From Escherichia phage KBNP1711: a stretch of 64,000 nt of DNA. The translations under genes and the position numbers were made by a program. The stretch lies in sequence record NC_023593.1. One strand, given 5' to 3'. This document shows positions 1 through 64,000 of the stretch, piece after piece (within the stretch, counting starts at the first letter, position 1; every line of letters starts with the position of its first letter). Under the pieces are notes generated by a model. It was not told the origin of the DNA and ran no database searches. It saw nothing but the letters and a program-made list of their open reading frames with translations.

Positions 1-478
1 CGCACTGCGTGCAACGCTGAAAAAGAAAGAACATAAAGAAAGTATTAAAAGAATAATAATAACATCAATTATCAATACCAATCTAATTAATACATACATC
101 ATTAATCCACCCATAATCGTTACACTAATCATTATTTACACTCAAACCATGGGGGATGCGATTGTTTCAATCCTACACTATTCTACCTGCAATAATGTGC
201 CCTTTACTTGTTTGTTATCAGGGCTGGCCTCTCATACCCTCCCAATTAATGAATGAAATAAACGGGGTGAAAGTAATGGGTACTATATTACACGGGGTAG
301 CGATTGCACGGGATAGGACACGGGGGAGGGTTAGGGCATTCAGGCACGTTCACGGGGAAGACGAACGCCAGTGAGATAACCCTTTTTTTAATGAGGACTC
401 CCCCTTTTTAGGAAACGCGCGCGAGGCACCTAGGCACACTCGGTCAAATCAGAATTTTAAACTGTTATATATAAGCAT

Positions 479-685
479 ATGCCCCAACTTTATGTTGTGG
501 ATTTAAGGTTGAGAGAGGGATTAATGAATCTAATTAAAGTGTTTAGACGGATGAAATGTAAGCATGATTATTATCTTCTTCGTAAAGCTTACGGGGATGA
601 AAGAATACACGGGCTATACTTATCAACATGGAAGTGTAAGGAATGTGGTAAGTTAAAGTTTAGTGAATGGGTGGACAGACCGTAA
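479..685 (+). CDS. hypothetical small Cys-rich protein (possible zinc ribbon)
   Basis: ORF track; CxH...CxxC spacing; no family recognised. Confidence 0.3.
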   Translation: MPQLYVVDLRLREGLMNLIKVFRRMKCKHDYYLLRKAYGDERIHGLYLSTWKCKECGKLKFSEWVDRP

Positions 686-912
686 TGGAATGGATATTCT
701 GGTTAGTAATAATCTTCTCTTTATTCATCTGCTTCTCTATAGCAAGGTGTATCAAATATGACTAAGCCTTAACATGACATGGCCTTTATGTGAGGTCCCC
801 TTTATATCAGAGGGATGTTTATGAGGTAGTCATCAGGGATGACGTAGCCTTTACGGGGTGGCCTTAATATGAGTACCCCTTTATGTCTTCCCTTTTTCAG
901 AGGAGAATTAAT

Positions 913-1170
913 ATGTATTTTATCTTAGACTTTTTATCAGAGGTGATTCCTCGGTTTCGCACTGAAAGGTGTGCATTCACATTTGAAGACATGGGTGACG
1001 GGGAGTTAATCCTCACCTGTATTGGTCGCTTAGTAGACTTAGACGATGACGAAGACTTTGATGCCACAATGGACGTAAGCGCCTTGGGTTGGCTTTACAT
1101 GAGAGCTTTCCTGTCATTCAAAACAAACACATTTACTGATTATAGAAAAGAGGACACTGATAATGAATAA
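913..1170 (+). CDS. hypothetical protein
   Basis: Track ORF 883..1170; AGGAG 7 nt upstream of ATG at 913 suggests the shorter start. Confidence 0.4.
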   Translation: MYFILDFLSEVIPRFRTERCAFTFEDMGDGELILTCIGRLVDLDDDEDFDATMDVSALGWLYMRAFLSFKTNTFTDYRKEDTDNE

Positions 1171-1681
1171 CACAACAATCATCGCAGCACAGGCTATGGA
1201 CTTAAACGATTATAACTCTGCCCTGTGTGGCTCAGGCACTTCAACTAAACTTATTAACGGACGGTTAGAACTGGTGAATGGTCTTTGTGTCCCTGATATC
1301 CATAGTGGTTCTATCCTTAAGCCAGAACATAAGAATCCTTCTACGTTAGAAGTTATTCAGTATGAATCTACCAAGCATAACCATTTGCCGGAACATGCAC
1401 GACAGATGATCGAATGGATAGAAGAAGCAGAATATGAAATGTTGTATAACTATATGAACTCAAAAGATGAGTGGACTCGATTGGTAAGCATTAACGAAGA
1501 TGGCACAGAAAAGATTACGTGGATTCATAAAGACGAAGTGGTTAACGACGTGGTAGAAGATTACGAAAAATTTTTGGTCGGAGGGTTGGCTGAAGTTGAG
1601 AAGGGGTATGCAGTTCCTGTAGAATACGAAGGTGAGCTTGTTGCTCTGAAGAAGATGTTTAACCTGAGCATCGATTGCTAA
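1163..1681 (+). CDS. hypothetical protein
   Basis: ORF track; GAGGA RBS; followed by terminator hairpin. Confidence 0.45.
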   Translation: MNNTTIIAAQAMDLNDYNSALCGSGTSTKLINGRLELVNGLCVPDIHSGSILKPEHKNPSTLEVIQYESTKHNHLPEHARQMIEWIEEAEYEMLYNYMNSKDEWTRLVSINEDGTEKITWIHKDEVVNDVVEDYEKFLVGGLAEVEKGYAVPVEYEGELVALKKMFNLSIDC

Positions 1682-1690
1682 TTTTGGTGT

Positions 1691-1716
1691 GCCTCTCGTA
1701 GTGGGAGGCTTTTTGT
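1691..1716 (+). terminator. rho-independent terminator-like hairpin
   Basis: 'gcctctc gtagt gggaggc' stem-loop followed by TTTTT. Confidence 0.5.
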
Positions 1717-1745
1717 TATAGTGGTAATGTAAGAAGGAGAGAAAC

Positions 1746-2216
1746 ATGTTTGGTGAAAAAGGAGAACTCACGCCTCTACAGGTAGCTGAGATTACAGGAA
1801 GATTACCCGGAGTAACGGAAGAACTTGAATCCAAGGGTATGAACCCAAGCAATGGGAAGTTTCAAAAAGGAAATAAGTTTGGTAGACCAAAAGGTAGTAG
1901 AGGTAAGCTTACTCAGCTTATGTTAGACCGAGTAGCTTCTAGTCATTTGTCTCCTGATGAAGTGTTAATTCAAATTTACGAAGACCCTAATATTCCGCCT
2001 GATCTTAGATTCAAGGCTGCATCAAAAGTCGCAGATCTAGTTTACCCTAAGGCAGCTTCTGTTGAAATTAAGATGGAGGATGAGAATGCAATTAATGAGG
2101 AAACGTTGAATGCACAAATCAAGGATTTCTTGACCGGAGCTTTAGGTATTGATGTTATGCCTCCAGAAGACTCTGAGGACGCTGAAAAGGAGGAGGAAGC
2201 GGACGAGAGTAAATAA
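1746..2216 (+). CDS. putative terminase small subunit
   Basis: AAGGAGA RBS; position immediately upstream of large terminase; acidic C-terminus; no diagnostic motif. Confidence 0.35.
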   Translation: MFGEKGELTPLQVAEITGRLPGVTEELESKGMNPSNGKFQKGNKFGRPKGSRGKLTQLMLDRVASSHLSPDEVLIQIYEDPNIPPDLRFKAASKVADLVYPKAASVEIKMEDENAINEETLNAQIKDFLTGALGIDVMPPEDSEDAEKEEEADESK

Positions 2217-2321
2217 AGGAAACGGGGAGCTGTCGAAGATTCTTTTACAGTGTACCTCAGTATAGAGGGGAGGGTTCTTTTCGCGAGGGATCTCTCCCTT
2301 TTTTTAATTTTTGGAGGAAGT

Positions 2322-3863
2322 ATGTCATTAGATAAAGAAGTATACGAAGCTCTCACTGGAGATAAACTAACAGTAGAGGAAAAGAAGCATCTGTTAGGAA
2401 TATTAAAAGAGCGAGATACATGGAGAAAGTATAATAAGATTCTAGCTTTCAAAGCATATGACTTTCAGAAGAAGTTTTATGAAGCAGGACTGAAGCACCG
2501 CTTTAGATTCCTGTGTGCAGCTAACCGTGTTGGTAAATCTTATAGTGAGGCATACGAGTTTGCTTGTCATGTCACAGGTCGCTACCCAACTTGGTGGACT
2601 GGATACAAATTTAAAAGACCTATCCTTGCATGGGCAGTCGGGATTACAGGGGATTCCACAAGAAAGGTTTTGCAAAAGGAATTGTTTGGCACACCTATTG
2701 GAAAAGATACAGATCTTATTGGTACAGGTGTGATTCCTCGTGATGCTATTGTCATAGACACAATAGAACGAGATGGTAACAAGCTTCAGATCGTACAAAT
2801 CAAACATCAAAACGAAAGGGGAGAGTTTGACGGCCTGAGCACATTAGAATTCCGTTCAACCCAACAGGGTGAACATACATTGATGGGTGCTACAGTTGAT
2901 TATATTTGGCTGGATGAAGAAGATCCTTATGAAAGTATGGCAATCTTTTCTCAGTGTGTAACACGTACACTCACAACTAAAGGTTTAGTAACGATTACAG
3001 CTACACCAGAGAACGGTTTAACAGAGCTGGTGGACAAGTTTATGAAAGGTGAAGGTGATGCAGATACAGGTTCTCTGTATTTCCAGAATGCTTCTTGGTG
3101 GGATGCACATGTTGACTTAGGTGGTCACATCTCAGACAAGGATATAAAGGATATGACCGAAGGTATTCCTGCTTGGCAGCTAGAGATGCGCTCCAAAGGT
3201 ATGCCTCTGTTGGGTTCAGGTTTGATTTATGATGTATCTGATGACTCAGTTAAGTGTGAACCATTCGATATCCCTGATACATGGAAACGTGTGTGTGCGG
3301 TTGATATCGGTATTGATCACCCTACTGCTGCTGTTTGGTCGGCTTACGATGCTAACACTGATACTATTTACATCTATGACTGCTATAAAGAAGGTGGTTA
3401 CACTCCAGCTTACCATGCTCCGGCTATTAATGGTCGAGGACAGTGGATTCCGGTGGTGTTACCTCACGATGCTGACAACCTTGAGAAAGGTAGTGGTTCT
3501 TCAGTGGCCCAATTCTATAGGAATGCAGGGGTTAACGTACAATCTGAGACCTTCTACAACAAGATTGGAATGGATGGTAAAAAGAACTTCTTTGTAGAGC
3601 CGGGAATTACAGATATTCGTGAACGTATGATGTCAGGTCGATTCAAGATCTTTAATACTGCTTCCTGTGCTAAACTCTTTGAAGAAAAAGCACGATACCA
3701 CCGTAAGGTTGGTAAGATTGTTAAAGAACATGATGACTTGATGGATGCGATGCGTTATTCTGCTTGCTCCGTAACACATAGAGGTCGTAGTAAACACGAT
3801 GCTAGCTACGGAAGTTCGTCGCTTTATCAAGAAAATATTAACAGATGGAATTCGAGTTACTAA
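2322..3863 (+). CDS. terL: terminase large subunit
   Basis: Walker A-like 'AANRVGKS', nuclease-domain acidic residues; GGAGGAAG RBS before ATG 2322 (track ORF starts 2250). Confidence 0.85.
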   Translation: MSLDKEVYEALTGDKLTVEEKKHLLGILKERDTWRKYNKILAFKAYDFQKKFYEAGLKHRFRFLCAANRVGKSYSEAYEFACHVTGRYPTWWTGYKFKRPILAWAVGITGDSTRKVLQKELFGTPIGKDTDLIGTGVIPRDAIVIDTIERDGNKLQIVQIKHQNERGEFDGLSTLEFRSTQQGEHTLMGATVDYIWLDEEDPYESMAIFSQCVTRTLTTKGLVTITATPENGLTELVDKFMKGEGDADTGSLYFQNASWWDAHVDLGGHISDKDIKDMTEGIPAWQLEMRSKGMPLLGSGLIYDVSDDSVKCEPFDIPDTWKRVCAVDIGIDHPTAAVWSAYDANTDTIYIYDCYKEGGYTPAYHAPAINGRGQWIPVVLPHDADNLEKGSGSSVAQFYRNAGVNVQSETFYNKIGMDGKKNFFVEPGITDIRERMMSGRFKIFNTASCAKLFEEKARYHRKVGKIVKEHDDLMDAMRYSACSVTHRGRSKHDASYGSSSLYQENINRWNSSY

Positions 3864-4006
3864 ATACAAGTGTTTCTAGTGAGGGTTAAGTCAGTTATTG
3901 CCCTCATTAGCTTATGGTATCAGCATACTGACATGCTGACGTGAGGGGGAGTGCAACGGCCCCTCTTAGTAATTCCTTCCCAGCTATCAACCGAGGGAGA
4001 GATTAG

Positions 4007-6250
4007 ATGGCTAAGAAGAATTTTAGTGAAGATGTATTGGATGAACTGCGCGTTGATCTTCAACGTCGATTCAACTACGCTCAAGGCTACGTAGATATCG
4101 CTGTAAAAGGCTATGCTCGTGAAGCTTGGGAATATTTTTATGGGAACCTTCCTGCTCCAGTTACAGCTGGTAGTTCTAGTTGGGTCGATCGTACAGTATG
4201 GGAATCAGTAAACGGTACACTCCAAGATATCATCAACGTATTCTGTTCAGGTGATGAAGCAGTAACGTTTGTAGCGGACAACCAAGCAGATAGTGATGCA
4301 GCTGACGTAGCAACTAAGCTCGTTAACCAAATCCTGTTGCGTGATAATCCGGGATACAATGTTATTTCCTCAGCGGCACAAGAGTGTCTTGTCACTCGTA
4401 ACTCTTTTATCAAATACTATTGGGATGAACAAACCTCCACTCAGACAGAAGAGGCAGAGGGCGTACCTCCAGAAGCACTTGCTGCATATGTGCAGGGATT
4501 AGAGGCTGGCGGTCTTGAAGATTTAGAAGTATTTACCACTGATAATGATGACGGTACAGTGGACGTCAAGGTTAACTACAAACAAACAGTAAAGCGTGTG
4601 AAGGTTGAGTATGTCCCTTCCGAACAAATCTTTGTAGATGAACATGCAACCAGCTTTGCTGATGCACAATATTTCTGTCATCGTGTACGTCGTTCTAAAG
4701 AAGATCTCGTAGCTATGGGTTTCCCTAAAGATGAGATTGAAGCTTTTAACGATTGGACGGATACGATGGACACTACCCAATCGACTGTTGCTTGGTCACG
4801 TACTGACTGGCGTCAGGATATAGATTCAGATATCGGTGTAGACACTGATGATATCGCTTCTATGGTTTGGGTTTATGAACATTACATCCGTACTGGTGTA
4901 CTGGATAAGAATAAAGAAGCAAAACTCTATCAGGTTATTCAAGCAGGTGAGCATATTCTCAGTTGTGAAGAAGTAACCAGTATTCCGTTCGTAACTTTCT
5001 GCCCATACCCAATTCCGGGTTCATTTTATGGTCAGTCTGTCTATGACATTACGAAAGATATCCAAGATTTACGTACCGCACTGGTTCGTGGTTATATTGA
5101 TAACGTAAACAATGCTAACTATGGTCGTTATAAAGCGATTGTAGGGGCGTATGACCGTCGCTCTTTGCTAGACAACCGTCCGGGTGGCGTTGTTGAAATG
5201 GAGCGTCAGGATGCGATTGACTTATTCCCATACCATAATCTACCTCAGGGTATCGATGGTCTGTTGGGAATGTCTGAAGAATTGAAAGAAACTCGTACAG
5301 GTGTCACTAAGCTCGGAATGGGTATTAACCCTGATGTGTTTAAGAATGACAACGCCTATGCTACTGTAGGTTTGATGATGAATGCAGCTCAGAACCGTCT
5401 CCGTATGGTATGTCGTAACATTGCACATAACGGTATGGTTGAGTTAATGCGTGGAATCTACAACCTTATCAGAGAGAATGGTGAAACCCCTTTACAGGTT
5501 CAAACACCTCGTGGAATGGTTCAGGTAAATCCAAAACAATTACCACCTCGTCACAATTTACAAGTTGTTGTAGCTATCTCTCCTAATGAGAAAGCAGAAC
5601 GTGCACAGAAATTGATTAGTCTGAAACAGCTGATTGCTGCTGACCAACAGTTAGCACCTCTCTTTACTCTGGAGCAAGATCGTTATATGACTGCACAAAT
5701 CTTTGAGTTGATGGGAATTAAGGATACTCATAAATACTTAATGCCTCTTGAGCAGTATCAGCCACCGCAGCCGTCTCCAATGGAAATTCTCCAGCTGGAA
5801 ATGACTAAAGCTCAGGTTGAGAACGTACAGGCTTCTTCTCAGAAGATGATTGCTGATGCATTCGACCAGCGTGAACGTACTACATTCGAACAGCAGAAAG
5901 CTGCCGATGAGTTCAGTCTGAAGCAGGAAGAGTTGCAGTTCAAGCAAGAAAATGCAGCAGACGTAATGACCTTAGAGAATCGTAAGGAAGACAATAGTGC
6001 TACTCTGGAACAAGCTAAACACAAGTTGTCTCTTCTTCAGCAGCAGGTTCGTCAGTATGAATCCGTACTGAAAGAACTACAGATGGTCATGGACCATCAG
6101 GTTGACCAAGAGAAGATTGTTGCTCAAGCACAAATTCAGGATAAGACTTTGGAACTCCAAAAGAAAGAGTCAAATGTAACTAAGAAAGACCAACAGAAGA
6201 CTCTAAAAGATTCTAGGATTCCTAACAGACGTCTTGGTAGTAAAAAATAA
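4007..6250 (+). CDS. portal protein
   Basis: 747-aa ORF directly after terL with coiled-coil C-terminus; GAGGGAGAG RBS. Confidence 0.75.
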   Translation: MAKKNFSEDVLDELRVDLQRRFNYAQGYVDIAVKGYAREAWEYFYGNLPAPVTAGSSSWVDRTVWESVNGTLQDIINVFCSGDEAVTFVADNQADSDAADVATKLVNQILLRDNPGYNVISSAAQECLVTRNSFIKYYWDEQTSTQTEEAEGVPPEALAAYVQGLEAGGLEDLEVFTTDNDDGTVDVKVNYKQTVKRVKVEYVPSEQIFVDEHATSFADAQYFCHRVRRSKEDLVAMGFPKDEIEAFNDWTDTMDTTQSTVAWSRTDWRQDIDSDIGVDTDDIASMVWVYEHYIRTGVLDKNKEAKLYQVIQAGEHILSCEEVTSIPFVTFCPYPIPGSFYGQSVYDITKDIQDLRTALVRGYIDNVNNANYGRYKAIVGAYDRRSLLDNRPGGVVEMERQDAIDLFPYHNLPQGIDGLLGMSEELKETRTGVTKLGMGINPDVFKNDNAYATVGLMMNAAQNRLRMVCRNIAHNGMVELMRGIYNLIRENGETPLQVQTPRGMVQVNPKQLPPRHNLQVVVAISPNEKAERAQKLISLKQLIAADQQLAPLFTLEQDRYMTAQIFELMGIKDTHKYLMPLEQYQPPQPSPMEILQLEMTKAQVENVQASSQKMIADAFDQRERTTFEQQKAADEFSLKQEELQFKQENAADVMTLENRKEDNSATLEQAKHKLSLLQQQVRQYESVLKELQMVMDHQVDQEKIVAQAQIQDKTLELQKKESNVTKKDQQKTLKDSRIPNRRLGSKK

Positions 6251-6259
6251 GGACACTGA

Positions 6260-6496
6260 ATGAATACACAACATCAATTCAATAAAGAGCATGCCGCCAA
6301 ACTGGCGGCTCTCAATCTTACAGGCAGTCTTGACGCAGCATTAGAGGCATTGAAAGAGAAACTCATGAAAGAAATTGTATCAACCGAGCCTCATGAGAAT
6401 AAGAAACGCGAAGATTGTTATCAAAAGTATAAAATGGTGGGTAGCTTAAAAGAGGTCATAAAAGCTGCTATCAATAGTGCAGGAGATGTTTCATAA
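6260..6496 (+). CDS. hypothetical small protein
   Basis: ORF track; AAGGA RBS; between portal and scaffold. Confidence 0.4.
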   Translation: MNTQHQFNKEHAAKLAALNLTGSLDAALEALKEKLMKEIVSTEPHENKKREDCYQKYKMVGSLKEVIKAAINSAGDVS

Positions 6497-7578
6497 TGCC
6501 ACAAGATAATTATATTGACCCGAACGATTTTAAATCTTTCCTCCAACTGGATGACCTGAAAGGTTCCTTCAAAGAAGAACTTGGTCGATTAGAATCTGAA
6601 CAAGAGCCAGAAGTGGACATTGACGAAGACTTCCCTGAATCTCAGGCTGATGACTTTGACATTGACACCGACCTTCTCGGCAAAGGCGATACGCTAGCGT
6701 TCGAAGATGAAGATGGTTGGGAAGATGAAGAAGAAACGGAAGACGAAGCAGATGAGACTGATGATGTTGTCGAGGATGACGAATCAGATGAGTCCAGTGA
6801 TGCTGAACACGAAGAAACAGCTGACGAGGACGTAGACTACGAAGACGGAGACGTCTACGATGTTGACTACGAAACCGTTATCACTCTTCCGGATGGTCGT
6901 GAAATGACAATCGAAGAACTGTCTAACGGCTACTTAACTGGTTCAGCGATGACCGAACGAGAAGAAACTCTCCAACGTCATGTTGAAGCTTTTGAAGAAC
7001 GTGTTGTAGGTTTGAAGGATGTATTAGATTTGGCGTCTCTGGAAGCAGACCGTGTAATTGAAGATTACAATGGCTTTGATTGGGACAAGCTCGCACAAGA
7101 AGATCCTCAGGCTTATGTAGAAAACAAACGTTTCTTAGAAAAATATGTAGCTCGTCGTCAGCAGCTGGAAGCAGCTCAGGCTAAGGCTAAACAGGAAGCG
7201 CAAGCTAAAGAAGAAGCTGTATTCCGCTCTAAGAGTGCTGAATGCGTTGCTATTCTGAAGCGTGAGATTCCTAATTGGGATGAGAATCTGTATCAGGGAC
7301 TAATGCAATATGCAATTGATCTCGGTGCTACAGAGGAAGAAGTATTGCGGGAGAATCGTCCGTCTATCTTCTTGGCTTTACACAAAGCATACCAGTTTGA
7401 TAAAGGTAAGCAACAGGTAATGGCTAAGATTAAACGTCCAGGTGCTCCACGAAAAGTCGTGAAGTCTGATGCTTCTAAAGCTCGTACTTCCGGTAAGCCA
7501 GACAACGCTAAGGTTGCCAAGGCATTTGCAGAGGGTCGTATTCGTCATGAAGATGCATTTAAGTATCTCGTAGATTAA
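6496..7578 (+). CDS. putative scaffolding protein (highly acidic)
   Basis: D/E-rich low-complexity N-half; position between portal and capsid genes; AGGAG RBS. Confidence 0.55.
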   Translation: MPQDNYIDPNDFKSFLQLDDLKGSFKEELGRLESEQEPEVDIDEDFPESQADDFDIDTDLLGKGDTLAFEDEDGWEDEEETEDEADETDDVVEDDESDESSDAEHEETADEDVDYEDGDVYDVDYETVITLPDGREMTIEELSNGYLTGSAMTEREETLQRHVEAFEERVVGLKDVLDLASLEADRVIEDYNGFDWDKLAQEDPQAYVENKRFLEKYVARRQQLEAAQAKAKQEAQAKEEAVFRSKSAECVAILKREIPNWDENLYQGLMQYAIDLGATEEEVLRENRPSIFLALHKAYQFDKGKQQVMAKIKRPGAPRKVVKSDASKARTSGKPDNAKVAKAFAEGRIRHEDAFKYLVD

Positions 7579-7619
7579 TCGACAAATTTATTTTTTAATA
7601 GTATAGGAGCTAACATAAC

Positions 7620-8690
7620 ATGGCAAATCCAACTTTATTTGTATCTTACGACCAGAACGGTAAAAAACTTTCCTTCGCTAACTGGATCTCTGTTCTGTCC
7701 CCGCAAGACACTCCGTTTGTGTCTATGACTGGTAAAGAGTCTATTAACCAGACTATTTTCAGCTGGCAGACCGACGCACTGGCAGCAGTTGACGCAGCTA
7801 ACGCACACATCGAAGGCTCTCGTGCTGATGATGGTGAAATGCAGCCGACTGTAATTAAATCAAACGTTACTCAGATCCTGCGTAAAGTTGTTCGTGTTTC
7901 TGATACCGCTAATACCACCGCTAACTACGGTCGTGGTCGTGAACTGATGTATCAGCTGGAGAAGAAAGGTAAAGAGATCAAGCGTGACCTCGAAAAAATC
8001 CTTCTGTCCGGTCAGGCTCGTACTGACGTACTGGCTGATCAGTATCTGACTAACTCAGCAGCTGACCCGGCTCAGGTTGGTAAGAATGACGCTCATGCAG
8101 CTCGTAAGACTGGTGCTTTCCAGTTCCTGTGTGCTCACGGTGGTCTGACTGGTGCTTCTGGTTCTCAGGTTGTTGATAAGACTAAGAACGGTCCTGCTGA
8201 CCCGGATACTGGTGCAATCACTGTTAAAGTTGCACAGAATGCTTCTAACCCGACCACTAACATTGGTTTTGATGAAGCTGATATCTTTGATATGACCCTG
8301 CAACTGTACACCGCTGGTTCTGAAGCAGATATCATCATGATCAACCCTGCTCATGCTAAGATCTTTGCTGCTCTTCAGGAAAACTCTGTTGGTTCTCGTC
8401 AGCGTATCTTTGAGAACACCAAGCAGTTCATCTACGAAGTTAATAGCATCACTGACCCGCTGGGCCAGAGCTACAAAATCATCGTTAACCGTTGGATGCC
8501 TGCTGATGCAGTATACTTCTTCCGCAGCGCTGATTGGACGCAGATGGTGCTTCGTGCACCAAAACGCACGGAATTAGCGAAGGATGGTTCTTACGAGAAG
8601 TGGATGATCGAAATGGAAGTTGGTCTGCGTCACCGCAACCCGTATGCTTCTGGCGTACTGTTCACCGCTGCGGGAAAGGCGGGAGCGTAA
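7620..8690 (+). CDS. major capsid protein (short form)
   Basis: Abundant-protein codon usage, AGGAG RBS, position after scaffold; ends 10 nt after slippery site. Confidence 0.75.
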   Translation: MANPTLFVSYDQNGKKLSFANWISVLSPQDTPFVSMTGKESINQTIFSWQTDALAAVDAANAHIEGSRADDGEMQPTVIKSNVTQILRKVVRVSDTANTTANYGRGRELMYQLEKKGKEIKRDLEKILLSGQARTDVLADQYLTNSAADPAQVGKNDAHAARKTGAFQFLCAHGGLTGASGSQVVDKTKNGPADPDTGAITVKVAQNASNPTTNIGFDEADIFDMTLQLYTAGSEADIIMINPAHAKIFAALQENSVGSRQRIFENTKQFIYEVNSITDPLGQSYKIIVNRWMPADAVYFFRSADWTQMVLRAPKRTELAKDGSYEKWMIEMEVGLRHRNPYASGVLFTAAGKAGA

Positions 8691-9217
8691 CAGTTGACAG
8701 TGTAACTGTTAGTCCTGCGTCTGTTGCTAGTCTTCAGACGGGGGCTACTCGGCAGTTCACTGCAATCGCGGAGAAAAGTGATGGTTCTACCGAAACAACT
8801 GGCTTTACTTGGTCAGTGACAGGAGGTGGTTCTATCACTCAGTCTGGTTTGTATACTGCTCCGAGTGCGGCTCAATCCACTGATGTGTCCATTACTGCAA
8901 CATTAGAAGATGTTTCTGGTACAGCAACCATTTCTGAAATTGTTGCTCCTGCTCCTACCATCGTATCTCGTGGTCCAATCGCAGATAAGGTAGGCGGTTC
9001 TACTACAGCTTTCACTACAATGTTTACCGTTACCAATTCAGCTGCTTCTAACTATACTTTCGTAGTAACTCCTCCGGGAGCTGGTTCTGTAAGTGCTGCC
9101 GGTCTTCTGACCTTGGCTGATGCTGCTTCTGGTGCTGTAAGTGTTAAAGCCACCCACTCTACGGTTTCGAGTGTTACGGCTACTTGTGAATTTACAGGTG
9201 TAACTCCAAAAGAGTAA
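7620..9217 (+). CDS. major capsid protein, extended form with C-terminal Ig-like (Big_2-like) domain via -1 frameshift
   Basis: Track ORF 8534..9217 is in the -1 frame and continuous across slippery heptamer 8672-8678. Confidence 0.6.
8672..8711 (+). promoter_or_regulatory. -1 programmed ribosomal frameshift signal
   Basis: Heptamer G_GGA_AAG, 9-nt spacer, 8-bp hairpin 'taacagtt gacagtgt aactgtta'. Confidence 0.6.
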
Positions 9218-9225
9218 AACTATAA

Positions 9226-9256
9226 AGGCTGCCTTCGGGTGGCCTTTTCTTGTTTT
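9226..9256 (+). terminator. rho-independent terminator after capsid gene
   Basis: 'aggctgcc ttcg ggtggcct' hairpin followed by T-rich run. Confidence 0.55.
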
Positions 9257-9278
9257 AAGACCTATACAAGCCAGTGTG

Positions 9279-9287
9279 TAATGTATA
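9279..9287 (+). promoter_or_regulatory. TAATGTATA motif (candidate phage promoter element)
   Basis: Exact motif 34 nt upstream of ATG 9321. Confidence 0.45.
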
Positions 9288-9320
9288 TTCTTTGTCTACA
9301 TACAACTAGGAGGACAATCT

Positions 9321-10067
9321 ATGGCGATGCCAGACGTTCAAAACCCAATTAATACCTACGGATGGCTTAAGAAGGCTGTGTCCCTCTGGGCTGACCGTGA
9401 CGACCCTGAATTTGTTAATCAAATTCCAAACTTTATTAACTTTGCAGAAAAGGAAATCTACCGTAATTTACGTATTCCTCCTCTGGAAAAAGAAGTCTAT
9501 TTAGATATTAAAGATGGTGTGGCTTTTATTCCACCAGATTACTTAGAAGCTCAGTGGATGATGAGATCTAAAGATGGTTTAATCTTCCGTGTAACCTCTC
9601 TCGAAGAAGTGGATTGGCTCAAACGTAATAACTCAGTCAACCCAACCAATTGGAATCAGGGAGAAGTTGTCTTTGCTCGTTTGGGTAGCCGGTTTATCTT
9701 CTACCCTGCAATTGAAGCAGATACTCCAGTTTACCCTGATGATGGCAGCCCTGAGATTCCAGCAGACAATGCGGTTATCCTCAGCTATTATGCTGACCCA
9801 CCAGAGTTTTGGGAAGATTCAGACACAAGTGCTATTCTTACTATCGCTCCAGAGCTTCTATTGTATTTTGCTTTACGTCATGCTTCCTTGTTTGTTCAGG
9901 ACGATAATGCAGTTCAGAAGTGGTCTGCTTTAGGTAAAGCCATTCTTGATGAAGTTGTTGAGCAGAGTAAGAAAGCAGAATACTCAGGTTCACCTTTAGT
10001 TATTCCTAACACGATTAGCCGTCTACATAGCTCTCGTGAAGTATATGGGATTCGTCGTTTTAGATAA
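9321..10067 (+). CDS. virion structural protein (possible head-tail adaptor/tail tubular protein)
   Basis: Position after capsid; strong GGAGGA RBS; no diagnostic motif. Confidence 0.4.
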   Translation: MAMPDVQNPINTYGWLKKAVSLWADRDDPEFVNQIPNFINFAEKEIYRNLRIPPLEKEVYLDIKDGVAFIPPDYLEAQWMMRSKDGLIFRVTSLEEVDWLKRNNSVNPTNWNQGEVVFARLGSRFIFYPAIEADTPVYPDDGSPEIPADNAVILSYYADPPEFWEDSDTSAILTIAPELLLYFALRHASLFVQDDNAVQKWSALGKAILDEVVEQSKKAEYSGSPLVIPNTISRLHSSREVYGIRRFR

Positions 10068-10076
10068 GGAGAGAAT

Positions 10077-12857
10077 ATGATCGTTTACAATAACCAAGCA
10101 CCTTCGGCTGTTAACAACGTTGGTCAGTTTGGTGCAACAGAAGGCTCTATCGGAGCCTATAAACAAGCTGCTGAATACGCAGCTGATGCTAAATATTGGG
10201 CACTATTAGCTGAGTCTAAATTTGGTACAGTTGATGACTTGATTGCTCAGGTTGAAATTCTGTACAAGCAAGGTGTTCTATTAAAAGAAGATATTGAAGA
10301 CTTAAAACAAGACTTCATTGCACAAGATGCTCGTTTGATGAACCTCATTGCTCAGACAAATGCAGCAGTTGCTGATGCTAATAACGCAGTTGCTCTGATT
10401 AATCAGAAGCTTGTAGAAGTTCAACGCCAGCTGGATATTCTGTTGGGTATGACAGTCACCGTTACAACCCTCCCTCCAGGTTCTGAGGCCACTGGTTCAT
10501 TTAACAACCAGACCGGTGAAATCAAACTTGGTATTCCTGAAGGTGAGAAAGGTGCAGATGGTTCTGTTACTGACCTATCTACTGCTCCTACCGGTACACC
10601 AGAATTGGGGGACATTGGTTTCTATGTTGACAAAGATGATAATACTGTTCACAAAACAACTCTCGAAGATATTGCCAACTTGATACCATCTGTTCGTTCT
10701 ATTTCTGTTAACGGAGGCCCTACACTTGACGGTGAAGTATCTCTTACGATCAACAAAGAAACTGTAGGTCTTGGTAATGTTTTGAACGTGGCTCAGTATA
10801 GTCGCCAAGAGATTAACGATAAGTTTGATAAAACAACTAAAACATACCAATCGAAAGCTGAAGCTGATTTAGATGCTCAATACCGACAGGTAGGGGAAAA
10901 GGTTTTGGTGTGGGACTCAACGAAGTATGAATTCTATACTGTTGCAGCGGATAAGACCCTCACTCCAGTTAAAACAGAAGGCCGTATCCTAACTGTTAAC
11001 TCTCGTGCTCCTGATTCAACAGGTAACATCGACATTACCATTCCAACAGGAAACCCATCTTTATATCTAGGTGAGATGGTGATGTTCCCTTATGACCCAG
11101 CTAAAACTGTTTCATACCCGGGAGTTCTTCCTGCGGACGGTCGTCTTGTTCCGAAAGCAAACGCAGTAGACCTTGGACCCTCTTTAGTCAGTGGTCAATT
11201 GCCTGTAGTTTCTGAAACAGAGTGGCAAGCTGGTGCTCGTCAATATTTTTCTTGGGGTAAATTGGCTGATGGTATTACTGATGCTGATTCTTCTAATTTT
11301 ATTAACATAAGACTTCCTGATTGGACAGGTGGCGAAGCTATTCGCTCCCCTGACTCTGATAAAGATGCTAACTACAAAGGTCGTGTTTTGTCTCAGGTTC
11401 CTTATATTGTTACAGTTAACGGTAAAGCTCCTGATGACGCTAACGGGAATGTGATTCTAACAGCAGCTAATGTTGGGGCAGCATCTTCAGGTGCTAACTC
11501 TGATATCACATCTCTTAGTGGACTGACTACTCCTCTCTCTGTTGCTCAGGGTGGTACGGGTGTCACCGATATCGGCTCGCTTCGTAGAGCGGCGTTGGTT
11601 CAGGGGGTTCTGTGTAATGATCAGATTAGCCCTCAATCTTATAACAGTTATAGATCTCCTAACGGGGAGTATGCTTTCAAAGTGGATAACTCGGGACTTG
11701 TTGCTTCTATTAATGCAGGGACAGAAGATGTTGTACCTTTTGCTATAGAATCAGGCGGTACGGGAGCAACCACATTAAATGATGCTCGAATCAATTTAAA
11801 TTTGGATAGGTTTTTACAGCCTAGCAATGAAACCACAGTTATGGCTCCTAGTAAATCTTCATATTTAACAATTTCAGACACCGCTTGGGGGGCTTATAGT
11901 TCTGATAACTTAGCATGGAGGGCTTTAGGGATAGGACAAGGTGGTACAGGAGCGACCACTGAGGTTGCTGCTCGTGTCAATCTGAAGGTGGATAAACTTG
12001 TTCAAAGTTCAACAGACACAAAACTTCTGGACGGTTCTGGAGAACACACCTTCTTTATTACAGATGCAGATTGGGGGTATTTCAATAACTCTGATTCTTC
12101 TAGAATAGCTTTGCCAGTAATAAGCGGTGGTACGGGGGGTAAAACACCAGCAGAAGGTTCTGAAAACTTAGGGGCAATGCATTATCAGTACGGTTCCTCA
12201 GTCTACTACGGTGGTGGTGATTTACCAACTGGTATTGGATTCTACAGCGGGGACACGTCACCTTTTCCGGGAGGTAATGGGGCACCCTTCACATATGCGG
12301 AGATAATGACTATTGCTGAAGGTGGTCGTGGAGGTAACTGGTCCCAAATAGGGTTCTCTACTATCACATATGAAGCCCCTCGCTACAGACAAAGGACTAG
12401 TGACCCTTCTTTAATCACAAACTGGCGTGACTTCTTAGTAAGAGATTTGAACACTACCGTAGATGTTAATGGTTTTGTTAAGATTGCATCACCTATAGTC
12501 AAACTAAAATCTGACGGGTCTTCTGAAGTCAATGACCAAGCCCAAGGAGTAACAACCGAAAGATTAGATGTTGGTGTTTATAAGATCTCTGGAGTTCTAG
12601 GTTTTAACTCAGACCCTTCTTGGGGAGGTAATGGTGGCGGTTTCTCTATCCCTCAAAACTCTAATGGTTTGCCTTTGTTATGGGTGGATTACGAAGTTGA
12701 TGAAGAAGGTGATATTACTCTGAAAACTTACCATCGAACTCACGAGGGAGTTCCTTCTTTTGCAAGTAATGTAATAGAAGGTGTGGTGGATGGAGAACCT
12801 ATTGACATTCCAGAAGGACGTTGGGTAGATCTTCGTGTAGAGATGCCAGCCGAGTAA
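10077..12857 (+). CDS. tail fibre protein with phage-fibre repeats
   Basis: Four repeats of '(S/Q)GGTG(A/V)T...AR(I/V)NL' and a collagen-like 'GEKGADG' segment. Confidence 0.7.
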   Translation: MIVYNNQAPSAVNNVGQFGATEGSIGAYKQAAEYAADAKYWALLAESKFGTVDDLIAQVEILYKQGVLLKEDIEDLKQDFIAQDARLMNLIAQTNAAVADANNAVALINQKLVEVQRQLDILLGMTVTVTTLPPGSEATGSFNNQTGEIKLGIPEGEKGADGSVTDLSTAPTGTPELGDIGFYVDKDDNTVHKTTLEDIANLIPSVRSISVNGGPTLDGEVSLTINKETVGLGNVLNVAQYSRQEINDKFDKTTKTYQSKAEADLDAQYRQVGEKVLVWDSTKYEFYTVAADKTLTPVKTEGRILTVNSRAPDSTGNIDITIPTGNPSLYLGEMVMFPYDPAKTVSYPGVLPADGRLVPKANAVDLGPSLVSGQLPVVSETEWQAGARQYFSWGKLADGITDADSSNFINIRLPDWTGGEAIRSPDSDKDANYKGRVLSQVPYIVTVNGKAPDDANGNVILTAANVGAASSGANSDITSLSGLTTPLSVAQGGTGVTDIGSLRRAALVQGVLCNDQISPQSYNSYRSPNGEYAFKVDNSGLVASINAGTEDVVPFAIESGGTGATTLNDARINLNLDRFLQPSNETTVMAPSKSSYLTISDTAWGAYSSDNLAWRALGIGQGGTGATTEVAARVNLKVDKLVQSSTDTKLLDGSGEHTFFITDADWGYFNNSDSSRIALPVISGGTGGKTPAEGSENLGAMHYQYGSSVYYGGGDLPTGIGFYSGDTSPFPGGNGAPFTYAEIMTIAEGGRGGNWSQIGFSTITYEAPRYRQRTSDPSLITNWRDFLVRDLNTTVDVNGFVKIASPIVKLKSDGSSEVNDQAQGVTTERLDVGVYKISGVLGFNSDPSWGGNGGGFSIPQNSNGLPLLWVDYEVDEEGDITLKTYHRTHEGVPSFASNVIEGVVDGEPIDIPEGRWVDLRVEMPAE

Positions 12858-12866
12858 ATAATATAT

Positions 12867-12882
12867 GCTCCCTTCGGGGAGC
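12867..12882 (+). other. intergenic hairpin (possible attenuator/terminator)
   Basis: 'gctccc ttcg gggagc' between the two fibre genes; weak T-tract. Confidence 0.3.
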
Positions 12883-12897
12883 TTTAAGGAGATTTTA

Positions 12898-15024
12898 ATG
12901 TCTAGAGAATTAATGCCCAAATCTGGCATAATGATGCCTCATGTTGTAATTAACCGAGATGCTGCGGTAGTGGGTGTTTCCACTATTGACGGTATTGCTG
13001 GTGCTGTAGATTTAACAGGAAAGTATCTACAGAAAACTGATGCTGCTGATACATACCTAACTAAAACAGATGGAGCTACTAAAACTTTTGTAACTGATGC
13101 AATAGGCCCTATCATGTCTGGTGCTTTGTTTAAAGACGACCCTGTTGTTGCAAACGATGTAGCTTTCCGTTCAGGTGGGGCCAATGGTGTAGAATCTGTT
13201 GATATGATCAAAGTCACTCCGGAGAATACTATCAAGTTAGGTAGTTATGCTTCTTCCGTTCAGGGTGTAGAGATTCACTCAGCTGGTCGTCTTCAGGTTG
13301 TTGATCAAAACGACAGTGGTATAGAAACTAAATACCCTGTGTACTCTAAGCGCTATCGTCCTGAGATTGAAGATTTACCTTTTGCTGCAATTGGTTCTTA
13401 TGTTAAGGATTCAAAAGGTCGTACTGTTGGTGTAACCCGTACCGGTATCAACTCTGATATCAAACAACTTACACAGAAAGTCACTTTTACTCAACCTGTA
13501 ACCGTAGCCGATGCTGTAGGCGATTATGATGCAGTGACACTGAGACAGCTTAAGAATCAGGGTGGTGGTTCTGGTGGTCCTACCATGAGTGGTATTTCTA
13601 ACTTTGGTATTGGTGATTTTCACCTACGTGACAGTCGTGCTTTCATCCCCGCTTTTGAGGTAGTCTCTGACGGGCAGCTTTTGAATCGCGCTGACTACCC
13701 TGATTTATGGGCTTATGCTCAACTCTTAACTCCAATCAGTGACTCCCTTTGGTTAGAAGACCCTTACCAGAGAGGTAGGTATTCCACAGGGGACGGCTCC
13801 ACCACTTTCCGTGTTCCAGACCGAAACGGTATTCAGCCTAATTCCCTTCCGGCTCTTTATGGACGAGGTGATGGTGGTGCTTCCGCAGCTAATGGTCAAG
13901 TGTTTGATTCTGCAGCCCCTGACATTATTGGCTCTGTTGCAGCATATTCTGCTGGAACTTATGCCCAGCTTTTTGGAGTAGCTGCCAATGCATTTGAATC
14001 TAGCAATGCCTTCTTTCCTCAAGGTACAGGGGATACAATACCTCCGGGGTCTGGGCCAGTCGATGGTCGATATAACACTATTGAGTTTAAGGCTTCCAGA
14101 TATAATGGAGTTTATGGTCGTAGTAACACAGAAATCATGGGTCGTAACTTTGTCGGTGTGTGGACTATCCGTGCTCATGGTGGATTCACTGCTGCTAATA
14201 CTTCTTGGTCTGTTATTAACAGTGACACTGTTTTGCCAAACACTGGAACTTCTATTAACGGTGGCTCTATTATATCTGAGTACAAAGTGGGCACAAATGT
14301 TGAAGGTTCTGCTTCGTTCAAAATGGCCGGTGCAGTTGGGGCTGCCTATTCTGCTCGTATTACAGTTTCCAATAAAACTTCAGGATCTAGTAAAACTTTT
14401 GATTTTTTAAGCGATGGAGACCTAAGCGTTCCAGGAAGCTTGCTTACTCTAGAAGGCAATGTCGACGCTAAAAGTCAACTGATATCTCGAGGTGGTCGGA
14501 TAGTTCTTGTAGGTAATAATGATCAAAGCCAATCTTTTATTGAATTTAACAGCAACAATGGTTATACTGTGTACGGAAGATTTTACTCAGAACGTGATGG
14601 TGACATTACCCTATCAACATCTACAGCCGGAGCTAATCAAAAATATTTTCAATTTCTCAAGGATGGAAGTGCTACAAGCTCCGGAGGGTGGATCAATTCT
14701 TCTGATATCAGAATTAAAGAGAATATCGAACCTATTAAAAACCCACTAGACAAAATGAGGAACATTAAAGGTGTTTCTTGGAAACTTAAAAATGGAGGGA
14801 AGGTAGGATTTGGTTTTATAGCGCAAGACGTCGAAGTAGATTTCCCTGATGCGATTTCTGTTTCGGGTGATATGGAGATGGCAGACGGGTCTTTAGTGAA
14901 GGATGTGAAGTCTGTTAATACCTATGGTGTTGCAGCTGCTTTACACCACGAAGCTATTCTTGAACTTATGAAGCAGGTTGAAGACCTCAAGAAAGAGGTG
15001 TCAGAGCTTAAGTCTAGTAAGTAA
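12898..15024 (+). CDS. tail fibre/tailspike with C-terminal intramolecular chaperone (peptidase S74-like) domain
   Basis: C-terminal 'NSSDIRIKENIEPI...GFIAQDVE' motif; AAGGAG RBS before ATG 12898 (track ORF starts 12865). Confidence 0.7.
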   Translation: MSRELMPKSGIMMPHVVINRDAAVVGVSTIDGIAGAVDLTGKYLQKTDAADTYLTKTDGATKTFVTDAIGPIMSGALFKDDPVVANDVAFRSGGANGVESVDMIKVTPENTIKLGSYASSVQGVEIHSAGRLQVVDQNDSGIETKYPVYSKRYRPEIEDLPFAAIGSYVKDSKGRTVGVTRTGINSDIKQLTQKVTFTQPVTVADAVGDYDAVTLRQLKNQGGGSGGPTMSGISNFGIGDFHLRDSRAFIPAFEVVSDGQLLNRADYPDLWAYAQLLTPISDSLWLEDPYQRGRYSTGDGSTTFRVPDRNGIQPNSLPALYGRGDGGASAANGQVFDSAAPDIIGSVAAYSAGTYAQLFGVAANAFESSNAFFPQGTGDTIPPGSGPVDGRYNTIEFKASRYNGVYGRSNTEIMGRNFVGVWTIRAHGGFTAANTSWSVINSDTVLPNTGTSINGGSIISEYKVGTNVEGSASFKMAGAVGAAYSARITVSNKTSGSSKTFDFLSDGDLSVPGSLLTLEGNVDAKSQLISRGGRIVLVGNNDQSQSFIEFNSNNGYTVYGRFYSERDGDITLSTSTAGANQKYFQFLKDGSATSSGGWINSSDIRIKENIEPIKNPLDKMRNIKGVSWKLKNGGKVGFGFIAQDVEVDFPDAISVSGDMEMADGSLVKDVKSVNTYGVAAALHHEAILELMKQVEDLKKEVSELKSSK

Positions 15025-15030
15025 TCTAGT

Positions 15031-15050
15031 AGCCCCTTCGGGGGCTTTAG
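15031..15050 (+). terminator. terminator-like hairpin
   Basis: 'agcccc ttcg ggggct' followed by TTT. Confidence 0.45.
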
Positions 15051-15120
15051 TAGTGAGTATGTTCAAGAAGTAATGAAACTACTATATCACAAAAGGAATA
15101 CACATAGGAGATACGAAGAG

Positions 15121-15339
15121 ATGAAAATGATGAAACAAATCAGTTATGGGTTAGCTTGTGTTGCTACCGGTTTTGCTGTGTCAGTGGCTGTTCCTGTTAA
15201 CGCTGTGCATCCTCTGGTAACACAACCTGCACCTGTTGAGAAATTGAGTGCATCATGCAAGCAGCGTACAATTCAAAATAATCTTGTGGTTATTTGTCCG
15301 GACTCTGATTCTAGTGCTCTGAGAAATATGCTTCAGTAA
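15121..15339 (+). CDS. small membrane protein, possible holin
   Basis: One N-terminal hydrophobic segment; directly upstream of lysozyme; AGGAG RBS. Confidence 0.3.
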   Translation: MKMMKQISYGLACVATGFAVSVAVPVNAVHPLVTQPAPVEKLSASCKQRTIQNNLVVICPDSDSSALRNMLQ

Positions 15340-15369
15340 TTCAGGGCTGACTAGAAAGGGAGGTGAAAA

Positions 15370-15861
15370 ATGGATAATGTCGCATTGCCACCGATACAAC
15401 TGAGCTTAAGCCCAGAAGGGATGGAATTCATCATGAAGCATGAAGGTATGAGAACTCGTGCTTACCAAGATTCCGCAGGTATCTGGACGATATGTGTTGG
15501 GGCTACGCGCGATATGAATGGGTATCCAGTTAGACAGGGATTAACGTATTCTATAGAGGATTGTCTAGCTCTGCTAGATAGAGACACACAAGACTCTGTT
15601 CGTGCCACTCAGAAAAATATTAGGGTTCCTTTGTTAACCCACGAGTTTGATGCTCTCACCTCTTTCAACTTCAACGTTGGTGGTGGAGCTTTATCAACTT
15701 CTAAACTTAGGAAAGTTATTAACGGGGATGTGAAGGGTGATGTTTATTCTGAGTTCCTCCGTTGGGATAAAATTACAGTTAAAGGTAAGAAGATTAGTAG
15801 TCCGGGGTTGAAGAATCGTAGAACTGCTGAAGCTGATCTTTACACTGAAGGTAAATACTAA
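15370..15861 (+). CDS. lysozyme (T4 lysozyme-like glycoside hydrolase)
   Basis: 'EGMRTRAYQDSAGIWTICVGAT' matches the phage lysozyme catalytic E/D/T region. Confidence 0.75.
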   Translation: MDNVALPPIQLSLSPEGMEFIMKHEGMRTRAYQDSAGIWTICVGATRDMNGYPVRQGLTYSIEDCLALLDRDTQDSVRATQKNIRVPLLTHEFDALTSFNFNVGGGALSTSKLRKVINGDVKGDVYSEFLRWDKITVKGKKISSPGLKNRRTAEADLYTEGKY

Positions 15862-15872
15862 AAGGAGTTGTC

Positions 15873-16676
15873 ATGGCAGTAGAAACTAATGCTAACACAA
15901 TTAATGACCTCAACCCCCTGTACCCTCGTGACAGGGATTATCTTTACGAAGGGGCGGCTCAGATTCGCCTTGTTAAACAAGTATTGCAGAATACTTTTCC
16001 AAACGTAACAGAGCCAGTTCAGTTGGACTCAGATTCTCTCAATATTCTGGCTAGCAAAGTTACCTTTACTGGTGACTCTATGGATGTTGGTGGGTTGATG
16101 ATCAAGAATGCCACTCCGGGCACAGGTGATAGAGATGTTGTTACTAAAGGCCAGATGGAAGCTTTCATGCAGAACTGGATGGCTAACAAAGTATTCAGAA
16201 TTGGTTCTTACTATATCACTGAAGAAGATATTAACCCTGGTGATAGTTCTTCTCTTGGTTTTGGCTCTTGGGCTAAAGTGACTGGCGTTATCATGGGTTC
16301 TGGTGTAGTAAACCCTGATGGTTCTGTTCCTAATGCTCAGCGTGTTGAATTCCAAGCAGGTGGTACAGGTGGTCGTGTGTTTAACACTGTCCGTTCTGAT
16401 AACCTACCTCTTGTAACTATTAACGGTTCAAGCTTCTCAGTGTCTAGTAACACACACAGTCATAACATGGTGTTTGGTCGTGGTGACGCAAGTGGTCATA
16501 ACAGTTCCCCTAACTGGTATAGTCCGGGTGGTGGTTATAATCAGAGAACTGAAAATGATACACACTCTCACACAATCTCTGGTTCTGTATCTTTTGGTCG
16601 TGATGATGTTTCTCGTCAACCAATCAATACTTTACCACCTTTCCGATCTGCACACATCTGGAGACGTATTAGCTAA
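15873..16676 (+). CDS. tail fibre-like protein with HxH motifs
   Basis: Repeated 'THSH' motifs as in fibre tips; tail-gene context. Confidence 0.45.
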   Translation: MAVETNANTINDLNPLYPRDRDYLYEGAAQIRLVKQVLQNTFPNVTEPVQLDSDSLNILASKVTFTGDSMDVGGLMIKNATPGTGDRDVVTKGQMEAFMQNWMANKVFRIGSYYITEEDINPGDSSSLGFGSWAKVTGVIMGSGVVNPDGSVPNAQRVEFQAGGTGGRVFNTVRSDNLPLVTINGSSFSVSSNTHSHNMVFGRGDASGHNSSPNWYSPGGGYNQRTENDTHSHTISGSVSFGRDDVSRQPINTLPPFRSAHIWRRIS

Positions 16677-16685
16677 GGAGGAATT

Positions 16686-19600
16686 ATGGCGTTATACCCT
16701 ATAAAATCACTTGGGGCTATCGGTGTTATCGCTGATCAGGCACCAACTGATTTAGCACCTAACGCTTTCACCAACGCTATGAACGCTCGGTTTGTTGAGC
16801 AGAGAGTTTTTAAGACGGGGGGCAATGCCCCTCTTTCTTACGTGGAAGAAGACAAAGATCTGACTCCACTCTCTTTTGTCTCCATGCCTTTCGATTATTA
16901 TAGCGCAGGAAATAGCTTCCTTGTAGTAGGTACAGATAAGAAGTTATATAAACTGACAGATGAAAGCTTAACCGATATCAGTCGTAAAGTTGCTACGGTA
17001 ACTAAGAAAGCTTCTGCTATCATAAAGATCTATCCAGTGGTCTCAAGGATTGTTCCTAAAGAGAGCACTGTCACAATGAACTTTAACCAGACAAAAGAGT
17101 TAGAAGTTCAGGTTTTTCCAGAGGATGCTAATAATGCCAATCTGACTTGGGAAGTAAGTAACCCTTCTTATGCCAGTATTGCAGTAAATCCTACAGATTC
17201 TAAAAAAGCCACCCTTACTACGTTGTCTACAGAAGGAACACTGTCCATTACTGTTTCCACTGAAGATGAATCTGTGACAGCTCAAATCTCCGTTAACATT
17301 GTTGATGGGGATACGGGTATCTTCTTGAGTCAAGACACAATCACAATTCGAAGAGGTGGTACAACAACTCTTACTGCTATCTCAGGTAAGACTCCTATCA
17401 CTTGGATTAGTAGCAATGGTGGTGCTTTGTCTGTGACACCTAATGCCAATACACTAACTACTGTTCTCAATGCCATGGGAGAAGGAACTTTTACTGTTAC
17501 AGCTGATAATGGCTCTAAGTCTGCTACCTGTACAGTTAATGTGATACCTCAGATTGATTCTATTTCTCTGAGTCAGACAGATGTTCAGATGGATAGAGGG
17601 ACTCAGTATGTTCTAACTGCAACAGTCAATCCTGCTGATGCTCCTAATAAAGCAATCACTTGGACTTCCTCTAATCCTAATATTGCTACAGTATCAGGGA
17701 CAAGTACAGAGGCTACAATTACTGGACTTCTGGCTGGGTTTACAGAGATTACAGCAGTAACAGAGGAAGGTAGTCGTTCAGCTGTTTGTACTGTTCGTGT
17801 CAACCTAGCAGGTAGAATGCTAAATACCAGAAGTCTAGCGATGGCTGCTAGTGCACCTCTAGTAGAAGAGTTCAAAGAGGAAGAAGAACCAGTTGTACAG
17901 AATGAAGAAGTTGTTTACTTCATGTCTGACTCTATGGGAATTGATACCTCTGGCATGGCTGAAGGCAACAACTTCTTTGACTACTCTAACGTATTCGATA
18001 TGGAAGGTTTTGCTCGTGCTGCGGAGAACTCAAGAGCTGTTCCTCTGACAAATGTGACATTAGATATTGTTGAAGCTTCTCTAGATGTAGGTGAAGAGAT
18101 TGTCATAACTGCTACAGCAGCTCCAGAAGGAGATTACTCTTATCAGTGGGTTGTTGATAAAAGTGGTTATGTTTCTACTACCTCTACAACTGGTAGGTCT
18201 TTGAAACTTACAGCTGTTCGTAAAGGCGAGATTAAAGTTACATGTACGGCGAGTCAGATGACTCAAAGAGATTACGATGCTTTTGATGATTACCCTTGGT
18301 ATCATGCAGTAATCTCTAACTGTGCAGTAGCGACAACTCACTATGAAACTCCTCAGGTTAAAGAATTCGAATCTGAATACTTTACAGACCTTCCGGGATG
18401 GGGTGAACAGACAGTTGTTGATGGTGACGGAAACCCTTCTGTTCGTAAATTTAACTGGAAGTGCGAAAGGGTTAGAGCTTTTAACAACAGGCTATTTGCT
18501 CTGAATATGAGAGAATCTAATGCCTCTGGTGTTACCACTCATTATCCTTTACGTCTTCGCTGGTCTAACTTTGCGAATGAGAACAAGGCTCCTACTTTGT
18601 GGGATGATTATGCTTACGACCGACTGACAACTTCTGATCTTTCAGCGAACATTGTTGGACAGACTGAAGCTCTTGAGAATGGTTATGCAGGATATATTGA
18701 TCTGGCTGACTCTAATGGTAGTTTGATTGATGTTCTCCCTTTGAAAGATTACTTATTTGTTTACACCGAGTTTGAAACCTACATTGGTTCTCCTACTAAC
18801 AACACATACCAGCCTCTGATGTTTAAGAAGCTGTTTAATGATTCAGGTATTCTTGCTCCTGAGTGTGTGGTTGAAGTAGAGGGTGGTCACTTTGTTGTAA
18901 CCCAGAACGATGTGATTCTTCATAACGGTGCATCTAAGAAATCTATTGCATCTAACCGTGTCAAGAACATGCTCATTAATGAAGTGTGTTTGGTAAACCC
19001 TCTAGCGACTAGAGTTCACTTGCACCAAGATAAGAAAGAGGTTTGGGTCATGTATGTTGGGCCGGGAGAGCCGAAAGAAAGTTTTGCTTGTACAAAGGCT
19101 GCGGTCTGGAATTACGAGTTTGACACTTGGTCTTTCCGTACTATCCCTTATGCTCAGTGTATTGGTCTTGTAGATCCTCCTGTTCTCGAAAGAGGTCCAG
19201 TGTGGACTGACTTCCAAACTATCACTTGGGATGACCCTGCTATTGATAAGCTGGTGTGGAGAAAGGATGCAACTAACTTCCGTCAGAGAATTACTATCGT
19301 AGGCTCTTTCTTAAGGGGTTTCTATCAAGTAGATGTTGGTGCTTTGGATTATTTCTATGACAGAGCGAATGACAAAATAATAGAGCGTCCTCTGGAAATG
19401 AGGTTAGAGAGAACGGGGATTGATTTTGATAACGTTACTAACGAATGGAATCAAAAACATATCAACCGATTCAGACCTCAGACTACAGGTTCTGGTACGT
19501 ATATCTTTGAAGCTGGAGGTAGTCAATTCTCTAATGAGTATGGTCACAACCACACAACTAAGAGTTATACGATTGGAGTTGATAGGCACGTAGCTGTGAG

Positions 19601-19706
19601 ACTGAACCATCCATACCTATTCTATAATGTTATAGATAATGATGTTAACAGTAACGCAGCCATAAATGGGCTGACAATAGAGTTTAATGTTGGCGGTCGA
19701 AGATAA
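16686..19706 (+). CDS. large virion protein with three Ig-like (Big_2-like) domains
   Basis: Three ~80-aa repeats with 'TLT...V.P..A....W.SSN...A.V' pattern. Confidence 0.6.
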   Translation: MALYPIKSLGAIGVIADQAPTDLAPNAFTNAMNARFVEQRVFKTGGNAPLSYVEEDKDLTPLSFVSMPFDYYSAGNSFLVVGTDKKLYKLTDESLTDISRKVATVTKKASAIIKIYPVVSRIVPKESTVTMNFNQTKELEVQVFPEDANNANLTWEVSNPSYASIAVNPTDSKKATLTTLSTEGTLSITVSTEDESVTAQISVNIVDGDTGIFLSQDTITIRRGGTTTLTAISGKTPITWISSNGGALSVTPNANTLTTVLNAMGEGTFTVTADNGSKSATCTVNVIPQIDSISLSQTDVQMDRGTQYVLTATVNPADAPNKAITWTSSNPNIATVSGTSTEATITGLLAGFTEITAVTEEGSRSAVCTVRVNLAGRMLNTRSLAMAASAPLVEEFKEEEEPVVQNEEVVYFMSDSMGIDTSGMAEGNNFFDYSNVFDMEGFARAAENSRAVPLTNVTLDIVEASLDVGEEIVITATAAPEGDYSYQWVVDKSGYVSTTSTTGRSLKLTAVRKGEIKVTCTASQMTQRDYDAFDDYPWYHAVISNCAVATTHYETPQVKEFESEYFTDLPGWGEQTVVDGDGNPSVRKFNWKCERVRAFNNRLFALNMRESNASGVTTHYPLRLRWSNFANENKAPTLWDDYAYDRLTTSDLSANIVGQTEALENGYAGYIDLADSNGSLIDVLPLKDYLFVYTEFETYIGSPTNNTYQPLMFKKLFNDSGILAPECVVEVEGGHFVVTQNDVILHNGASKKSIASNRVKNMLINEVCLVNPLATRVHLHQDKKEVWVMYVGPGEPKESFACTKAAVWNYEFDTWSFRTIPYAQCIGLVDPPVLERGPVWTDFQTITWDDPAIDKLVWRKDATNFRQRITIVGSFLRGFYQVDVGALDYFYDRANDKIIERPLEMRLERTGIDFDNVTNEWNQKHINRFRPQTTGSGTYIFEAGGSQFSNEYGHNHTTKSYTIGVDRHVAVRLNHPYLFYNVIDNDVNSNAAINGLTIEFNVGGRR

Positions 19707-19712
19707 CAACTA

Positions 19713-19740
19713 AGGGGCTTCGGCCCCTTTTCTTGTTTTT
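19713..19740 (+). terminator. rho-independent terminator
   Basis: 'aggggc ttcg gcccct' hairpin followed by 'tttcttgttttt'. Confidence 0.55.
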
Positions 19741-19757
19741 AAACTTTGGAGGTACTT

Positions 19758-20726
19758 ATGGGTGCTGGAGGTTTTCGTAAGAATACTGGACGCAACAACA
19801 CCACACTTCCCTATAATGTTGGGTTTCTTAATAGGGTAGAGGATACAGAAACATATAACACCGCTGTCTATGATGAATTACAGAAAGTCAGTACAGCAAC
19901 TAACCAAATGTTCCAAGCAATCGACGAGATTCATGATGAGATTGATGTTCGTATCAAAGCTCTTAATGCTATGAACCTCCAGTTTGATGAGCTTGAGAAT
20001 AGAATTACTACAGAGATTGAAACAGCTATTGCAGATATTATCACACAGATGGGTAATTTATCTACTGAAGATATTTGGGATAATTCAACCGTTCCTCCTA
20101 CTAAACTGGATGGTACGGTAGCTGGTATTAAAACTAGCATTGAAGGGAATGATGTAAAGATTCAAACTGTTCAGGGGATTGTTAATGAGCAGGGAGAGGA
20201 GATTGCTTTAGTTCAAACAGAACTTTCTAACATTAATAGCAGTCTTTCTCAGTATATGAAGCTCACGGACTACGAAGCTACTTGGGGTGTTAATTCTAAT
20301 GTTAATGGTCGATACGCTGGAGTTAAATTAACTAACAACGGAACGAACAGTGCTTTCCAAGTGACTGCTCAGAAGTTTATTGTCGGTGATGGTAGCTCTG
20401 GTAACACCCCTTTCGTCTTTGAGAATGGTAGGGCTAGAATGGAGTTCGCTGATATAAAGAATGTCAATATCACAACTGCCATGATTGCTAATGCTCGTAT
20501 TCAGTTTGCTCAGATTGATAACGTGTGGATTACTGACGGTCAGATTGCTAACCTTACTGCTAACAAGATTACTGCTGGTTCTATGAGTGGTTCTAATTGG
20601 AGACTTACAGTAGGTGGGGATTTTGTGATGGGTGGTACAGGTGGTTCTCAATTGTGGATGAATGGTAATAGAATAGATTTTTATGATGGGAGTGGGACTC
20701 TTCGCATAAGAATAGGGAGTTGGTAA
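19758..20726 (+). CDS. virion structural protein
   Basis: GGAGG RBS before ATG 19758 (track ORF starts 19746); structural context. Confidence 0.45.
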   Translation: MGAGGFRKNTGRNNTTLPYNVGFLNRVEDTETYNTAVYDELQKVSTATNQMFQAIDEIHDEIDVRIKALNAMNLQFDELENRITTEIETAIADIITQMGNLSTEDIWDNSTVPPTKLDGTVAGIKTSIEGNDVKIQTVQGIVNEQGEEIALVQTELSNINSSLSQYMKLTDYEATWGVNSNVNGRYAGVKLTNNGTNSAFQVTAQKFIVGDGSSGNTPFVFENGRARMEFADIKNVNITTAMIANARIQFAQIDNVWITDGQIANLTANKITAGSMSGSNWRLTVGGDFVMGGTGGSQLWMNGNRIDFYDGSGTLRIRIGSW

Positions 20727-20727
20727 T

Positions 20728-21762
20728 ATGGCATATGGAATATGGACAAGACCTGTTGGTCCAGGTCCGGCGGCACCTGCTGACATTTACATCGATAGTG
20801 GTAGCACGTTTCCTCAACTCAAGAATAGAGTTAGCGGTAACTTTGCATTTAGTGGAAACATATGTGACCTCCCTATAAACGGGTGGGATGGAAGTGGTCA
20901 AATAGTTATTGTCCCGACAGGTTCTGTGGTATGGGAAAGATACATACCGCCTAATGTGACCTCAGACGTATACTGGATAAACAATATCTCAGTTATTAAT
21001 AACTCTACTTTTCGAGTTACTATGGATTATAATGTTAATGGGTGGGTCTTTGATATGGCTTTTAATGTATATCAGATATGGCCTAGAGCTAATAGAAACT
21101 ACGGAATTACTTTTTCTAACACAGCTGATTACTTCTCTATTTCTGACTCTGGCACTGTTGGTCAGTGTATCTGGGCTTGGGAAGGTGATATAAACGGCTC
21201 TCTTCAGATACCAGATATTGGAGGTTTTGATATGAGCCGGGCAACTGTTTATGCAAACTGGAGTCACGGAGGGGCTGGGTTGTTGTATAACCCATCTAAC
21301 AGAGTTGTTTATGTGTACCAAAACAGATCTCACGATAATAGTAACACAAACCAAACAGGGTCTATTGGTGGTGTTAGGATTGCTGTTTTCTGCGATGGTT
21401 CTGGAGTACCAACTCACAACGGTGGCCTAAATATCTTTTCCCCAAATGGGTCTCAGTGCGTATTCTCTACCTACAGAACCCCTTTTAGTGTTGAAGGGTT
21501 TATGCCTATGAGTGGAGGTAATACATCTCTGGCCTATCCAATGATACCACTGTCTTATGGGGCTGGGGCTATACGAGGAAGTGCTAGTGGTTGGTACTTT
21601 CAACACACAAGATCTCATATGATGAATGGATCTTCTTTTGGGACAGGGTATGGAAGAATGATATACTCTTGGTCAAATCAGTATGATCTCGGTGGTGGGG
21701 GTGCTCTAGGATTAAGTATTCCGGTATTAGACGCCAAGAAGATTTTTAGAAGCATACAATAA
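20728..21762 (+). CDS. virion structural protein
   Basis: ORF track; structural context. Confidence 0.4.
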   Translation: MAYGIWTRPVGPGPAAPADIYIDSGSTFPQLKNRVSGNFAFSGNICDLPINGWDGSGQIVIVPTGSVVWERYIPPNVTSDVYWINNISVINNSTFRVTMDYNVNGWVFDMAFNVYQIWPRANRNYGITFSNTADYFSISDSGTVGQCIWAWEGDINGSLQIPDIGGFDMSRATVYANWSHGGAGLLYNPSNRVVYVYQNRSHDNSNTNQTGSIGGVRIAVFCDGSGVPTHNGGLNIFSPNGSQCVFSTYRTPFSVEGFMPMSGGNTSLAYPMIPLSYGAGAIRGSASGWYFQHTRSHMMNGSSFGTGYGRMIYSWSNQYDLGGGGALGLSIPVLDAKKIFRSIQ

Positions 21763-21771
21763 GGAGAGGAT

Positions 21772-22566
21772 ATGGATAGAATTTTAGGAGTTTCAGAACT
21801 AGACCCACTGGTTCAACAAGCTGCTAAGAAGTATGGTATTCCTGCTGCTCTTGTTCATGCGGTTATTCAGAGGGAATCTAGTGGCAAACCCTCTGCTGCT
21901 TCAGGAACAGGGCCAGTAGGATTGATGCAGATTAGTAAAGGTTTGGCAAAAGATTATGGTTACAAATTAGAAGATCGTCTAGACCCAGCTAAGAATATCG
22001 ACATGGGTGCTAGATACATCAGGGACAATCTAAAAGCGTTTAATGGTGATGTAAGAAAGGCAATGGTAGGTTATTCAGAAGGGACTGGTGGTGCTAAGCA
22101 AATGTTTGCTGGTAAGAAAGGGTTCACCCCTCAAGCACTAGACTCCATGAACAACAAACACTTCCTCCCTTTCTTTAACCCTAATGATGCAGCAAGACAG
22201 ACAGCAAACCCTGTAGGAGCTTTACAGGAGGCTCAAGTTGTAGATCAATACAATCCATCAACACTAACTCGTGAGGGTGCTGCAAACGCTCCTACACAGG
22301 CTGAGGTGATGGCTAGTAAGACAGGCGCTCTTGGTGGGAAACCTGCTGAGTTCTACGCTGAAGAAGTGCAAGGTCAAGACCAACAAAGACCTCAGAATTT
22401 TGGTAATGCTGCACTTGCTGCTGCTGCAATGCTGGCTGGTAAAGTTCCTAACTCACAGACTGTTCAAAGAGCGCATGCACCTACTGGAGCTTCCTCTAAT
22501 TACAGTCCTCAAACTCAAGCGGTGCTCAGACGTTTAGCAAGCATCGGTACAGACATTTACAGGTAA
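21772..22566 (+). CDS. lytic transglycosylase (SLT domain), likely virion-associated
   Basis: 'QRESSGKPSAASGTGPVGLMQI' SLT catalytic-Glu region. Confidence 0.7.
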   Translation: MDRILGVSELDPLVQQAAKKYGIPAALVHAVIQRESSGKPSAASGTGPVGLMQISKGLAKDYGYKLEDRLDPAKNIDMGARYIRDNLKAFNGDVRKAMVGYSEGTGGAKQMFAGKKGFTPQALDSMNNKHFLPFFNPNDAARQTANPVGALQEAQVVDQYNPSTLTREGAANAPTQAEVMASKTGALGGKPAEFYAEEVQGQDQQRPQNFGNAALAAAAMLAGKVPNSQTVQRAHAPTGASSNYSPQTQAVLRRLASIGTDIYR

Positions 22567-22575
22567 GGAGGTTCT

Positions 22576-23619
22576 ATGTCTCTCTTCGGTTCTTCGGCTA
22601 AATCTAAAGTTACAGTAGCGCCTTCTTCTCAAGTAGATGCTCTGTTACGTCAGATTGTTTCCAATGCTCAAGGAATGAATAACGGTCAATTTGTTGGTCG
22701 TGAAATGGCAGGATTCAATCAGAATCAAAGTGCTGCTCTATCAGGTTTGGCTAACTCTGATGTACAGAAACAATTAGCTGCTCTTTATACACCCCGTACT
22801 CAGCAAGGATTAGACCAGATGAATACTCTGGCTCAGCGTTATCAAAGTATGGCAAATGGTGGTGTTACTGGTCAAGCTGTTAATGATTACAGCAAATCCC
22901 TGAATAACTCAGCTCTTGCACAAGCCACAGGTAAAGCAGCTTCTAATGTATCTCTTGGCAATGGCTCTGATTCTGGTTCACTCCGTCGTGCTAGTGCTCA
23001 AGGTGCTGCTCTGGCTAGTGCAAACACTAACCTCTCTCGTAGTATAGATGGTAAGAACATGGGGATTAATAACCTCCAGAACAATGAAGCTTTCCAACGT
23101 GGTATCCTAGGTGCTCAGACAGGTCTGGCCGGTCAGAATCTTAACTTGGGTGCACAAGGTGTTCAGGCTACTCAGCAAGCCATTCAGAATCAGCTCTTGG
23201 CTGGTAATCTGCAACAGCAGCAAGACCAGACTCAGGCTAACCTTAATTGGGAGAATGCTATTGGTAATCAACAGTTCGGTTGGAATCAACTCAACAATCA
23301 GCTTAATGTACTTAACTCAGTAAGTCCTATGGCTGGGTACACAATCAAGAATGCACAACCCGGTGTTAGTCAAGGACAGCAATTGCTTGGTGCAGGTGTG
23401 ACTGGACTAGGTATTGCAGGTCGCTTAGGTGCTTTCACTCCTAATGCTCAGACTCAGAATGCTTGGAACTCTTACAACGCTTCTGGCGGACAATCCGGTA
23501 TGGCTGGTCCTATGATTGGTGGGTCTAACCTTTCTAACCAACAGAGTCAAAACAACTGGCTATCTACCGCAGGTAATAATATTTTAGGTGGTGTTCTTGG
23601 GGCATTCGGGGCTAACTAA
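22576..23619 (+). CDS. Q/N/G-rich virion protein
   Basis: Low-complexity Q/N/G/A composition; structural context. Confidence 0.45.
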   Translation: MSLFGSSAKSKVTVAPSSQVDALLRQIVSNAQGMNNGQFVGREMAGFNQNQSAALSGLANSDVQKQLAALYTPRTQQGLDQMNTLAQRYQSMANGGVTGQAVNDYSKSLNNSALAQATGKAASNVSLGNGSDSGSLRRASAQGAALASANTNLSRSIDGKNMGINNLQNNEAFQRGILGAQTGLAGQNLNLGAQGVQATQQAIQNQLLAGNLQQQQDQTQANLNWENAIGNQQFGWNQLNNQLNVLNSVSPMAGYTIKNAQPGVSQGQQLLGAGVTGLGIAGRLGAFTPNAQTQNAWNSYNASGGQSGMAGPMIGGSNLSNQQSQNNWLSTAGNNILGGVLGAFGAN

Positions 23620-23631
23620 GGAGAAAACTTT

Positions 23632-24600
23632 ATGGCTTTATTCGGTGGTGGGGGTGGTTCTACTACCTCCAAAATGACAAGACCTGACTATATTCAGAGT
23701 TACATTGATCAATTAGTTAATCAAGTAAATAACACTAGTTCAGGCGATTATGTTTATCGAGAGAACGTAGGATTTAATAACAACCAGAACCAAGCTCTTA
23801 ATGATCTTGCTCAATCTGGTGCCTTAGGTGCCCTCTCTTCTCGATATATGGATGCAGCTGGTCAAGGGTTAGGTTATATGGATAATGCCTACCAAGGCTT
23901 TAATAACCTCTCCGGACAAGGGCCTATCTCAGCAGAACAGATTGGTGCTCTTGCTGGTGAACTCTACGACGATGCTGCTGTACAAGCAGCTATCACTGCT
24001 AACAACGAACAAACTCAACAGAGTCTGGCACGTAATGCTCTTCCTCAACTGGCTCAGCAATATGCTGGTCAACAAGGCTCTGGTGCTCGTATGGCTAAAT
24101 CTTTTGCTCAGGGTGATGCTCTGAATCAGATGCAGAATACAGCAACCAACATTACTAACAGTGCTTATGACTCTGCTCTAGGACAAGCTCAGAACATCCT
24201 CTCTGGAAACAGACAGAACCAAGCAGCTGCTCTTAGTGGACTCTCTAACATTGGTGGTAACTTGGCTGGTCTTGGTCAGCAAGGTGCTCAGTTGTCACAA
24301 CAGCAATTAACTAATCAATGGGGTGCTGGTTTGCAGCAACAGCAACAGCAACAAGCCGGTTTGGATAATGCTTATCAGAATGCTCAGAACGCAGCTAATT
24401 GGGGATGGCAAGATATTAATAACCAACTAGGTGCAGCAGGTGTCCTTAATGGTGCCCTCGGAACAACCACAACTACTAAAACAACTGGTGGCGGTGGTGG
24501 TTTCCTTGGTGGAGCAGCAAGCGGTGCAGCAGCTGGTTCAGCGTTTGGCCCTTGGGGTGCATTAGCTGGCGGTGTTATTGGTGGCTTAGCCTCTACCTAA
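23632..24600 (+). CDS. Q/N/G-rich virion protein (paralogue-like)
   Basis: Composition and motifs resemble 22576..23619. Confidence 0.45.
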   Translation: MALFGGGGGSTTSKMTRPDYIQSYIDQLVNQVNNTSSGDYVYRENVGFNNNQNQALNDLAQSGALGALSSRYMDAAGQGLGYMDNAYQGFNNLSGQGPISAEQIGALAGELYDDAAVQAAITANNEQTQQSLARNALPQLAQQYAGQQGSGARMAKSFAQGDALNQMQNTATNITNSAYDSALGQAQNILSGNRQNQAAALSGLSNIGGNLAGLGQQGAQLSQQQLTNQWGAGLQQQQQQQAGLDNAYQNAQNAANWGWQDINNQLGAAGVLNGALGTTTTTKTTGGGGGFLGGAASGAAAGSAFGPWGALAGGVIGGLAST

Positions 24601-24614
24601 CTAGGAGATTAATT

Positions 24615-26279
24615 ATGCAACAAACTTCATACGCGTACCTCCGCAGTCGAGACCCACGCAATCAGATTTATGGTGTAAATCAGGGAGGGGCACAAGCCTC
24701 TCCTTATGTTCCTCGTCCTGCTTACCCACAAGCAGATATGTCTGTTTATACCCGTCCTAATATGGCTCCTGCTGGATTAGCTGGATTGGTTTCTCAGGCT
24801 AACGAAGATCAAGAAGCAATGCTTGGTCCAAACAAACAAATTGTTCAGGGTGCTAACATCCAACCTGATATCCCTAACGAAACTCCTGTAGCAGCTCCTC
24901 AGTCAGCTTCTCCTTTTGCTAACGATGAAAGCATGGTTGCTGCTGGCCTTTCTCCAGAAACTGCTTCTCAAGAGTTCTCAGACCCTCTGCCGGTAAGTGC
25001 TCCTCCTAAACCGTTGGAACCTACTGATACAGAGTTTACTCAAGACCAAGTTAAACAGGCACAACAGGTTATGTCAACCCTTTCTTCTGGTTTACCTGAA
25101 GCTGAAGGTATGGCAGGTGCTTCTCGTAGCGCTGACCAAGAACGTGTTAACAAGGATTTGATGGAAGTGGCTAAGGCTAAGAATCCGATGGAAGAGTGGG
25201 GTAAGCTACAGAAACAACCTTTCTATCAGAACTCTAGTTTCTATACAGGCTTGATGGGTGTAGGTCTTTCTATCATGTCCGGTAAATCCCCTATTGAAGC
25301 TTTCCAGATTGGCTCTGGTATGGCTGCACAGGATGAGACTAAGAATCAACTTGAAGCTAACCGCGAATCTCTTATCGAACAAGGTTACTCTCCAGACTCA
25401 GTTGCTGCTGCAATTGCTACTGGTGACCCTTCTGCTTTGAAGATTCGTCAGATTAGCCCTCAAGAGAAACTTGCTTTGTCTGCTATTGAAGATGAGAGAG
25501 CTAACCGTGAATGGGACAGACGTCAGCAGGTTAACGAACAGTCTATGAGTCGTAGAATGGATGCAACTCGTCAGGCTGCTGAACAGCGTGCACAAGAACA
25601 GTTTGCTCGTCAGAAAGATCTTATCAACTATCGTGATAAAGTGAAAGCTGATCGTGCTGAACAGATGGCTCAGAGTTTTAACTTTAATACGAAAGAGATT
25701 CGTAACGCCCAGAACACTGCTGAAGGCACGATTGCTAAACAGTGGGCAGAGAAAGGTGGTCTGTTTAACCAGTCTCATAAAGACTTGGACTTGGCTGATC
25801 AGGCAGTTAAGGATAAAGATTATCAGACAGCTCGTTCTGCTTACATGCAAGCAATTATGAACTCCGCAAGAGCTGAAATTGGTTCTACTCGTTCTCTAAC
25901 TGAAGAAGACTTACGTCACTTTGCAGAAGACCCTTCGATCTTTGTTAAGGTCGGTAATACTTGGTCTCTGAAAGGTGGGTACCGTCCCACTGATGCCGCT
26001 CTTGCTTATGCTCGTAAACAGGCAACTGTTGGTCACACTTCAGCGATGAAGGGTGTTAAGGATGCTAAGAGGGATACTATCAATGCTTATGTGGGTTCTG
26101 GTATGGATAAGAAACGTGCTACTGCACTTGTTAACCGTGCTATACCTTCTGGTGGTTTCTATGACCCGCTGGGTACATTTGAAGCACAGGCAGAAGAGGC
26201 TGTTGGTGGTGATGCTACTAATCCACGCCTGAATGGTGCTCTTTCAGCTTCTGAAGATACTAGCTGGTTCACTCAATAA
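24615..26279 (+). CDS. internal virion protein (hypothetical)
   Basis: GGAG RBS before ATG 24615 (track ORF starts 24552). Confidence 0.4.
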   Translation: MQQTSYAYLRSRDPRNQIYGVNQGGAQASPYVPRPAYPQADMSVYTRPNMAPAGLAGLVSQANEDQEAMLGPNKQIVQGANIQPDIPNETPVAAPQSASPFANDESMVAAGLSPETASQEFSDPLPVSAPPKPLEPTDTEFTQDQVKQAQQVMSTLSSGLPEAEGMAGASRSADQERVNKDLMEVAKAKNPMEEWGKLQKQPFYQNSSFYTGLMGVGLSIMSGKSPIEAFQIGSGMAAQDETKNQLEANRESLIEQGYSPDSVAAAIATGDPSALKIRQISPQEKLALSAIEDERANREWDRRQQVNEQSMSRRMDATRQAAEQRAQEQFARQKDLINYRDKVKADRAEQMAQSFNFNTKEIRNAQNTAEGTIAKQWAEKGGLFNQSHKDLDLADQAVKDKDYQTARSAYMQAIMNSARAEIGSTRSLTEEDLRHFAEDPSIFVKVGNTWSLKGGYRPTDAALAYARKQATVGHTSAMKGVKDAKRDTINAYVGSGMDKKRATALVNRAIPSGGFYDPLGTFEAQAEEAVGGDATNPRLNGALSASEDTSWFTQ

Positions 26280-26298
26280 GACCTAAGTCCTGCCTTCT

Positions 26299-26307
26299 AT
26301 AATGTAT
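26299..26307 (+). promoter_or_regulatory. TAATGTATA motif (candidate phage promoter element)
   Basis: Exact motif 38 nt upstream of ATG 26345. Confidence 0.45.
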
Positions 26308-26344
26308 ATAGGGGGTAGGACATTTTTATTTATAAGGAGACGTT

Positions 26345-29300
26345 ATGGCTAACATTAAATCTTGGGAAGAAGCATCGAAAAGCCCCAAGTATATGAATGC
26401 AACTCCTGAGCAACAGGCTCAGTTGAGAGAGCAATATAAAGCGGCAGGTGGTACAATCCCTGAAGATAAGCCAGTACAACCACAACAAGAAGAGCGTGGC
26501 TTAGTTGGTGAGTTCGCTCAGGGAGTGTCTAATGCTATCGAATCTGGTGGAGCTAGTATTGCAGCTAGTACCGCTCGTGGTTTAGGTGGTCTGGTTGAAA
26601 TGGGTGAGAACGTTCTCGGTTCCCAAACAAGTTATGGTAAAAGAATTCAAGATAACGCAAAACAAGTATTAGAAAAGCGTATGGCTGGTATCGAGGATGG
26701 CTTTGGTAAGACTGCTGGGCAGTATGCTGGAGTGGCTGCTGATATTGGTTTGACGGTTGCTAACCCAGCTTTAGCTGCTGGTGTTATTGCGGGTCGTGAA
26801 GCAGGTCGTGCTTATGCAGACCAGACTCCAGAAGAGGGAGAAGACAAGTCAGTGTTAGATGCTGCTCTTGTTGGTGGTGCTAACTTTGCAGCTCAGAAGA
26901 TTCTTCCGGGTTTTACAGGAACATCTGAATCTACTTTAGGTCGTATTGGTCAGAGTGCTGCTTCTAACGCCGTGGCTGGCGCTAAGGGTGGTGCTCTCGT
27001 AGGTGCTGCTGAAGCTCAGAACAAATATGGTGATGACACTACACTTGCCAATGTACTAGAAGGTGCAATTGATGAAGGTGTTGCTGGTGCTGCTTATGGT
27101 GGTGCTATCGGTGGTGTTCATGGTGCGATTAGTCGCCCTAGTCCTCAAGTGTTTGATAAGACTCCTGAGAATGTTAAGACTGATATCTCCGCTGAAGATG
27201 AAGCAATTCGTAGTGCGAAGAATGCTGATGAACTCCGTGAAGCTTACTCTCAAGCCGATACTGCTAACACAGCTTCCGCTCTTAACCTGCTAGACCAGAA
27301 CGATTTCCGTATTACAGATGCTGTGGCTATGGATTCTCCAGCTGCTCAACGTATCCTTAATACTGACCAGACTCGTGCTGAGAAAGCTGCTTCCTCTCTT
27401 ACAGAGCGTTCTAACATTCCGGGTCTTAATCCTCTTGCTTCTCCAAGTAAGGTCAAGGGTAAAGCTTTTGCGGATAACGAACATAACCAGAAGCAAGCTG
27501 TAGCAATGAAAGATGCAATGGCTGACTACACTAAAGACAACACCAAGACTCTTAATGATGTTCTTGATAACCTAGACCGAGAGTTGAATGACCTTCGTGT
27601 TCGTGGTGACTTTACTGGTAGTGCTATTGACATTAAGAATCAGACTCGCAATGATCGTGATTTCATTGATGCTTACAAGAACTTCTACACTGAAGCAAAC
27701 AGATTCAAAGCTCGTGATGGTGAAGACTTTAATAACTTTGTAGAGAAAGCTACTGAACTACAGAAACTTGCTGACAATGTTTCTCCAGAGATGAAGAAAG
27801 CTATTGGTGGTTTGAAGAAACTCAAAGGTATGCCTGAAGGTTTCAACCCTATCCAAGATGCCTTTACTCTGAACAACACAGCTAAGCTAATGAGTAACCA
27901 AGACCGTGGTTGGACGACACTGACAGATGATGGTTTCCGTGAAGCCTCTTCTCCAAGCTTTGTTATGAATACCCTAGGTGCTGCTAAGTATGCTCTGAAC
28001 CGCTTCTCTTCAGAGAGGGCTAGGTCTCAACGTGCTCGACAGCAGGATTCAAATAGTGAAGCAATTCGCTCTTTGGCTCGTGGTGATTTAGAGGTTGCTC
28101 GTGCTCGAAGTGCAGCAGCAAAAGCACGCGAAGAAATGGAAGCCGAACCGGTTGTTGATGACGTCCAATTTAAGACGCAAGCTGATGACCAAAATATGGC
28201 TGGTTCTGAACCCTCTTCTCCAGCTACTGTGACGGAAGATTTCTCTCCTTCTCCAGCTCCTTTAACTGCTCGTGATTTGGTTGCTCAAAGGCGTGCTATC
28301 CGACAGGCGGAACAACGTCGTGCAGAGGAAGAAGCACAAGCTGCTCAGAATGCTCCAGTTGAACCAGAAGCTCCAGCAGAAACTCTGCCTACGCGTAACC
28401 CTCTTGAGGAACGTAGAGTGCAAGAAGCTGAGATGGAACAACAGCGTGCAGCAGAAGAGGCTGCTAAAGCTCCTGAGACGCCCGTAGAAGAGCCTACAGC
28501 TAAAGCTGAGCCATTACCTGCTCGTGCTCCTAAAGCTCCTAAGGAAGCTGCTCCTGAGGTTAAACCGGCTACTGGTGTAGAGCGTCTTGCTGCTATGTCA
28601 ACAGCTGCTCGTCAGGCTACTAAAAACCGTGCTGAACGTTTTGCTCGTTCTCTGTATACTGCCGGTGCTAAAGCTAAAGCTACTGCGGAAAACTTCTTGG
28701 CTTATAAAGGGGACCCGAAAGAGCTGATGCGTCGTATCCGTCAGGAAGACCAAGCGAACAATGCTGCTCGTCATGAAGAGATGGCTCGTAACCAATTAGC
28801 TTCTCAGCAAGGTATTGCAGCTGCTAAGTCTAACCGAGTCCGTTCTGCATTCTCCGATTGGGTTAAAGAACGTGGGCTACCTTCTGAAATCGCCTCTAAA
28901 GCTCTTCGTGCTGAAGAACGTGGATTAGACGGTAACGTGTCAAGTCTAGACTCTCTGAAGCGCAGAGCTGAGCGTATGTATCAGAAAGAGCGTGATGATG
29001 AGTTTGATAGGATGTATCGTGAAGCTCTGGAAGAAAATAAAGCTTTCGATAAGAAAGATGCACCTAAGCTGAAAGATCAGAAGGCTGAGTTCCAGTCAGA
29101 GATTGATTCTCTGCTTGAGAGCGAACCTCTTCGTCCTGCTCAGAAAGATGCAATGCGTAAGATGATGAGTGATTTTGTTGATGGGAAGTTTAAAGCGGCT
29201 GAGAAAGCTGGAAGGGAAGAAGCTTTAGAGGTTGGTCAAATGAAGGACTTGTGGGATGGATTTATTAATACCTACAATCGTGAAGTTGGCATGTTCAATA

Positions 29301-30766
29301 AAGCTAACAAGAACTCTCAGTATGAAGCAGCAGCTAAGCATCTACAAGCTCGTGAAGAACGTCTTACCTCTTTACGTAACAGAGCAGAAGCTCGTGCTCA
29401 AGCGAAAGCTACAGCAGAAGCTGAACGTCAGTCACTCGAAGCTATTGCTGGTCAGAAGACTGAGATAGAGAAGATGTTTGATGCGTTACCTAAACCTGTC
29501 CGCGAGGCTCAGGAAAGCCGTACTCTGAAACAGCTTGCAGCTCACCATGATAAGAACTCCCCTGTTCCTCCAGAACGTTTCCGTAGTATTATCGAACGTA
29601 TCCACAACGCAGAGTCTGACTACCTTGATCGTAAGCGTCGTCTCACTGATGCAGAGGAAGATGCTCGTGAAGCTAAGTGGAACAAGATGTATGAACAAGC
29701 AGAGGAGATGAACCGTAAGTTCGATATAGATGCTCGTGTATCTCGTGATAAGAGCCTCAAAGAAGCCCAGGAGCGACAGAATGATCTCATGGCAGTACAA
29801 CGCCAACGTGATGACATTCACAGCCGTCTGGTGCGTTCTATCGAAGATAAGGGCATACCTAAAGCTGATGCTGAAGCATTTGCTGGTTCTTATATGGATA
29901 ATCGTTATGCTCTTCTTGAAAAACCTATGACCCCTACCGAACATCAGAATGCTCGTGCACGTATTGAGTCCGATGTAGAGAAGTTTGCTAAGAAGTATGA
30001 AAGCTTGTCTCCTATCGAGAAAGACGTGGTTAAGATTACTGGTGATGTGGAAGGTAAACTGGATGGGTTGGATGCTGAGACTGTGAAGGCAGTTGAGGAA
30101 GCTAGGAAGGTTGACTCTGATATTAAGAAACTTCAGGATGAAGAGTTGGAGATGGAGAAAGTCCGTTCAGCTTTACCTGATGATGAAAAGTCTCAGGCAA
30201 ATTCCGACATTCTGGAAAGCATTAAAAAACAAGAAGATAAGTTTGCAGGGAAGGTTGAGAAGGCATTCTTGGAAGGCAAGGACTTGAAGGAACTGGCTAG
30301 TGTTGCAGAGGTTCTGGATAGGGTTCATGGTGCTGACAAGGCTGGGAACAACCGTAGATTTGTTCGTGCTCTACAGACTGCTGCTGACAACAAGAAGAAG
30401 TATGGTGATAATCCGGTAGCTTGGTTTAGTGCTGATGATTACTCTGCTATTGCTAAACTTGGTGCTGCATCAGCGGGTGGTAACAAATCAAGAGCGTTGG
30501 AGAAGATCTTTGGTTCTACAGCAGATCAAGCTAAGGCTAAGCTTTTGGGGAGAGATGATGTAGCGAAGATTAGACGTGTGATTGAAGCGAATCCTGAAAT
30601 CAAGATTCCTTCTTACAAGACTACTACTCGTCAAGAGTATTTACAGTTCTTGGAGAAGTATAATGATGAGGGAGTGTTGAAAGTCAAACGTGGTTCTCTG
30701 TCTGACAAGTTGGAAAGGAATAAGCGTCAAGCTAGACTTCGTGTTAGAGTTCGCTCGAAAGAGTAA
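26345..30766 (+). CDS. large internal virion/ejection protein
   Basis: 1473 aa; Gly/Ala-rich hydrophobic segments then a long A/E/K/R coiled-coil region. Confidence 0.5.
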   Translation: MANIKSWEEASKSPKYMNATPEQQAQLREQYKAAGGTIPEDKPVQPQQEERGLVGEFAQGVSNAIESGGASIAASTARGLGGLVEMGENVLGSQTSYGKRIQDNAKQVLEKRMAGIEDGFGKTAGQYAGVAADIGLTVANPALAAGVIAGREAGRAYADQTPEEGEDKSVLDAALVGGANFAAQKILPGFTGTSESTLGRIGQSAASNAVAGAKGGALVGAAEAQNKYGDDTTLANVLEGAIDEGVAGAAYGGAIGGVHGAISRPSPQVFDKTPENVKTDISAEDEAIRSAKNADELREAYSQADTANTASALNLLDQNDFRITDAVAMDSPAAQRILNTDQTRAEKAASSLTERSNIPGLNPLASPSKVKGKAFADNEHNQKQAVAMKDAMADYTKDNTKTLNDVLDNLDRELNDLRVRGDFTGSAIDIKNQTRNDRDFIDAYKNFYTEANRFKARDGEDFNNFVEKATELQKLADNVSPEMKKAIGGLKKLKGMPEGFNPIQDAFTLNNTAKLMSNQDRGWTTLTDDGFREASSPSFVMNTLGAAKYALNRFSSERARSQRARQQDSNSEAIRSLARGDLEVARARSAAAKAREEMEAEPVVDDVQFKTQADDQNMAGSEPSSPATVTEDFSPSPAPLTARDLVAQRRAIRQAEQRRAEEEAQAAQNAPVEPEAPAETLPTRNPLEERRVQEAEMEQQRAAEEAAKAPETPVEEPTAKAEPLPARAPKAPKEAAPEVKPATGVERLAAMSTAARQATKNRAERFARSLYTAGAKAKATAENFLAYKGDPKELMRRIRQEDQANNAARHEEMARNQLASQQGIAAAKSNRVRSAFSDWVKERGLPSEIASKALRAEERGLDGNVSSLDSLKRRAERMYQKERDDEFDRMYREALEENKAFDKKDAPKLKDQKAEFQSEIDSLLESEPLRPAQKDAMRKMMSDFVDGKFKAAEKAGREEALEVGQMKDLWDGFINTYNREVGMFNKANKNSQYEAAAKHLQAREERLTSLRNRAEARAQAKATAEAERQSLEAIAGQKTEIEKMFDALPKPVREAQESRTLKQLAAHHDKNSPVPPERFRSIIERIHNAESDYLDRKRRLTDAEEDAREAKWNKMYEQAEEMNRKFDIDARVSRDKSLKEAQERQNDLMAVQRQRDDIHSRLVRSIEDKGIPKADAEAFAGSYMDNRYALLEKPMTPTEHQNARARIESDVEKFAKKYESLSPIEKDVVKITGDVEGKLDGLDAETVKAVEEARKVDSDIKKLQDEELEMEKVRSALPDDEKSQANSDILESIKKQEDKFAGKVEKAFLEGKDLKELASVAEVLDRVHGADKAGNNRRFVRALQTAADNKKKYGDNPVAWFSADDYSAIAKLGAASAGGNKSRALEKIFGSTADQAKAKLLGRDDVAKIRRVIEANPEIKIPSYKTTTRQEYLQFLEKYNDEGVLKVKRGSLSDKLERNKRQARLRVRVRSKE

Positions 30767-30770
30767 ACAG

Positions 30771-30812
30771 GAAAAGCCCCCAAGGATATTCTCCAAGGGG
30801 GCTTTATTTTTA
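30771..30812. terminator. bidirectional terminator at convergence of the two gene blocks
   Basis: 'aaaagccccc...gggggcttt' hairpin flanked by A-run and T-run. Confidence 0.55.
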
Positions 30813-31007
30813 AATCTTTTTGTAGGTAATCGTTCCTTCTTTAACTGCCCTCTCATAAGATTCTTTAAACTTACGCATAGCAGCTATTTTACCTTCTCGG
30901 ATTTTATCATAATCAGGTTTATCTGTTTTCATGGGTAGTATCCTATTTAAGTTTTAGAAACCATCAAATTCGTCATACATCCCAGCACTCTTCATTCATA
31001 CAACCTC

Positions 31008-31262
31008 CTAAATTAAATCATAATATTGAATAATATCTTTCAGAGCAAAGTCACGAATCTGATCTTTCTCTGTATCGTAGGCTGTCATAATCCAGCAAGG
31101 ATTCCCGTCATTGTGATAAACGGAAACACCAACTGAAGTTCGGATAGGAATAACGGCTCGGTCTGCAACCTCACCTCTCCAATTACGATAGCGAAAGCGA
31201 AGAATTTGTTTCGTAGAGACTGGAGCATCAGTTGTTTCCTTTTTTAAATTGTTTTCTAGCAT
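31008..31262 (-). CDS. hypothetical protein
   Basis: Track ORF 31008..31370 trimmed to an internal Met to reduce overlap with the HNH gene. Confidence 0.25.
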   Translation of the reverse strand: MLENNLKKETTDAPVSTKQILRFRYRNWRGEVADRAVIPIRTSVGVSVYHNDGNPCWIMTAYDTEKDQIRDFALKDIIQYYDLI

Positions 31263-31629
31263 TATTTTCTTCTTGAGTTTTAGTTTTATGGCAAGGTTCT
31301 TTACAAAGCACTTGGAATCCGTGTTTCTCAACAAGTGCCCTCTGAATAATTTCATCCCAAGTAGCTTCATGGTCGATAGGGACCAGAGGCTCTATATGGT
31401 CAATAGCCATTTCTTTAACAGGGTGGTCGTTGCCACACATAGCACATTGATAGTGCATTGCCAGCTTCCCTGTCTTGGGGTTTATCTTGCGTTCTGTTTG
31501 AGCATCTTTAAGAGCATCGAACATAGGCTTCCACTTCCTAGTCAGAGAACGAATCCCTGACTTGATGAAGGAATTGTATCGAGCTTCTGTCCAAGTGCCA
31601 CTACAGCGAGTCTTCTCAACCTTCGCCAT
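31228..31629 (-). CDS. HNH endonuclease
   Basis: 'CAMCGNDHP...DHIEPL...CKEPCH' HNH/zinc-finger motif. Confidence 0.7.
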   Translation of the reverse strand: MAKVEKTRCSGTWTEARYNSFIKSGIRSLTRKWKPMFDALKDAQTERKINPKTGKLAMHYQCAMCGNDHPVKEMAIDHIEPLVPIDHEATWDEIIQRALVEKHGFQVLCKEPCHKTKTQEENNARKQFKKGNN

Positions 31630-31840
31630 AACCTATATCCATATCATCCTCCTGCCAGACTCGTTTATTAACACGGTGACTAACCTTGTCAGCCTTGGGG
31701 ATACGACCGGTACGTTGATCAAACAGTTGGTGTTTAATCTTCTGATCTTTACGAGTTTCACGGTTAGGTGAAGTTTCATCATAAGTACGGTAGTTGAATT
31801 TGTTACCCATTATCAATATCCTTATTCCAAATTTTATCAA
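31616..31840 (-). CDS. hypothetical small protein
   Basis: ORF track only. Confidence 0.25.
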   Translation of the reverse strand: MIKFGIRILIMGNKFNYRTYDETSPNRETRKDQKIKHQLFDQRTGRIPKADKVSHRVNKRVWQEDDMDIGYGEG

Positions 31841-32642
31841 GCCATGACCACTCGAAGAGGTCTTCTGGTGTTTGACCTACGAATAGGAGACGAGCATTTT
31901 CAAGCATCTTTTCTTCCCATTCTGTATCAAACTTCTTATAATATTCCATTCGCACTATATGATAAAGAGTCCACTTATCATTTACACCTTGTAAAAGGTT
32001 GATAGCGGCTTTCTTTCCAACCCCTTGACGACGGAGTTGTAACTTACCTCCCCACATAACTTCCTCACGTTCACCACAACCGGGAATGTTATCTGTTCCA
32101 TCACCAATGAGCATTTGATAAAAGAAGTTTTGCCAAGCAACCTCATCTGATACATAGTGAGGAGGAACCTCTTTCTGTCTTTCTCCACATGCCCACCGAT
32201 AGTGCCATCCGGGAGTTATCAATAAGTCTTTGTCTCGTGTACAGATGATAGTGTTCTTGTCAGTTCGCTGTCTTTCTGCTAATGCATCATCAGCTTCTCT
32301 TCCATAAACATCTACATACTCGTAATTGTTTTTAATGTAGTCACCAACGTTCTGCCAGTGGAAAGGTCTTTCTCCCGGAGGTCGGTTGGCTTTGTATCCT
32401 TGCTGCTTTGCTACATCAAAACGGAAATTACCGCCTTCGCTGAAGTAGAAGATTGTCTTTCGACAGCCAGCGCGAGCAATGATTGTATCAAGTTTGTTTT
32501 GAAGTCGTTCAATTAGAAACCCATAATCTACTGGTGTACGTCCTGTATCCAGAAAAGGATGCTCCTGAGTCAGAGCACCCACTTCGTATCGGAGAACATC
32601 AGCATCCACTAGAGCTACTTCAGGATACTTAACGTCTTCCAT
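31803..32642 (-). CDS. 5'-3' exonuclease / flap endonuclease
   Basis: 'LVDADVL', 'GREADDALA', 'TRDKDLL', 'IGDGTDNIPG' acidic motifs of FEN/PIN nucleases. Confidence 0.6.
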   Translation of the reverse strand: MEDVKYPEVALVDADVLRYEVGALTQEHPFLDTGRTPVDYGFLIERLQNKLDTIIARAGCRKTIFYFSEGGNFRFDVAKQQGYKANRPPGERPFHWQNVGDYIKNNYEYVDVYGREADDALAERQRTDKNTIICTRDKDLLITPGWHYRWACGERQKEVPPHYVSDEVAWQNFFYQMLIGDGTDNIPGCGEREEVMWGGKLQLRRQGVGKKAAINLLQGVNDKWTLYHIVRMEYYKKFDTEWEEKMLENARLLFVGQTPEDLFEWSWLDKIWNKDIDNG

Positions 32643-32643
32643 A

Positions 32644-33180
32644 TCACTCCCCTAAAAGTTTACGAACTTCTTTCTTGAATGTTTCATACTCTTCAGGGTA
32701 TTCAAACCCACACTCTAACATTGCATAGTGAACAACCTTAAGCAAGTCTTGAACCTTGTTCTTATCTTTGTGTCGATAAGCATACTTGATCATGTTACAT
32801 TGCTGGAAATTAAGCTGAGGGTTAGCTGCATAGAATTCAATAGGTTGAATCTTCTTGGAGTCAGGGTCATAATGAGCACCGCCAACCATTACATCTAGTG
32901 CTGGACTTCTTTGGCTAGTCTTCTCAGTTGTATTCTTAAAACTGACCACAGGAACAGAAGAGTAAACTATATACTCTTCCCCTACTGGTGGTTTTACTCT
33001 TAGTCCACGCATGGCATATTCAATCTTTATGTCAGCGGAACCTGAAGCGACCTCTTCAATAGATTTTCGATAGCTGTCAATAACTGCCCTTAGCATAGAG
33101 ATTGTTTTGGTCATATCTTTTACTTTCTCATTCAGTACAACAATCTCTGATTCTTTGAAATCGAACAAATTCATTTCCAC
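32644..33180 (-). CDS. DUF3310-like phage protein
   Basis: 'QPIEF...NMIKYAYRHKDK' resembles the DUF3310 signature (recalled). Confidence 0.3.
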   Translation of the reverse strand: MEMNLFDFKESEIVVLNEKVKDMTKTISMLRAVIDSYRKSIEEVASGSADIKIEYAMRGLRVKPPVGEEYIVYSSVPVVSFKNTTEKTSQRSPALDVMVGGAHYDPDSKKIQPIEFYAANPQLNFQQCNMIKYAYRHKDKNKVQDLLKVVHYAMLECGFEYPEEYETFKKEVRKLLGE

Positions 33181-33563
33181 TCTCCAATGATTTCCATATC
33201 AAATTTATCTCCTTTCTTCGTAAGGAGTATTGCCGGTTTATCTTTACTTTTCATATACTCAAACATGTGCAGAGACCCTCTTGACTCTCCATCCCAGAAG
33301 ACTATTGCTGAGTCAGCATACTCTCCCATGTCTACGTTTCGAAGGATACCAGCTTTCTTTCCTAAGGTTGTCCAAGAAGGGATAAACCTTTTAACCCCAA
33401 GGCCGTTGTGCTTAGCAACAATCTCTCCGTGAGAGTCTGGCCCTGTTGCTCCTCCTGATACAACTTCAGTGAAGAGCTTAGGTATTTCTTTGGGGAGTAA
33501 ATCCCACATCTGAATAAAAGAAGGCCAGTCAATAGACCGGCTTCCTGCTATAATCACTTTCAT
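33171..33563 (-). CDS. SLOG/DUF2493-like Rossmann protein
   Basis: 'VIIAGSR...SGGATGPD' N-terminal pattern (recalled). Confidence 0.3.
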   Translation of the reverse strand: MKVIIAGSRSIDWPSFIQMWDLLPKEIPKLFTEVVSGGATGPDSHGEIVAKHNGLGVKRFIPSWTTLGKKAGILRNVDMGEYADSAIVFWDGESRGSLHMFEYMKSKDKPAILLTKKGDKFDMEIIGEWK

Positions 33564-33564
33564 A

Positions 33565-34206
33565 TTAAGACCCTTGGAATTCTTCTTTGTCGAAGTGCTT
33601 CTCTACCACATACTCATACAGATCTTTATACTCTGCATAACGACGGTAGAATGTACCGTGTGAGATGCCTAATTCTTTCTGAATGGAATCGTGAGGGATA
33701 CCTAAGAAGAGCATTGAGAACATGCTTGCGAGCTTCTGTGTGTCCATTGTATCACTCAAATCTTGGAAGAAGTAGAAGATACGAGATTCCATGAAAGGGT
33801 CCCCAACTGAATCATGCTTATTAACTGCATATTCCAGAGGACCTTCTGAGTAAATGTCAGGGTTGTTAAACATATCTGCTTCTGGAATAGCATAGATACG
33901 TCGATCACCAACTGTCTGTCGATTAGAACGGATAGACCAGATGATATTCTTCACACGATAGGTCATGTGCTCAATCTCTACCTCACCTTCTAGTAGAAGC
34001 TCTTCTTGCTTGGAATAGATGAAACGCCAAGCATTAAGCAACACCTCTTGAGCTACATCCTCTGCTTCATGATAGTCACGAATGTCGTACATAAAGAATT
34101 TGTGAACCACTTTCCAGTTCACCTTATAGAACTCATCGAAGGTTGGGAAGTATTTGATTGGAATACCGTGAATACGATACCGAGTAGGTGTTGTTTTCTT
34201 AGCCAC
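33565..34206 (-). CDS. ECF-type sigma factor-like protein
   Basis: Region 2-like '[16 protein letters not shown]'; region 4-like HTH '[17 protein letters not shown]'. Confidence 0.5.
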
Positions 34207-34236
34207 AAGTTATCCTTAACTTTGTTGGTTTTAAAT

Positions 34237-34446
34237 TTATACGCTGATCAAGTAAATAGCCGTTTCGGGGTTTGGTGTGTGTTGTTGTGGTGTTCCGAGG
34301 ATACGAATCCACTCATCGTTTTCTGGTTCGTAATACAACCAAGCATCTGTGAATTTGAAAGTTTTTCCAAACACTTTGTTATCGTGTTCCCAAATTACGT
34401 GAACATTTCGAGTTCCTTGTGGTAGAACTGATTGCGCTCTAATCAT
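34237..34446 (-). CDS. hypothetical small protein
   Basis: ORF track only. Confidence 0.3.
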   Translation of the reverse strand: MIRAQSVLPQGTRNVHVIWEHDNKVFGKTFKFTDAWLYYEPENDEWIRILGTPQQHTPNPETAIYLISV

Positions 34447-34706
34447 TGGATACCTCTTTCTTTCAGAGCCTCTATTAACCCGTTGTGGTTAGCAGCACAC
34501 TCTGTGTATTGGTCTTGATACCACTCTAGTGTTGTTGATAGTGCAACACCTTGTGGACCTTCTAGCATCGGTAAATCTACCCTACACTCAGCTTTTAGGT
34601 TTGTTGGTAAGGGCATTAATTGCCTGCTGTTGTCGCTCATTGAACAACTTGACATACTCATCACTAGCGCAAACATTATAAAAAACTGGCTTAGTCTTTT
34701 CATAGT
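34443..34706 (-). CDS. lipoprotein, o-spanin-like
   Basis: Signal peptide 'MKRLSQFFIMFALVMSMSSC', Pro-rich mature part; start embedded in the upstream gene. Confidence 0.35.
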   Translation of the reverse strand, partial: TMKRLSQFFIMFALVMSMSSCSMSDNSRQLMPLPTNLKAECRVDLPMLEGPQGVALSTTLEWYQDQYTECAANHNGLIEALKERGIQ

Positions 34707-34938
34707 GCATCTCTTTGTAAACTGTCTCAGTGTTCTTCTTCCAGTCTGATAGACCATTGAGAACTCTCATAGCAACCTCATCAGCTGCTTTGTTTCTCTC
34801 TATCTCTAATTCTTGCTGATGTTTCTCTTTGTCCAGATTGTTACTATCTGTTTGGTATTCGTTAAACTTCATACCACCAAAGAACACAAGAGCTGAAAAG
34901 ACGATGAACCCTAAGTTATCGCTTAACGTGTTTTGCAT
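34588..34938 (-). CDS. membrane-anchored coiled-coil protein, i-spanin-like
   Basis: N-terminal TM 'LGFIVFSALVFFGG' then charged helical region; overlaps the lipoprotein gene out of frame. Confidence 0.35.
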   Translation of the reverse strand: MQNTLSDNLGFIVFSALVFFGGMKFNEYQTDSNNLDKEKHQQELEIERNKAADEVAMRVLNGLSDWKKNTETVYKEMHYEKTKPVFYNVCASDEYVKLFNERQQQAINALTNKPKS

Positions 34939-34949
34939 ATTATCTCCAA

Positions 34950-34975
34950 CGAAAAAAGCCACCCGAAGGTGGCTA
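34950..34975 (-). terminator. rho-independent terminator (- strand)
   Basis: 'agccacc cgaa ggtggct' hairpin with U-run on the - strand. Confidence 0.5.
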
Positions 34976-34996
34976 AACTATTACAAGGAGAGATAC

Positions 34997-35737
34997 TTAG
35001 AACGGAGATTCGTCTTCTTCAAAAGTAGACTCAGGCTCACGGTCGATAGTAGGGATAGAAGCAACCGGCTCTTTCTGCTCGTTCTCAGAAGCCTTAGTGA
35101 CTTCACGACCAGCGAGAGGAATGTTCTTAGCGTCATTAGCTTGGGTAAGCAGGTTACGCTGGAATGGGAAGATTACCTGGTAAGCAGCTACGTTATCATC
35201 TGTTTCAGCATACGGTTCGAAGAAGACCAAAGGACTGCGAGCAGCAGCAACAGCTTCACGATACTTGGTAGGAATCGGAGTAATCTGTTTGATAGAATTC
35301 TTAACTTCACCAGCTTTGTTGGTGTAAGAGTTAATCAGAACGTTTACAGGCTGACCTAACAGCATTTCTTTAAACCAAGCTAAATCACCTTTCAGTGCTT
35401 GGATGCTAGGGTCAACCATCTTAATTAGGTTGAGAATACCAGAGTTCTTAGCTCGTGGGTTTACATCGAAGCTCTTAAATTGACATGCAGGGCGCGGGTC
35501 AAGAGCGTTGCCTTCAGAGTCCTTACCGGTTGCATCAACACTAATCAGTTCAAACGCCAAGTCCATACGGAAAGCTGGGTTCTTAGGAGTAACTGCTTTA
35601 GTTTTAGGGTCAACCCAAGGGTCACGATTGTGAACACCAAGACCAACAACACGAACGATACGAGCTTCGTACTCACCATCAGGGATTACGTCGTAGTTGG
35701 ATTTACGGGAAACGGACATAGTTGGGATAGAAGACAT
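34997..35737 (-). CDS. single-stranded DNA-binding protein-like
   Basis: Acidic C-terminal tail ending in Phe ('EEDESPF'), as in SSB proteins. Confidence 0.45.
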   Translation of the reverse strand: MSSIPTMSVSRKSNYDVIPDGEYEARIVRVVGLGVHNRDPWVDPKTKAVTPKNPAFRMDLAFELISVDATGKDSEGNALDPRPACQFKSFDVNPRAKNSGILNLIKMVDPSIQALKGDLAWFKEMLLGQPVNVLINSYTNKAGEVKNSIKQITPIPTKYREAVAAARSPLVFFEPYAETDDNVAAYQVIFPFQRNLLTQANDAKNIPLAGREVTKASENEQKEPVASIPTIDREPESTFEEDESPF

Positions 35738-35794
35738 ATTTTAATTTCCTTATTTAATTTAAGATTGTTGCTCACTTTGAGCGGTTATGTATAG

Positions 35795-35803
35795 TATACA
35801 TTA
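35795..35803 (-). promoter_or_regulatory. TAATGTATA motif (- strand)
   Basis: + strand 'tatacatta'; 58 nt upstream of SSB-like gene start. Confidence 0.4.
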
Positions 35804-35866
35804 CACCTATACCGATAAGAGTGCTATGTAGTATAAGCATCAGTGGTAGTAGATATTGACTACTAG

Positions 35867-35875
35867 TAATGTATA
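35867..35875 (+). promoter_or_regulatory. TAATGTATA motif (+ strand, faces away from flanking genes)
   Basis: Exact motif in the 414-bp intergenic region. Confidence 0.3.
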
Positions 35876-35970
35876 TATTGTATAGATGATAATTCTATTG
35901 CAGGCTTGTATATTGGGCAATTCTCAGAATCCCTTGCAAGTACCGAAGGGCAGGAGACACCTGCGAGATA

Positions 35971-36038
35971 AAAATAGAGAATTAAGGAATCCTTGATTTA
36001 GGTTGTGGGGACTCCTAGGGACTTTGATTCTCTATTTA
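35971..36038. repeat. inverted repeat flanking a 45-nt spacer
   Basis: 'aaaatagagaat' ... 'attctctattt'. Confidence 0.4.
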
Positions 36039-36151
36039 AAAGATTAATAATTACTTACTACCTAAATAGTTAACTAACTTACTTAAACCAAATTCAATAA
36101 TAATAGATAAAAAGATTATTCCTAAGAAAGCTAAGATGTAAAGAACATAAG

Positions 36152-36319
36152 TTACCATTCCATCATTCCTTTTAATCTAGATTCTTCTACTATTCGCTGA
36201 TAAAGTAAGTTAGATTCAGCTTGATCTTTTAATATCTTACTATATTGATCTCTGAGACTATCTTTATAAACAACAGGTGGTTTAAATAGTGATGATACCT
36301 TGTTCTTTTCTTCTTTCAT
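36152..36319 (-). CDS. hypothetical small protein
   Basis: Track ORF 36152..36403 trimmed to an internal Met. Confidence 0.25.
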   Translation of the reverse strand: MKEEKNKVSSLFKPPVVYKDSLRDQYSKILKDQAESNLLYQRIVEESRLKGMMEW

Positions 36320-36788
36320 CAAAGGTCTTCCTAATCTCTTGCAGAGATACAGCTTTAAAGTTGATTTGTTCCATCGAAGTACAGAAGTATCTCCAATCAT
36401 CAATCACATGATTATGAGTATGAGCATAGATGTTGAACTTCCCTCTCATTTCATCAGAGTGAATAGGAATGTGAGTTACCCAAAACTCTTTGTACTTGAA
36501 GTCACCTGATACAGTTCTGAACACTTTCATAATCTGTGGTAATAAATCCAGCCTGTCATGGTTCCCTAAGACAAGATGTTTCTCACCCTTAATCTCATAG
36601 ATGATATCCAGTGCATATGGTTCAAACACCCAATCACCAGTAAAGAAAGTCTTATCACGTTTAGTCACATGGTCAAACGCTGAAAGAATTGCTTTGTCAT
36701 GTTCTTCAATACTGCCGAACTGTTTACGAAACTTGCAGATGTTACGATGACCTAAGTGACCATCTCCTGCGAAATATACCTCAGCCAT
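36282..36788 (-). CDS. metallophosphoesterase (calcineurin-like)
   Basis: 'GDGHLGH', 'GDWV', 'GNHD', 'HTHNH' metal-binding motifs. Confidence 0.65.
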   Translation of the reverse strand: MAEVYFAGDGHLGHRNICKFRKQFGSIEEHDKAILSAFDHVTKRDKTFFTGDWVFEPYALDIIYEIKGEKHLVLGNHDRLDLLPQIMKVFRTVSGDFKYKEFWVTHIPIHSDEMRGKFNIYAHTHNHVIDDWRYFCTSMEQINFKAVSLQEIRKTFDERRKEQGIITI

Positions 36789-36797
36789 AGAGACCTC

Positions 36798-36998
36798 TTA
36801 GATAGTACAACCATCACATACGAAATCCCCGCTCAGGGATTCTTGTAATAAACGACTTTGTTCGTCAGATACTAGTTGATTAACTACTTTCTGTAACTCC
36901 AATAGTTGATCAAAATCTATATATTGTCCTTCCTCAAGAACGTTAGTTTCAATCCCCCATAAAAGTGATGGCATGTTTCCGCTTGCATTAAAGATCAT
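36798..36998 (-). CDS. hypothetical small protein
   Basis: ORF track; start/stop overlap with neighbours. Confidence 0.3.
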   Translation of the reverse strand: MIFNASGNMPSLLWGIETNVLEEGQYIDFDQLLELQKVVNQLVSDEQSRLLQESLSGDFVCDGCTI

Positions 36999-37219
36999 AA
37001 TGTAGTCCTTTGTTTATTATTAATAACATCCAACGCAGTGTAAGCTTTACCTGTTCCTAAGTATTCTAGAACTGGCGGACTCTTCTTTTCTTCAGCAACC
37101 TCAACGTAGGTTTTAACTTCACCTTTCAGAACTTCTTGAGAAGCAATAGCACTTTCTTCAGAGTGGTGTACAACAGTAATTACTTTCTTTCCAATCTTAT
37201 AAGTATGAACCCAAATCAT
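36995..37219 (-). CDS. hypothetical small protein
   Basis: ORF track; start/stop overlap with neighbours. Confidence 0.3.
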   Translation of the reverse strand: MIWVHTYKIGKKVITVVHHSEESAIASQEVLKGEVKTYVEVAEEKKSPPVLEYLGTGKAYTALDVINNKQRTTL

Positions 37220-37422
37220 TTAACTTCCTCAATATCAACTAATTCAAAACTTCCTATTTCTTCAAGCTGGATAATCTCTTTAACCTTCTCAACAGCTTTA
37301 ATAGGGTTTTCTTCTTCTACAACTTTACACCCTGACACTTCAAGACTACCTGTTCCACGAAGGTATAGATTTAACTTGTAGATCACTTTGTAATATTTCA
37401 TCGTATTCCCAATTTCTTTCAT
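37216..37422 (-). CDS. hypothetical small protein
   Basis: ORF track. Confidence 0.3.
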   Translation of the reverse strand: MKEIGNTMKYYKVIYKLNLYLRGTGSLEVSGCKVVEEENPIKAVEKVKEIIQLEEIGSFELVDIEEVK

Positions 37423-37591
37423 AATATCCAGAGTTGTAGTTTAGGGCGCATTTCTCGGCCTCTTCTATGTCATCTGTGTTTAGGATATTAACCCAACCAC
37501 CAACTTCATCAAAACCCTCTTCTTCTTCATTAAACCATACGCTGTATTTCTTCATCTTGATAAGACTCTTCCCCAATCTTTTACATAGCAT
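37346..37591 (-). CDS. hypothetical small acidic protein
   Basis: ORF track; start uncertain. Confidence 0.25.
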   Translation of the reverse strand: MLCKRLGKSLIKMKKYSVWFNEEEEGFDEVGGWVNILNTDDIEEAEKCALNYNSGYYERNWEYDEILQSDLQVKSIPSWNR

Positions 37592-37731
37592 CGACCGTTA
37601 ACCCACTTTGTATCTGACTTAAATTCTTGAGACAGTCTCACTTCACAATCTTCTCTACTGGCATCCCCTCCGATATCAATCAGATACAGGAATAGGGCTA
37701 TACCTAAAGCCCAAAGAATTAACTTCTTCAT
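37573..37731 (-). CDS. small membrane protein (52 aa, below track cutoff)
   Basis: Hand-translated 'MKKLILWALGIALFLYLIDIGG...'; ATGA overlap with upstream gene. Confidence 0.25.
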
Positions 37732-38120
37732 CGAATCACCAAAGGCTCATCAGAATACACAGGAGCGGCTATTTCTACAGGAGGTGCTGCTTTAAGGTCA
37801 TTGAGTCTTACACCCTTTAGCATCCCATCTAGGTGGTCCATCTTGGGGATTCCAACAGGGAAGTCATCAATCCAAATATCTACAAAGAAACCAAGCTGCC
37901 GACAAACATCATCTTTCTGTACACCATTACAAAAGATAATAGGAATCTGCAAGCACTCTGCATCAATCTTAATGTCGTGGTTGTCGTACCCATTAGGCTC
38001 TGCAAAGCGATAAGTTACGAATCGTACATCATAACCCTTCGACTGCATTAATGCTACCACAGAACGCCACAGCTCTTTATCAGAGGTGTAGGTATCATCG
38101 TAATCTAAACCAATGTTCAT
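37728..38120 (-). CDS. HAD-like phosphatase (putative)
   Basis: N-terminal 'GLDYDDTYT' (DxDxT motif). Confidence 0.35.
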   Translation of the reverse strand: MNIGLDYDDTYTSDKELWRSVVALMQSKGYDVRFVTYRFAEPNGYDNHDIKIDAECLQIPIIFCNGVQKDDVCRQLGFFVDIWIDDFPVGIPKMDHLDGMLKGVRLNDLKAAPPVEIAAPVYSDEPLVIR

Positions 38121-38134
38121 ATCTAATCCTTAGA

Positions 38135-38160
38135 CAAGAAAAGCCGCCCGAAGGCAGCTC
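38135..38160 (-). terminator. rho-independent terminator (- strand)
   Basis: 'gctgcc ttcg ggcggc' hairpin plus 'ttttctt' on the - strand. Confidence 0.5.
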
Positions 38161-38166
38161 TTTAGT

Positions 38167-38364
38167 TTATGCTTCTTGTTCTTCTGGCTCTTCAGCATTC
38201 AGCTGTTCCAGTCGATCATTCTCAATACTCAGATCGATAACTACACCAGTGAGTTCTACTACAGCCTGACGCAGTGCATCTTTACCCATCGAGTTAACTT
38301 GGGTCATGAAGAATGCTTTACCTTCTTCTGTGGATAGGGTTTCTTTAAGTTCAATAGGGGTCAT
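38167..38364 (-). CDS. hypothetical small acidic protein
   Basis: ORF track. Confidence 0.3.
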   Translation of the reverse strand: MTPIELKETLSTEEGKAFFMTQVNSMGKDALRQAVVELTGVVIDLSIENDRLEQLNAEEPEEQEA

Positions 38365-38711
38365 TTATTATCTCTCATAAATTCGGGTCACTGTACCACC
38401 CGCAGCTTCTACTTGAGCTACGAATGAATCACGCTCTTCATCTGTATAAACCAGCTCATTCAGGAACGTTCCTTCAGAGTCTTGGTACAGGATGTTCCAC
38501 TTAGGCAGGGGCTTACGGATCAAGTCCATCATTCTTTATCCTCCCGTTCTTTCCACAGTTGGGCTAGTTCTAAATAATACTCAGCTTCGTCAGTGCGTCC
38601 TTGTTCTTTACAGATGCTATACTGACGGAAGCACCAATCTGAAGGTTGCTCTTCCACTTCCTTGTCTCCTTGAGAAGTAATCAATAAGACTACTTCATTT
38701 GTTTTTCCAAT

Positions 38712-38903
38712 TCACTCTTCCATTTGAGGAATCTCTAAATGCTTTATAGAGAAGTTTTTATTTGGGAAAGTCTTTATTAGCCAAGCTGCTTCTTGGATAG
38801 CTTTGTTTTCTTTCTCGTAAATACAAAGCCGAGAATCCAATGAAACAATCCTCCCGGTTTCGCTGAAGATAGCCCATGTTTTGTATGTGTAAGTAGGTGT
38901 CAT
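38712..38903 (-). CDS. hypothetical small protein
   Basis: ORF track. Confidence 0.3.
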   Translation of the reverse strand: MTPTYTYKTWAIFSETGRIVSLDSRLCIYEKENKAIQEAAWLIKTFPNKNFSIKHLEIPQMEE

Positions 38904-39275
38904 TTATTTCTCCAACACCGAGATGCTATATCTATCGTGTAAGGTTTTTCTAACCCAAGCAATGCGTTTAGGGTTTTTGTGATGAGAGCCTGTGTAACGT
39001 TCTCTGTGGTATGTGTCACAACCGAAAGGGTATACCGGGTCCTCAAACCCTTCGTGTTCAAACATATACGTCAGATCATTAAAGTCCGTATGTTTTGTGA
39101 AGAAGTAATAGCTTTTATAACAACGGTAGTTGAAACACAAACCGTGCTCAGGACTGAACCATTTTGGGTATTCGTCTGTCTGAGAGATGTTATAATACTG
39201 GAGGAGGAAATCCTCCATCCCCCTTTCTTTGGCAATACATCTTAGTGTTCGGTAAATAATGTTACTTTGTTTCAT
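38904..39275 (-). CDS. hypothetical protein
   Basis: ORF track. Confidence 0.35.
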   Translation of the reverse strand: MKQSNIIYRTLRCIAKERGMEDFLLQYYNISQTDEYPKWFSPEHGLCFNYRCYKSYYFFTKHTDFNDLTYMFEHEGFEDPVYPFGCDTYHRERYTGSHHKNPKRIAWVRKTLHDRYSISVLEK

Positions 39276-39284
39276 TGTGAATTC

Positions 39285-39766
39285 TCAATGTGTGTGATTC
39301 CAGTTTAATCCTATCTGACAATCAGATGCCAGAGGACATTCCATCTTGAGGTACTCACCAGCTTTCTTAACACAAAGCTCTGTAAGCTCTTTTAGCTTTT
39401 GTGCATCATTACGGTGAACAGAGAACTGCCCTTCATCGTGCATGTCAATAACCTTCGCACAACGAACACCATCACGCTCAATCCACTTGTTAAGGAAAAG
39501 CATGGCATACTTCATAACAATCGCACCAGCACTCTGTAATAGGGTATTCAGTGCTTTATGAACCATTACCTTACCTGTTGCATCACGTCTCATTGTAACA
39601 CGACGACCATCAACACCCAAGATATAACCTTGAGCTGCCTTCTCTGTCATACGTTCAATAAGAATTGCAATACAAGGATTCTCTGCCAAGAAACGTGCTC
39701 TCATTACTGCACCTTCTTCAGAGCCTCCACCAACGATAGAACCGAGCTTAGCATCACCTGCCCCAT
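39285..39766 (-). CDS. DNA polymerase (family A), exon 2
   Basis: 'GAGDAKLGSIVGG...ALNTLLQSAGA...HDE' matches the T7 DNA polymerase C-terminus; frame open upstream of track start 39704. Confidence 0.7.
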
Positions 39767-40547
39767 CAATAGTTCAAGCAAAGGCGCTACTCTTTGCTCC
39801 GTTCTCTTATGAACTGCTTACAGTTTCCTGTAAGATCGGACTATATCTTCATCTCCACCTTTACGTGCTGAGAGACAGGCGCTTCCGTAACACTTGTTAC
39901 GTACTCCCTTCCGGGATAGTCTCTGAACTTTCCGTGACACAAACTTTTCTACATAGATCAATGAACTGAGCATCAGATAGTTTACCTTTTGCATTATTCA
40001 CTTCCCAAGTTACCCATTGGACATTTCCAATTTCGTAACCTTTCGAATTATCCTTCCTATCTAAAGAAAGTTTATTCGGATGTCCGCTGACGAAAGATAG
40101 TGAATCTCCTGTCAAGGCACATTTGTAGTTTTGCTGAGAAAGAAGCTCGAATAAATAGTCTTGAGTAATCGTGAACTCAAAACCCCTTTCTCTAGCTCTG
40201 TGATGGGAGTTGTGATATCTCTCACGAACCGCTCCACCCCAAGTTTGTCGATATTGTCCCATAGCAGCAGATGCTGCACTTCTGTTTCGACGTCTCCACT
40301 CATTTGAAGCAATGAGAGCACAATTTTTTACATTGACATTGCTTTCCATCTTTACTCTTAGATGAATTATGGAAACTGTCGAGTGGCTTTTCTTCGCCAC
40401 AGCTTGAACATATCTTTGTCATAAACACCTCCTTGTGTTGATGTTTATGTCACGGCTTAGCTGCTGATTGGCATATCTTTCGACTTAGCTTTCCAGCAAT
40501 TCACCTGTTTTGCTTCTGCACATTTCTATGCAGTGAACCAATTATTT
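39767..40547 (-). mobile_element. group I intron (putative) interrupting DNA polymerase motif B
   Basis: Exon 1 ends on U, intron ends on G; splicing restores 'KTFIYAFNYGAGD'. Confidence 0.55.
39897..40400 (-). CDS. intron-encoded HNH homing endonuclease
   Basis: 'SLDRKDNSKGYEIGNVQWVTWEVNNAKG' HNH-type motif; ORF lies within the intron. Confidence 0.6.
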   Translation of the reverse strand: MAKKSHSTVSIIHLRVKMESNVNVKNCALIASNEWRRRNRSAASAAMGQYRQTWGGAVRERYHNSHHRARERGFEFTITQDYLFELLSQQNYKCALTGDSLSFVSGHPNKLSLDRKDNSKGYEIGNVQWVTWEVNNAKGKLSDAQFIDLCRKVCVTESSETIPEGST

Positions 40548-41910
40548 AGTTAAAGGCATATATAAATGTCTTCGCATTGTCACGAGTAGGAAGACCAGCA
40601 AGTCTCTGATTATGAGAATGGATATCACCTTCTAACAGAATATCACGATACATAACAGCAGAAGCTAAACCACGTTCAGCTAATGCTTTCTTACCAGCGT
40701 TACCTTCTGCAATTGCTTCAGCAAGCATGTCTCTACACTCTTTAATGAGGTAGTGAGCAAGCATACGAAGCTCTAATCCAGAACCATCATAACCTAGGAA
40801 GAGTTCTCTACCAGCTGGTACATAATACTTATATAACCCTACTGGTTTGTCTTTCTTTCCGGGTTTTCCACGTTCGTAGATAACGTTTGTATTTTTTCGT
40901 AAGTAACACCCATCAGGGATATTGTTGGTAATGATGAAAGGATAGTTATGACTATCATCTGTGGAGTAGTTAGATTGAAATAAACTCCTACACTCGTGAC
41001 CAAACAGACCGCGAGAAGGAATATTAACAACAATGCGATGTTTAAAACGAAATGTCGGAGTAGCGCAGCTATTAGCTTCCGCTGAGAGTTTACCATCTGG
41101 ACGTTCCTTATCAATCAGTCCATTAATCAAGCCTAGTCTGTGAGCCGCTACAACACGTCTCTTAAGCAGACTTCCCACCTTACCTAGATCACCCTCAAGA
41201 CCTTCTTCAAGAGTCTCTTCGAGGTTTGTAGGAGCTGTGGGCCACTTGTTCGAAGTAGCTAATGCTCTCTTAATTTCATCAAAGGTTACAGGTTTCTTCC
41301 TGTTAGGGTTTAAACCTAAACCAAAGACATAAGCCTTCATGTAGTTGACAGTTTTGTGACGAAAGTGCTTATCCAAGAATTTCTTGATATCAGCATCAAC
41401 CATCTGAGCTGTCTGTCGCTCTTTCTCATTGCCACGCATCCAAGAGTTGTACCATTCTTGATACGTTCCACACTTACGCAAGGCTCGCTTAATCTCAAAT
41501 GTGTTCCAAGGCTTCTTAGATGTATTAAATTCTGGAGGAAGAAAACCTTCATCCATCAGTGCTTCTTTAACTCGTGCATCCTTTGATGGGTCAAAGTCAA
41601 CATACTCAACACAAGTAAAAGCTCCACCGATATCTTCCCTCTTTAACCCCACTCTGTCACAATATAATTGAGGCCACTTCTGAAGAGCACCAGTCTTCTT
41701 AAAGGGTTTCATGTAAGTAGAACCATCAACCCTCATCTTAGGTAACAGAGGAATCAGCTCTCTGTCGATGTTAACGATAATCTCTCTGAGAAGGTGAACA
41801 TACCACCGTGCATTCCTCCGATTAAAGTTGACACCACTCTTCGCTTGCTTTGAAATTATATCAGCGACAGTCATCTCCGTTAAGAACGGAAGTACATCAG
41901 GGTTCTCCAT
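40548..41910 (-). CDS. DNA polymerase (family A), exon 1
   Basis: Motif A 'DGSGLELRMLAHY'; start of motif B 'RDNAKTFIY'; AAGGAG RBS. Confidence 0.7.
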
Positions 41911-41925
41911 CACCCTCTCCTTTTA

Positions 41926-42303
41926 TTATCGGTATAGTAAATCTGTAAACGCTTGGTTGTCTGCTATTACGTCCAAAGCCTCATCCGTGCTAGGAACTTC
42001 AGTTGCTTCCACTTGGTACGCAACTTCACGTACACGGAAAGCTCTTGCAGGAACCCTAAAGTCTGCATGTCTCTCCATAACATCTTTCTGAACCTGTGCA
42101 AGCTTCATACCCCACACTTCTTCATAAAGCTCTGGATGTTTGTTACTAATAACTACATACTGACGGTGTATGGATTTTGACTCTCTGACCTTAGCTAGTA
42201 GATCATTAAATAGATCTAACTCTTCTTCTGAGAGCGCATCTACAACGTCTTCCCACTTCTCTACACAGAAGCGGTGGGCATGTCTGATAGGTAATGGCAT
42301 CAC
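41926..42303 (-). CDS. hypothetical protein
   Basis: ORF track. Confidence 0.35.
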   Translation of the reverse strand: MMPLPIRHAHRFCVEKWEDVVDALSEEELDLFNDLLAKVRESKSIHRQYVVISNKHPELYEEVWGMKLAQVQKDVMERHADFRVPARAFRVREVAYQVEATEVPSTDEALDVIADNQAFTDLLYR

Positions 42304-42582
42304 TCACCCCTTAGGAAAAGGAATCAACAAATCAACTGCTGCTTGAATATCTTCTTGCACTTTAGGGTTTTTGTAAGAAACAAAACGGCCTTTGCTGTCT
42401 CGAAGCATCACATTAGTGCGGGCAGTTTCTTTAAACATTAAGATATTTTCAGCGGCATCCCTCTCTTCCATCATACCAAAATCCATAATATCTTCTGGAG
42501 CTGAGGCGATTTTGAGCTTGAAGGTCTGGCCTGTGCCGTTGTCGTAACGATCACTGATCTGGATAGTTTTCACCAGAGACAT
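42304..42582 (-). CDS. hypothetical small protein (tandem paralogue 1)
   Basis: Shares 'ARTNV.LR...G.F.SYKN..V...........L.PFPKG' with 42584..42841. Confidence 0.4.
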   Translation of the reverse strand: MSLVKTIQISDRYDNGTGQTFKLKIASAPEDIMDFGMMEERDAAENILMFKETARTNVMLRDSKGRFVSYKNPKVQEDIQAAVDLLIPFPKG

Positions 42583-42583
42583 A

Positions 42584-42841
42584 TTAAACTCCTTTAGGGA
42601 AAGGAAGAAGATTTTCTACTGCAACACGATAAACCTTTTCTACGTTTTTGTTTTTATAAGAGATGAACTTGCCATCAGCACCACGAAGGATTACGTTAGT
42701 TCGAGCTGTCTTTGGGTTATGAGAAATCTGATTAGCAATGATAGACGCGTTAAGAGCATTCTCAGCATAATTAGTGAAGTTCCATTTAACAAGTTTAGTA
42801 GAAAGAGAATCGATGATAGTTACAGTTTTTACGATAGACAT
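42584..42841 (-). CDS. hypothetical small protein (tandem paralogue 2)
   Basis: Paralogue of 42304..42582. Confidence 0.4.
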   Translation of the reverse strand: MSIVKTVTIIDSLSTKLVKWNFTNYAENALNASIIANQISHNPKTARTNVILRGADGKFISYKNKNVEKVYRVAVENLLPFPKGV

Positions 42842-42865
42842 ATTTTATTACCTAAAGGATTTGTA

Positions 42866-42895
42866 TAAAAGAAAAGGCCACCCAAATGGGTAGCC
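42866..42895 (-). terminator. rho-independent terminator (- strand)
   Basis: 'ggctaccc attt gggtggcc' hairpin plus 'ttttctttt' on the - strand. Confidence 0.5.
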
Positions 42896-42900
42896 TCTGA

Positions 42901-43215
42901 TTAACTTGAGCTTAAAGCCCCTTTGCGACCGCCAGCTGATTTTCCAGCGCGATCTCCACTTTTGCCGCCAGCTGAACGATTTCCGCTGACTGTCTCAACA
43001 CGTAAGTTGCTTGACGCATTAGAGCCTCCTGATTTAATGGCTCGTTTGTGTCCGACATCTTTACCTTTGAGTGCAGATTTTCCAACGCGTTTTTCAACGA
43101 TGCGACGTGCACGGTGGCGCTGAGCATCTCCGCTCTTACTTCCAACTCCCGTTTCACCTCTTGCGATGGCTGTACGTCTTTCTTGTGCATAATCTCTTTT
43201 AGCCTTATCAGTCAT
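42901..43215 (-). CDS. basic Gly/Ser/Lys/Arg-rich protein (possible nucleic-acid-binding)
   Basis: Strong AAGGAG RBS; TAATGTATA motif 37 nt upstream. Confidence 0.45.
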   Translation of the reverse strand: MTDKAKRDYAQERRTAIARGETGVGSKSGDAQRHRARRIVEKRVGKSALKGKDVGHKRAIKSGGSNASSNLRVETVSGNRSAGGKSGDRAGKSAGGRKGALSSS

Positions 43216-43251
43216 TTACAACTCCTTAATATATCAGTGTACACTAAGGAG

Positions 43252-43260
43252 TATACATTA
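43252..43260 (-). promoter_or_regulatory. TAATGTATA motif (- strand)
   Basis: + strand 'tatacatta' upstream of 42901..43215. Confidence 0.45.
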
Positions 43261-43286
43261 TGAGAGGGTAGCTTTAGTTGCCAGCT

Positions 43287-43472
43287 TTAGTCACACCACC
43301 CTGTAGGTGGTACAAAAGTGTCAGGAACATCAATAATAGTTGGTTCACCATCATTTACACAGGTATCTTCATTAAATTCTTCACACTCAAAACATGCTTG
43401 TTCAATGTTTTTGTAGAAGTCAATGGTAGAAGTACCATCACCACAGTCTCGGATAACTAGGGCAACTTGCAT
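43287..43472 (-). CDS. hypothetical small Cys-containing protein
   Basis: ORF track. Confidence 0.3.
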   Translation of the reverse strand: MQVALVIRDCGDGTSTIDFYKNIEQACFECEEFNEDTCVNDGEPTIIDVPDTFVPPTGWCD

Positions 43473-44213
43473 TTAATTACCACCCTTTTCCATAGCTTTA
43501 ACGATTGCTTTACAGAAACCAGAACGAACAATATCATCTGAGTCGCCATCAACAATATCAGCGAACTCGTACAGGTCGTGATCGTCAATGAACTCAGTAG
43601 CCCAAGTAAGACCGCTCTCTCGGCCTTTCATATCGTGCTGGTTAGTGTCACCCATGCAGAACAGCTGGGATGTTTCACCCAAGCGAGTCATAATAGAGAA
43701 TGCTTCATCTTTGGTTGTATTCTGGAACTCATCCACAATAACAATGGCATCATTGAAAGAGCGACCACGGAGATATTCCAGAGGCACAAACTCAATGTTC
43801 CCATTACCAAGCTGACATTCATAGAAACCTTTACCATACCGCTGAGTGATTACATCAACAATAGGCATCAGGTATGGTTCGAACTTATCACGAAGCCCAC
43901 CCGGAAGTAATCCAAGAGAGTTACCCATGCCAACAGAGGGTCGGCTAATGATAATCTTTTGAATCTTACCACTCTTCAGTGCATCAATGACAGTAGAGGT
44001 GATGACGAACGTCTTACCACAGCCCGCAGGAGCGTCTGTGAACACCACTTGTTTAGTCTTGATAGCATTGAGTAGCTCAGATTGAAACTGATTCTGAGGG
44101 ACCACTGGCTTCGCTAAAACAACCTCTTCATACTCACGCTTACCTTTCTTAGTGACTAAGGCTTCACGACGTAAATCTTTACGAGATTCTCTACGGGACT
44201 GTCTACGGCTCAT
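43473..44213 (-). CDS. phoH: PhoH-like ATPase
   Basis: Walker A 'DAPAGCGKTF', Walker B 'IVIVDEFQN'. Confidence 0.7.
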   Translation of the reverse strand: MSRRQSRRESRKDLRREALVTKKGKREYEEVVLAKPVVPQNQFQSELLNAIKTKQVVFTDAPAGCGKTFVITSTVIDALKSGKIQKIIISRPSVGMGNSLGLLPGGLRDKFEPYLMPIVDVITQRYGKGFYECQLGNGNIEFVPLEYLRGRSFNDAIVIVDEFQNTTKDEAFSIMTRLGETSQLFCMGDTNQHDMKGRESGLTWATEFIDDHDLYEFADIVDGDSDDIVRSGFCKAIVKAMEKGGN

Positions 44214-44395
44214 TTTCGCTCTCCTAGCTCTTCGTAATTAAATACAGAGGTTCGACAATCTTTACATGTTGTTGTATAGACCCGAACATTAATGAACTTC
44301 TTGTTCTTCCCTTTGGTGGGTGAGCCTTTAGCAAGCTCGCTGATAACTTTAGAACTTAAGTTTAGGTTTGTTCCTTCACATTTAGAACACTTCAC
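44210..44395 (-). CDS. small zinc-ribbon protein
   Basis: 'CSKCEG...CKDC' paired CxxC. Confidence 0.35.
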   Translation of the reverse strand: MKCSKCEGTNLNLSSKVISELAKGSPTKGKNKKFINVRVYTTTCKDCRTSVFNYEELGERK

Positions 44396-44558
44396 TCCGG
44401 CTCACCAACAGTAACATCCCATACAACTTGGGAGATGATGTTGTTAATCTGTTTGATTTGCTCGTGAGTCAGTTGCATACCTTTCATTTTCCGAGAGGCA
44501 TTACTTCGTGCTCTTCGCTGACGATAGAAGTTATTCTTTTTAGTAGAGTGTAAGCTAC

Positions 44559-44744
44559 TCATTTCACAACCTTAAATTTGAATGTTGTTGGGTGATAATA
44601 ATGCAACCTGTTAATGGTGTGCTTTGTTTCAAGATATGTCCTACAGGAGTGACACATAACATGAGACAAACCAGTCACAGGATTGGGCTTAAAATTGATG
44701 ATAGTCTTCTCTTTCTTACAGAAGCTACACACTTTCTTATCCAT
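44559..44744 (-). CDS. small zinc-ribbon protein
   Basis: 'CSFC...CHSC' paired CxxC. Confidence 0.35.
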   Translation of the reverse strand: MDKKVCSFCKKEKTIINFKPNPVTGLSHVMCHSCRTYLETKHTINRLHYYHPTTFKFKVVK

Positions 44745-44892
44745 CTTCTCTCCTGCTAATCCTCTGAGTTGTGGGAACAGCAGTATTCACATACTCCACA
44801 ACAAGGACAAATCTCTACACTTGGGTCATATGCATCATCAACTGTCATCCCACACTTGGTGCAGAACACATCATCATCATCTTCTTCCAATA

Positions 44893-45549
44893 TTAATTCT
44901 CCAAAGTTTTCTTCAGAGCTGCCCACGAGATTGGGTAGAGTTTAGCCATCTCTTCATCCAGAGATTGAGCAAACACTCGAACTTCGTATTGAGCGTGAGA
45001 GGAGAGTCGCTGACGACACAACTCAAACCAGCCATACAAAGAACCAGTCCACACCCACTCAGTGATCATTCCCTGAGGAAGAACAAATCGAGCTTGCTCT
45101 GGTGCAACGAATTCAATCAACTTGTCATATGCTGCTAGAGAGGCTTCATATGCATCGTTAATCAACATTAATGCTTCAGCTCGCTCTCCATCAATGAGTT
45201 GAACCCCTGAACCTGCATGGAGGTCCGAAGGTCTCGCAAAAATCTCTTTAGGGATGAAGACTTCAACTGCTCCATCTTTATACCTCCGGGACATTTCGTT
45301 CCACGAGAATCCAACCTGATGCTTGCCCAGCTGTCTCGCAATTGCGATAGGTGCTTTGCATCGGAAACTGACTTGCGGGTGCCTGAAAGGCGTGACATGC
45401 TTCTCTCTTGCGAGGAAGTTGATGAGACGTTCATCACGTTCATTTAAATCACCTTCACGGGTTACGCCAAAGGAAACTCGAGCTGCGTTTACTACGCTAC
45501 GATCACTTCCCATAGCTTCGATTAATGTTGCTTGTAATTGTTCATTCAT
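44893..45549 (-). CDS. thyX: flavin-dependent thymidylate synthase (ThyX family), atypical RHR motif
   Basis: Matches recalled Thermotoga ThyX ('AARVSF','KAPI..ARQ','S.RY','SHAQ.E'); has KHQ where RHR is expected. Confidence 0.65.
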   Translation of the reverse strand: MNEQLQATLIEAMGSDRSVVNAARVSFGVTREGDLNERDERLINFLAREKHVTPFRHPQVSFRCKAPIAIARQLGKHQVGFSWNEMSRRYKDGAVEVFIPKEIFARPSDLHAGSGVQLIDGERAEALMLINDAYEASLAAYDKLIEFVAPEQARFVLPQGMITEWVWTGSLYGWFELCRQRLSSHAQYEVRVFAQSLDEEMAKLYPISWAALKKTLEN

Positions 45550-45564
45550 CCGTGAATTTCCTTA

Positions 45565-45774
45565 TTAATATTCTTTTACATAATAAACCACTAAGGTTCC
45601 CATCTCTGACAATGTTGATTTATGTAAGCTTACTTTACTATAAATCTTTGGAGCCATCTTAAGAGCCTTCTTAAAACGGCGAGCATCTTTACGAGTAGCA
45701 AAGTGCTCTGTAACAGGTATAGACAGATCTTGGTAGATATAATATACCACCGTCCAATATTTTTTCATAATCAA
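45565..45774 (-). CDS. small protein, member of a 4-copy paralogue family
   Basis: 'W.V........F.TRK(D/E)AR..KK...' and C-terminal YY shared with 47631..48267. Confidence 0.4.
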   Translation of the reverse strand: MIMKKYWTVVYYIYQDLSIPVTEHFATRKDARRFKKALKMAPKIYSKVSLHKSTLSEMGTLVVYYVKEY

Positions 45775-46043
45775 ACACCTAGGGCAGTAGTTAAGAATGC
45801 TTTCAGGTTTGCTTCAGTCTGCATACCAGAGATGCTGTAGTGTGCACCACTGTTACGGTCAGGCACAACGAAAGCAGGGATACTTCGTACACCATACTTA
45901 ACAGCTTGTTCACGACCATCACCTTCAAGGATATTAATCTCTTCCACTTCTACATCAAACTCCTTAACAACCTTCTCAAAGGTAGGAGCCATTGCTTTAC
46001 ATGGAGCACACTGATCACTATAAAACTTAATTACTTTACTCAT
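45771..46043 (-). CDS. thioredoxin-like protein
   Basis: 'CAPC' active-site dithiol; AAGGA RBS before internal Met (track ORF to 46097). Confidence 0.6.
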   Translation of the reverse strand: MSKVIKFYSDQCAPCKAMAPTFEKVVKEFDVEVEEINILEGDGREQAVKYGVRSIPAFVVPDRNSGAHYSISGMQTEANLKAFLTTALGV

Positions 46044-46233
46044 TCTATTCCTTGTTAATAAACAGGTTGATATGATGCTGGGTAGCAGGAACAACAATAA
46101 AAGATTTATACTGACCTTTTGCTAAGTCATGAGCAATCTTCTTTGTCTGACCAAGACCCATCACACAGCCGCTAACGATAATGGCATGTGCTTGTAATTC
46201 TTCAGGTAGGTTTAGTTTCACTCTTTGGATTCC

Positions 46234-46419
46234 TTATAGCATACAAAGAATAATAACAAGAGGTAGTGTTATAGCAAAATGTACCAGAACAACACTACCT
46301 AGCTTGATAGCTTTAACATCCTCTTCTGCTGGGTTTTCTTTAATTGCTAAATTTCGAGCTTTATATATAACAGTACCAACTATTAACGACCACACGGCCC
46401 ACACAATCAGTGAAATCAT
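46234..46419 (-). CDS. small two-TM membrane protein (paralogue 1)
   Basis: Two hydrophobic segments; similar to 46429..46608. Confidence 0.35.
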   Translation of the reverse strand: MISLIVWAVWSLIVGTVIYKARNLAIKENPAEEDVKAIKLGSVVLVHFAITLPLVIILCML

Positions 46420-46428
46420 ATCAAACCC

Positions 46429-46608
46429 TTATGCAGTCCACAGGTGGAGAAGGAAAGGAATCACAATAGTACAAACTACCAGAGCGATGCTGCCATGTTT
46501 AATAGCTTTAGCTTCACTTGGATTTTCTTTAAGCATCTGCTTCTGGGCCAGATAGACGATACCACCAATAATGATTGCCCAAAAAGACCATACGATTGCT
46601 GAAAACAT
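46429..46608 (-). CDS. small two-TM membrane protein (paralogue 2)
   Basis: 'MFSAIVWSFWAIIIGG...KENPSEAKAIKHGS' resembles 46234..46419; track ORF trimmed to internal Met. Confidence 0.35.
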   Translation of the reverse strand: MFSAIVWSFWAIIIGGIVYLAQKQMLKENPSEAKAIKHGSIALVVCTIVIPFLLHLWTA

Positions 46609-46669
46609 ATTCACATCCTTATAAAGAAGTTCGCCCCACCTCGGATTAGGAGACAGGGCGGAGGTTTGA

Positions 46670-47254
46670 TTAGTAAGACACGTCACCACTGGAGTGGGAC
46701 ATGTTGCTCTTGACGAAGTAACAGAACTTTCCAAGACCTTCATTAATTTCTTGAAGCATACTCTGATCAACTGGATAGGTGCACAAGTCTGAATCAAACT
46801 CGTCCATCTTCTCAATGATACACATAAGAGTCATGCACATGTCAGAAAGCATACCGTCCATGTCGAGATCAGCGTTACCTTCTCGGAACCAAGCACAACC
46901 AAGATAGCTACTAGCTGTTGCATCCACTTTAATGCAGTGATAACGCATTCGCTCTGCTACCCGATCACCAGTTTCACGAGCATAATCTTCTAGTTCATCG
47001 AACATACCGTGAACACCTTGGAAACCAGCTCCAGAGACGTTCCAGTGATAGTTCTTTGATTTGATGTGTAGAAGTTCAAGGTTAGCCTGCACACCACACA
47101 GGATGTGCTCTAGGCTGTTACCGCTAATCAATTTATTCATTCCCTCTAGACGAGAGATAGAAGAGTCAGTTGTAGAGAATGGGTTGCTAGAACCCACTCG
47201 TGTCAGTTCAGGTAAGTCGAAGACATTATTATGCATTAGGTTCATCTCCTTCAA
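46670..47254 (-). CDS. Dps/ferritin-like protein
   Basis: 'ANLELLHIKSKNYHWNVSGAGFQGVHGMFDELEDYARETGDRVAERM' resembles the Dps di-iron site helix pair. Confidence 0.45.
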   Translation of the reverse strand: MKEMNLMHNNVFDLPELTRVGSSNPFSTTDSSISRLEGMNKLISGNSLEHILCGVQANLELLHIKSKNYHWNVSGAGFQGVHGMFDELEDYARETGDRVAERMRYHCIKVDATASSYLGCAWFREGNADLDMDGMLSDMCMTLMCIIEKMDEFDSDLCTYPVDQSMLQEINEGLGKFCYFVKSNMSHSSGDVSY

Positions 47255-47558
47255 GCTCAGTAGAGTTAGCTACATTTCGTTCCAGATTTGAGATTACCTG
47301 TTGGGTGATAACGATGCAGTTCTGTGGGTCAACTGACTTAGAACGTCCCATCTCAGGGTCATACACCTTAACACGTTTTGCTGTAGAACCAGTTACCTGT
47401 AATACCTTGAGAAGATAACCCTGATTCCCGATAGACCATGCAACAACATCACGATTCTTGATGAATCGACCAAGCATATCACGATGATAGAACTGCTGCA
47501 TAACCTTTGATTTATTAATCTCTTCGGCTGGCGGAGCCACTTTACTCAAATCTAACAT
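47229..47558 (-). CDS. hypothetical protein
   Basis: ORF track; variant AAATGTATA motif about 40 nt upstream. Confidence 0.35.
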   Translation of the reverse strand: MLDLSKVAPPAEEINKSKVMQQFYHRDMLGRFIKNRDVVAWSIGNQGYLLKVLQVTGSTAKRVKVYDPEMGRSKSVDPQNCIVITQQVISNLERNVANSTELEGDEPNA

Positions 47559-47630
47559 TTCACTCTCTCCTGTTTAACACAATATTCTTATACTGTATAT
47601 ACATTTGAGAGTGATCATATCTACTACCAA

Positions 47631-47840
47631 TCAGTAGTAAATTACTTTAGACATAAAAGAACCAGTGTTAGGGTCTTCATGCCAGCGATGTATGTCAGCG
47701 CTTTTTACTATTGTGCCCAGAGTCTTCAACTGTTTCTTAGCAATACGAGCCTCTTTGCGAGTGTCAAACAATTTGATGTTATCTTTTCTCATATGTTGCT
47801 CAAGATCCCAAACAACATGAATAGCCCACATCTTTTTCAT
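47631..47840 (-). CDS. small protein, paralogue family member
   Basis: Tandem array member. Confidence 0.4.
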   Translation of the reverse strand: MKKMWAIHVVWDLEQHMRKDNIKLFDTRKEARIAKKQLKTLGTIVKSADIHRWHEDPNTGSFMSKVIYY

Positions 47841-48055
47841 TAGTAATGTACCTTTCCGCTGATATAAATACGGCCTGAGGTATACTCATAGCCCTTGAGA
47901 ATCTTAACAGAGGTAGTGGAGCCATCGTTTAGTGCACAGATTGACTTCTTAAGATTGCGTGCATCTTCTCGTGTCTTCTGGTAGGTCATGGTCACACCCC
48001 CACTCTTCCACTCTGTTTTAACTAACCAAACTATTTTCATAAGACCTGCTCTCAT
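47840..48055 (-). CDS. small protein, paralogue family member
   Basis: Tandem array member. Confidence 0.4.
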   Translation of the reverse strand: MRAGLMKIVWLVKTEWKSGGVTMTYQKTREDARNLKKSICALNDGSTTSVKILKGYEYTSGRIYISGKVHY

Positions 48056-48267
48056 TAGTAGTACACCTTGCTACCAGCCATAAATGCCCCTGTTGAGTTT
48101 ATCATGGCTTTGCTGATAGTAACTTTCTTACACCGTAAACATACCTTCCAGTTCTTTTTACAGATTCGAGCTTCTTGTCGAGTGTTACAAAAAATAGCCG
48201 AAGATATTTCTTGGGTGTTGTTATCATAAACACGAACACACCACTTTTTCATTGTTCCAAACTCCAC
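48055..48267 (-). CDS. small protein, paralogue family member
   Basis: Tandem array member. Confidence 0.4.
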   Translation of the reverse strand: MEFGTMKKWCVRVYDNNTQEISSAIFCNTRQEARICKKNWKVCLRCKKVTISKAMINSTGAFMAGSKVYY

Positions 48268-48467
48268 TATCTGTCAACCGATTCAGGGACAAACTGCATT
48301 ACACAGACCTGATTACGAGGAAGGTTTATTTCACAAGCGGCTTTTCTATCAGCAACCTTAGATGACGAGTTAGGGCCAATTTGAGCCATCATTAATCCCA
48401 TAGCTAACATGCCGAGGATTACACCAATTGCTAAAGATGCTACAGTTTCTTGTTTCATCTTGATCAC
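48267..48467 (-). CDS. small membrane protein
   Basis: One hydrophobic segment 'LAIGVILGMLAMGLMMA'. Confidence 0.3.
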   Translation of the reverse strand: MIKMKQETVASLAIGVILGMLAMGLMMAQIGPNSSSKVADRKAACEINLPRNQVCVMQFVPESVDR

Positions 48468-48997
48468 ACCCCTTTAGATGCAACTACACCTTCAGAATTA
48501 TTATAACGACCCTTCACTGCATATGAATGTTCCCCTGCATGAGAGTGCTCAAACATAACCATCTGACCAACACGCATACCAGCACGAACTCGTAAGCTAT
48601 GATGCTTGGTTACGTTATGGAATTCAAATGTCAGCTTACTGCTATTAAACCCTGCGTCTGCCCACCCAGCGTGGAGATGGTTCAAGCCACAACGAGCCAT
48701 CGAAGACCGCAGGACAAACAAACTGGAGATGTTATCTGGAAGGTTAAACTCTTCCATCGAGTGAGCTAAGAAGAATTGTCCCGGAGTAATGATAATACCG
48801 TCTTCAGGGATTTTTACTTCTTTCCACTTGAGATTTTCTTTCGCATCAATGTCAACAATCCCATCAGCCTGTTCTTCAATAAGGATAGTATCACCAATAC
48901 GGATATCCACACTAGCAGCGTTAACATACTTATGCTCCGCATCCAGAAAACCGTTATCGATAACGTCGTGTAATTCCATGCTTCCTAATAAACTCAT
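48464..48997 (-). CDS. dcd: dCTP deaminase (dCTP deaminase/dUTPase superfamily)
   Basis: 'VDIRIGD', 'LRSSMARCGL', 'HAGWADAGF' match E. coli Dcd motifs (recalled). Confidence 0.65.
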   Translation of the reverse strand: MSLLGSMELHDVIDNGFLDAEHKYVNAASVDIRIGDTILIEEQADGIVDIDAKENLKWKEVKIPEDGIIITPGQFFLAHSMEEFNLPDNISSLFVLRSSMARCGLNHLHAGWADAGFNSSKLTFEFHNVTKHHSLRVRAGMRVGQMVMFEHSHAGEHSYAVKGRYNNSEGVVASKGV

Positions 48998-49011
48998 TCT
49001 TATTCCTTATG

Positions 49012-50292
49012 TTAATCTGTGATACTGTCGCTTTCGTCAACCCAGACTGGATTATTAATCTGTCCTAAACGACGAGCTGATGTTTCGTTAATAGAGTTAA
49101 CCCCTGCTGTGCGAGGGTTTGTGTACCACGGTCGGACTATGCTACCCGACTGAATTGCTTGGTTTGCTTCTACATGCCACCTGTTTGATACCGTGTTGGC
49201 TTCAAAGTTACCACCCGCTCCACCACTGATAGGCACAGCTTGAGCTGGTTGATTTACTCGGTTAGTTCCTGCCCCAAAGGCTGCTGCAAATTCAGACACA
49301 CGTGCACTAAATGAAGAACGAGCACGCTGAGGAGGTGATATATCATTTCGTGTATCTACTGCACGAGGCATAGCCCAAGTATCATCTGTTGAGATATCAG
49401 GGGTAGGCTCTTGCTCTAGAGGTTGAAGATTAGCTGTCCATTGACTATTCAGTATACGATAGAAATCTGCACCATAACCACTTCGGATAACATCCTCTCT
49501 GACACCAAAGAAGCGACTGATATCCCCACCGATTCGGGCTAGTTTGTCATTGTATGCAGGTATGATTATTCCACCCTCTGTCACTAAATCAGAGACACGA
49601 CTTGTTGTAAGTGGTGAAGTGATCCAACAATAATAATCAGTAATGTGACCATCGTATCCGAAGAATGCAATCTCTGCATCAGGCCATTTCTTGTGGACAT
49701 ATGCCACTTCACGGTTAGAACAAACAGGGATTGCACCTGTTTCAGTCATTGCATAGAAGCCGTCAGAAGAGAACCAAAGTGAATCTAGTGCTAAGAATCC
49801 ACGACACACGCTCGGGAAAGTAGCAGCCAGCGCCCCAAGTGAGGTAGGTTCATTGAACATTAACTGAATCTTTGCACTCTGATAATTAATCTCTAGGATA
49901 TCTACAAAATTCAAAGAAGACCCAGGGGCATATTGATTATTACTTCGTCCAATATCCTGCTCAATGAGAAGAGATCTTGTTTCAACACCATGAGCCTCTG
50001 CCCACTCTTTGAAATCTTCAAGGAACAAGCGAGCCTTAGCTCGCCACATCGACCGATCAGTTACAGACTGTCTCGGCAATCCACCCTCTGTAGTGATGAG
50101 AAAGATATCAATGTCGTGAGGTTCACGCGTCTGAAAGATTGCATCCCTAACAGCACCACCTGCAATGATAGGGTACACACCATCAGGGATTAAACGGTTT
50201 GCAATCAACTCGTTAATTAACGTAAGACCAGACACAAGCTGCGGACTATCATCAATCCGACGACGAATTAGTGCATTAGGGATATTATACAT
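49012..50292 (-). CDS. nucleotidyltransferase (CCA-adding/poly(A) polymerase head-domain type)
   Basis: 'IIAGGAVRDAIF...HDIDIFL' matches the 'GGxVRD...DxD' active site. Confidence 0.5.
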   Translation of the reverse strand: MYNIPNALIRRRIDDSPQLVSGLTLINELIANRLIPDGVYPIIAGGAVRDAIFQTREPHDIDIFLITTEGGLPRQSVTDRSMWRAKARLFLEDFKEWAEAHGVETRSLLIEQDIGRSNNQYAPGSSLNFVDILEINYQSAKIQLMFNEPTSLGALAATFPSVCRGFLALDSLWFSSDGFYAMTETGAIPVCSNREVAYVHKKWPDAEIAFFGYDGHITDYYCWITSPLTTSRVSDLVTEGGIIIPAYNDKLARIGGDISRFFGVREDVIRSGYGADFYRILNSQWTANLQPLEQEPTPDISTDDTWAMPRAVDTRNDISPPQRARSSFSARVSEFAAAFGAGTNRVNQPAQAVPISGGAGGNFEANTVSNRWHVEANQAIQSGSIVRPWYTNPRTAGVNSINETSARRLGQINNPVWVDESDSITD

Positions 50293-50841
50293 TTACATTT
50301 TCCAATATAAAGATGGGGGGTCATTTGGGTCAAAGTTTGCAATATGGCAAAGATATTTATAAACCTTAACCGTTAAGTTTACGTCCTGTTCACAATAAGT
50401 AAACATGTCCTCTGTAAAGGCATCCCATGCTTCTTCCTGTTCACCGTAATCACCCTTAAGCTCTTCTAAGAACTCACCCCATTGCTTTAAGCCATGACCT
50501 CTTGGGCCATGTCTAGGGTCGCCTTTCGGATACTCAGGACTGTCACCAATACGGTCAGGTTTAAGATACCGACTCAGACATAAAGTGTCTAGGACGTTGA
50601 ATTTGTAATCAATCAAATCAGGGTACATCTTCTTCAGAGCACATAAGTCGAAGTCAATAACGTTATGACCTACAACAACATCAGCCTCTGTAAGTTTCTT
50701 GATACCCTCTTCAATCTGGTGAGGGCGAAATCCCCACCGTTCACCAGTTGATATATCGAAGATAAAGATACACCATACGTTTGTGATATTGTCGTACAGT
50801 GCATCACTCTCAATATCAAATGCGTAGACTTTCTTTACCAC
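50293..50841 (-). CDS. DnaQ-like 3'-5' exonuclease
   Basis: Exo I 'YAFDIESD', Exo II-like '[11 protein letters not shown]'. Confidence 0.55.
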
Positions 50842-52625
50842 GGGCTTTTCTCTCCATCTTGAGCAAGAAGTGATGCTGCATCCTCTCCATTTGTCAGCGA
50901 GAATGGGTTTTCTTCATCAATTTCATGATCTTCACGCTCAAGCAACCGTCCCGTCTCTCCTACATACTTCGTATAGCACACCCCTGTTTGTCCATAGTTA
51001 CGCTCTTTGAGGAGTCGTATAATGGAGAGGTTCTTAGCCAGACCATCTGCTTGTTTGTCACGTTCAAAACCGATGATACATTGACACCAACGCATAAGAG
51101 AACGAGAGCCAGTAAACTGTACCTCTCGAACCTGACCACCTTCTTCATGAGGTGCACCACCTGCCGGAGCATTGAGGTGAGATAGTACGAATGCTGTGAA
51201 GTTTAATTCTTGACACATACCAGCAAGCTCGGAAGCAATCTTACTGATTTCAGTGTTAATCTCTGAAGGTGTTAAATGAGACACCAGAGCGGTAATGTTA
51301 TCAAGGATGATAAACTTACACTGGTTTTCAACAACCCAGAAACGGATACACTGTTTAATGTCGGCCCATTCATTCTGACCAAAGTTATCATAGAGGAAGA
51401 ATTTATCTGCATATCGAAGAGCTTCGTTACGCAATGTATCTTCATCATACTCAACATCAGGTCTATGGAAAGGAATAGATGCTGACTTGCCTGCAATGTT
51501 CTTAACGGACATTCCGACCTTCTCTTCCAAGAAGAATCCGCCACCATTAAAACCATGCTCAAGGCAAAGCCAAGCAACCAGTTCATGTGCAATCAATGTT
51601 TTACCAGAGCCTACACCACCACCAATTGCTACCATTTCTCCCCAACGAATACCGTAGGTCATCTCATTAAGAGTTTTCCACGGGTATGGGATACCCCACT
51701 CTGCTTTCTTCAGAGCATCATCTAAGCAATCAAAAACAGTTACAGCACCAGCTGGAGATTCCCGCTTCGCTGAATATTTAAGAATGTTAAACAATTCCTG
51801 ACCACGACCAGAGAGGAGCATATCATTCGCATCTTTAAGCTCTTTCTCAACACCGTTGTACTGGAAAGAACCTTTAGGAATACGAGCAAACTTCACATGT
51901 GGGAACAGAGCACGCCCTTTGGTAAGAGCAATCTCACCAGCATCATCGTTGTCCATACAAAGGACAACCTCTTCAAAACCATTCAAGAACTCACGGTTGC
52001 GAGACAGAACGGAAGAAATCGACCCTGCACCGAACGGTAAAGAGACACACGCTGGTTTAATGTTTGTTGCATTTGTAAAAGCTGTAAGAACGTGGAAGCC
52101 AGACATGCAAGACAAGGGGTCTTCAAAGATGAAGAGCTTCTTATTATACACATCTCCACGTTTAGCCTGTGCCATACCAAACAAATCAGCTTCTTTCACA
52201 CTACCGATGTAATAAAACTTTTTACTATCAAGTAGTTTAACCTCGTAACCGACAATGTTTCCGTCACGTTCACGAGGAAAGAAGTAACTGTCCGGTGTCT
52301 GACCATCAGTTTGACTGAGACCAATACGACATTCAAAACGCTCTGATACAGCTTTAGGGATTAATCGACGAGTGAGTTCTCCTTGAGGTAACTCCAAGCA
52401 ATCATCCAAGACCTCTCGAAGTTCTTCAGGGGACAGCTCTTTCTTTTCATTTGGTGTAGGTGTCGTGCCTTTCTCAAAGACTTCGTAATTACCACACCGG
52501 TTACAACTACCCCACTCTTCACCGGATTCCTCATTACGGAAGAGAATCATGTGATTGTGGGTTTTATCACGACCATGAGAGATGCACTCCTTACAGCCTG
52601 TGTCTCCCAAAATGATCTTTGACAT
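50835..52625 (-). CDS. primase-helicase (T7 gp4-like)
   Basis: N-terminal Zn ribbon (CxxC...CxxC), TOPRIM 'MDNDDAG', Walker A 'GGGVGSGKT'. Confidence 0.75.
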
Positions 52626-52662
52626 GCTCTATCCTCCTTGGATTCTCCTTGAGCAAACTACC

Positions 52663-52872
52663 TTACTTATAAAAACTTCGAATCATGTCCCAGATTTCTT
52701 CCTGCTGGACCCTAAAGAAAGCTAAACGTGTCGATGTACGTTCGATAAACTCTTCACTATGCTTTTCTCTATCTAGCATACTGACAAGCTTTTCGTATTT
52801 ATTGATCTTCCATCGCATTTTTAAATAGTCTGATTCTAGTGTCCTTAACCTCTGACACTCAATCAAATCCAT
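52663..52872 (-). CDS. hypothetical small protein
   Basis: ORF track. Confidence 0.3.
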   Translation of the reverse strand: MDLIECQRLRTLESDYLKMRWKINKYEKLVSMLDREKHSEEFIERTSTRLAFFRVQQEEIWDMIRSFYK

Positions 52873-53291
52873 CAGTTATCCTCTGACAGATAAAGAGACC
52901 AGTCACCAGATTCAACCAGTTCATCTTGCTCTTCATCAATGTGATAAATCCAAGCAGTGACAGTTTCACCACTATCCAGAACCACTTCGATAGGTGTACG
53001 CTTGTAGAAAGTGTGTGGGTTGTCATTACCACGATGCCCTTCCAGCATGTCATAAGCGCCCTCAACACCATCCATATCCGTCTTAAACACTTCAACACGA
53101 ACAGGTTTACCGTTACTGCTGTGTTCCAGAGAAACACTTGGGAAGTATGAACCACCGTAGCGGTACAGGTTGTAGTTTTCTTTAGTGAAACCTTCACCAA
53201 TCGATTCAGCACCTGCACGAGCATTCACTCGGAAGTTAGCCTGACCAGTACGAAGAGAACCATAAGTTGCTACATAAATTACTTCTGACAT
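52872..53291 (-). CDS. gamma-glutamylcyclotransferase-like (AIG2/YtfP family)
   Basis: N-terminal 'YVATYGSLRTGQAN', C-terminal 'VESGDW', cf. E. coli YtfP. Confidence 0.55.
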   Translation of the reverse strand: MSEVIYVATYGSLRTGQANFRVNARAGAESIGEGFTKENYNLYRYGGSYFPSVSLEHSSNGKPVRVEVFKTDMDGVEGAYDMLEGHRGNDNPHTFYKRTPIEVVLDSGETVTAWIYHIDEEQDELVESGDWSLYLSEDN

Positions 53292-53362
53292 TTTAAATAC
53301 CTTTGTTCATTGTTTAGTTAATCCGAACTAGCCTCCTCTTTCGAAGAAGCTAGAGCAGATTG

Positions 53363-53545
53363 CTATGCTGTGAAGTTTTTGATTACACCGCAAATAACAT
53401 CTGTTTCAAACGTACCCACCAGAACATCGTCTCGGTAGAAGTTAATCGCTCTACCGTCTCGGTTAAAGTGATCTGCTTCAATGAGCATTGACTGTACCTG
53501 ACCATCTGGAGTGGAGGTTCGAAAGATGACGTTATACTGACTCAT
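53363..53545 (-). CDS. hypothetical small protein
   Basis: ORF track. Confidence 0.3.
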   Translation of the reverse strand: MSQYNVIFRTSTPDGQVQSMLIEADHFNRDGRAINFYRDDVLVGTFETDVICGVIKNFTA

Positions 53546-53784
53546 AAAGAAGTTACTCCCTTATCTTCTTGGGCGATAGAGATGATACGACTCACACACT
53601 GCATTGAGTACTCATCTCCACGCTTTAGGAACGTTACGATAGCAGAGAATTGATTACCAATCATCCGCTCATTTGTGATACCGAACTCTTTGCAGAGTTC
53701 TTTCAGTTTGCTACGAGAACCAATAATCAGAGGCTCTTTTTCTTCAGTCATTCCGCGACTAATCAAATCTTCAATAGACAACAT
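53542..53784 (-). CDS. hypothetical small protein
   Basis: ORF track. Confidence 0.3.
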   Translation of the reverse strand: MLSIEDLISRGMTEEKEPLIIGSRSKLKELCKEFGITNERMIGNQFSAIVTFLKRGDEYSMQCVSRIISIAQEDKGVTSL

Positions 53785-53807
53785 AATTCCATTCCTTGGG
53801 GGTTTAA

Positions 53808-55025
53808 TTAAAAGTTTACTACTTCACCATTAACGGTAGTTACTGATGCAAGACGACGAACACGACCAATCTGTTCACGACTAATTGGAGTGTTCCAACC
53901 AGAGCGATAGAAGTTGCGACCGCAGAAGAATACAACAACATTAGAAGCAATCCGTCCGTAGTTACGATCAGGGTGGTTGATATTCGCTAGGTAATATCCA
54001 CGGGTCAGGTTTGCATTTTCATTAATGGGACGAGCATTTGGTGCAGTTGTTTCAGCTTGCATCACTTCTTGAACTTCTTCAACAACAGGCTCAACTGTAG
54101 GAGTATCACCAGCTAAAGCAAAGTTCTCATCAGCAGCCTCTTCTGCATCATCTTCCAGCTCCACAGTTTCCTGAATAACTGGCAGAGGGTATGCTACACG
54201 ATACTCAGGGTTTTGACCACGGAGAGACTCAACATACTGCAAGAAGTTGTGCTGGTAAGTTTCCAGAGTCGTACCAGTCAGGCCCGGAGCGGTGTTAACT
54301 TCTAACACCCATGCTTCCTCGCCTTTACTGATAATGTCAACAGCACCAAAGTTAAGACCGAGTGCTTGTACTGCTTTGTGCGCTTGAATCAGAACCTGAT
54401 CATTTGGTGAATCATTAAAAGCATTTGAATAAACCCAACCAGTGTGATGATTACGAACATCTTCACGATAGTCAGGGTTATCACGATACCCATTACGACG
54501 AATCTTCTTCTGTACGTAAGTAATAACACCTTCAAAGACATGAACACGCCATTCACGACGTGGGCCAGTGATTGCTTTCGTGTACAGAGGAGCCTCTGCA
54601 ATACCTTCACGAGTAAGACGAACAGTGATACCTTCACCAGAGTGACCGTTCAGTACACCACGTTCATAAACAATACTATTTCGGTTCCAGTTCTGTGCTT
54701 CTTCACGATTAGTGGTATATTCAACAGTCTTGACTTCCGCAAGACGCATAGTATTGAAAGCTGCAACCTTGTTCGCCGCACGATTCAACGCTGCTACGTT
54801 GTTCAGGACCGTTGCACCTTCGAAGAAGGATTCTTGATAACGACGGTTTCCGTAGTTGATGATCACATCACCAGAACGAGCACGGAATCGGCTGGTTCCA
54901 TCAGACAGAAGAGCCATTGCGTTAGCATTGATTCGGTTGTCACGGAGATGTTGATTCAAGCTGGACACCAGAGCATTAACAGAATCAGAAGGGCCATAAG
55001 GGAGAACACGGATACGAGTAGTCAT
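53808..55025 (-). CDS. ATP-grasp ligase (RimK-like)
   Basis: 'GAVDIISKGEEAWVLEVNTAPGL' matches the RimK C-terminal ATP-grasp motif. Confidence 0.6.
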   Translation of the reverse strand: MTTRIRVLPYGPSDSVNALVSSLNQHLRDNRINANAMALLSDGTSRFRARSGDVIINYGNRRYQESFFEGATVLNNVAALNRAANKVAAFNTMRLAEVKTVEYTTNREEAQNWNRNSIVYERGVLNGHSGEGITVRLTREGIAEAPLYTKAITGPRREWRVHVFEGVITYVQKKIRRNGYRDNPDYREDVRNHHTGWVYSNAFNDSPNDQVLIQAHKAVQALGLNFGAVDIISKGEEAWVLEVNTAPGLTGTTLETYQHNFLQYVESLRGQNPEYRVAYPLPVIQETVELEDDAEEAADENFALAGDTPTVEPVVEEVQEVMQAETTAPNARPINENANLTRGYYLANINHPDRNYGRIASNVVVFFCGRNFYRSGWNTPISREQIGRVRRLASVTTVNGEVVNF

Positions 55026-55027
55026 TT

Positions 55028-55261
55028 TTAGATACCTTTAAGTTTAAGAATTTCGTTGCGAGTACGTTGGATACGTTCTTCAAGAGTGTGATAATCAAAG
55101 ATGCAGATCTCTTCTGCTTCATCAGAAGGTGCATCCATTAAACCCATAGCAATCGGATACACTTTTCGCTGTTCCGTTGTCATGTTCTGTAGCCGGAGTC
55201 GTTGATACTCCAGCAGGGTAATTTTCGGCTTGTTAGTTTCCTTGCTTGACATGAGGCTCAA
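55028..55261 (-). CDS. hypothetical small protein
   Basis: ORF track. Confidence 0.3.
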   Translation of the reverse strand: MSLMSSKETNKPKITLLEYQRLRLQNMTTEQRKVYPIAMGLMDAPSDEAEEICIFDYHTLEERIQRTRNEILKLKGI

Positions 55262-55466
55262 CCTTGATACCTTTCAGTTTCACATAGTCAGCCAGCACGT
55301 TGTTAATAACTGTTGGGAAAGGAATCTCAACAGGTGCATTAACTAACCCACCAATACCCTCTTGCATCCACTTCTGGATTGCACGAAGGTTATCACATCC
55401 TGTGCTTGTCATTGGAATACGGCGAGTGGTTACAACGTTATCCAACATCATCTTACGAATTTCCAT
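55233..55466 (-). CDS. hypothetical small protein
   Basis: ORF track. Confidence 0.3.
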   Translation of the reverse strand: MEIRKMMLDNVVTTRRIPMTSTGCDNLRAIQKWMQEGIGGLVNAPVEIPFPTVINNVLADYVKLKGIKVEPHVKQGN

Positions 55467-55476
55467 AATACACCTC

Positions 55477-57495
55477 TTAATTATGACCTTTACAGTGCAC
55501 TGAATCGCACACCACTTGATTGGTATTGTTTAGTGTGCAGAGTTCTGCATCACGCCACGGAATCTTTTTAAAACAGACTGCACAAAACCCCAAAGTAGAC
55601 CAGAGGGCTTTTGTGAAGGTTGCTGAACGGTTTCCATCGGAAGAGGCAACTGTTCTGGTAATTGAGACTTTTGACTCACGAAAGGTTTCCGCTACTGGAG
55701 CGGATTCCTCCTTTGGGGTAGTCACTGCAATAGCATAAATACCACCCCAACGCTTCTCAATGTAAGCACCGAATACATCTTCCAGAGTGATTTCACTCTT
55801 ACGCTTGGTTGAGGATTCCATGACAACCATGTTGTCCAGAATCTTTTGATCGACACGAAGAGCTACTTCAGGACGTCGAGCACTTGTTGTATCAACACAC
55901 TTAGTCCAAACATAACCCTCTTTCAGGGTGACTTGAGTTGCTTGCTTCTTTGCTTTATTAGCACAGATTTTACAAACATCGTCACCACGAAGTTTACTGA
56001 ACTCTTCATCAAATTCAAAGTCAGACTTCACTTCACCGCACACCGAACAAACACCGATAGGAATCTCATCCTCTTCAACGTCTTCTACTTGCTTCTGGAT
56101 AGAATCAAAACAAGCTTTATGCCAATATGCTTGGTATGCGAAGATTGCACTTGGGGCTTCTTTCCAGTCGATGTGCTTATCACAGCCACCACAATCACCA
56201 TGGGAATGGGCTTCCCAGAACTTACGAGTGATAGTCACCCCATTCTTGCTGACAAAACTATCCTCTGCATCAAAAGGGATATCATCATCGAAATCAGCTG
56301 TAGTGCTTTCCGGCTCCTTTTTCGACAAGTCAAAGAAGTGACCAGAGATCAACACCAAACGAATCATGCTATTAACTTCAGAAATACAGCCAACCGTACC
56401 ACGGTAAACCATATGCTTATTCTTAAGAGCAGCTTCGTAATCAGTTTGCAGGATGTTATGAACATCACCCTCAATATACTCTTGAGCTTTGTCATCATAA
56501 ATATAACCAACCATCTTACCGCGATCGGTATCTTTATAACAAACAAACTCGTGAGGAATAATATCAACCTGCATATCACGACGGATATCAACACCTTTGT
56601 CAGATGCGATCTTGTTTTGTTTCAAGATTGCTTCACGACGACGTACATCACCTGCGGTTACGCCGGGCTTTCTTTGCTCGTCGCTGTTCCCGTTTACGTA
56701 ACTTTTTATCCCGCTTGAGTGATTGTTGCTGTAGCTGTTCGAGTAATAACTTCCCCAACGCGTTGCTACCGTAAAAACCGGGAGTTCATGTACGACCTCC
56801 TCTACCAAAGTCATCTTGTTGTCAGAAACATCAAAGATGTACTCTGTACCGACTTTACACTCAAAGTGCTCATCGATTCGATTCTTGTGGCTCTTAGAAC
56901 GCTGAAGAATCCACATCAACATAGCTTCTTCTGAAGCACCAAACCATGAAGTTCCCAGACGGGCCAGATGGAATGGACGCTCATCGTTGCGAATGATGTG
57001 AAGACGGTTATCACTTGCATCATGCCAGATCAGAGTGAATGCACCATCCAACTTCTGAATAGTCTCTGCTGCACCAATCTTGTTAATAGAGTGGCAGATG
57101 TTCTCACTATCAACCTCAAAAACCTTACTGTCAGGCAGAAGGTCTTGATCAACTAAGGTTCCGTTATGAACCAGAGTGATGTTTCCGTGAGAGAATGGGT
57201 GAGCGTTACGTGAGTTAATAGCACCTTTCGTAGCATGTCGGCTATGACCAACAATCCATGAAGGAGGCACTGTGTAATTAGTAAGGCCAGTTGTCAGCTC
57301 GGTGTACTCTTTCTGTAACATGAAAGCATAGGAAGGTAGTGCTTCTTTGTAAGAGAACACAGATCTTTCGCTTTTACGCTGACCGAAAATACCAGTTGAG
57401 TGTTGACCACGAAATACACCAGCATAAAGAAGCTGGTTGTAAACATCTAAGTCATAACTTGAGAGGCTTCCACCTGCTAATACGATACCACAAAT
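55477..57495 (-). CDS. class-II (Ntn) glutamine amidotransferase fused to a Cys-rich C-terminal domain; probable AUU start
   Basis: Frame open upstream of track start 57360 encodes 'CGIVLAGG...FRGQHSTGI'; AGGTGG 7 nt before ATT. Confidence 0.55.
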   Translation of the reverse strand: MCGIVLAGGSLSSYDLDVYNQLLYAGVFRGQHSTGIFGQRKSERSVFSYKEALPSYAFMLQKEYTELTTGLTNYTVPPSWIVGHSRHATKGAINSRNAHPFSHGNITLVHNGTLVDQDLLPDSKVFEVDSENICHSINKIGAAETIQKLDGAFTLIWHDASDNRLHIIRNDERPFHLARLGTSWFGASEEAMLMWILQRSKSHKNRIDEHFECKVGTEYIFDVSDNKMTLVEEVVHELPVFTVATRWGSYYSNSYSNNHSSGIKSYVNGNSDEQRKPGVTAGDVRRREAILKQNKIASDKGVDIRRDMQVDIIPHEFVCYKDTDRGKMVGYIYDDKAQEYIEGDVHNILQTDYEAALKNKHMVYRGTVGCISEVNSMIRLVLISGHFFDLSKKEPESTTADFDDDIPFDAEDSFVSKNGVTITRKFWEAHSHGDCGGCDKHIDWKEAPSAIFAYQAYWHKACFDSIQKQVEDVEEDEIPIGVCSVCGEVKSDFEFDEEFSKLRGDDVCKICANKAKKQATQVTLKEGYVWTKCVDTTSARRPEVALRVDQKILDNMVVMESSTKRKSEITLEDVFGAYIEKRWGGIYAIAVTTPKEESAPVAETFRESKVSITRTVASSDGNRSATFTKALWSTLGFCAVCFKKIPWRDAELCTLNNTNQVVCDSVHCKGHN

Positions 57496-57569
57496 TTTCT
57501 AATCCACCTGAAGGGTAAACCCTTTCATCTAATTAACCTTTAATTGTGCCCCTTTCGAGGCACCCATTG

Positions 57570-58670
57570 TTACAGCAGTCGTTCTAACTGAATTTCCAAG
57601 TGGTCTGGAATATACTCAGTGACGTTGTTATCAGAGACGCCAGATTCACGCATCATGTTGAGCATGTTACGAATCTGCCCTTCTGTTGCTTCACGAGTTT
57701 CACTAATCTCTGTTTCATACAGAGCCATGATCTCGTTATGAACATCTTGAGCATTACCACGGACATATCCGAGGAAGCCATAGAAGTCAGACATATCACG
57801 AAGGGATACAACTACCGACCCACTACTATCAAGAGTTTGTAAACGAATACGCCCAACCTGACGCACAGATCGGTTACGACAGAACAGGATATCACGAGCC
57901 AGACGATAACCGCTATCAAGATCTTCGTGTCTTGGGGTGTAGTCCAGAGGTAGGTGCGGGAGCATAGGGTCAAAACGAACCCTGTTGAGCATCTCAACAA
58001 ACTCTTCATTGTCCATCTCTGCATTTTCAACTGCTAATTTCTTAAGAACCAAGAAGCGGTTTACCAGATTTAACAGCTGACCTTTCTTCCACTTAGGCTC
58101 TGAGATACGGAACTCAACAGAACCGAACTGAGCCAGAGGGAGTAGGTTGAGTGATGTGTACTTATCCCAACGGTCGACGATATGTCGGAAGAAGTTCTCA
58201 CCTTCGTAGTTAAATGCTTCAGAAGCGTTCATTACTTGAGCCTGAACCACTGCAAAAGCAGGACAGAAATTACTACGGTAACGGTGATAACCAGAGCACT
58301 TAAACATCAATGCTTCATAGAAAGTCCACCCAAGGATAACTTTCTTAACGATATTGCTATCAGCATCTCGCATATCCATATGAACGTGAGTGGAACATCG
58401 CCAAGTCCCTTCTGCTTCGGACTCCATCACTGCCTCACTCAGATTGTTGATAGCGTCAAACAGTTCTACACCATTGTAAGGGCGAGAACAGACCATTTCA
58501 CATCCGTTGCGAAGCGAGCCATCCTCTGTACATTCCCACATATCTGCTTCGATATGATCGTCACCTTCAAGCTCCAGCTCAATACCAATACCGCATTGGA
58601 ATGCGATACTCGGATGTGCTTCACTCAGACGATTACTACGGTATCCAAAAGCTTGCGCTACAGTTGTCAT
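57570..58670 (-). CDS. carboxylate-amine ligase (GCS2/YbdK-like amidoligase)
   Basis: 'GIGIELELEG', 'EDGSLRNGCEMV', 'STHVHMDM', cf. YbdK. Confidence 0.5.
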   Translation of the reverse strand: MTTVAQAFGYRSNRLSEAHPSIAFQCGIGIELELEGDDHIEADMWECTEDGSLRNGCEMVCSRPYNGVELFDAINNLSEAVMESEAEGTWRCSTHVHMDMRDADSNIVKKVILGWTFYEALMFKCSGYHRYRSNFCPAFAVVQAQVMNASEAFNYEGENFFRHIVDRWDKYTSLNLLPLAQFGSVEFRISEPKWKKGQLLNLVNRFLVLKKLAVENAEMDNEEFVEMLNRVRFDPMLPHLPLDYTPRHEDLDSGYRLARDILFCRNRSVRQVGRIRLQTLDSSGSVVVSLRDMSDFYGFLGYVRGNAQDVHNEIMALYETEISETREATEGQIRNMLNMMRESGVSDNNVTEYIPDHLEIQLERLL

Positions 58671-59281
58671 AACGACTCCACTAACTCCACAGTGTATTGG
58701 TTAAAATCACTTTCAATATGCTTGAACTTGTCAAGCAGTTGTACGGTCTGACGACCACGGCTGTCATATCCAGCACTAAGAAGCACACGACCAACATGTG
58801 CACCTTTATAATAAACAAGACCATCAGAAGGATTGATGAAGATAAAGCGAGTCAACAAGCCTTCAAAGGATGGGTTAAACAGGTTATAAACCATCTCACC
58901 AGAGATGTTACGACCTAGAGAAGTTACGCCACGGAGTTTGTTACCCATCAACCCCTTAGCTCGCTGACGAACTGGATTGATGTGAGTCCAACTTACCATG
59001 TTACGTCCGTGTTGAAGATAACCAACATCAGGGGATTCCAGAATCAGGTTAGGGTTGAAAACCCCAATCTGAACTGTTGTACGGTTAAACCCTGAGTCTG
59101 TTTTAAACCAACGCTCTGCTTCGAACATCAAAGCCATCTCTGCTTCATGAGAGAAGTCATCACGAGAGAACTCACCTTGTTGGAATACGTTCATAACAAA
59201 CAGTGGGATGTTTAAGTTCCCACGTCTTTCAGCAATCCATGTCCCACAATAGTAATGAGAGAAGTCAGTTACTAAGCTCAC
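58667..59281 (-). CDS. hypothetical protein in amide-ligase cluster
   Basis: ORF track; ATGA overlap with upstream gene. Confidence 0.4.
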   Translation of the reverse strand: MSLVTDFSHYYCGTWIAERRGNLNIPLFVMNVFQQGEFSRDDFSHEAEMALMFEAERWFKTDSGFNRTTVQIGVFNPNLILESPDVGYLQHGRNMVSWTHINPVRQRAKGLMGNKLRGVTSLGRNISGEMVYNLFNPSFEGLLTRFIFINPSDGLVYYKGAHVGRVLLSAGYDSRGRQTVQLLDKFKHIESDFNQYTVELVESL

Positions 59282-59290
59282 GATAACCCC

Positions 59291-60097
59291 TTACGCTACC
59301 TGTAAACGTTTCAAGAACACATCTGCTTCACGAACATCGTTGGTGTTGATGATCTGGTGCAGCTTTTCAATCGGAAGGCGAGAGTGGAGGCTCATCAAGA
59401 ACTCCATGTCGCTATTTTGTACAACCTTGTCAACTTGATCGTACACGAATTGACGATCTTCTTTCTTGCCAATCCAGAAGTTCGACAGAGAGCGATACTC
59501 AATGCCATAAGGTTTGTAACGGATTGCGGATGCTTTACCGTACAGCTCTTTACGTCGAGTATCACCATCCATCAGAACAGCAGGCAATGACAGGAAGTAA
59601 TCACACAGAACGCCCAGCATCATCTGAACCTTCTTATTCACATCCAGAGAGCCAGTGACACCAATGTGCACATGACCACCTGCTGTACGCAAGCCCTTGT
59701 TCTCTGAAGTTGGAGAAGCATTCTTTTGACCAGTGAATGCGTTGAAGTCTGGAGTACAACCAAACACGAAAGCGGACGGATGGAATGATTCCAATTCCTC
59801 TTTAGAGAAGATATGAGAACTTACACCCAGAGCCGCTTCCATGTCCTGTTTCTTCAGAACTTCGTTGGTAAGATCAATACCGCGCTGAACGTTGTCATTA
59901 AACGCTTCAAAACCTTGTTGTGGGTTGATATCAAACTCAGCCAGCACGTTGTCTTCTTGGAGACGTACATCCTTAGCCAGATCGATTTTATTTTCTTTAG
60001 AACAACCCAGCTTGCCAGCAACAGAGGTGATGATGCCAGAAGAAGTACGAACAAACATCTCTGGGTCCGTTCCAATTAAAAAGATGCGCTTAGTCAT
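59291..60097 (-). CDS. carboxylate-amine ligase-like (second GCS2-like paralogue)
   Basis: 'LIGTDPEMFV' and 'GGHVHIG'; GGTGGA RBS before ATG 60097 (track ORF to 60178). Confidence 0.45.
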   Translation of the reverse strand: MTKRIFLIGTDPEMFVRTSSGIITSVAGKLGCSKENKIDLAKDVRLQEDNVLAEFDINPQQGFEAFNDNVQRGIDLTNEVLKKQDMEAALGVSSHIFSKEELESFHPSAFVFGCTPDFNAFTGQKNASPTSENKGLRTAGGHVHIGVTGSLDVNKKVQMMLGVLCDYFLSLPAVLMDGDTRRKELYGKASAIRYKPYGIEYRSLSNFWIGKKEDRQFVYDQVDKVVQNSDMEFLMSLHSRLPIEKLHQIINTNDVREADVFLKRLQVA

Positions 60098-61019
60098 TAT
60101 AGTATTCCACCAATTCTTTAAAGAGGGATATGATTGTTTCTTTGTTGCTCTCCATATTAGAGCCGCAACGACTTTCAATACGTTCTAAGAAACCATTTAC
60201 ATTGATGTTAGAAATCTTTTCATCAAGAGATGAACGTTTCCAACCAGTGCTCATAGACCAAACTCTCAAAAAGGTACTCATTGAAGAGTACATCTCTGCG
60301 TTTTGGTTTCGACGACGAGCAATACGACGAAGAGCTGCACGGTCATGGTTTCGGATATACCCTGATGTGTTATCACCTTCTCCGACTTTGTTTTGCAACC
60401 AAACGTCGGTTGAAAACTCACCTGTATTGCAAATAATCGGAAGAAATGCAAATGCTGGTAAATCATGCGGTAAATAGATAGATGTTGATTCGTCAGTGGA
60501 GTCATTAACTCTATCAAAGTTAAGCTCCCCAAAGAAGTCCTTACTTACCCCAGCAAGAGCTAGAGCTAATCCAACACGACGACGGAATAGCCATTCTTCT
60601 CTATCATCAACTCCCTCTGAAAGAAAATCCATAGATTCATACTCGCAATCGAGATAGCTACGGAAAGTCATTAGTCCTGTAAAAACTTTATCTGCTGCGT
60701 GTTCACGAAGATCAACCTCTACACTATTAGCAGAAGTTATTGTGAACATATCTTTGTACATAGAACAGGAGTTCAGTACATCAGCAGTATCCACCAAATG
60801 AGACTCAGTCTCATCCATGTTGCAGTGGGGCCAGTAGTTAATCTTACCCATGTGCGCTGTGAAGTTATCCAAGCTGGTTCGAGTACTCAGGCCGTTAATG
60901 TCACGAGTGCTAAAGTTGTGCATAGAGTTGTGGATACCGAAACAAACTCGGCTCGCAAAACTCTGCTCACCCAACATATCACTAACTTCTACAGGAGCTA
61001 ATGTTGTGGAAATTGCCAT
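60090..61019 (-). CDS. hypothetical protein in amide-ligase cluster
   Basis: ORF track. Confidence 0.4.
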   Translation of the reverse strand: MAISTTLAPVEVSDMLGEQSFASRVCFGIHNSMHNFSTRDINGLSTRTSLDNFTAHMGKINYWPHCNMDETESHLVDTADVLNSCSMYKDMFTITSANSVEVDLREHAADKVFTGLMTFRSYLDCEYESMDFLSEGVDDREEWLFRRRVGLALALAGVSKDFFGELNFDRVNDSTDESTSIYLPHDLPAFAFLPIICNTGEFSTDVWLQNKVGEGDNTSGYIRNHDRAALRRIARRRNQNAEMYSSMSTFLRVWSMSTGWKRSSLDEKISNINVNGFLERIESRCGSNMESNKETIISLFKELVEYYND

Positions 61020-61031
61020 TGTCTTTAACCT

Positions 61032-62225
61032 TTAATTTCCTAAGAAAAGTTTCGTGAGAATTGAATCCCACTCCGTACTAGGCAGCACATCAAAGCTGCT
61101 ATTATTTGACAAATTCGACTGTTGAAAGTGGCGAATCAGTGTGTAAGTGTTAACACGGTCATTACCAAATCGAGTATACAACAACTCGTTTCGAGTCTTG
61201 TCTGATAGGGAAATAGCTTTGGCAAAAGCTACAATCAGCATAGGCTCTTTGAGGGCACGATCTTGAAGGGCTTCTGGTTGAATAATAGGTAAGAACATCG
61301 AGTTGTTTACATACAGCTCATGCTCTTCGTGTCCGGGAACGTCATACCAAATACTCTGGTAGTCTTCATCACGAAAATGTCCTTCACCAGCCATATATGA
61401 CGGTTGACGCCACGCGGTCTGGCGAGGTTCTGCCATATTAGCTCCGATACCCACTGTGTACAGTGTTACAGGGAACAGGCAGTTGTCATATTCGTTACCA
61501 GTAAAGGCAACTCGTACTTCACCAAACAGGTTCTCTTTTGCGTTAATCAATCGAGAATAGGCAAGAGCTTGTAACGGAGACCAATTATCCATGTAGAGCT
61601 TATCAAGGAAAGTCCACACGTTTGCTTGTTCGTCTTCTTGATAGAACAGACGATTCACCATAAGGTAGAACAGGCAACGATCAGCAGGAACTGGTTCAGA
61701 TACATCTTCTGTTACTACACCCATAAAACCTTTTTCATGCCAAACAAGACATGAAGGACGATCTTTATCCATGAAAGCTTCAAGCGCTTCCATAACTGAC
61801 TTGACAGTTACATCAGGACGTTCACGATATTCAGCCCAAAGCTCAACTGCATTCTTAGGCTTTTCATCCCCTACATCAGCGTGATAGAAAGCATATTGGA
61901 AGGAGATGATGTTGTTGCTCCCATCCTTTCCACGCATAGGGATGTGGGTTCCAGAGTTCCAGATAATACGAATATCTTCCATTGACATATTTCTGCTCAG
62001 GACTTCATCTCTGCCTGAGCTTTGCATCAAGCTATAGCTGCTATCCCAAACATGGACATACTGCGTCCAGCCTTCATTGGCTTCGTAGGTAATGGGGTCG
62101 TAATAGTCGTCATCTTCATCACAATCATCACCACCATGGTAGTTGTCGTGCTGAAGAAATCCATAGCAAGGAGGCCAGACTGTTAATACGTTGTCGTGCT
62201 TATCCTGCAATGTTACTGGAAACAT
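61032..62225 (-). CDS. hypothetical protein in amide-ligase cluster
   Basis: ORF track. Confidence 0.4.
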   Translation of the reverse strand: MFPVTLQDKHDNVLTVWPPCYGFLQHDNYHGGDDCDEDDDYYDPITYEANEGWTQYVHVWDSSYSLMQSSGRDEVLSRNMSMEDIRIIWNSGTHIPMRGKDGSNNIISFQYAFYHADVGDEKPKNAVELWAEYRERPDVTVKSVMEALEAFMDKDRPSCLVWHEKGFMGVVTEDVSEPVPADRCLFYLMVNRLFYQEDEQANVWTFLDKLYMDNWSPLQALAYSRLINAKENLFGEVRVAFTGNEYDNCLFPVTLYTVGIGANMAEPRQTAWRQPSYMAGEGHFRDEDYQSIWYDVPGHEEHELYVNNSMFLPIIQPEALQDRALKEPMLIVAFAKAISLSDKTRNELLYTRFGNDRVNTYTLIRHFQQSNLSNNSSFDVLPSTEWDSILTKLFLGN

Positions 62226-62236
62226 TTTGAAACCTC

Positions 62237-62599
62237 TTATTGTTGTTTGATCAACTCAACGGACTTACGGATGTAAAGAATATCACGGAAGTTACGATAG
62301 TTGTTCATGAATTGATGCTTCTGGAACTCAGCTTCAAGCAGAGATTCTTTGGCACTTTCATAACTCTTACGGGCAAGATACACAACCCGCTCTGGTAATA
62401 CGTTTGCACGACGGATGATATACTTGTGAGCTTTCATATTGCTCTGCTCACGAGCTATCTTACTTTTTGCTACCGTAATGCCATTTGCAAGCCAAACAAG
62501 CTCTTGCTCAAGCTCTTCGTTGGACATTCCACCGAGGTTTGATGCAACCTTGTTCAGAGTTTCAATGTTAACGTTGCCCTTGATGGGACGTGTATTCAT
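62237..62599 (-). CDS. hypothetical protein
   Basis: ORF track. Confidence 0.35.
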   Translation of the reverse strand: MNTRPIKGNVNIETLNKVASNLGGMSNEELEQELVWLANGITVAKSKIAREQSNMKAHKYIIRRANVLPERVVYLARKSYESAKESLLEAEFQKHQFMNNYRNFRDILYIRKSVELIKQQ

Positions 62600-62601
62600 A
62601 C

Positions 62602-62757
62602 CTACTCCTGTTGTTTACACTCACCAATAACCCACTGATAAGAAGTGGATTGACCTGAAAAGAAACACTGAATAAATCCAGACGTTCTCTGCGTTACCAG
62701 TGCTAGTGCACATATCACTACCGCTGCTGCTAGCAGTTTCATATCTAATTTAGACAT
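62602..62757 (-). CDS. small secreted/membrane protein
   Basis: GAGAGGA RBS before internal Met; signal-like 'MKLLAAAVVICALALV'; track N-terminus would span a terminator hairpin. Confidence 0.35.
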   Translation of the reverse strand: MSKLDMKLLAAAVVICALALVTQRTSGFIQCFFSGQSTSYQWVIGECKQQE

Positions 62758-62776
62758 ATTTCCTCTCTTTGAATTT

Positions 62777-62801
62777 AAAAAAGGACTCTCCGAAAAGAGC
62801 C
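62777..62801 (-). terminator. rho-independent terminator (- strand)
   Basis: 'ggctctt ttcg gagagtcc' hairpin followed by 'tttttt' on the - strand. Confidence 0.5.
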
Positions 62802-62995
62802 AAGCTTTAAATACAAAAAAGATATTACCCAATATCTGTGGATAACCTGCTCTTAAAATATCTATCCGACGGATGTTCGAGGACTGTCCCTCTCCCTAGC
62901 ATCGGCCCCATACGGGAAATATATTAAGATTAGGTTAGTTGAGTCAGAATAACTCACATAGCCCTCCGGAGGGAAGGCTATAAATGTCACTCTAT

Positions 62996-63244
62996 CTAAA
63001 AATCGCCTGATTTTACAAAATCATCACTAAGGATTTCATCAATTTCTTTGCTGGTTAGGTCTTTTCTGAACCAACAACAAGGAACATCCACCCATTGACC
63101 AGAATTGTTTTCTACAGAGCATCTGTTTCCTGTCTTACTTTTGCATTTATAAGACTTCCCTTTATCTAGGCGATAATGGATTCTATAAACAATTGACACA
63201 AGTTCTATCATACTATTTATCCCCACCAAAGGCAAGGTAGGCAT
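62996..63244 (-). CDS. hypothetical small Cys-rich protein
   Basis: ORF track. Confidence 0.3.
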   Translation of the reverse strand: MPTLPLVGINSMIELVSIVYRIHYRLDKGKSYKCKSKTGNRCSVENNSGQWVDVPCCWFRKDLTSKEIDEILSDDFVKSGDF

Positions 63245-63455
63245 CTTTGATTTCAGTAACCTGTGAATCAGGTTTGAATGCAGACAAATGCCCTGTGTTC
63301 AGATTAACTGCGTTGGCAGGGATGATGCAACCCTCTACTTTAGTGTCAGGGATTTTCATGTAGTAGCTTGAAAAGTGCTCTGCTGAGAAAACTTCCCCAA
63401 TAGAGATATCACTAATCTTCGCTAGAACATCCTTAGCTGGTTTCCCTATTTTCAT
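63213..63455 (-). CDS. hypothetical small protein
   Basis: ORF track. Confidence 0.3.
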   Translation of the reverse strand: MKIGKPAKDVLAKISDISIGEVFSAEHFSSYYMKIPDTKVEGCIIPANAVNLNTGHLSAFKPDSQVTEIKDAYLAFGGDK

Positions 63456-63688
63456 TACTCACCTTTCTTAGCACGATCTTTGGCAGTTTTGCCAGTGCGG
63501 ATACGATGGGAAACGTTAACCAGAGTGCCACCTTCAACAATGGTAACGCTCTTGTTCTTGGCAACGTCAAACACAGACTTCTCCGTGCCACCCAAGCGAA
63601 TCTGCTTAGGCTCACTGAAGGTTTGTGTGGACTTGGACTGGATGTTGAACGGCTGACGGATTGCATCGATTGCACTTACTTTACTCAT
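63455..63688 (-). CDS. hypothetical small basic protein
   Basis: AGGAG RBS before internal Met (track ORF to 63712). Confidence 0.3.
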   Translation of the reverse strand: MSKVSAIDAIRQPFNIQSKSTQTFSEPKQIRLGGTEKSVFDVAKNKSVTIVEGGTLVNVSHRIRTGKTAKDRAKKGE

Positions 63689-64000
63689 GGGGGAATAGCT
63701 CCTAAAAATCATGACTGCGTAGAGGGAATTCCCTACGCAAAAACGACGCTAAAAGAAGCGTCACAGTAGTTGAAAAGAGGTACAGAAACAGAGGTTATTT
63801 AGCTACCTTTTTCTGACCGTTTACGAACCAGATAATTGAACCGTCGGGCTGTCGTTGACCGAAGCCTTTCATGGTTAGCATGTCTTCCGAAAACTCTTTA
63901 AAAGTAATCACTTGCTTACCCTTACATTGGAGTTAATACAATCTCTGCTTTGGCAAACCTCTCGCCAACTTCGAGAGTATCAGCAACAGGACGAGGCACA

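Follow-up and report, generated by a model that had tools for sequence, protein, structure and literature searches.

A putative stand-alone proofreading exonuclease gene and a T7-type polymerase gene lacking that domain in Escherichia phage KBNP1711

We identified in DNA of Escherichia phage KBNP1711 a 182-aa open reading frame whose product is likely the 3'-5' exonuclease, or proofreading, half of a T7-type replicative polymerase, parted from the polymerase half by gene fission in the inter-domain linker and docked on the polymerase. In T7, exonuclease and polymerase form one 704-aa chain (gp5), whereas the window (the whole stretch of DNA analyzed, 64,000 nucleotides of sequence record NC_023593.1) carries them as two genes (Table 1). 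From the polymerase start (41913) to the exonuclease stop (50293) we measured 8,380 bp, as expected from the roughly 8.4 kb given in a preliminary description of the sequence. A split exonuclease/polymerase arrangement is already known for phiEco32-like and LUZ24-like phages: relatives are annotated in GenBank, PHROG families are named for it and at least two genome papers discuss it. Polymerase, 5'-3' exonuclease and 3'-5' exonuclease are each separately encoded in all members of the Kuravirus-like group (PMC9965538), and PMC3517423 likewise reports a split for the LUZ24 group and, citing Savalia 2008, for phiEco32. Our analysis adds that the break would fall exactly in the gp5 linker, that the exonuclease appears to have kept an ancestral position beside the primase-helicase gene and that fission apparently occurred once, before the phiEco32-like, Privateer-like and LUZ24-like lineages diverged from their common ancestor. 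The literature searched yields neither a biochemical reconstitution of a Pol A split in this way nor enzymology on the exonuclease subunit of one from a phage; a T7-like polymerase that occurs naturally in two pieces could therefore be a handy system for studying the docking of a proofreading domain and the possibility of titrating fidelity.

Table 1. Coordinates of the features discussed, in positions of the window.
Feature	Position	Strand	Remarks
Candidate 5'-3' exonuclease	31803..32642	-	phrog_107, E 1.6e-66; PF02739, E 7e-6, below gathering score
Polymerase exon 2	39285..39766	-	Second half of motif B and motif C; PF00476, E 5e-15
Group I intron, 781 nt	39767..40547	-	In polymerase motif B; Rfam RF00028; borders from alignment with the intron-free EP335 gene
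HNH/EndoVII-like homing endonuclease reading frame	39897..40400	-	Inside the intron; PHROG matches
Polymerase exon 1	40548..41913	-	ATG at 41910, GTG upstream at 41913; starts at about T7 gp5 residue 200
Terminator-like hairpin	42873..42898		Hairpin and T-tract
Phage thioredoxin	45771..46097	-	PF00085, E 1.5e-13; between exonuclease and polymerase genes
Terminator-like hairpin	46632..46660		Hairpin and T-tract
194-aa protein, "DNA binding protein" in relatives	46670..47254	-	Ferritin/Dps-like, PF00210, E 5e-7
Nucleotidyltransferase, 426 aa	49012..50292	-	
Stand-alone 3'-5' exonuclease gene, 182 aa	50293..50841	-	Homologue of T7 gp5 residues 2 to about 197
Exo III, YCEQD	50383..50397	-	Residues 149-153 (Y149, D153); DEDDy type; Y149, D153 invariant
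Exo II, GHNVIDFD	50647..50670	-	Residues 58-65 (N60, D65); H59, N60, D65 invariant
Exo I, FDIESD	50803..50820	-	Residues 8-13 (catalytic D9, E11); T7 gp5 equivalents D5, E7
Primase-helicase, T7 gp4-like	50835..52625	-	Adjacent upstream of exonuclease; Pfam DnaB_C, Toprim_2
Primase-helicase C-terminus	50835..50930	-	Acidic tail
Ribosome-binding site, GGAGAG	50850..50855	-	8-nt spacer to GTG start 50841..50839; read from sequence

A stand-alone exonuclease of the T7 gp5 type

The separate 182-aa reading frame beside the primase-helicase gene and its FDIESD and GHNVIDFD motifs, all recognized in the preliminary description, are present at the positions given there. That description named only Exo I and Exo II; the Exo III motif YCEQD completes a DEDDy set. 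Residues D9, E11, H59, N60, D65, Y149 and D153 are invariant among 28 stand-alone sequences and T7 gp5 (an alignment of 27 homologues, the window reading frame and T7 gp5), and the Exo II pattern N-x2-3-(F/Y)-D is found as N60/F64/D65. In a large protein database, 32 homologues reached E<=0.001 (46-97% identity, 105-193 aa), most of them full length. The Pfam family PF01612 (DNA_pol_A_exo1) matched residues 5-164 with 26.2 bits (gathering cut-off 23.6, E 8.1e-6), and two PHROG families named "DNA polymerase exonuclease subunit" matched the reading frame with E values of 3e-70 and 6e-36. These matches support the reading of the gene as a complete exonuclease domain of the family A polymerase type, with every catalytic residue intact.

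Comparisons with known structures led to the same enzyme. When searched with phmmer against PDB sequences, the exonuclease had T7 DNA polymerase as its sole match (residues 4-182, E 2e-9), and its profile aligned to T7 gp5 in hhalign with a probability of 99.4% (E 2e-21), the family covering gp5 residues 2-211 and residues 6-182 of the window protein corresponding to about T7 2-197. The AlphaFold model (pLDDT 90.5, pTM 0.87) predicts an RNase H-like alpha/beta fold, and the top 27 Foldseek matches in the PDB were all T7 gp5 chains (E 1.7e-11 to 1e-8, TM about 0.6-0.7). Judged by these alignments, the protein is a direct homologue of the gp5 N-terminal domain. The likeness to T7 extends from the fold and the DEDDy motifs to the place of the gene after the primase-helicase gene and to a T7-like polymerase partner.

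The label "DnaQ-like" used in the preliminary description holds at the level of the superfamily but not for the DnaQ/epsilon type. The epsilon subunit of E. coli Pol III (DnaQ) is a DEDD-superfamily proofreading nuclease on a polypeptide separate from alpha; it is of the DEDDh type (H-x4-D) and binds a C-family polymerase via its C-terminal tail, rather than being a split-off Pol A domain. In the phage protein, Exo III reads Y-x3-D and not H-x4-D, and PF00929 (RNase_T/DnaQ) gave no match to it at E<=0.01, which rules out the DEDDh type. Thus, the exonuclease fails the DnaQ-type tests, and its likeness to the epsilon/alpha pair is one of principle only.

Further down the Foldseek list stand small stand-alone DEDD nucleases (TREX, NrnC and RNase T, E about 1e-4 to 1e-5), and the gene lies in a block rich in nucleotide metabolism (dCTP deaminase, ThyX, thioredoxin, nucleotidyltransferase). 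Both observations would fit an active DEDD nuclease with a job other than proofreading, such as degradation of host DNA, processing of recombination ends or nucleotide salvage. We consider such a role very improbable: the closest relatives in sequence and structure are proofreading domains attached to polymerases, by six orders of magnitude in E value, and an exonuclease-less polymerase was paired with a stand-alone exonuclease in all five lineages examined for both genes within one genome or contig (the window, Bas89, EP335, NV1 and vB_CsaP_009). The replicative polymerase would, moreover, otherwise be left with no editing function, and the literature describes the split as common to the whole group (PMC9965538).

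The invariant residues bear on another reading, in which the protein is a catalytically dead remnant that serves as a structural subunit only. Inactivated exonuclease domains do occur in other polymerases, for example in Taq and Bst Pol I. Here, however, the catalytic residues are all conserved among homologues down to 46% identity, and we find a dead remnant scarcely credible.

The polymerase gene and the break in the linker

The polymerase half is encoded in two exons separated by a group I intron, which splits motif B at KTFIYAFN|YGAGD and was recognized by RF00028 as two half-matches (48 and 35 bits). The spliced product would have 614 aa. Its family A motifs A, B and C (DGSGLELRMLAH, RDNAKTFIYAFNYGAGD and HDEGQ) are conserved and align to those of T7, relative to which the phage polymerase carries large insertions. 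The intron is also found in Bas89, whose record describes a polymerase gene joined from two exons with an endonuclease inside it, and is missing from EP335.

The absence of Exo I, II and III motifs from the polymerase, noted in the preliminary description, was borne out by four kinds of evidence, which together lead us to reject a leftover exonuclease domain in exon 1. Exon 1 had no Pfam match at E<=0.01. The full-length polymerase profile phrog_17 was tiled consecutively by the exonuclease (670-825), exon 1 (836-1072) and exon 2 (1097-1233). Profile alignment to T7 polymerase placed the N-terminus of the phage protein at about T7 residue 190-213 onward, close to residue 200, with no exonuclease domain before it. 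Lastly, the model of an uninterrupted homologue 87% identical to the polymerase (pLDDT 89.9) had T7 gp5 as its best match (E 2e-25), and its N-terminus consists of two long helices, with the RNase H-like sheet absent from this homologue model. On these alignments, the exonuclease gene and the polymerase gene complement each other exactly, each supplying one half of a T7-type family A polymerase; they would be split in the gp5 inter-domain linker, because the exonuclease ends and the polymerase begins at about T7 residue 200 and the two tile phrog_17.

Sequence on both sides of the break has been retained. The exonuclease tail carries conserved residues F170, P175 and P176, which align to the T7 linker FPPEIDF, and the polymerase N-terminus carries the conserved pattern PF..EM.VADIIS.Q.K.GV.F. 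Conservation of the former linker on either side of the break is compatible with a retained domain interface. The exonuclease would dock non-covalently on the polymerase subunit and so rebuild a gp5-like two-domain enzyme, in which, on the model of T7 gp5, a mispaired primer end would leave the polymerase site for the two-metal DEDDy site, where it would be removed. The split-proofreading interpretation of the preliminary description, in which editing is supplied in trans, is thus supported in silico; "in trans" here most likely denotes such a docked subunit and not a nuclease that diffuses freely. Catalysis by the protein, its binding to the polymerase and its role in fidelity are what we infer.

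Fused relatives and origin of the split

The window belongs to a phiEco32-like coliphage. The 14 kb around the exonuclease are 93% identical to those of Escherichia phages KarlSchell_Bas89 and EP335 (Gordonclarkvirinae, Nieuwekanaalvirus) and 84-86% identical to those of many phiEco32-like coliphages. Bas89 has the same gene at the same position (Bas89_0069, 98.4% identical), annotated as "DNA polymerase exonuclease subunit". Among phiEco32-like exonuclease subunits (Bas89_0069, EP335 ORF77 and YF01 gp70) there was no substantive difference from the window gene. The annotated start of EP335 ORF77 (11461..11967 of locus L002) is 14 codons shorter (507 versus 549 nt); it is probably misannotated, because it would fall past the Exo I motif should EP335 and the window match here, which their 93% identity makes likely.

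To place the split among related phages we relied on 80 IMG/VR loci, each encoding a relative of the exonuclease, and on broader database searches. The primase-helicase gene and the exonuclease domain are adjacent in all 80. In the 10 closest loci (41-89% identity), the exonuclease is a stand-alone frame of 169-201 codons directly after the primase-helicase; one of these lies on a 7.9-kb fragment, and the contigs of the other nine measure 24-97 kb, seven falling within 77-97 kb. A polymerase match follows in six, 6.8-9.7 kb past the end of the exonuclease match, and the DNA available for the other four contains no polymerase match. In the remaining 70 loci (37-44% identity), mostly fragments and marine podovirus contigs of roughly 40 kb, the exonuclease is the N-terminus of an exonuclease-polymerase reading frame of 574-678 codons after the primase-helicase, where the contig permits.

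In the alignment, three natural fusions (P0137, P0140 and P0143; 632-664 aa) run through the junction, matching first the exonuclease and then the polymerase, and the split pair has about 23 more residues at the break than these fused relatives. In a neighbor-joining tree of the polymerase domain (Kimura distances, 415 columns; a coarse method), 13 of 13 exonuclease-less polymerases fell into one clade in 200 of 200 bootstraps, with the fused P0137 group as its sister. Because all sampled exonuclease-less polymerases belong to this one clade, a single ancient gene fission in an ancestor shared by the phiEco32-like, Privateer-like and LUZ24-like lineages is moderately supported by the tree. After fission, the exonuclease would have held the ancestral site by the primase-helicase gene while other genes gathered between the halves, and the polymerase half would have come to lie 8.4 kb downstream, behind nucleotide-metabolism genes.

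A known parallel outside the phiEco32-like phages is the "DNA polymerase part I/part II" pair of LUZ24-like phages and Vicosavirus (for example Pseudomonas phages NV1 and tf), which show the same fission and the same adjacency to the primase-helicase. They also share the upstream synteny (amidoligase, glutamine amidotransferase, ATP-grasp and gamma-glutamyl cyclotransferase), and their polymerases fall in the same clade as that of the window. They differ in that the exonuclease is only 35-37% identical and the spacer measures only about 2 kb, as seen in NV1. In Cronobacter phage vB_CsaP_009 the spacer spans 5.3 kb.

Broader searches recovered both forms. With tblastn, the exonuclease domain was detected in 1,861 phage records; among the matches listed, those in T7-like phages are single polymerase genes, and those in Privateer-like and LUZ24-like phages are genes for a "DNA polymerase exonuclease subunit" or "3'-5' exonuclease". 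When 1.84 billion cluster representatives were searched exhaustively, 2,504 matched at E<=1e-3. Among the best 150 of these, 82 proteins have at least 550 aa, 37 have at most 235 aa (32 of the 37 look complete) and 31 are of intermediate length; the match is N-terminal in the protein, with one exception.

The fused forms nearest the exonuclease-less clade (P0137, P0140 and P0143) have an Exo III of the form H-R-C-x-E-D (H-x4-D, DEDDh-like). Both the stand-alone exonucleases and T7 have Y-x3-D. A switch of the catalytic general-base residue thus seems to have occurred between the sister lineages.

Gene order, expression and partner proteins

The GTG start of the exonuclease gene overlaps the stop codon (TAA) of the primase-helicase gene by 7 nt, and its own TAA abuts the ATG of the nucleotidyltransferase gene (TAAATG). 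Every gene in this region of the window is encoded on the minus strand. From this layout, translation of the exonuclease is probably coupled to that of the primase-helicase gene and not to that of the polymerase gene. A programmed frameshift joining the primase-helicase and the exonuclease was considered and rejected, because the overlap has no slippery heptamer, the gene has a good ribosome-binding site and a GTG start, and the N-termini of homologues vary in length. The DNA between the exonuclease and polymerase genes contains two strong terminator-like hairpins, so that expression of the two need not be stoichiometric. Scans of 38500..53500 revealed no enrichment of sigma-70 promoters (29 versus 31 expected from shuffles) or of terminators (11 versus 9.5 expected from shuffles).

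This gene order also invites a reading in which the exonuclease proofreads undocked: free or tethered to the helicase, it would edit primer ends that the polymerase has released. Extrinsic proofreading of this kind would loosely resemble Pol III epsilon on a tether. The 7-nt overlap and the probable translational coupling with the primase-helicase gene, the adjacency of the two genes in every related locus and the candidate terminators before the polymerase gene are all in its favor. The adjacency needs no special explanation, however, because it is the ancestral order of the fused exonuclease-polymerase genes, and the conservation of the linker on either side of the break fits a retained domain interface. 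On balance, we regard undocked proofreading as unlikely and retain the docked subunit as the preferred model.

A more specific proposal is that the split is functional rather than neutral, with the exonuclease made with, and travelling with, the primase-helicase and not a fixed part of any polymerase. We hold this to be quite unlikely. If true, one exonuclease could serve both the leading- and the lagging-strand polymerases, and the phage could adjust the fidelity of replication by varying the ratio of exonuclease to polymerase.

The C-terminal tail of the primase-helicase is acidic, and its last residue is aromatic. This recalls the acidic, Phe-terminated tail of T7 gp4, which contacts gp5, and by analogy suggests a T7-like contact between helicase and polymerase.

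On the other side of the exonuclease gene, the nucleotidyltransferase is only 27-35% identical to the gene in the same position in six Kuravirus-type loci (L004-L009), whose flanking genes are far closer to those of the window (primase-helicase 77-96% and exonuclease 58-89% identical). By this comparison it resembles a cassette that has been replaced or evolves fast. The first of the two hairpins downstream of it (46632..46660) comes after the ferritin/Dps-like gene.

Two more genes of the window could belong to the replication machinery. A candidate 5'-3' exonuclease is encoded on its own gene, so that all three Pol I-type activities would reside on separate genes. A phage thioredoxin is also encoded; such thioredoxins have been proposed as a polymerase processivity factor, as host thioredoxin is for T7 gp5 (PMC7881722). 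The polymerase region aligned to the thioredoxin-binding loop of T7 is shorter than that of T7.

Follow-up and report, generated by a model that had tools for sequence, protein, structure and literature searches.

The gene for a class-II glutamine amidotransferase on the minus strand of the window (the whole stretch of 64,000 nucleotides of Escherichia phage KBNP1711 that was analysed) is very probably initiated at an AUU codon at 57495-57493, which is the best reading of its start that sequence comparison offers. This AUU would belong to a conserved arrangement of a hairpin, a strong Shine-Dalgarno (SD) sequence and an AUY codon, and we consider this explanation as a whole to be quite probable. 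In a survey of phage homologues, the hairpin was exclusively tied to AUY starts, and hairpin, strong SD and AUY together form what is apparently an undescribed translation-control cassette. The assignment of the start draws on comparative data.

Mechanical ORF calling had placed the start at GTG 57358..57360 (mechanical ORF 55477..57360), which we regard as an internal Val codon and not a start. An earlier note on this DNA had pointed out that the frame remains open for 45 codons 5' of GTG 57360, up to an ATT that comes directly after an in-frame TAG (57499..57501) and AAA (57498-57496), and this layout was confirmed. On the minus strand, the sequence reads TAG AAA ATT TGT(Cys) GGT ATC GTA, and the N-terminus encoded is C-G-I-V-L-A-G-G...FRGQHSTGIFGQ. 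The TAG lies two codons 5' of the TGT (57490..57492) of the catalytic Cys1, which would act as the N-terminal nucleophile after Met removal. Only AAA and ATT (57493..57495) stand between TAG and Cys1; the note was thus right that neither ATG nor GTG nor TTG is found there. Translated from the ATT, the full-length class-II (Ntn) amidotransferase gene covers 55477..57495 with the stop included and has 671 sense codons from Cys1. The SD AGGTGGA, which the note had placed 7 nt 5' of the ATT, was located at 57509-57503; the spacer is TTAGAAA, and the SD pairs with the 16S tail at a duplex energy of -7.2 kcal/mol. On the 5' side of the amidotransferase lies an amidoligase gene (Amidoligase_2; 57570..58670, minus strand), whose stop, in another frame, is located 74 nt 5' of the ATT. 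A hairpin (GTGCCTC-GAAA-GGGGCAC, 57546..57563, minus strand) folds just 3' of this stop, and its pairing is maintained across three genera although the stem sequence varies. Three features of the locus go beyond the earlier note, namely a mini-ORF with an in-frame ATG (57528-57526), a leader hairpin, and the conservation of the leader, which exceeds that of any other part of the locus.

Judged by profiles and catalytic residues, the protein is a class-II (Ntn) glutamine amidotransferase of predicted activity. It matched Pfam GATase_6 (53.1 bits, cutoff 27; 4.4e-14) and GATase_7 (28.5 bits vs cutoff 25), and its profile matched the glutaminase domain of GlmS (1xff, E=2e-8), with PurF and AsnB also among the matches. 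Residues C1, G2, I3, V4, R28-G29, R85, T88, N110-G111 and D128 are invariant in the alignment (A1), and in the alignment to 1xff the phage R85, T88, N110-G111 and D128 pair with R73, T76, N98-G99 and D123 of GlmS. The sequence elements expected of class II were found: CG[IL]V with Cys1, the glutamine-binding Arg/Thr, the oxyanion-hole Asn-Gly and the amine-binding Asp. An Ntn amidotransferase without Cys1 is inactive. That Cys1, Arg, Asn-Gly and Asp are all invariant contradicts the idea of an enzyme expressed without its nucleophile, which had previously been judged unlikely.

The triplets TAG-AAA-ATT were present in all 25 of the independently sequenced loci examined (EP335, Bas89, ECBP2, SU7, phiEco32, SU10, NJ01, Bas93, Aeromonas phage BUCT695 and metagenome contigs), and the TAG was invariant in all of them even when the pattern search left the TAG positions free. 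The 74-nt region was found in 95 phage records at no less than 95.9% identity, while neighbouring genes are about 70% identical. As for the orthologue starts, which the note had suggested comparing, the Cys-Gly-Ile-Val N-terminus is present, and six distant cultured orthologues read ATG-TGT, with ATG at the codon homologous to ATT. Within codons 1-45 (Cys to GTG), variable columns number 12, 7 and 35 at codon positions 1, 2 and 3, and the rest of the gene behaves likewise; as most of the variation falls on third positions, the codons 5' of the GTG must be translated. Conservation of the ATT, the orthologous ATG at the same codon and this coding-type substitution all support the AUU initiation that had been proposed. 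Mass spectrometry of SU10 identified 9 peptides of gp85, the orthologue in that phage (SU10 study). N-terminal peptides were not reported in that proteomic work, and the mass expected there for gp85, 63.8 kDa, suggests the use of a shorter gene model in the search. In E. coli, AUU and AUC reach 1-2% of AUG initiation, and the N-terminal residue is Met nonetheless (Hecht et al.).

We surveyed start codons and leaders in 124 non-redundant phage homologues, retained only if their aligned N-terminus begins with Cys. The codon before Cys1 was ATG in 91 homologues, ATT in 18, ATC in 7 and TTG in 7, with a TGC codon as the single exception. ATT or ATC thus precedes Cys1 in about a fifth of the set (25/124), and these cases are spread over many separate branches. 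An in-frame stop upstream, with no canonical start, was present in 22 of the 25. Hairpins were scored when they had at least 5 bp and a 3' end at -19 to -11 (observed ends, -13 to -16); they were found in 17 of the 25 ATT/ATC leaders as opposed to none of the 91 ATG and none of the 7 TTG leaders. Controls with ATG or TTG and enough intergenic room had none either (0/48), and shuffled ATT/ATC leaders had one in 5.7% of cases. The covarying hairpins of these 17 leaders consist of 5-7 bp, end 13-16 nt 5' of the start and adjoin a strong SD. As 8 of the 25 leaders have no clear hairpin, it is not obligatory. When each of 18 ATT/ATC lineages was paired with its nearest other-start relative on the basis of a rough distance analysis, the hairpin was present in 12 versus 0. 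In the covariation alignment, which had been fitted to the model, 92% of cells were paired (51% after shuffling) and the score was 0.82 vs 0.20, a value reached in 0 of 500 shuffles. A model trained on 7 Zobellviridae-like leaders only found the leader of the window at E=0.003, and no ATG leader was found by it below E=0.1.

The SD is also stronger in ATT/ATC leaders (median -8.4 kcal/mol) than in ATG leaders (-6.1). The upstream stop was at -14 or further in 25 of 25 ATT/ATC leaders; stops never come nearer than this, so that these genes are uncoupled from the upstream gene, and coupling was rejected as a route to AUY for this reason. Natural cassette swaps with identical flanks were observed between Asterion/L150 and L145, and between O4 and PA11: in near-identical genes, the entire hairpin-SD-ATT cassette is exchanged for a plain SD-TTG. 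Asterion and L150 have the hairpin followed by GGAGGA and ATT, where L145 has AGAGG and TTG. Such exchange might mean shared ancestry of cassettes and, consequently, fewer independent events.

At the locus itself, we aligned 3.5 kb of 7 phages that belong to 3 genera. The longest run without variation is a block of 55 nt (57488..57542, minus strand), which comprises the leader, the ATT and TGTGG. The next longest run is 21 nt, and the genes flanking the block are 68-76% identical in the same alignment. This leader arrangement is far beyond chance. The leader hairpin (AAGGGT-TT-ACCCTT, 57511..57524, minus strand) adjoins the SD on its 5' side, has pair probabilities of about 0.7 in the folding ensemble and coincides in position with the covarying hairpin of the other ATT/ATC leaders; in model R1, the SD AGGTGGA is aligned to GGAGGAU. 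Hairpin and SD both lie inside the mini-ORF (57499..57528, minus strand), which has 9 codons (ATG AAA GGG TTT ACC CTT CAG GTG GAT TAG, MKGFTLQVD*), is in frame with the amidotransferase and has the in-frame TAG as its stop. In BUCT695, the mini-ORF reads MKGLTLQAD*; it does not occur in the other ATT/ATC lineages and, being confined to the E. coli clade and BUCT695, was rejected as a general feature.

Several other roles of the leader were considered. In this leader, the SD is sequestered in an alternative fold with an ensemble probability of about 26%; BUCT695 breaks this fold, and an SD-sequestering switch was therefore rejected as a general mechanism. A scan of 57380-57640 against Rfam 15 gave two sub-threshold matches only (17.7 and 16.2 bits vs gathering thresholds of 44 and 45), both on the strand opposite to the gene; a known RNA family or riboswitch was rejected, these matches being insignificant and on the wrong strand. 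A promoter in the leader is unlikely, since a sigma-70 scan found none there on the strand of the gene, the leader sequence is unique within the window, and the phiEco32 gp36-dependent motif tAATGTATAtA, which is located 6-8 nt 5' of the transcription start (quoted in the SU10 paper), is absent from it. No intrinsic terminator was called at the leader hairpin, which has no U-tract on its 3' side. Pattern scans of viral_contigs and metagenomes for the E. coli-type leader returned close relatives only. A scan for the cassette at other genes with model R1, which includes the first Cys-Gly codons and is biased toward the amidotransferase gene, gave one significant match each in the O4 genome and in the window.

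We propose the following model. The 30S subunit would bind the SD AGGUGG(A) 7 nt 5' of the AUU at 57495-57493, and the initiator tRNA would decode AUU as fMet. Deformylase and methionine aminopeptidase would then strip the Met, exposing Cys1 as N-terminal nucleophile; such removal is to be expected because Cys is a permitted second residue. According to the model, AUU would be a deliberately weak, IF3-discriminated start codon and part of a conserved cis cassette in which a hairpin, a strong SD, a spacer of 7 nt and AUY are combined, standing in for the ordinary SD-AUG leader of relatives or for their tight coupling to the upstream gene. The hairpin beside the SD may keep the SD exposed and/or anchor the mRNA on the 30S platform, which would make the weak codon workable, and the AUY codon may keep output low or host-state-dependent, independently of upstream translation. 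In this clade, the mini-ORF may be a source of terminating ribosomes for the AUU 3 nt further on, or it may compete with them. This action of the hairpin is what we infer for it, and it could serve otherwise, in RNA stability, processing or protein binding. A stronger version of the model is possible, but we hold it only tentatively and are inclined to doubt it as a whole. Hairpin, SD and AUY would then constitute a dedicated cis initiation element, in which a hairpin defined by its structure alone docks next to the SD/anti-SD helix of the 30S platform to license or tune AUU/AUC initiation against IF3 proofreading, and phages would trade the cassette to set amidotransferase output. The start codon of the amidotransferase could not move in this version, since the next residue is the catalytic nucleophile.

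The E. coli genes infC (IF3) and pcnB (poly(A) polymerase I) likewise have an SD-dependent AUU start which is read as Met by the initiator tRNA and is conserved among orthologues. The weak, IF3-discriminated AUU keeps pcnB output low and makes infC IF3-sensitive. Three features of an AUU start of this type were found in the phage gene: a forced start position, the SD distance, and conservation among orthologues with AUG elsewhere. While infC and pcnB are single host genes, phage AUU/AUC starts recur on many branches, accompanied by an SD-adjoining covarying hairpin; to our knowledge, a hairpin of this kind is not part of the descriptions of infC or pcnB. SD-adjacent structures that resemble the phage leader hairpin are the T4/RB69 gene 43 operator, the thrS operator and the rpsO pseudoknot on the 30S platform. 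The likeness consists in a short hairpin 5' of the SD, a fixed distance to the start and possible contact with the 30S platform. However, those elements, which serve repressor binding or entrapment, are conserved in sequence and stand upstream of AUG genes, whereas in the phage cassette it is structure and position that are conserved and tied to AUY. The promoter-early stem-loops (PeSLs) of T4-type phages are also short stem-loop regulatory cassettes swapped between near-identical phage genomes; PeSLs carry promoters and mediate gene shuffling, whereas the amidotransferase cassette contains a ribosome-binding site together with a start codon and, in the O4 genome and the window, was found at one gene only.

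The AUU could alternatively be reached by termination and reinitiation: ribosomes would start at the mini-ORF AUG (57528), read its 9 codons across hairpin and SD, stop at the UAG and, held by the SD, reinitiate at AUU 3 nt on. AUU would remain the start codon in this case, with recycled ribosomes in place of de novo binding of the 30S subunit. The conservation of the mini-ORF ATG and TAG in all members of the E. coli clade and in BUCT695 is consistent with this, as are the position of the mini-ORF stop 3 nt before the AUU and the invariance of the 16 nt 5' of the mini-ORF ATG, including AAAGG. Synonymous changes are missing from all eight sense codons that follow its ATG, a pattern that fits stacked constraints. 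We nevertheless consider reinitiation unlikely, as the hairpin-SD-AUY layout of other ATT/ATC lineages comes with no comparable mini-ORF, and as ATT/ATC genes are uncoupled, the end of the upstream gene never being nearer than -14. Furthermore, the mini-ORF ATG stands at the foot of the hairpin, the ATG of BUCT695 is not preceded by an SD-like sequence, and both differences in the BUCT695 mini-ORF alter the encoded residue (F to L, V to A).

It is similarly improbable that AUU is the start while the hairpin is unrelated to it, i.e. that it serves RNA processing or stability, weakly terminates transcription after the upstream gene or is the operator for an RNA-binding repressor, and was co-inherited with AUY. 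Translational operators composed of a hairpin and an SD are known, for example at T4 gene 43. The phage hairpins usually lie within a few nucleotides 3' of the upstream stop codon, GGAGGAUAR-like spacers are common to ATT/ATC leaders, and leaders are exchanged as cassettes, so that linkage by descent is possible. On the other hand, the stems are wholly different between lineages while their 3' end is fixed at -13 to -16 from the start codon, and this fixed position despite differing stems speaks for selection acting on the geometry with respect to the ribosome-binding site. A co-inherited element is also at odds with the lack of hairpins in all 48 ATG/TTG leaders with room for one; neither a U-tract nor a called terminator speaks for termination, and at least 12 unrelated stem sequences are hard to square with a sequence-specific protein operator.

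Amber readthrough is far less credible. Here translation would start at ATG 57528, UAG 57501 would be read, and the resulting propeptide MKGFTLQVD-X-KI (12 residues) would be removed autocatalytically, as in PurF. Propeptides are real in this superfamily: the Bacillus subtilis-type PurF and GltS, with Cys as mature residue 1, have a canonical start and a propeptide cleaved after conserved acidic residues, and the cellular PurF-like relatives that we retrieved have N-terminal extensions before Cys. The conserved in-frame relation of the mini-ORF to the amidotransferase and the A directly 3' of the UAG would also suit readthrough. Yet the phage gene differs from the propeptide type in its in-frame TAG two codons before Cys, in a family that is otherwise Met-Cys; no continuous frame leads from a canonical start, and no acidic residues stand before Cys. 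Cellular propeptides end in H-E/D-E|C (GAA or GAG directly precedes the Cys codon in 20 of 31 relatives), whereas K-I|C would be expected here. All but one of the Cys-starting homologues that reach residue 1 have a start-type codon before Cys and none has a propeptide, a canonical start upstream is missing from 22 of 25 ATT/ATC leaders, and AAA and ATT are both without synonymous variation. A suppressor tRNA was not found: the window contains no tRNA, the closest genome has only tRNA-Arg(TCT), and of the 82 long ORFs in the window, 9 end with TAG. When no suppressor is present, basal readthrough of UAG stays below the level of initiation at AUU.

Scarcely tenable is a downstream canonical start (GTG 57360 here, ATG in ECBP2, SU7 and BUCT695), which would yield a protein without Cys1 and leave the upstream frame non-functional. 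GTG 57360 is the first canonical start to follow the in-frame TAG, and the gene is so annotated in EP335, ECBP2, SU7, BUCT695, O4 and Asterion. Against this stand the coding-type substitution in the 45 upstream codons and the invariance of Cys1 and of the R-G motif at residues 28-29 across the family; moreover, the codon used varies by genus and is missing at the same place in others, and no SD precedes GTG 57360. A sequencing or assembly error, for which the earlier note had advised a check, or a decaying pseudogene can be dismissed, since only the rarity of ATT starts speaks for either, whereas the same ATT occurs in all 25 of the independently sequenced loci and in about 95 records, the frame of 671 codons is uninterrupted and subject to purifying selection, and the orthologous protein was detected in SU10.

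Initiation at AUU within the hairpin-SD-AUY cassette thus remains our preferred reading. For this clade, the ATT start is not a new discovery, as it is annotated in GenBank for phiEco32 phi32_83, SU10_085 and the BASEL phages Bas89 and Bas93 (Bas89_0080, Bas93_0070), all of which have the same gene, leader and ATT. A limited literature search found no discussion of the start codon, conserved leader, mini-ORF or hairpin of the phiEco32-type gene, and a limited full-text search found none of hairpin-linked AUU/AUC starts. What is new is that AUU/AUC starts recur more widely across the enzyme family, together with a covarying hairpin. Among the matches listed for the 74-nt region, the CDS reaches the ATT in only 9 of 60 records. 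Most database records of the enzyme, including EP335, ECBP2, SU7, BUCT695, Pseudomonas phage O4 and Klebsiella phage Asterion, have a truncated annotation without the nucleophile. Gene callers limited to ATG, GTG and TTG remove the catalytic Cys, so that the deposited proteins look like dead enzymes.

Hecht et al. (2016) stated that no more than two non-canonical starts had been confirmed in E. coli. The occurrence of AUU and AUC at an unambiguous start position in one phage enzyme family offers a testable hypothesis on usable or regulatory weak starts, and the natural swaps between hairpin-SD-ATT and SD-TTG provide ready-made experimental pairs. As Cys must be residue 1, the family reveals the identity of the start codon without proteomics, and it could be used to calibrate the start-codon models of phage gene finders. 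If the cassette is indeed a dedicated initiation element, Ntn amidotransferases would be a natural reporter, and non-AUG initiation in phages would be far commoner than annotation suggests.

The glutamine amidotransferase gene considered here lies on the minus strand (55477..57495) of a phiEco32-like podophage (Gordonclarkvirinae; 98% identity to Escherichia phage EP335 and KarlSchell_Bas89), within the known amidoligase/COOH-NH2 ligase/ATP-grasp gene cluster as recognized by Pfam. From 57528, the minus strand reads ATG AAA GGG TTT ACC CTT CAG GTG GAT TAG AAA ATT TGT GGT ATC GTA TTA GCA GGT GGA. The earlier note had proposed that translation starts at the AUU, and its description of the locus was accurate in all details. 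GTG 57360 is the first canonical start past the stop, and mechanical ORF calling begins there; the frame is open for another 45 codons upstream, up to ATT 57495-57493. On the minus strand this ATT is preceded by AAA and an in-frame TAG (57501-57499) and followed by a Cys codon and GIVLAGG...FRGQHSTGIFGQ, and AGGTGGA is found 7 nt 5' of it (57509-57503). Three features were absent from that description: the TAG ends an in-frame 9-codon mini-ORF (MKGFTLQVD, then stop) opening at ATG 57528, a hairpin AAGGGT-TT-ACCCTT (57524-57511) lies inside this mini-ORF directly 5' of the Shine-Dalgarno (SD) sequence, and the entire leader is extraordinarily conserved. Another hairpin, GTGCCTC-GAAA-GGGGCAC (57546-57563, minus strand), is located 6 nt past the amidoligase stop. 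Its stem sequence varies by genus with pairing retained (ECBP2 GCGCTC...GGGCGC; phiEco32 GTGCCTC-TGATAAA-GGGGCAC), and the nucleotides after it form no U-tract; between the amidoligase and amidotransferase genes it may serve in RNA stability or processing. The Bas89 annotation (locus L002, 1-910 and 4735-5244) joins the COOH-NH2 ligase CDS from two pieces, with an HNH endonuclease gene where they meet, which suggests an intron-like insertion, and a second HNH endonuclease replaces two small ORFs present downstream of the amidotransferase in EP335 and the window.

The product scores 53 bits against Pfam GATase_6 (cutoff 27) and, as a profile, matches the glutaminase domains of GlmS (1xff, E=2e-8), PurF and AsnB. 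Across ten aligned phage homologues, C1, G2, I3, V4, R28-G29, R85, T88, N110-G111 and D128 are invariant; R85, T88, N110-G111 and D128 align with GlmS R73, T76, N98-G99 and D123. The latter are the catalytic set of class-II (Ntn) amidotransferases, and a product begun at GTG 57360 would lack the nucleophile. Methionine aminopeptidase removes Met ahead of Cys.

TAG-AAA-ATT is present in all 25 loci with the window-type leader, among them EP335, Bas89, ECBP2, SU7, phiEco32, SU10, NJ01, Bas93, Aeromonas phage BUCT695, one uncultured IMG/VR viral contig and six metagenome contigs; the pattern used to search metagenomes left these nine positions free. In the phage collection, the surrounding 74-nt region has 95 matching records at 95.9-98.8% identity and two Aeromonas phages at 88%. 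A sequence error is ruled out by the ATT in all 25 loci together with the 95 near-identical records. Seven phages of three genera were aligned over 3.5 kb; the longest stretch without variation is 55 nt (57542-57488, positions -50 to +4 counted from the Cys codon), the second longest is 21 nt, and the amidoligase and amidotransferase coding sequences are just 68-76% identical to the window. The first variable site beyond the 55 nt is the third position of Gly2. By codon position (1/2/3), codons 1-45 have 12/7/35 variable columns, the same pattern as in the 200 codons 46-245 (43/30/147), and the Cys-to-GTG segment is therefore under purifying selection as protein. Since the SU10 orthologue was detected by mass spectrometry (9 peptides, 23.7% coverage; PMC4281155), the gene is expressed. 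The expected mass of SU10 gp85 was given as 63.8 kDa (PMC4281155, Table 2); the CDS as now deposited starts from ATT and has 676 residues (2031 nt), roughly 75 kDa by estimate. The proteomics search database probably contained a truncated gp85 model, in which case no peptide from the actual N-terminus could have been matched.

ATG-TGT-GG stands at the homologous codon in six cultured relatives (five genera), whose annotated CDSs begin one codon before Cys. The nearest ATG-type relatives of the E. coli clade (L033, L034 and L037; 63-67% amino-acid identity) have the leader TTTAAATGTAAATTAGAGGATGTATTAA-ATG, with no hairpin. Because of the ATG in orthologues, the in-frame stop two codons upstream and the SD, AUU is by far the best reading of the start codon, in support of the proposed interpretation. 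In E. coli reporters, AUU/AUC initiation reaches 1-2% of AUG and N-terminal Met is still made (Hecht et al., bioRxiv 063800). The ATT start has been deposited for phiEco32 phi32_83, SU10_085, Bas89_0080 and Bas93_0070 (the BASEL authors used orthologues to refine annotations), while mutually different downstream starts are annotated in EP335, ECBP2, SU7 and BUCT695; among the 60 matches listed for the 74-nt region in the phage collection, only nine have a CDS reaching the ATT. Amidotransferase CDSs of Pseudomonas phage O4 (L276, 42142-42253), Klebsiella phage Asterion (L113, 398-449), BUCT695 (L016, 650-683), L001, L003 and L004 begin 10-45 codons too late and lack the catalytic Cys. Such late starts are a systematic error of gene callers restricted to ATG, GTG and TTG. 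Limited literature searches found no discussion of this start codon or leader.

We surveyed the enzyme family using viral-contig loci fetched with two protein profiles, to which cultured phages were added, and obtained 124 non-redundant leaders whose alignment begins at Cys1. The codon before Cys1 is ATG in 91, ATT in 18, ATC in seven, TTG in seven and TGC in one; no ATA occurs among the 25 ATT/ATC leaders. These include Pseudomonas phage O4 (Zobellviridae; GGAGGATAAAATT-ATC-TGT) and Klebsiella phage Asterion (GGAGGATAATACT-ATT-TGC), both annotated from a downstream codon. An in-frame stop without an intervening canonical start is found upstream in 22 of the 25, the remaining three having a TTG or ATG within or beside the hairpin. 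On a neighbour-joining tree, ATT/ATC cases occupy at least five or six branches, each with ATG sisters. Several ATT/ATC leaders contain consecutive in-frame ATY pairs (ATT ATC, ATT ATT) at -6..-1, and many have a stop triplet right after the SD (GGAGGA-TAG/TAA at -7); L110, L085, L089, L101, L125, L132 and L143 were noted for these features. A start at the first of two ATY codons would yield Met-Ile-Cys, not processable to Cys1. The control set of distant cellular relatives consists of PurF-like enzymes that solve the Cys1 problem in another way, through true propeptides with the terminal signature H-E/D-E|C, which the phage amidotransferases here do not have. Among the cellular relatives, L197-L275 (genome contigs of Alphaproteobacteria, Entotheonella and Asgard archaea) have N-terminal propeptides ending in a conserved ...D-x-x-H-E/D-E before Cys, the archaeal ones in E/D-H before CAIFGV.

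A hairpin (at least 5 bp, at least 2 G-C pairs, at most 1 G-U, loop of 3-8 nt, 3' end at -19 to -11) was present in 17/25 ATT/ATC leaders and in none of 91 ATG leaders, seven TTG leaders, or 48 ATG/TTG controls whose intergenic gap of 25 nt or more could accommodate it; in shuffled ATT/ATC leaders it appeared in 5.7%. Every observed hairpin ends at -13 to -16, flush with the SD. The association (Fisher p ~1e-14, without phylogenetic correction) is stable across criteria. As a control for ancestry, 18 ATT/ATC lineages less than 70% identical to one another were each paired with the nearest relative having another start; 12 have the hairpin, versus none of the partners (sign test ~5e-4). The stem sequences are unrelated (AAGGG/CCCTT, GAACCT/AGGTTC, AAAGCC/GGCTTT, AACCTC/GAGGTT, GAGGTC/GACCTC, GCCC/GGGC, ACGAC/GTCGT, AGAGT/ACTCT, GACTC/GAGTC, GTAGCC/GGCTAC, GCTTC/GAAGC). 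A covariance model trained on seven Zobellviridae-like leaders finds the window leader at exactly 57527-57488 (E=0.003 in 203 kb), as well as BUCT695, L148, L093, L061 and L085, none of them in the training set, and no ATG leader below E=0.1. In the model-fitted alignment, which somewhat inflates the numbers, 92% of cells are paired versus 51% in shuffles, double changes occur at 6/6 pairs (46 cells versus 14), and the covariation score is 0.82 versus 0.20 in shuffles and 0.04-0.23 in slid registers, with 0/500 shuffles as high. The SD is also stronger in ATT/ATC leaders (median -8.4 versus -6.1 kcal/mol). Their upstream stop lies at -14 or further in 25/25 cases, indicating no tight coupling; it lies within 9 nt in 31 of the 69 ATG leaders having an upstream ORF.

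Natural swaps between relatives were also found. The upstream (...AAATAAATAAG) and downstream (TGCGGACTCG...) flanks are the same in Asterion, L150 and L145, as are the protein N-termini; the segment they enclose is CAAAGCC-TGT/ACA-GGCTTTCGGAGGATAATACT-ATT in Asterion and L150 and AGAGGTTTAAT-TTG in L145. Only the 3-nt loop distinguishes the Asterion and L150 cassettes: one has TGT and the other its perfect reverse complement, ACA, a pattern resembling a DNA-level inversion of the palindromic hairpin. The O4 and PA11 proteins are 99% identical; O4 has the hairpin and ATC, PA11 has TTGGAGGTGCAAT-TTG and lacks the hairpin. An inserted 73-codon ORF in L082 is headed by a complete cassette that includes ATC and the first seven amidotransferase codons, and the real amidotransferase starts with TTG 7 nt past the stop of this ORF. 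Within L082:150-400, the relic cassette comprises the hairpin CAGCTATAAGCTG, AAGGAACTATT and ATC TGT GGA TTA GTA GGT GTT G; the ORF is of unknown function and the first amidotransferase codons are duplicated. The arrangement resembles an insertion that picked up the cassette and duplicated its target. From these swaps it follows that the hairpin, strong SD and AUU/AUC (AUY) behave as one exchangeable unit.

Only the E. coli phages and BUCT695 have the mini-ORF and a wholly unvarying 55-nt block, in which even the hairpin stem, free to covary elsewhere, is frozen. BUCT695 is a member of a different family, Grimontviridae, and its amidotransferase shares just 55% identity, no closer than the Privateervirus proteins, which have ATG. 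The shared leader was either transferred as a cassette or is held by several overlapping constraints (peptide, hairpin, SD and stop). Ribosomes reinitiating after the mini-ORF are a less probable but plausible route to the AUU. Amber readthrough of the TAG to give a propeptide is highly improbable: the TAG is a working stop, no suppressor tRNA was found in the window and the closest genome, propeptides are absent from this phage amidotransferase family, and other ATT/ATC lineages lack the upstream start.

The non-canonical start is well supported and of a known kind, non-AUG initiation, and in the window's clade it is not new, as GenBank already has it; the novel part appears to be the family-wide hairpin-SD-AUY cassette. 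The comparisons establish where the start lies and that it is conserved, that AUY recurs, and that a covarying hairpin accompanies AUY starts and no others. This hairpin, conserved in structure alone, abuts the SD on its 5' side at a constant spacing from the start codon, a geometry that points towards a role in ribosome binding. In the window, the SD-exposing hairpin has an ensemble probability of ~0.7 and an SD-sequestering alternative (GGUUUACC/GGUGGAUU) ~0.26; the latter was rejected as a conserved switch, for BUCT695 breaks that fold. As for the mechanism, we can only tentatively suggest that the hairpin may prevent pairing of the SD, stack against the SD/anti-SD helix or dock onto the 30S platform. 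In each case the 30S subunit would stay longer on the mRNA, allowing the weak AUY-anticodon pairing to survive IF3 proofreading, and AUY might set a low or IF3-sensitive output of the amidotransferase, independent of upstream translation.

Follow-up and report, generated by a model that had tools for sequence, protein, structure and literature searches.

A class-II amidotransferase of Escherichia phage KBNP1711 with a C-terminal extension of putative zinc-finger, ribbon and OB-fold modules

The amidotransferase gene and its neighbours

The window analysed here is a stretch of 64,000 nt from Escherichia phage KBNP1711 (NC_023593.1), and all of the features described below lie on its minus strand. 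A complete coding sequence for an amidotransferase with a Cys-rich extension occupies 55477..57495 and encodes 672 aa plus a stop codon, the interval 55477-56800 corresponding to residues ~232-672. This length agrees with the original prediction of about 670 aa and follows from an ATT initiation codon (57493..57495) directly before the Cys2 codon TGT (57490-57492); the frame is open, on minus-strand translation, back to a TAG at 57499-57501. A Shine-Dalgarno sequence, AGGTGGA, is found at 57503..57509, 7 nt upstream of the ATT, and the resulting N-terminus, Met-Cys2-Gly-Ile-Val, is kept as MCGIV in homologues. The same AGGTGGA-N7-ATT-TGY start recurs in a 49%-identical homologue (locus L004), another homologue uses TTG as its start (locus L005), and the annotation of phage KarlSchell_Bas89 covers exactly the span equivalent to 55477..57495 with the same ATT start. 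The gene is 97-98% identical to its counterparts in EP335 and KarlSchell_Bas89. The listed ORF starts at a GTG at 57360 and has only 627 aa; the true N-terminus is at the ATT of 57495-57493. Leader RNA upstream of the ATT folded no better than shuffles (z -1.4) and the promoter count equalled that of shuffled sequence; seven terminator-like sites were seen where 2.0 were expected. In phage SU10 the amidotransferase protein was seen by mass spectrometry, and its gene is expressed as an early product (PMC4281155).

Residues 2-238 (56782..57492) form a domain that is, by sequence, a class-II (Ntn) glutamine amidotransferase whose catalytic Cys is encoded immediately behind the initiation codon. 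This head matched Pfam GATase_6 with 53.2 bits (cut-off 27) and GATase_7 with 28.7 bits (cut-off 25). A search of PDB with the single sequence gave no match; a profile of the head matched the glutaminase domain of E. coli GlmS (PDB 1xff), which likewise matches GATase_6/7 and has an N-terminal Cys nucleophile after Met. Residues R86, N111-G112 and D129 of the head align to the glutamine-binding and oxyanion residues R73, N98-G99 and D123 of GlmS and are, together with Cys2, invariant in 15 aligned sequences. Such a set of residues is equally compatible with glutaminase activity and with hydrolysis of gamma-glutamyl-X compounds. In phiEco32 the orthologous gene is that of the 'glutamine amidotransferase', and databases name the gene studied here 'L-glutamine-D-fructose-6-phosphate aminotransferase'; the SIS domains of GlmS were absent from the C-terminal 440 aa in a Pfam search at E<=10. 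A widespread mis-annotation is thereby corrected, namely the GlmS label and the clipping of N-termini owing to the ATT start.

The gene lies within a conserved module, at the head of which stand two conserved proteins of 397 aa (phrog_13063) and 309 aa (phrog_13102) at 60090..62225. These are followed by a phiEco32-type COOH-NH2 ligase (59291..60178; PF14395), a conserved protein of ~204 aa (58667..59281; phrog_4877) and, immediately upstream of the amidotransferase, the glutamine-synthetase-like ligase Amidoligase_2 (57570..58670; PF12224, phrog_7469). Directly downstream of the amidotransferase lies a DUF7195 protein (55233..55466; PF23825, E 1.1e-17), then a RimK-like ATP-grasp ligase (53808..55025), a GGACT/AIG2-like gamma-glutamyl(amine) cyclotransferase (52872..53291; PF06094, E 3e-17) and a T7 gp4-like primase-helicase (50835..52625), which is the downstream boundary of the module in every relative examined. 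Metagenomic relatives, Salmonella 7-11, Vibrio Vp_R1 and Pseudomonas UFV-P2 have the same gene order (loci L004-L009), DUF7195 keeps its position in loci L004-L006, and Amidoligase_2 is syntenic with the amidotransferase in all relatives examined.

The COOH-NH2_lig, Amidoligase_2, GAT-II, ATP-grasp and AIG2/GGACT components all fall within 52872-60178, and this is the same module as the phiEco32-type amidoligase module, which has been known since 2009 and which hundreds of podophages with sequenced genomes carry. A 2009 paper by Iyer et al. in Mol Biosyst is said to discuss, among other roles, peptide or metabolite synthesis. According to the passage on that work in PMC10580990, Iyer, Abhiman, Burroughs and Aravind (2009) proposed cell-wall modification or superinfection exclusion. 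Our literature search found no functional study of the amidotransferase or of the module. PADLOC returned no matches for eight module proteins, and the ~204-, 309- and 397-aa proteins had no PDB relatives, no informative Pfam matches and PHROGs without assigned function.

Modules of the C-terminal extension

AlphaFold models and alignments gave the order of the extension as a helix and OB fold, an acidic linker, a first finger (finger A), a C4 ribbon, an alpha/beta domain and a second finger (finger A'). It is joined to the head by a disordered linker rich in Ser, Tyr and Asn (aa 239-283; 56647..56781) with a pLDDT below 50 in the full-length model. A basic helix (aa 284-303) then leads into an OB-fold barrel (aa 304-390) of topology b1-b2-b3-helix-b4-b5, the two together occupying 56326..56646, and a second disordered linker (aa 391-414; 56254..56325; pLDDT <50) carries a net charge of -7. 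The small alpha/beta domain (aa 527-593; 55717..55917), modelled by AF2 at a pLDDT of 82-90, is present only in the Kuravirus-like clade; more distant members hold extra CxxC ribbons in its place. Comparison by hhalign showed the OB and alpha/beta domains to be unrelated. The description of the whole extension as Cys-rich holds in part: it contains 15 Cys and these are conserved, whereas about half of its length (helix and OB fold, acidic linker and alpha/beta domain) lacks Cys richness. Relative domain placement in the AF2 models is unreliable (pTM 0.32-0.40), and so a path for ammonia to a site in cis is structurally possible.

Four CxxC pairs had been read from the sequence, and we located these at residues 435 (CGGC), 483 (CSVC), 508 (CKIC) and 638 (CAVC); they are the sole CxxC motifs of the whole protein. 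Shuffling of the 440 aa of the extension gave a mean of 0.47 such motifs, with P = 6e-4 for four or more. Conservation was assessed in an alignment of 15 homologues with identities of 49-72% over the full length and 36-64% over the extension. Thirteen residues were invariant (C435, C438, H459, C462, C483, C486, C508, C511, C638, C641, C653, C663 and C668), so that the cysteines, whose loss from orthologues would have spoken against a metal site, persist down to 36% identity.

These residues fall into three sets of four invariant ligands with two knuckles in each, the boundaries being taken from the AF2 models. Finger A (aa 415-472; 56080..56253; T-R-K-F-W ... C435-x2-C438 ... H459-x2-C462) is predicted to form a treble-clef-like CCHC site, with a knuckle, hairpin and helix layout in the AF2 models. 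It is followed by a predicted C4 zinc ribbon with a helix (aa 480-526; 55918..56058), in which the AF2 models bring together C483-x2-C486-x21-C508-x2-C511. Finger A' (aa 613-672; 55480..55659; T-K-A-L-W ... C638-x2-C641 ... C663-x4-C668) is basic, with a charge of +3, and has in addition the clade-specific C653. The three site types are therefore CxxC+HxxC, CxxC+CxxC and CxxC+Cx4C. We infer that each site holds one structural Zn2+, and three zinc sites are probable. The original prediction of zinc fingers or ribbons, or a metal cluster, was right as to the paired knuckles; these form three four-ligand sites rather than two modules or a single cluster.

Finger A and finger A' matched one another in hhalign with a probability of 86% (E 4.8e-6), and on this profile evidence finger A' is a diverged duplicate of finger A; hhalign of either finger against the C4 ribbon indicated no relationship. 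The module that they represent, T-x3-W ... CxxC-x3-I-x-W ... CxxC, is defined here and gave no significant Pfam or PDB match. Finger A resembles the first finger of LIM domains and the PARP-type CCHC finger in its C-x2-C-x3-I ... W-H-x2-C-[FL] pattern. Its matches to LIM were below threshold (E 0.009-0.06), covering only profile positions 1-27 of 58 of PF00412 with 14-17 bits (16.7 bits for finger A) against a cut-off of 22.9, and one of the two LIM fingers was matched. A search of PDB with the finger profile A3 returned PARP-1 (E 0.03) and LIM matches only, none of them significant. The PARP-1 match, to F1/F2, spans only the stretch up to and including the first knuckle, and finger A has 20 residues between its knuckles whereas PARP-type fingers have 28-30. 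The same profile drew four candidates from an index of 5.8 billion proteins, none of which scored, which probably reflects the limit of a word index for a profile of 52 columns.

Fold searches with the extension returned OB folds only, and most of the matched folds bind nucleic acids (SSB, RPA, POT1, S1, ligase OB and LEF-3). The OB domain has a net charge of -4, which argues against ssDNA binding; the protein as a whole is also acidic. A cluster of conserved residues, K327, E342 and H346, is borne by this domain. Within the acidic linker lies the motif DFDDDIPF (aa 401-408; 56272..56295), which agrees at 8/8 positions with the C-terminal eight residues of E. coli SSB and is followed by a near-invariant D409. 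The end of E. coli SSB reads MDFDDDIPF (PMC7913777). D404, D405, P407 and F408 are invariant in the alignment of 15 homologues, and a regex for DDIPF-like motifs found them in 27 of 44 family sequences, some being degenerate or elsewhere in the protein; in closer relatives the motif sits just before the first finger. Across the six frames of the 64,000-nt window there was only one DDDIPF-like motif, plus one looser acidic-Pro match.

The succession of OB fold, acidic disordered linker and tip is that of bacterial SSB and, by analogy, of T7 gp2.5. In contrast to bacterial SSB, the phage protein has an acidic OB domain that shares no sequence similarity with the SSB family PF00436, a short linker, and an internal tip with ~260 residues after it in a chain of 672 aa. 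Alignment of the extension to E. coli SSB by hhalign was confined to the 8-aa tail. The pockets known to bind SSB-Ct accommodate the free alpha-carboxylate of its last residue, Phe (PMC3159472). One candidate for an SSB, a 'DNA binding protein' of the phage, proved to be ferritin/Dps-like and was rejected. An arm combining an OB fold, an SSB tip and zinc fingers was not described in the literature retrieved.

No catalytic signature was recognized in the extension. Regex searches found no PP-loop (SGGxDS, including a relaxed pattern), Walker A, Rossmann or radical-SAM motif, and the statement that the protein is not of the QueC or AsnB type is therefore upheld. Pfam searches with the 440 aa and three sub-segments (E<=10) yielded nothing beyond LIM matches below threshold and miscellaneous zinc-finger noise, and the extension found no match when its sequence was searched against PDB; none of its modules has a Pfam model. 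The clear match to a synthetase domain that would have told against a novel C-terminal region did not emerge from the Pfam, PDB or motif searches, and residues 233-672 contain no synthase-like domain or nucleotide motif that could mark a fused acceptor domain. Unlike GlmS and other class-II enzymes, the phage protein is without SIS, PRTase, PP-loop or FMN domains, and the part fused to the head consists of binding modules. The view that the second region defines the ammonia acceptor thus finds no support, as its recognizable pieces are of the binding type and lack catalytic signatures.

Distribution of the extension among phages

A profile of the extension retrieved only 27 cluster representatives from 1.84 billion proteins, and each of the 25 that were inspected carries a recognizable amidotransferase region before the extension. 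All occurrences of the extension that were found are fusions to amidotransferases of this kind, encoded by prolate podophages that are relatives of phiEco32 and 7-11; the related head itself is present in 327 phage records. The finger module repeats one to three times per protein in 42 of 44 family sequences, and a module of the finger A' type closes nearly every family member. Among relatives the Cys modules number from one to more than five and vary in type, while the head is constant. The C-terminal finger of the enzyme of phage PJNS034 is homologous (E 3.7e-6). Homology with the C-terminal CxxC...CxxC of the LUZ24-like phage UFV-P2 was not demonstrable (E 0.011).

Possible roles of the extension

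The amidotransferase has a putative arm of zinc fingers, OB fold and SSB tail where an acceptor domain would be expected, and the question therefore shifts from the product of the second domain to the binding target of the arm. Our favoured explanation, to which we give about an even chance, is that the 440 aa of the extension serve as a docking arm, non-catalytic and stabilised by zinc, and not as an ammonia-acceptor domain. Because the extension looks like a chain of small binding modules rather than a new catalytic domain, the enzyme probably acts together with partner proteins whose genes lie beside its own. The arm would tether the head to these partners, the head would hydrolyse glutamine or a gamma-glutamyl-X compound, and the candidate partner ligases would perform the acceptor chemistry in trans. 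The first candidates are Amidoligase_2, the COOH-NH2 ligase and the ATP-grasp protein, which are ATP-dependent, are strictly co-conserved beside the gene and are more plausible providers of the acceptor chemistry than the extension. The OB fold and acidic tip may also dock the enzyme on readers of SSB tails, either in the T7-like replisome or among host SSB-interacting proteins, and the exact copy of the SSB tip together with the fixed place beside the primase-helicase points to a link with replication. The internal position of the SSB motif, the conserved cluster in the OB domain and the unreliable placement of the domains in the models are counted against a docking arm.

A known parallel for such a division of labour is MurT/GatD, in which MurT carries a Cys4 zinc ribbon and the glutaminase GatD serves a separate ATP-dependent ligase. 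In both systems a glutaminase gene adjoins a gene for an ATP-dependent ligase and a Cys4 structural zinc is present, putatively so in the phage. GatD, however, is a class-I enzyme with a triad whereas the phage head is class II, and the putative zinc modules of the phage are on the glutaminase chain.

The fused C-terminal domain of the characterized class-II amidotransferases GlmS, PurF, AsnB and GltS is the acceptor domain, and this precedent raises the alternative that the Cys-rich region is itself an acceptor (synthase) domain of new chemistry, possibly with a catalytic metal or metal cluster. The conserved polar residues of the OB domain would suit such a role, as would a region that no known domain explains. 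We consider it very unlikely, because the ligands are split over three four-ligand mini-modules with disordered linkers between them instead of forming a single cluster, a motif for ATP or nucleotide with which to activate an acceptor is lacking, and three ATP-dependent ligases are encoded alongside; the variable number and type of Cys modules behind a constant head is, moreover, typical of binding repeats. The metal might also be iron, either in Fe-S form or as a rubredoxin-like Fe(Cys)4 site, with a part in redox sensing or electron transfer; the ribbon, with its CxxC...CxxC spacing, is compatible with sites of the rubredoxin type. This is highly improbable given that one site uses His (CCHC), CxxCxxC and CxxxCxxC motifs are absent, the module contains no redox enzyme, and the modules resemble treble-clef or ribbon fingers.

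A further set of alternatives places nucleic acids or the host SSB network at the centre. The OB fold and fingers could bind ssDNA, nicks or forks, and the amidotransferase and ligases could, while replication proceeds, build or trim a modification derived from an amino acid and carried by the phage DNA or by a nucleotide precursor. The predominance of nucleic-acid-binding proteins among the OB matches, the DNA-nick-sensing fingers of PARP-1 as the best, non-significant PDB profile matches of the finger, the SSB-tail motif, the basic finger A' and leading helix, and the constant position of the module next to the primase-helicase and replication genes are all consistent with this idea, which would also explain why Gordonclarkvirinae resist restriction-modification systems. 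It is possible but unlikely, as the acidity of the OB domain and of the whole protein, the dissimilarity of this OB to that of SSB in sequence and PARP and LIM matches below any threshold argue against DNA binding, while the module includes no recognized type of base-modifying enzyme (glycosylase/TGT-like, kinase or transferase) and the literature found reports no modified base for these phages. The more specific proposal that the amidoligase, amidotransferase, ATP-grasp and cyclotransferase make up a replication-coupled module for modification of phage DNA or precursors, in which the arm brings the glutaminase to the replisome or ssDNA, is quite unlikely. If true, it would explain how Gordonclarkvirinae come by their broad resistance to restriction and reveal a new class of DNA hypermodification, amide-forming in its chemistry and common to LUZ24-like and 7-11-like phages. 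Alternatively, the acidic OB fold and the DDDIPF-D tip might act as a decoy in host takeover, titrating SSB partners such as ExoI, RecQ, PriA, UDG and chi, with amidotransferase activity being secondary. Such a role would draw on the conserved identity of the motif with the host tip and on the early expression of the gene, and the Asp after Phe could stand in for the chain-terminal carboxylate. There is only a slim chance that it is correct: an internal position is unfavourable for the canonical pockets (PMC3159472), many distant members have a degenerate motif or none and keep the remaining architecture, and the invariance of the catalytic residues of the head indicates that an enzymatic function is under selection.

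With the docking arm as the preferred explanation, the question of the arm's target is open to pull-downs, peptide competition and point mutants. The peptide pair for the question of the SSB tip is ADFDDDIPFDAED and PSNEPPMDFDDDIPF, the former being the counterpart to the SSB-Ct peptide under a decoy role. These phages resist restriction systems, the cause being unexplained, and Bas89, at 97% identity, is a K-12-infecting isolate of the BASEL collection.

Conserved architecture of the cysteine-rich arm

The four CxxC pairs of the original prediction, which placed a Cys-rich extension at 55477–56800 (aa ~232–672 of the minus-strand amidotransferase), are present at aa 435, 483, 508 and 638 and are the only ones in the whole protein; shuffling of the 440 extension residues gave a mean of 0.47 such motifs, with at least four at P = 6e-4. 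Homologues of 36–96% identity covered 99–100% of the length of the extension, and 13 Cys/His residues were invariant in a 15-sequence alignment (C435, C438, H459, C462, C483, C486, C508, C511, C638, C641, C653, C663 and C668), so that the cysteines are indeed conserved among orthologues. The C-terminal region gave no clear synthetase hit, and a motif search of the protein found no PP-loop, as had been claimed, nor any Walker A, Rossmann or radical-SAM motif.

Two AlphaFold models, one of the full-length protein (pLDDT 73) and one of aa 284–672 (pLDDT 79), showed the same layout, with an inter-domain arrangement that is unreliable (pTM 0.32–0.40). A disordered linker (aa 239–283) leads into a basic helix (aa 284–299), a barrel of five strands whose third and fourth are joined by a helix (aa 309–389) and an acidic disordered linker (aa 391–414). 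These are followed by a small module, finger A (aa 415–472; C435, C438 with H459, C462), a C4 ribbon plus helix (aa 480–526; C483, C486 with C508, C511), an alpha/beta domain (aa 527–593), a disordered stretch (aa 594–612) and a terminal module, finger A' (aa 613–672; C638, C641 with C663, C668). Ligand geometry was judged from sequence pattern and secondary structure. The classic topology and moderate scores of the barrel suggest an OB fold. Fingers A and A' are homologous (shuffle test z 5.7; profile–profile comparison E 4.8e-6) and share the motif T-[KR]-x2-W-x(4-6)-C-x2-C-x3-I-x-W-x-[DE]-A; profile–profile comparison related neither of them to the middle ribbon. No part of the extension is covered by a Pfam model, and the best finger matches, to the first finger of LIM domains and to those of PARP-1, all fell below threshold.

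A profile of aa 284–672 retrieved only 27 proteins from 1.84 billion representatives, all of 490–810 aa except for one 52-aa fragment. Each of the 25 inspected has a recognizable class-II amidotransferase region, N-terminally truncated in some, followed by a linker, the OB region, an acidic linker and 2–9 CxxC pairs, which form 0–3 finger-A-type modules per protein. Cultured phages carrying the arm are prolate (C3) podophages; the carriers are Kuravirus and relatives, Cronobacter GAP52, Salmonella 7-11, Proteus Privateer, and Aeromonas and Vibrio Grimontviridae. A BFVD search returned these carriers again, plus shorter phage proteins (~360–450 aa) matching over ~100 residues, one of which is labelled with a Gn_AT_II domain. 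Relatives of the head alone occur in 327 phage records (121 of them Pseudomonas phage, several LUZ24-like). The enzyme of E. coli phage PJNS034 has a homologous finger at its C-terminal end (E 3.7e-6), and that of LUZ24-like UFV-P2 has a terminal CxxC...CxxC for which comparison could not demonstrate homology to the finger. We take this architecture, carried by an already known phage enzyme, to be genuine and conserved; no earlier description of it appeared in the literature searched.

An SSB-like segment in the acidic linker

The acidic linker reads ADFDDDIPFDAED and contains DFDDDIPF, an exact copy of the C-terminal eight residues of E. coli SSB. That protein ends in MDFDDDIPF, nine residues that make up the acidic tip through which SSB-interacting proteins are recruited (PMC7913777; PMC5872125). 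An hhalign comparison of the extension profile with E. coli SSB matched exactly these eight residues and nothing else. In the 15-sequence alignment D404, D405, P407 and F408 never vary, F402 and D409 hardly at all, and a DDIPF-like motif directly precedes the first finger in closer relatives; a regular expression matched some form of it in 27 of the 44 family sequences. The window's six reading frames contain no other DDDIPF-like motif; one further match was to a looser acidic-Pro pattern.

The order of OB fold, acidic disordered linker and tip is that of bacterial SSB. However, the tip is internal in the extension, whose OB domain does not resemble SSB in sequence; known SSB-tip pockets bind the terminal Phe side chain together with its free alpha-carboxylate (PMC3159472). 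With a net charge of -4 and a pI of 5.3 the OB domain is acidic; within the extension, basic character is confined to the leading helix, the alpha/beta domain and finger A'. The replication-region ORFs that were scanned include no canonical SSB (PF00436), which makes this segment more curious. The protein at 46670–47254 (minus strand), named 'DNA binding protein' in KarlSchell_Bas89, was rejected as an SSB, being ferritin/Dps-like (Pfam Ferritin, E 5e-7).

Gene module and proposed role of the arm

The head (aa 2–238) matched Pfam GATase_6 and GATase_7 above threshold. Aligned with the E. coli GlmS glutaminase domain, its R86, N111-G112 and D129 correspond to R73, N98-G99 and D123, and none varied among the 15 aligned sequences. 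By sequence, these residues would be compatible with an enzyme that hydrolyses either glutamine, supplying NH3, or a gamma-glutamyl-X intermediate. The latter substrate would suit a module with glutamine-synthetase-like ligases and a gamma-glutamylamine cyclotransferase, as family knowledge suggests.

The gene lies in a syntenic block of ~10 genes (50835–62225, minus strand): two unknown proteins, a COOH-NH2 ligase, a ~200-aa protein, Amidoligase_2, the amidotransferase, DUF7195, a small gene, an ATP-grasp ligase, a GGACT cyclotransferase and a primase-helicase, which ends the block in every relative examined. This order, interrupted in places by a few small genes or homing endonucleases, is common to two metagenomic relatives, Salmonella 7-11, Vibrio Vp_R1 and Pseudomonas UFV-P2, and spans Gordonclarkvirinae, Grimontviridae (7-11, Vp_R1) and a LUZ24-like phage; the identities of DUF7195 and the two upstream unknowns were confirmed in closer relatives only. 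No relatives of known function were detected for four block proteins. The block is the phiEco32-type module of Iyer et al. 2009. Its proposed roles, according to PMC10580990, where that work is cited, are to modify the cell wall and to exclude superinfecting phages; a literature search found no experimental work on the module. In SU10 the amidotransferase, ATP-grasp enzyme and cyclotransferase were seen by mass spectrometry as early products (PMC4281155).

Several neighbouring features were also observed. HNH homing-endonuclease genes of Bas89 (L002/L003) are absent from the window (55466–55477, 59291–60178, 50835–52625); in Bas89 they occupy the amidotransferase/DUF7195 gap, the inside of the COOH-NH2 ligase gene, annotated there as an intron-like two-piece joined CDS, and the position before the primase-helicase. 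In the window the COOH-NH2 ligase (59291–60178, minus strand) is a maximal ORF from TTG whose PHROG match begins only at aa 28 (MTKRIFLIGTDPE...), so the start is probably an internal ATG near 60097, and overlap with the upstream 309-aa gene would then vanish. The RimK-like ATP-grasp protein (53808–55025, minus strand) has an acidic low-complexity linker (aa ~290–320) and a separate C-terminal 84-aa domain with its own PHROG match (phrog_20552), which may be another modular arm within the module.

From sequence and models, we favour binding modules with structural zinc, because the ligands form three separate four-ligand mini-domains between flexible linkers, one module is duplicated, module number varies among relatives while the head is constant, and neither nucleotide-binding nor catalytic signatures were found. 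The zinc-finger or ribbon modules first proposed stand as paired-ligand modules, with three four-ligand sites rather than two, and the same four lines of evidence argue against the single metal cluster offered beside them. Iron in these sites we judge very improbable. The four lines likewise argue against a synthase domain, and a cryptic catalytic acceptor domain in the extension is improbable. An amidotransferase requires ATP-dependent chemistry on the acceptor side, and gene content points to three strictly co-conserved ligases, one of which is encoded immediately upstream, as its candidate source in trans.

The best explanation, to which we give about an even chance, is a zinc-stabilised docking arm that would position the glutaminase head on partner proteins. 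Its SSB-like segment might read or imitate SSB-tail interactions at the replisome; that the extension is an SSB decoy, with its tip identical but internal, seems improbable. The BASEL study records a remarkable resistance of the Gordonclarkvirinae to restriction-modification systems, with no modification pathway known in these phages (PMC11990801), and the BASEL authors speculate that a dCTP deaminase, a 'nucleotidyltransferase' and ThyX underlie a DNA modification. We consider it unlikely that the amidotransferase is itself a DNA-directed modification enzyme; the architecture would be of far greater interest if the module acts on DNA or at the replisome. Genes lying beside the replication genes (48464–50292 and 44893–45549, minus strand) encode the dCTP deaminase (PF22769), ThyX and the 426-aa 'nucleotidyltransferase', the last with no Pfam match.

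Start codon and gene model

The phage is a phiEco32-like prolate podophage of the Gordonclarkvirinae, and its amidotransferase gene has 97.7% DNA identity to Escherichia phage EP335 (Nieuwekanaalvirus), 97.2% to KarlSchell_Bas89 and ~73% to ~90 Kuravirus-type records. The frame with its stop at 55477 is open as far as a TAG at 57499–57501. An automated call chose a GTG at 57360 (627 aa), with loss of the catalytic cysteine. Upstream, AGGTGGA-N7-ATT-TGT-GGT-ATC (57493–57509, minus strand) encodes Met-Cys-Gly-Ile-Val, the hallmark N-terminus of Ntn amidotransferases; a rare ATT start, 7 nt after AGGTGGA, immediately precedes the catalytic Cys codon. The Bas89 annotation begins at exactly this ATT, and the SD-ATT-TGY arrangement is kept in a 49%-identical metagenomic homologue (L004 9995–10018), with TTG instead in another (L005 10001–10012). 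We therefore take the protein to be 672 aa.

Because of the rare start, gene callers truncate this protein or add spurious N-terminal residues. Truncated entries include the EP335 RefSeq protein and the 627-aa database cluster P0001, and extra residues are seen in the database sequences P0016 (MDYKIC...), P0009, P0027, P0042 and P0043. Antisense to the extension, a 290-aa ORF (55846–56718, plus strand) is probably a shadow of the conserved minus-strand frame.
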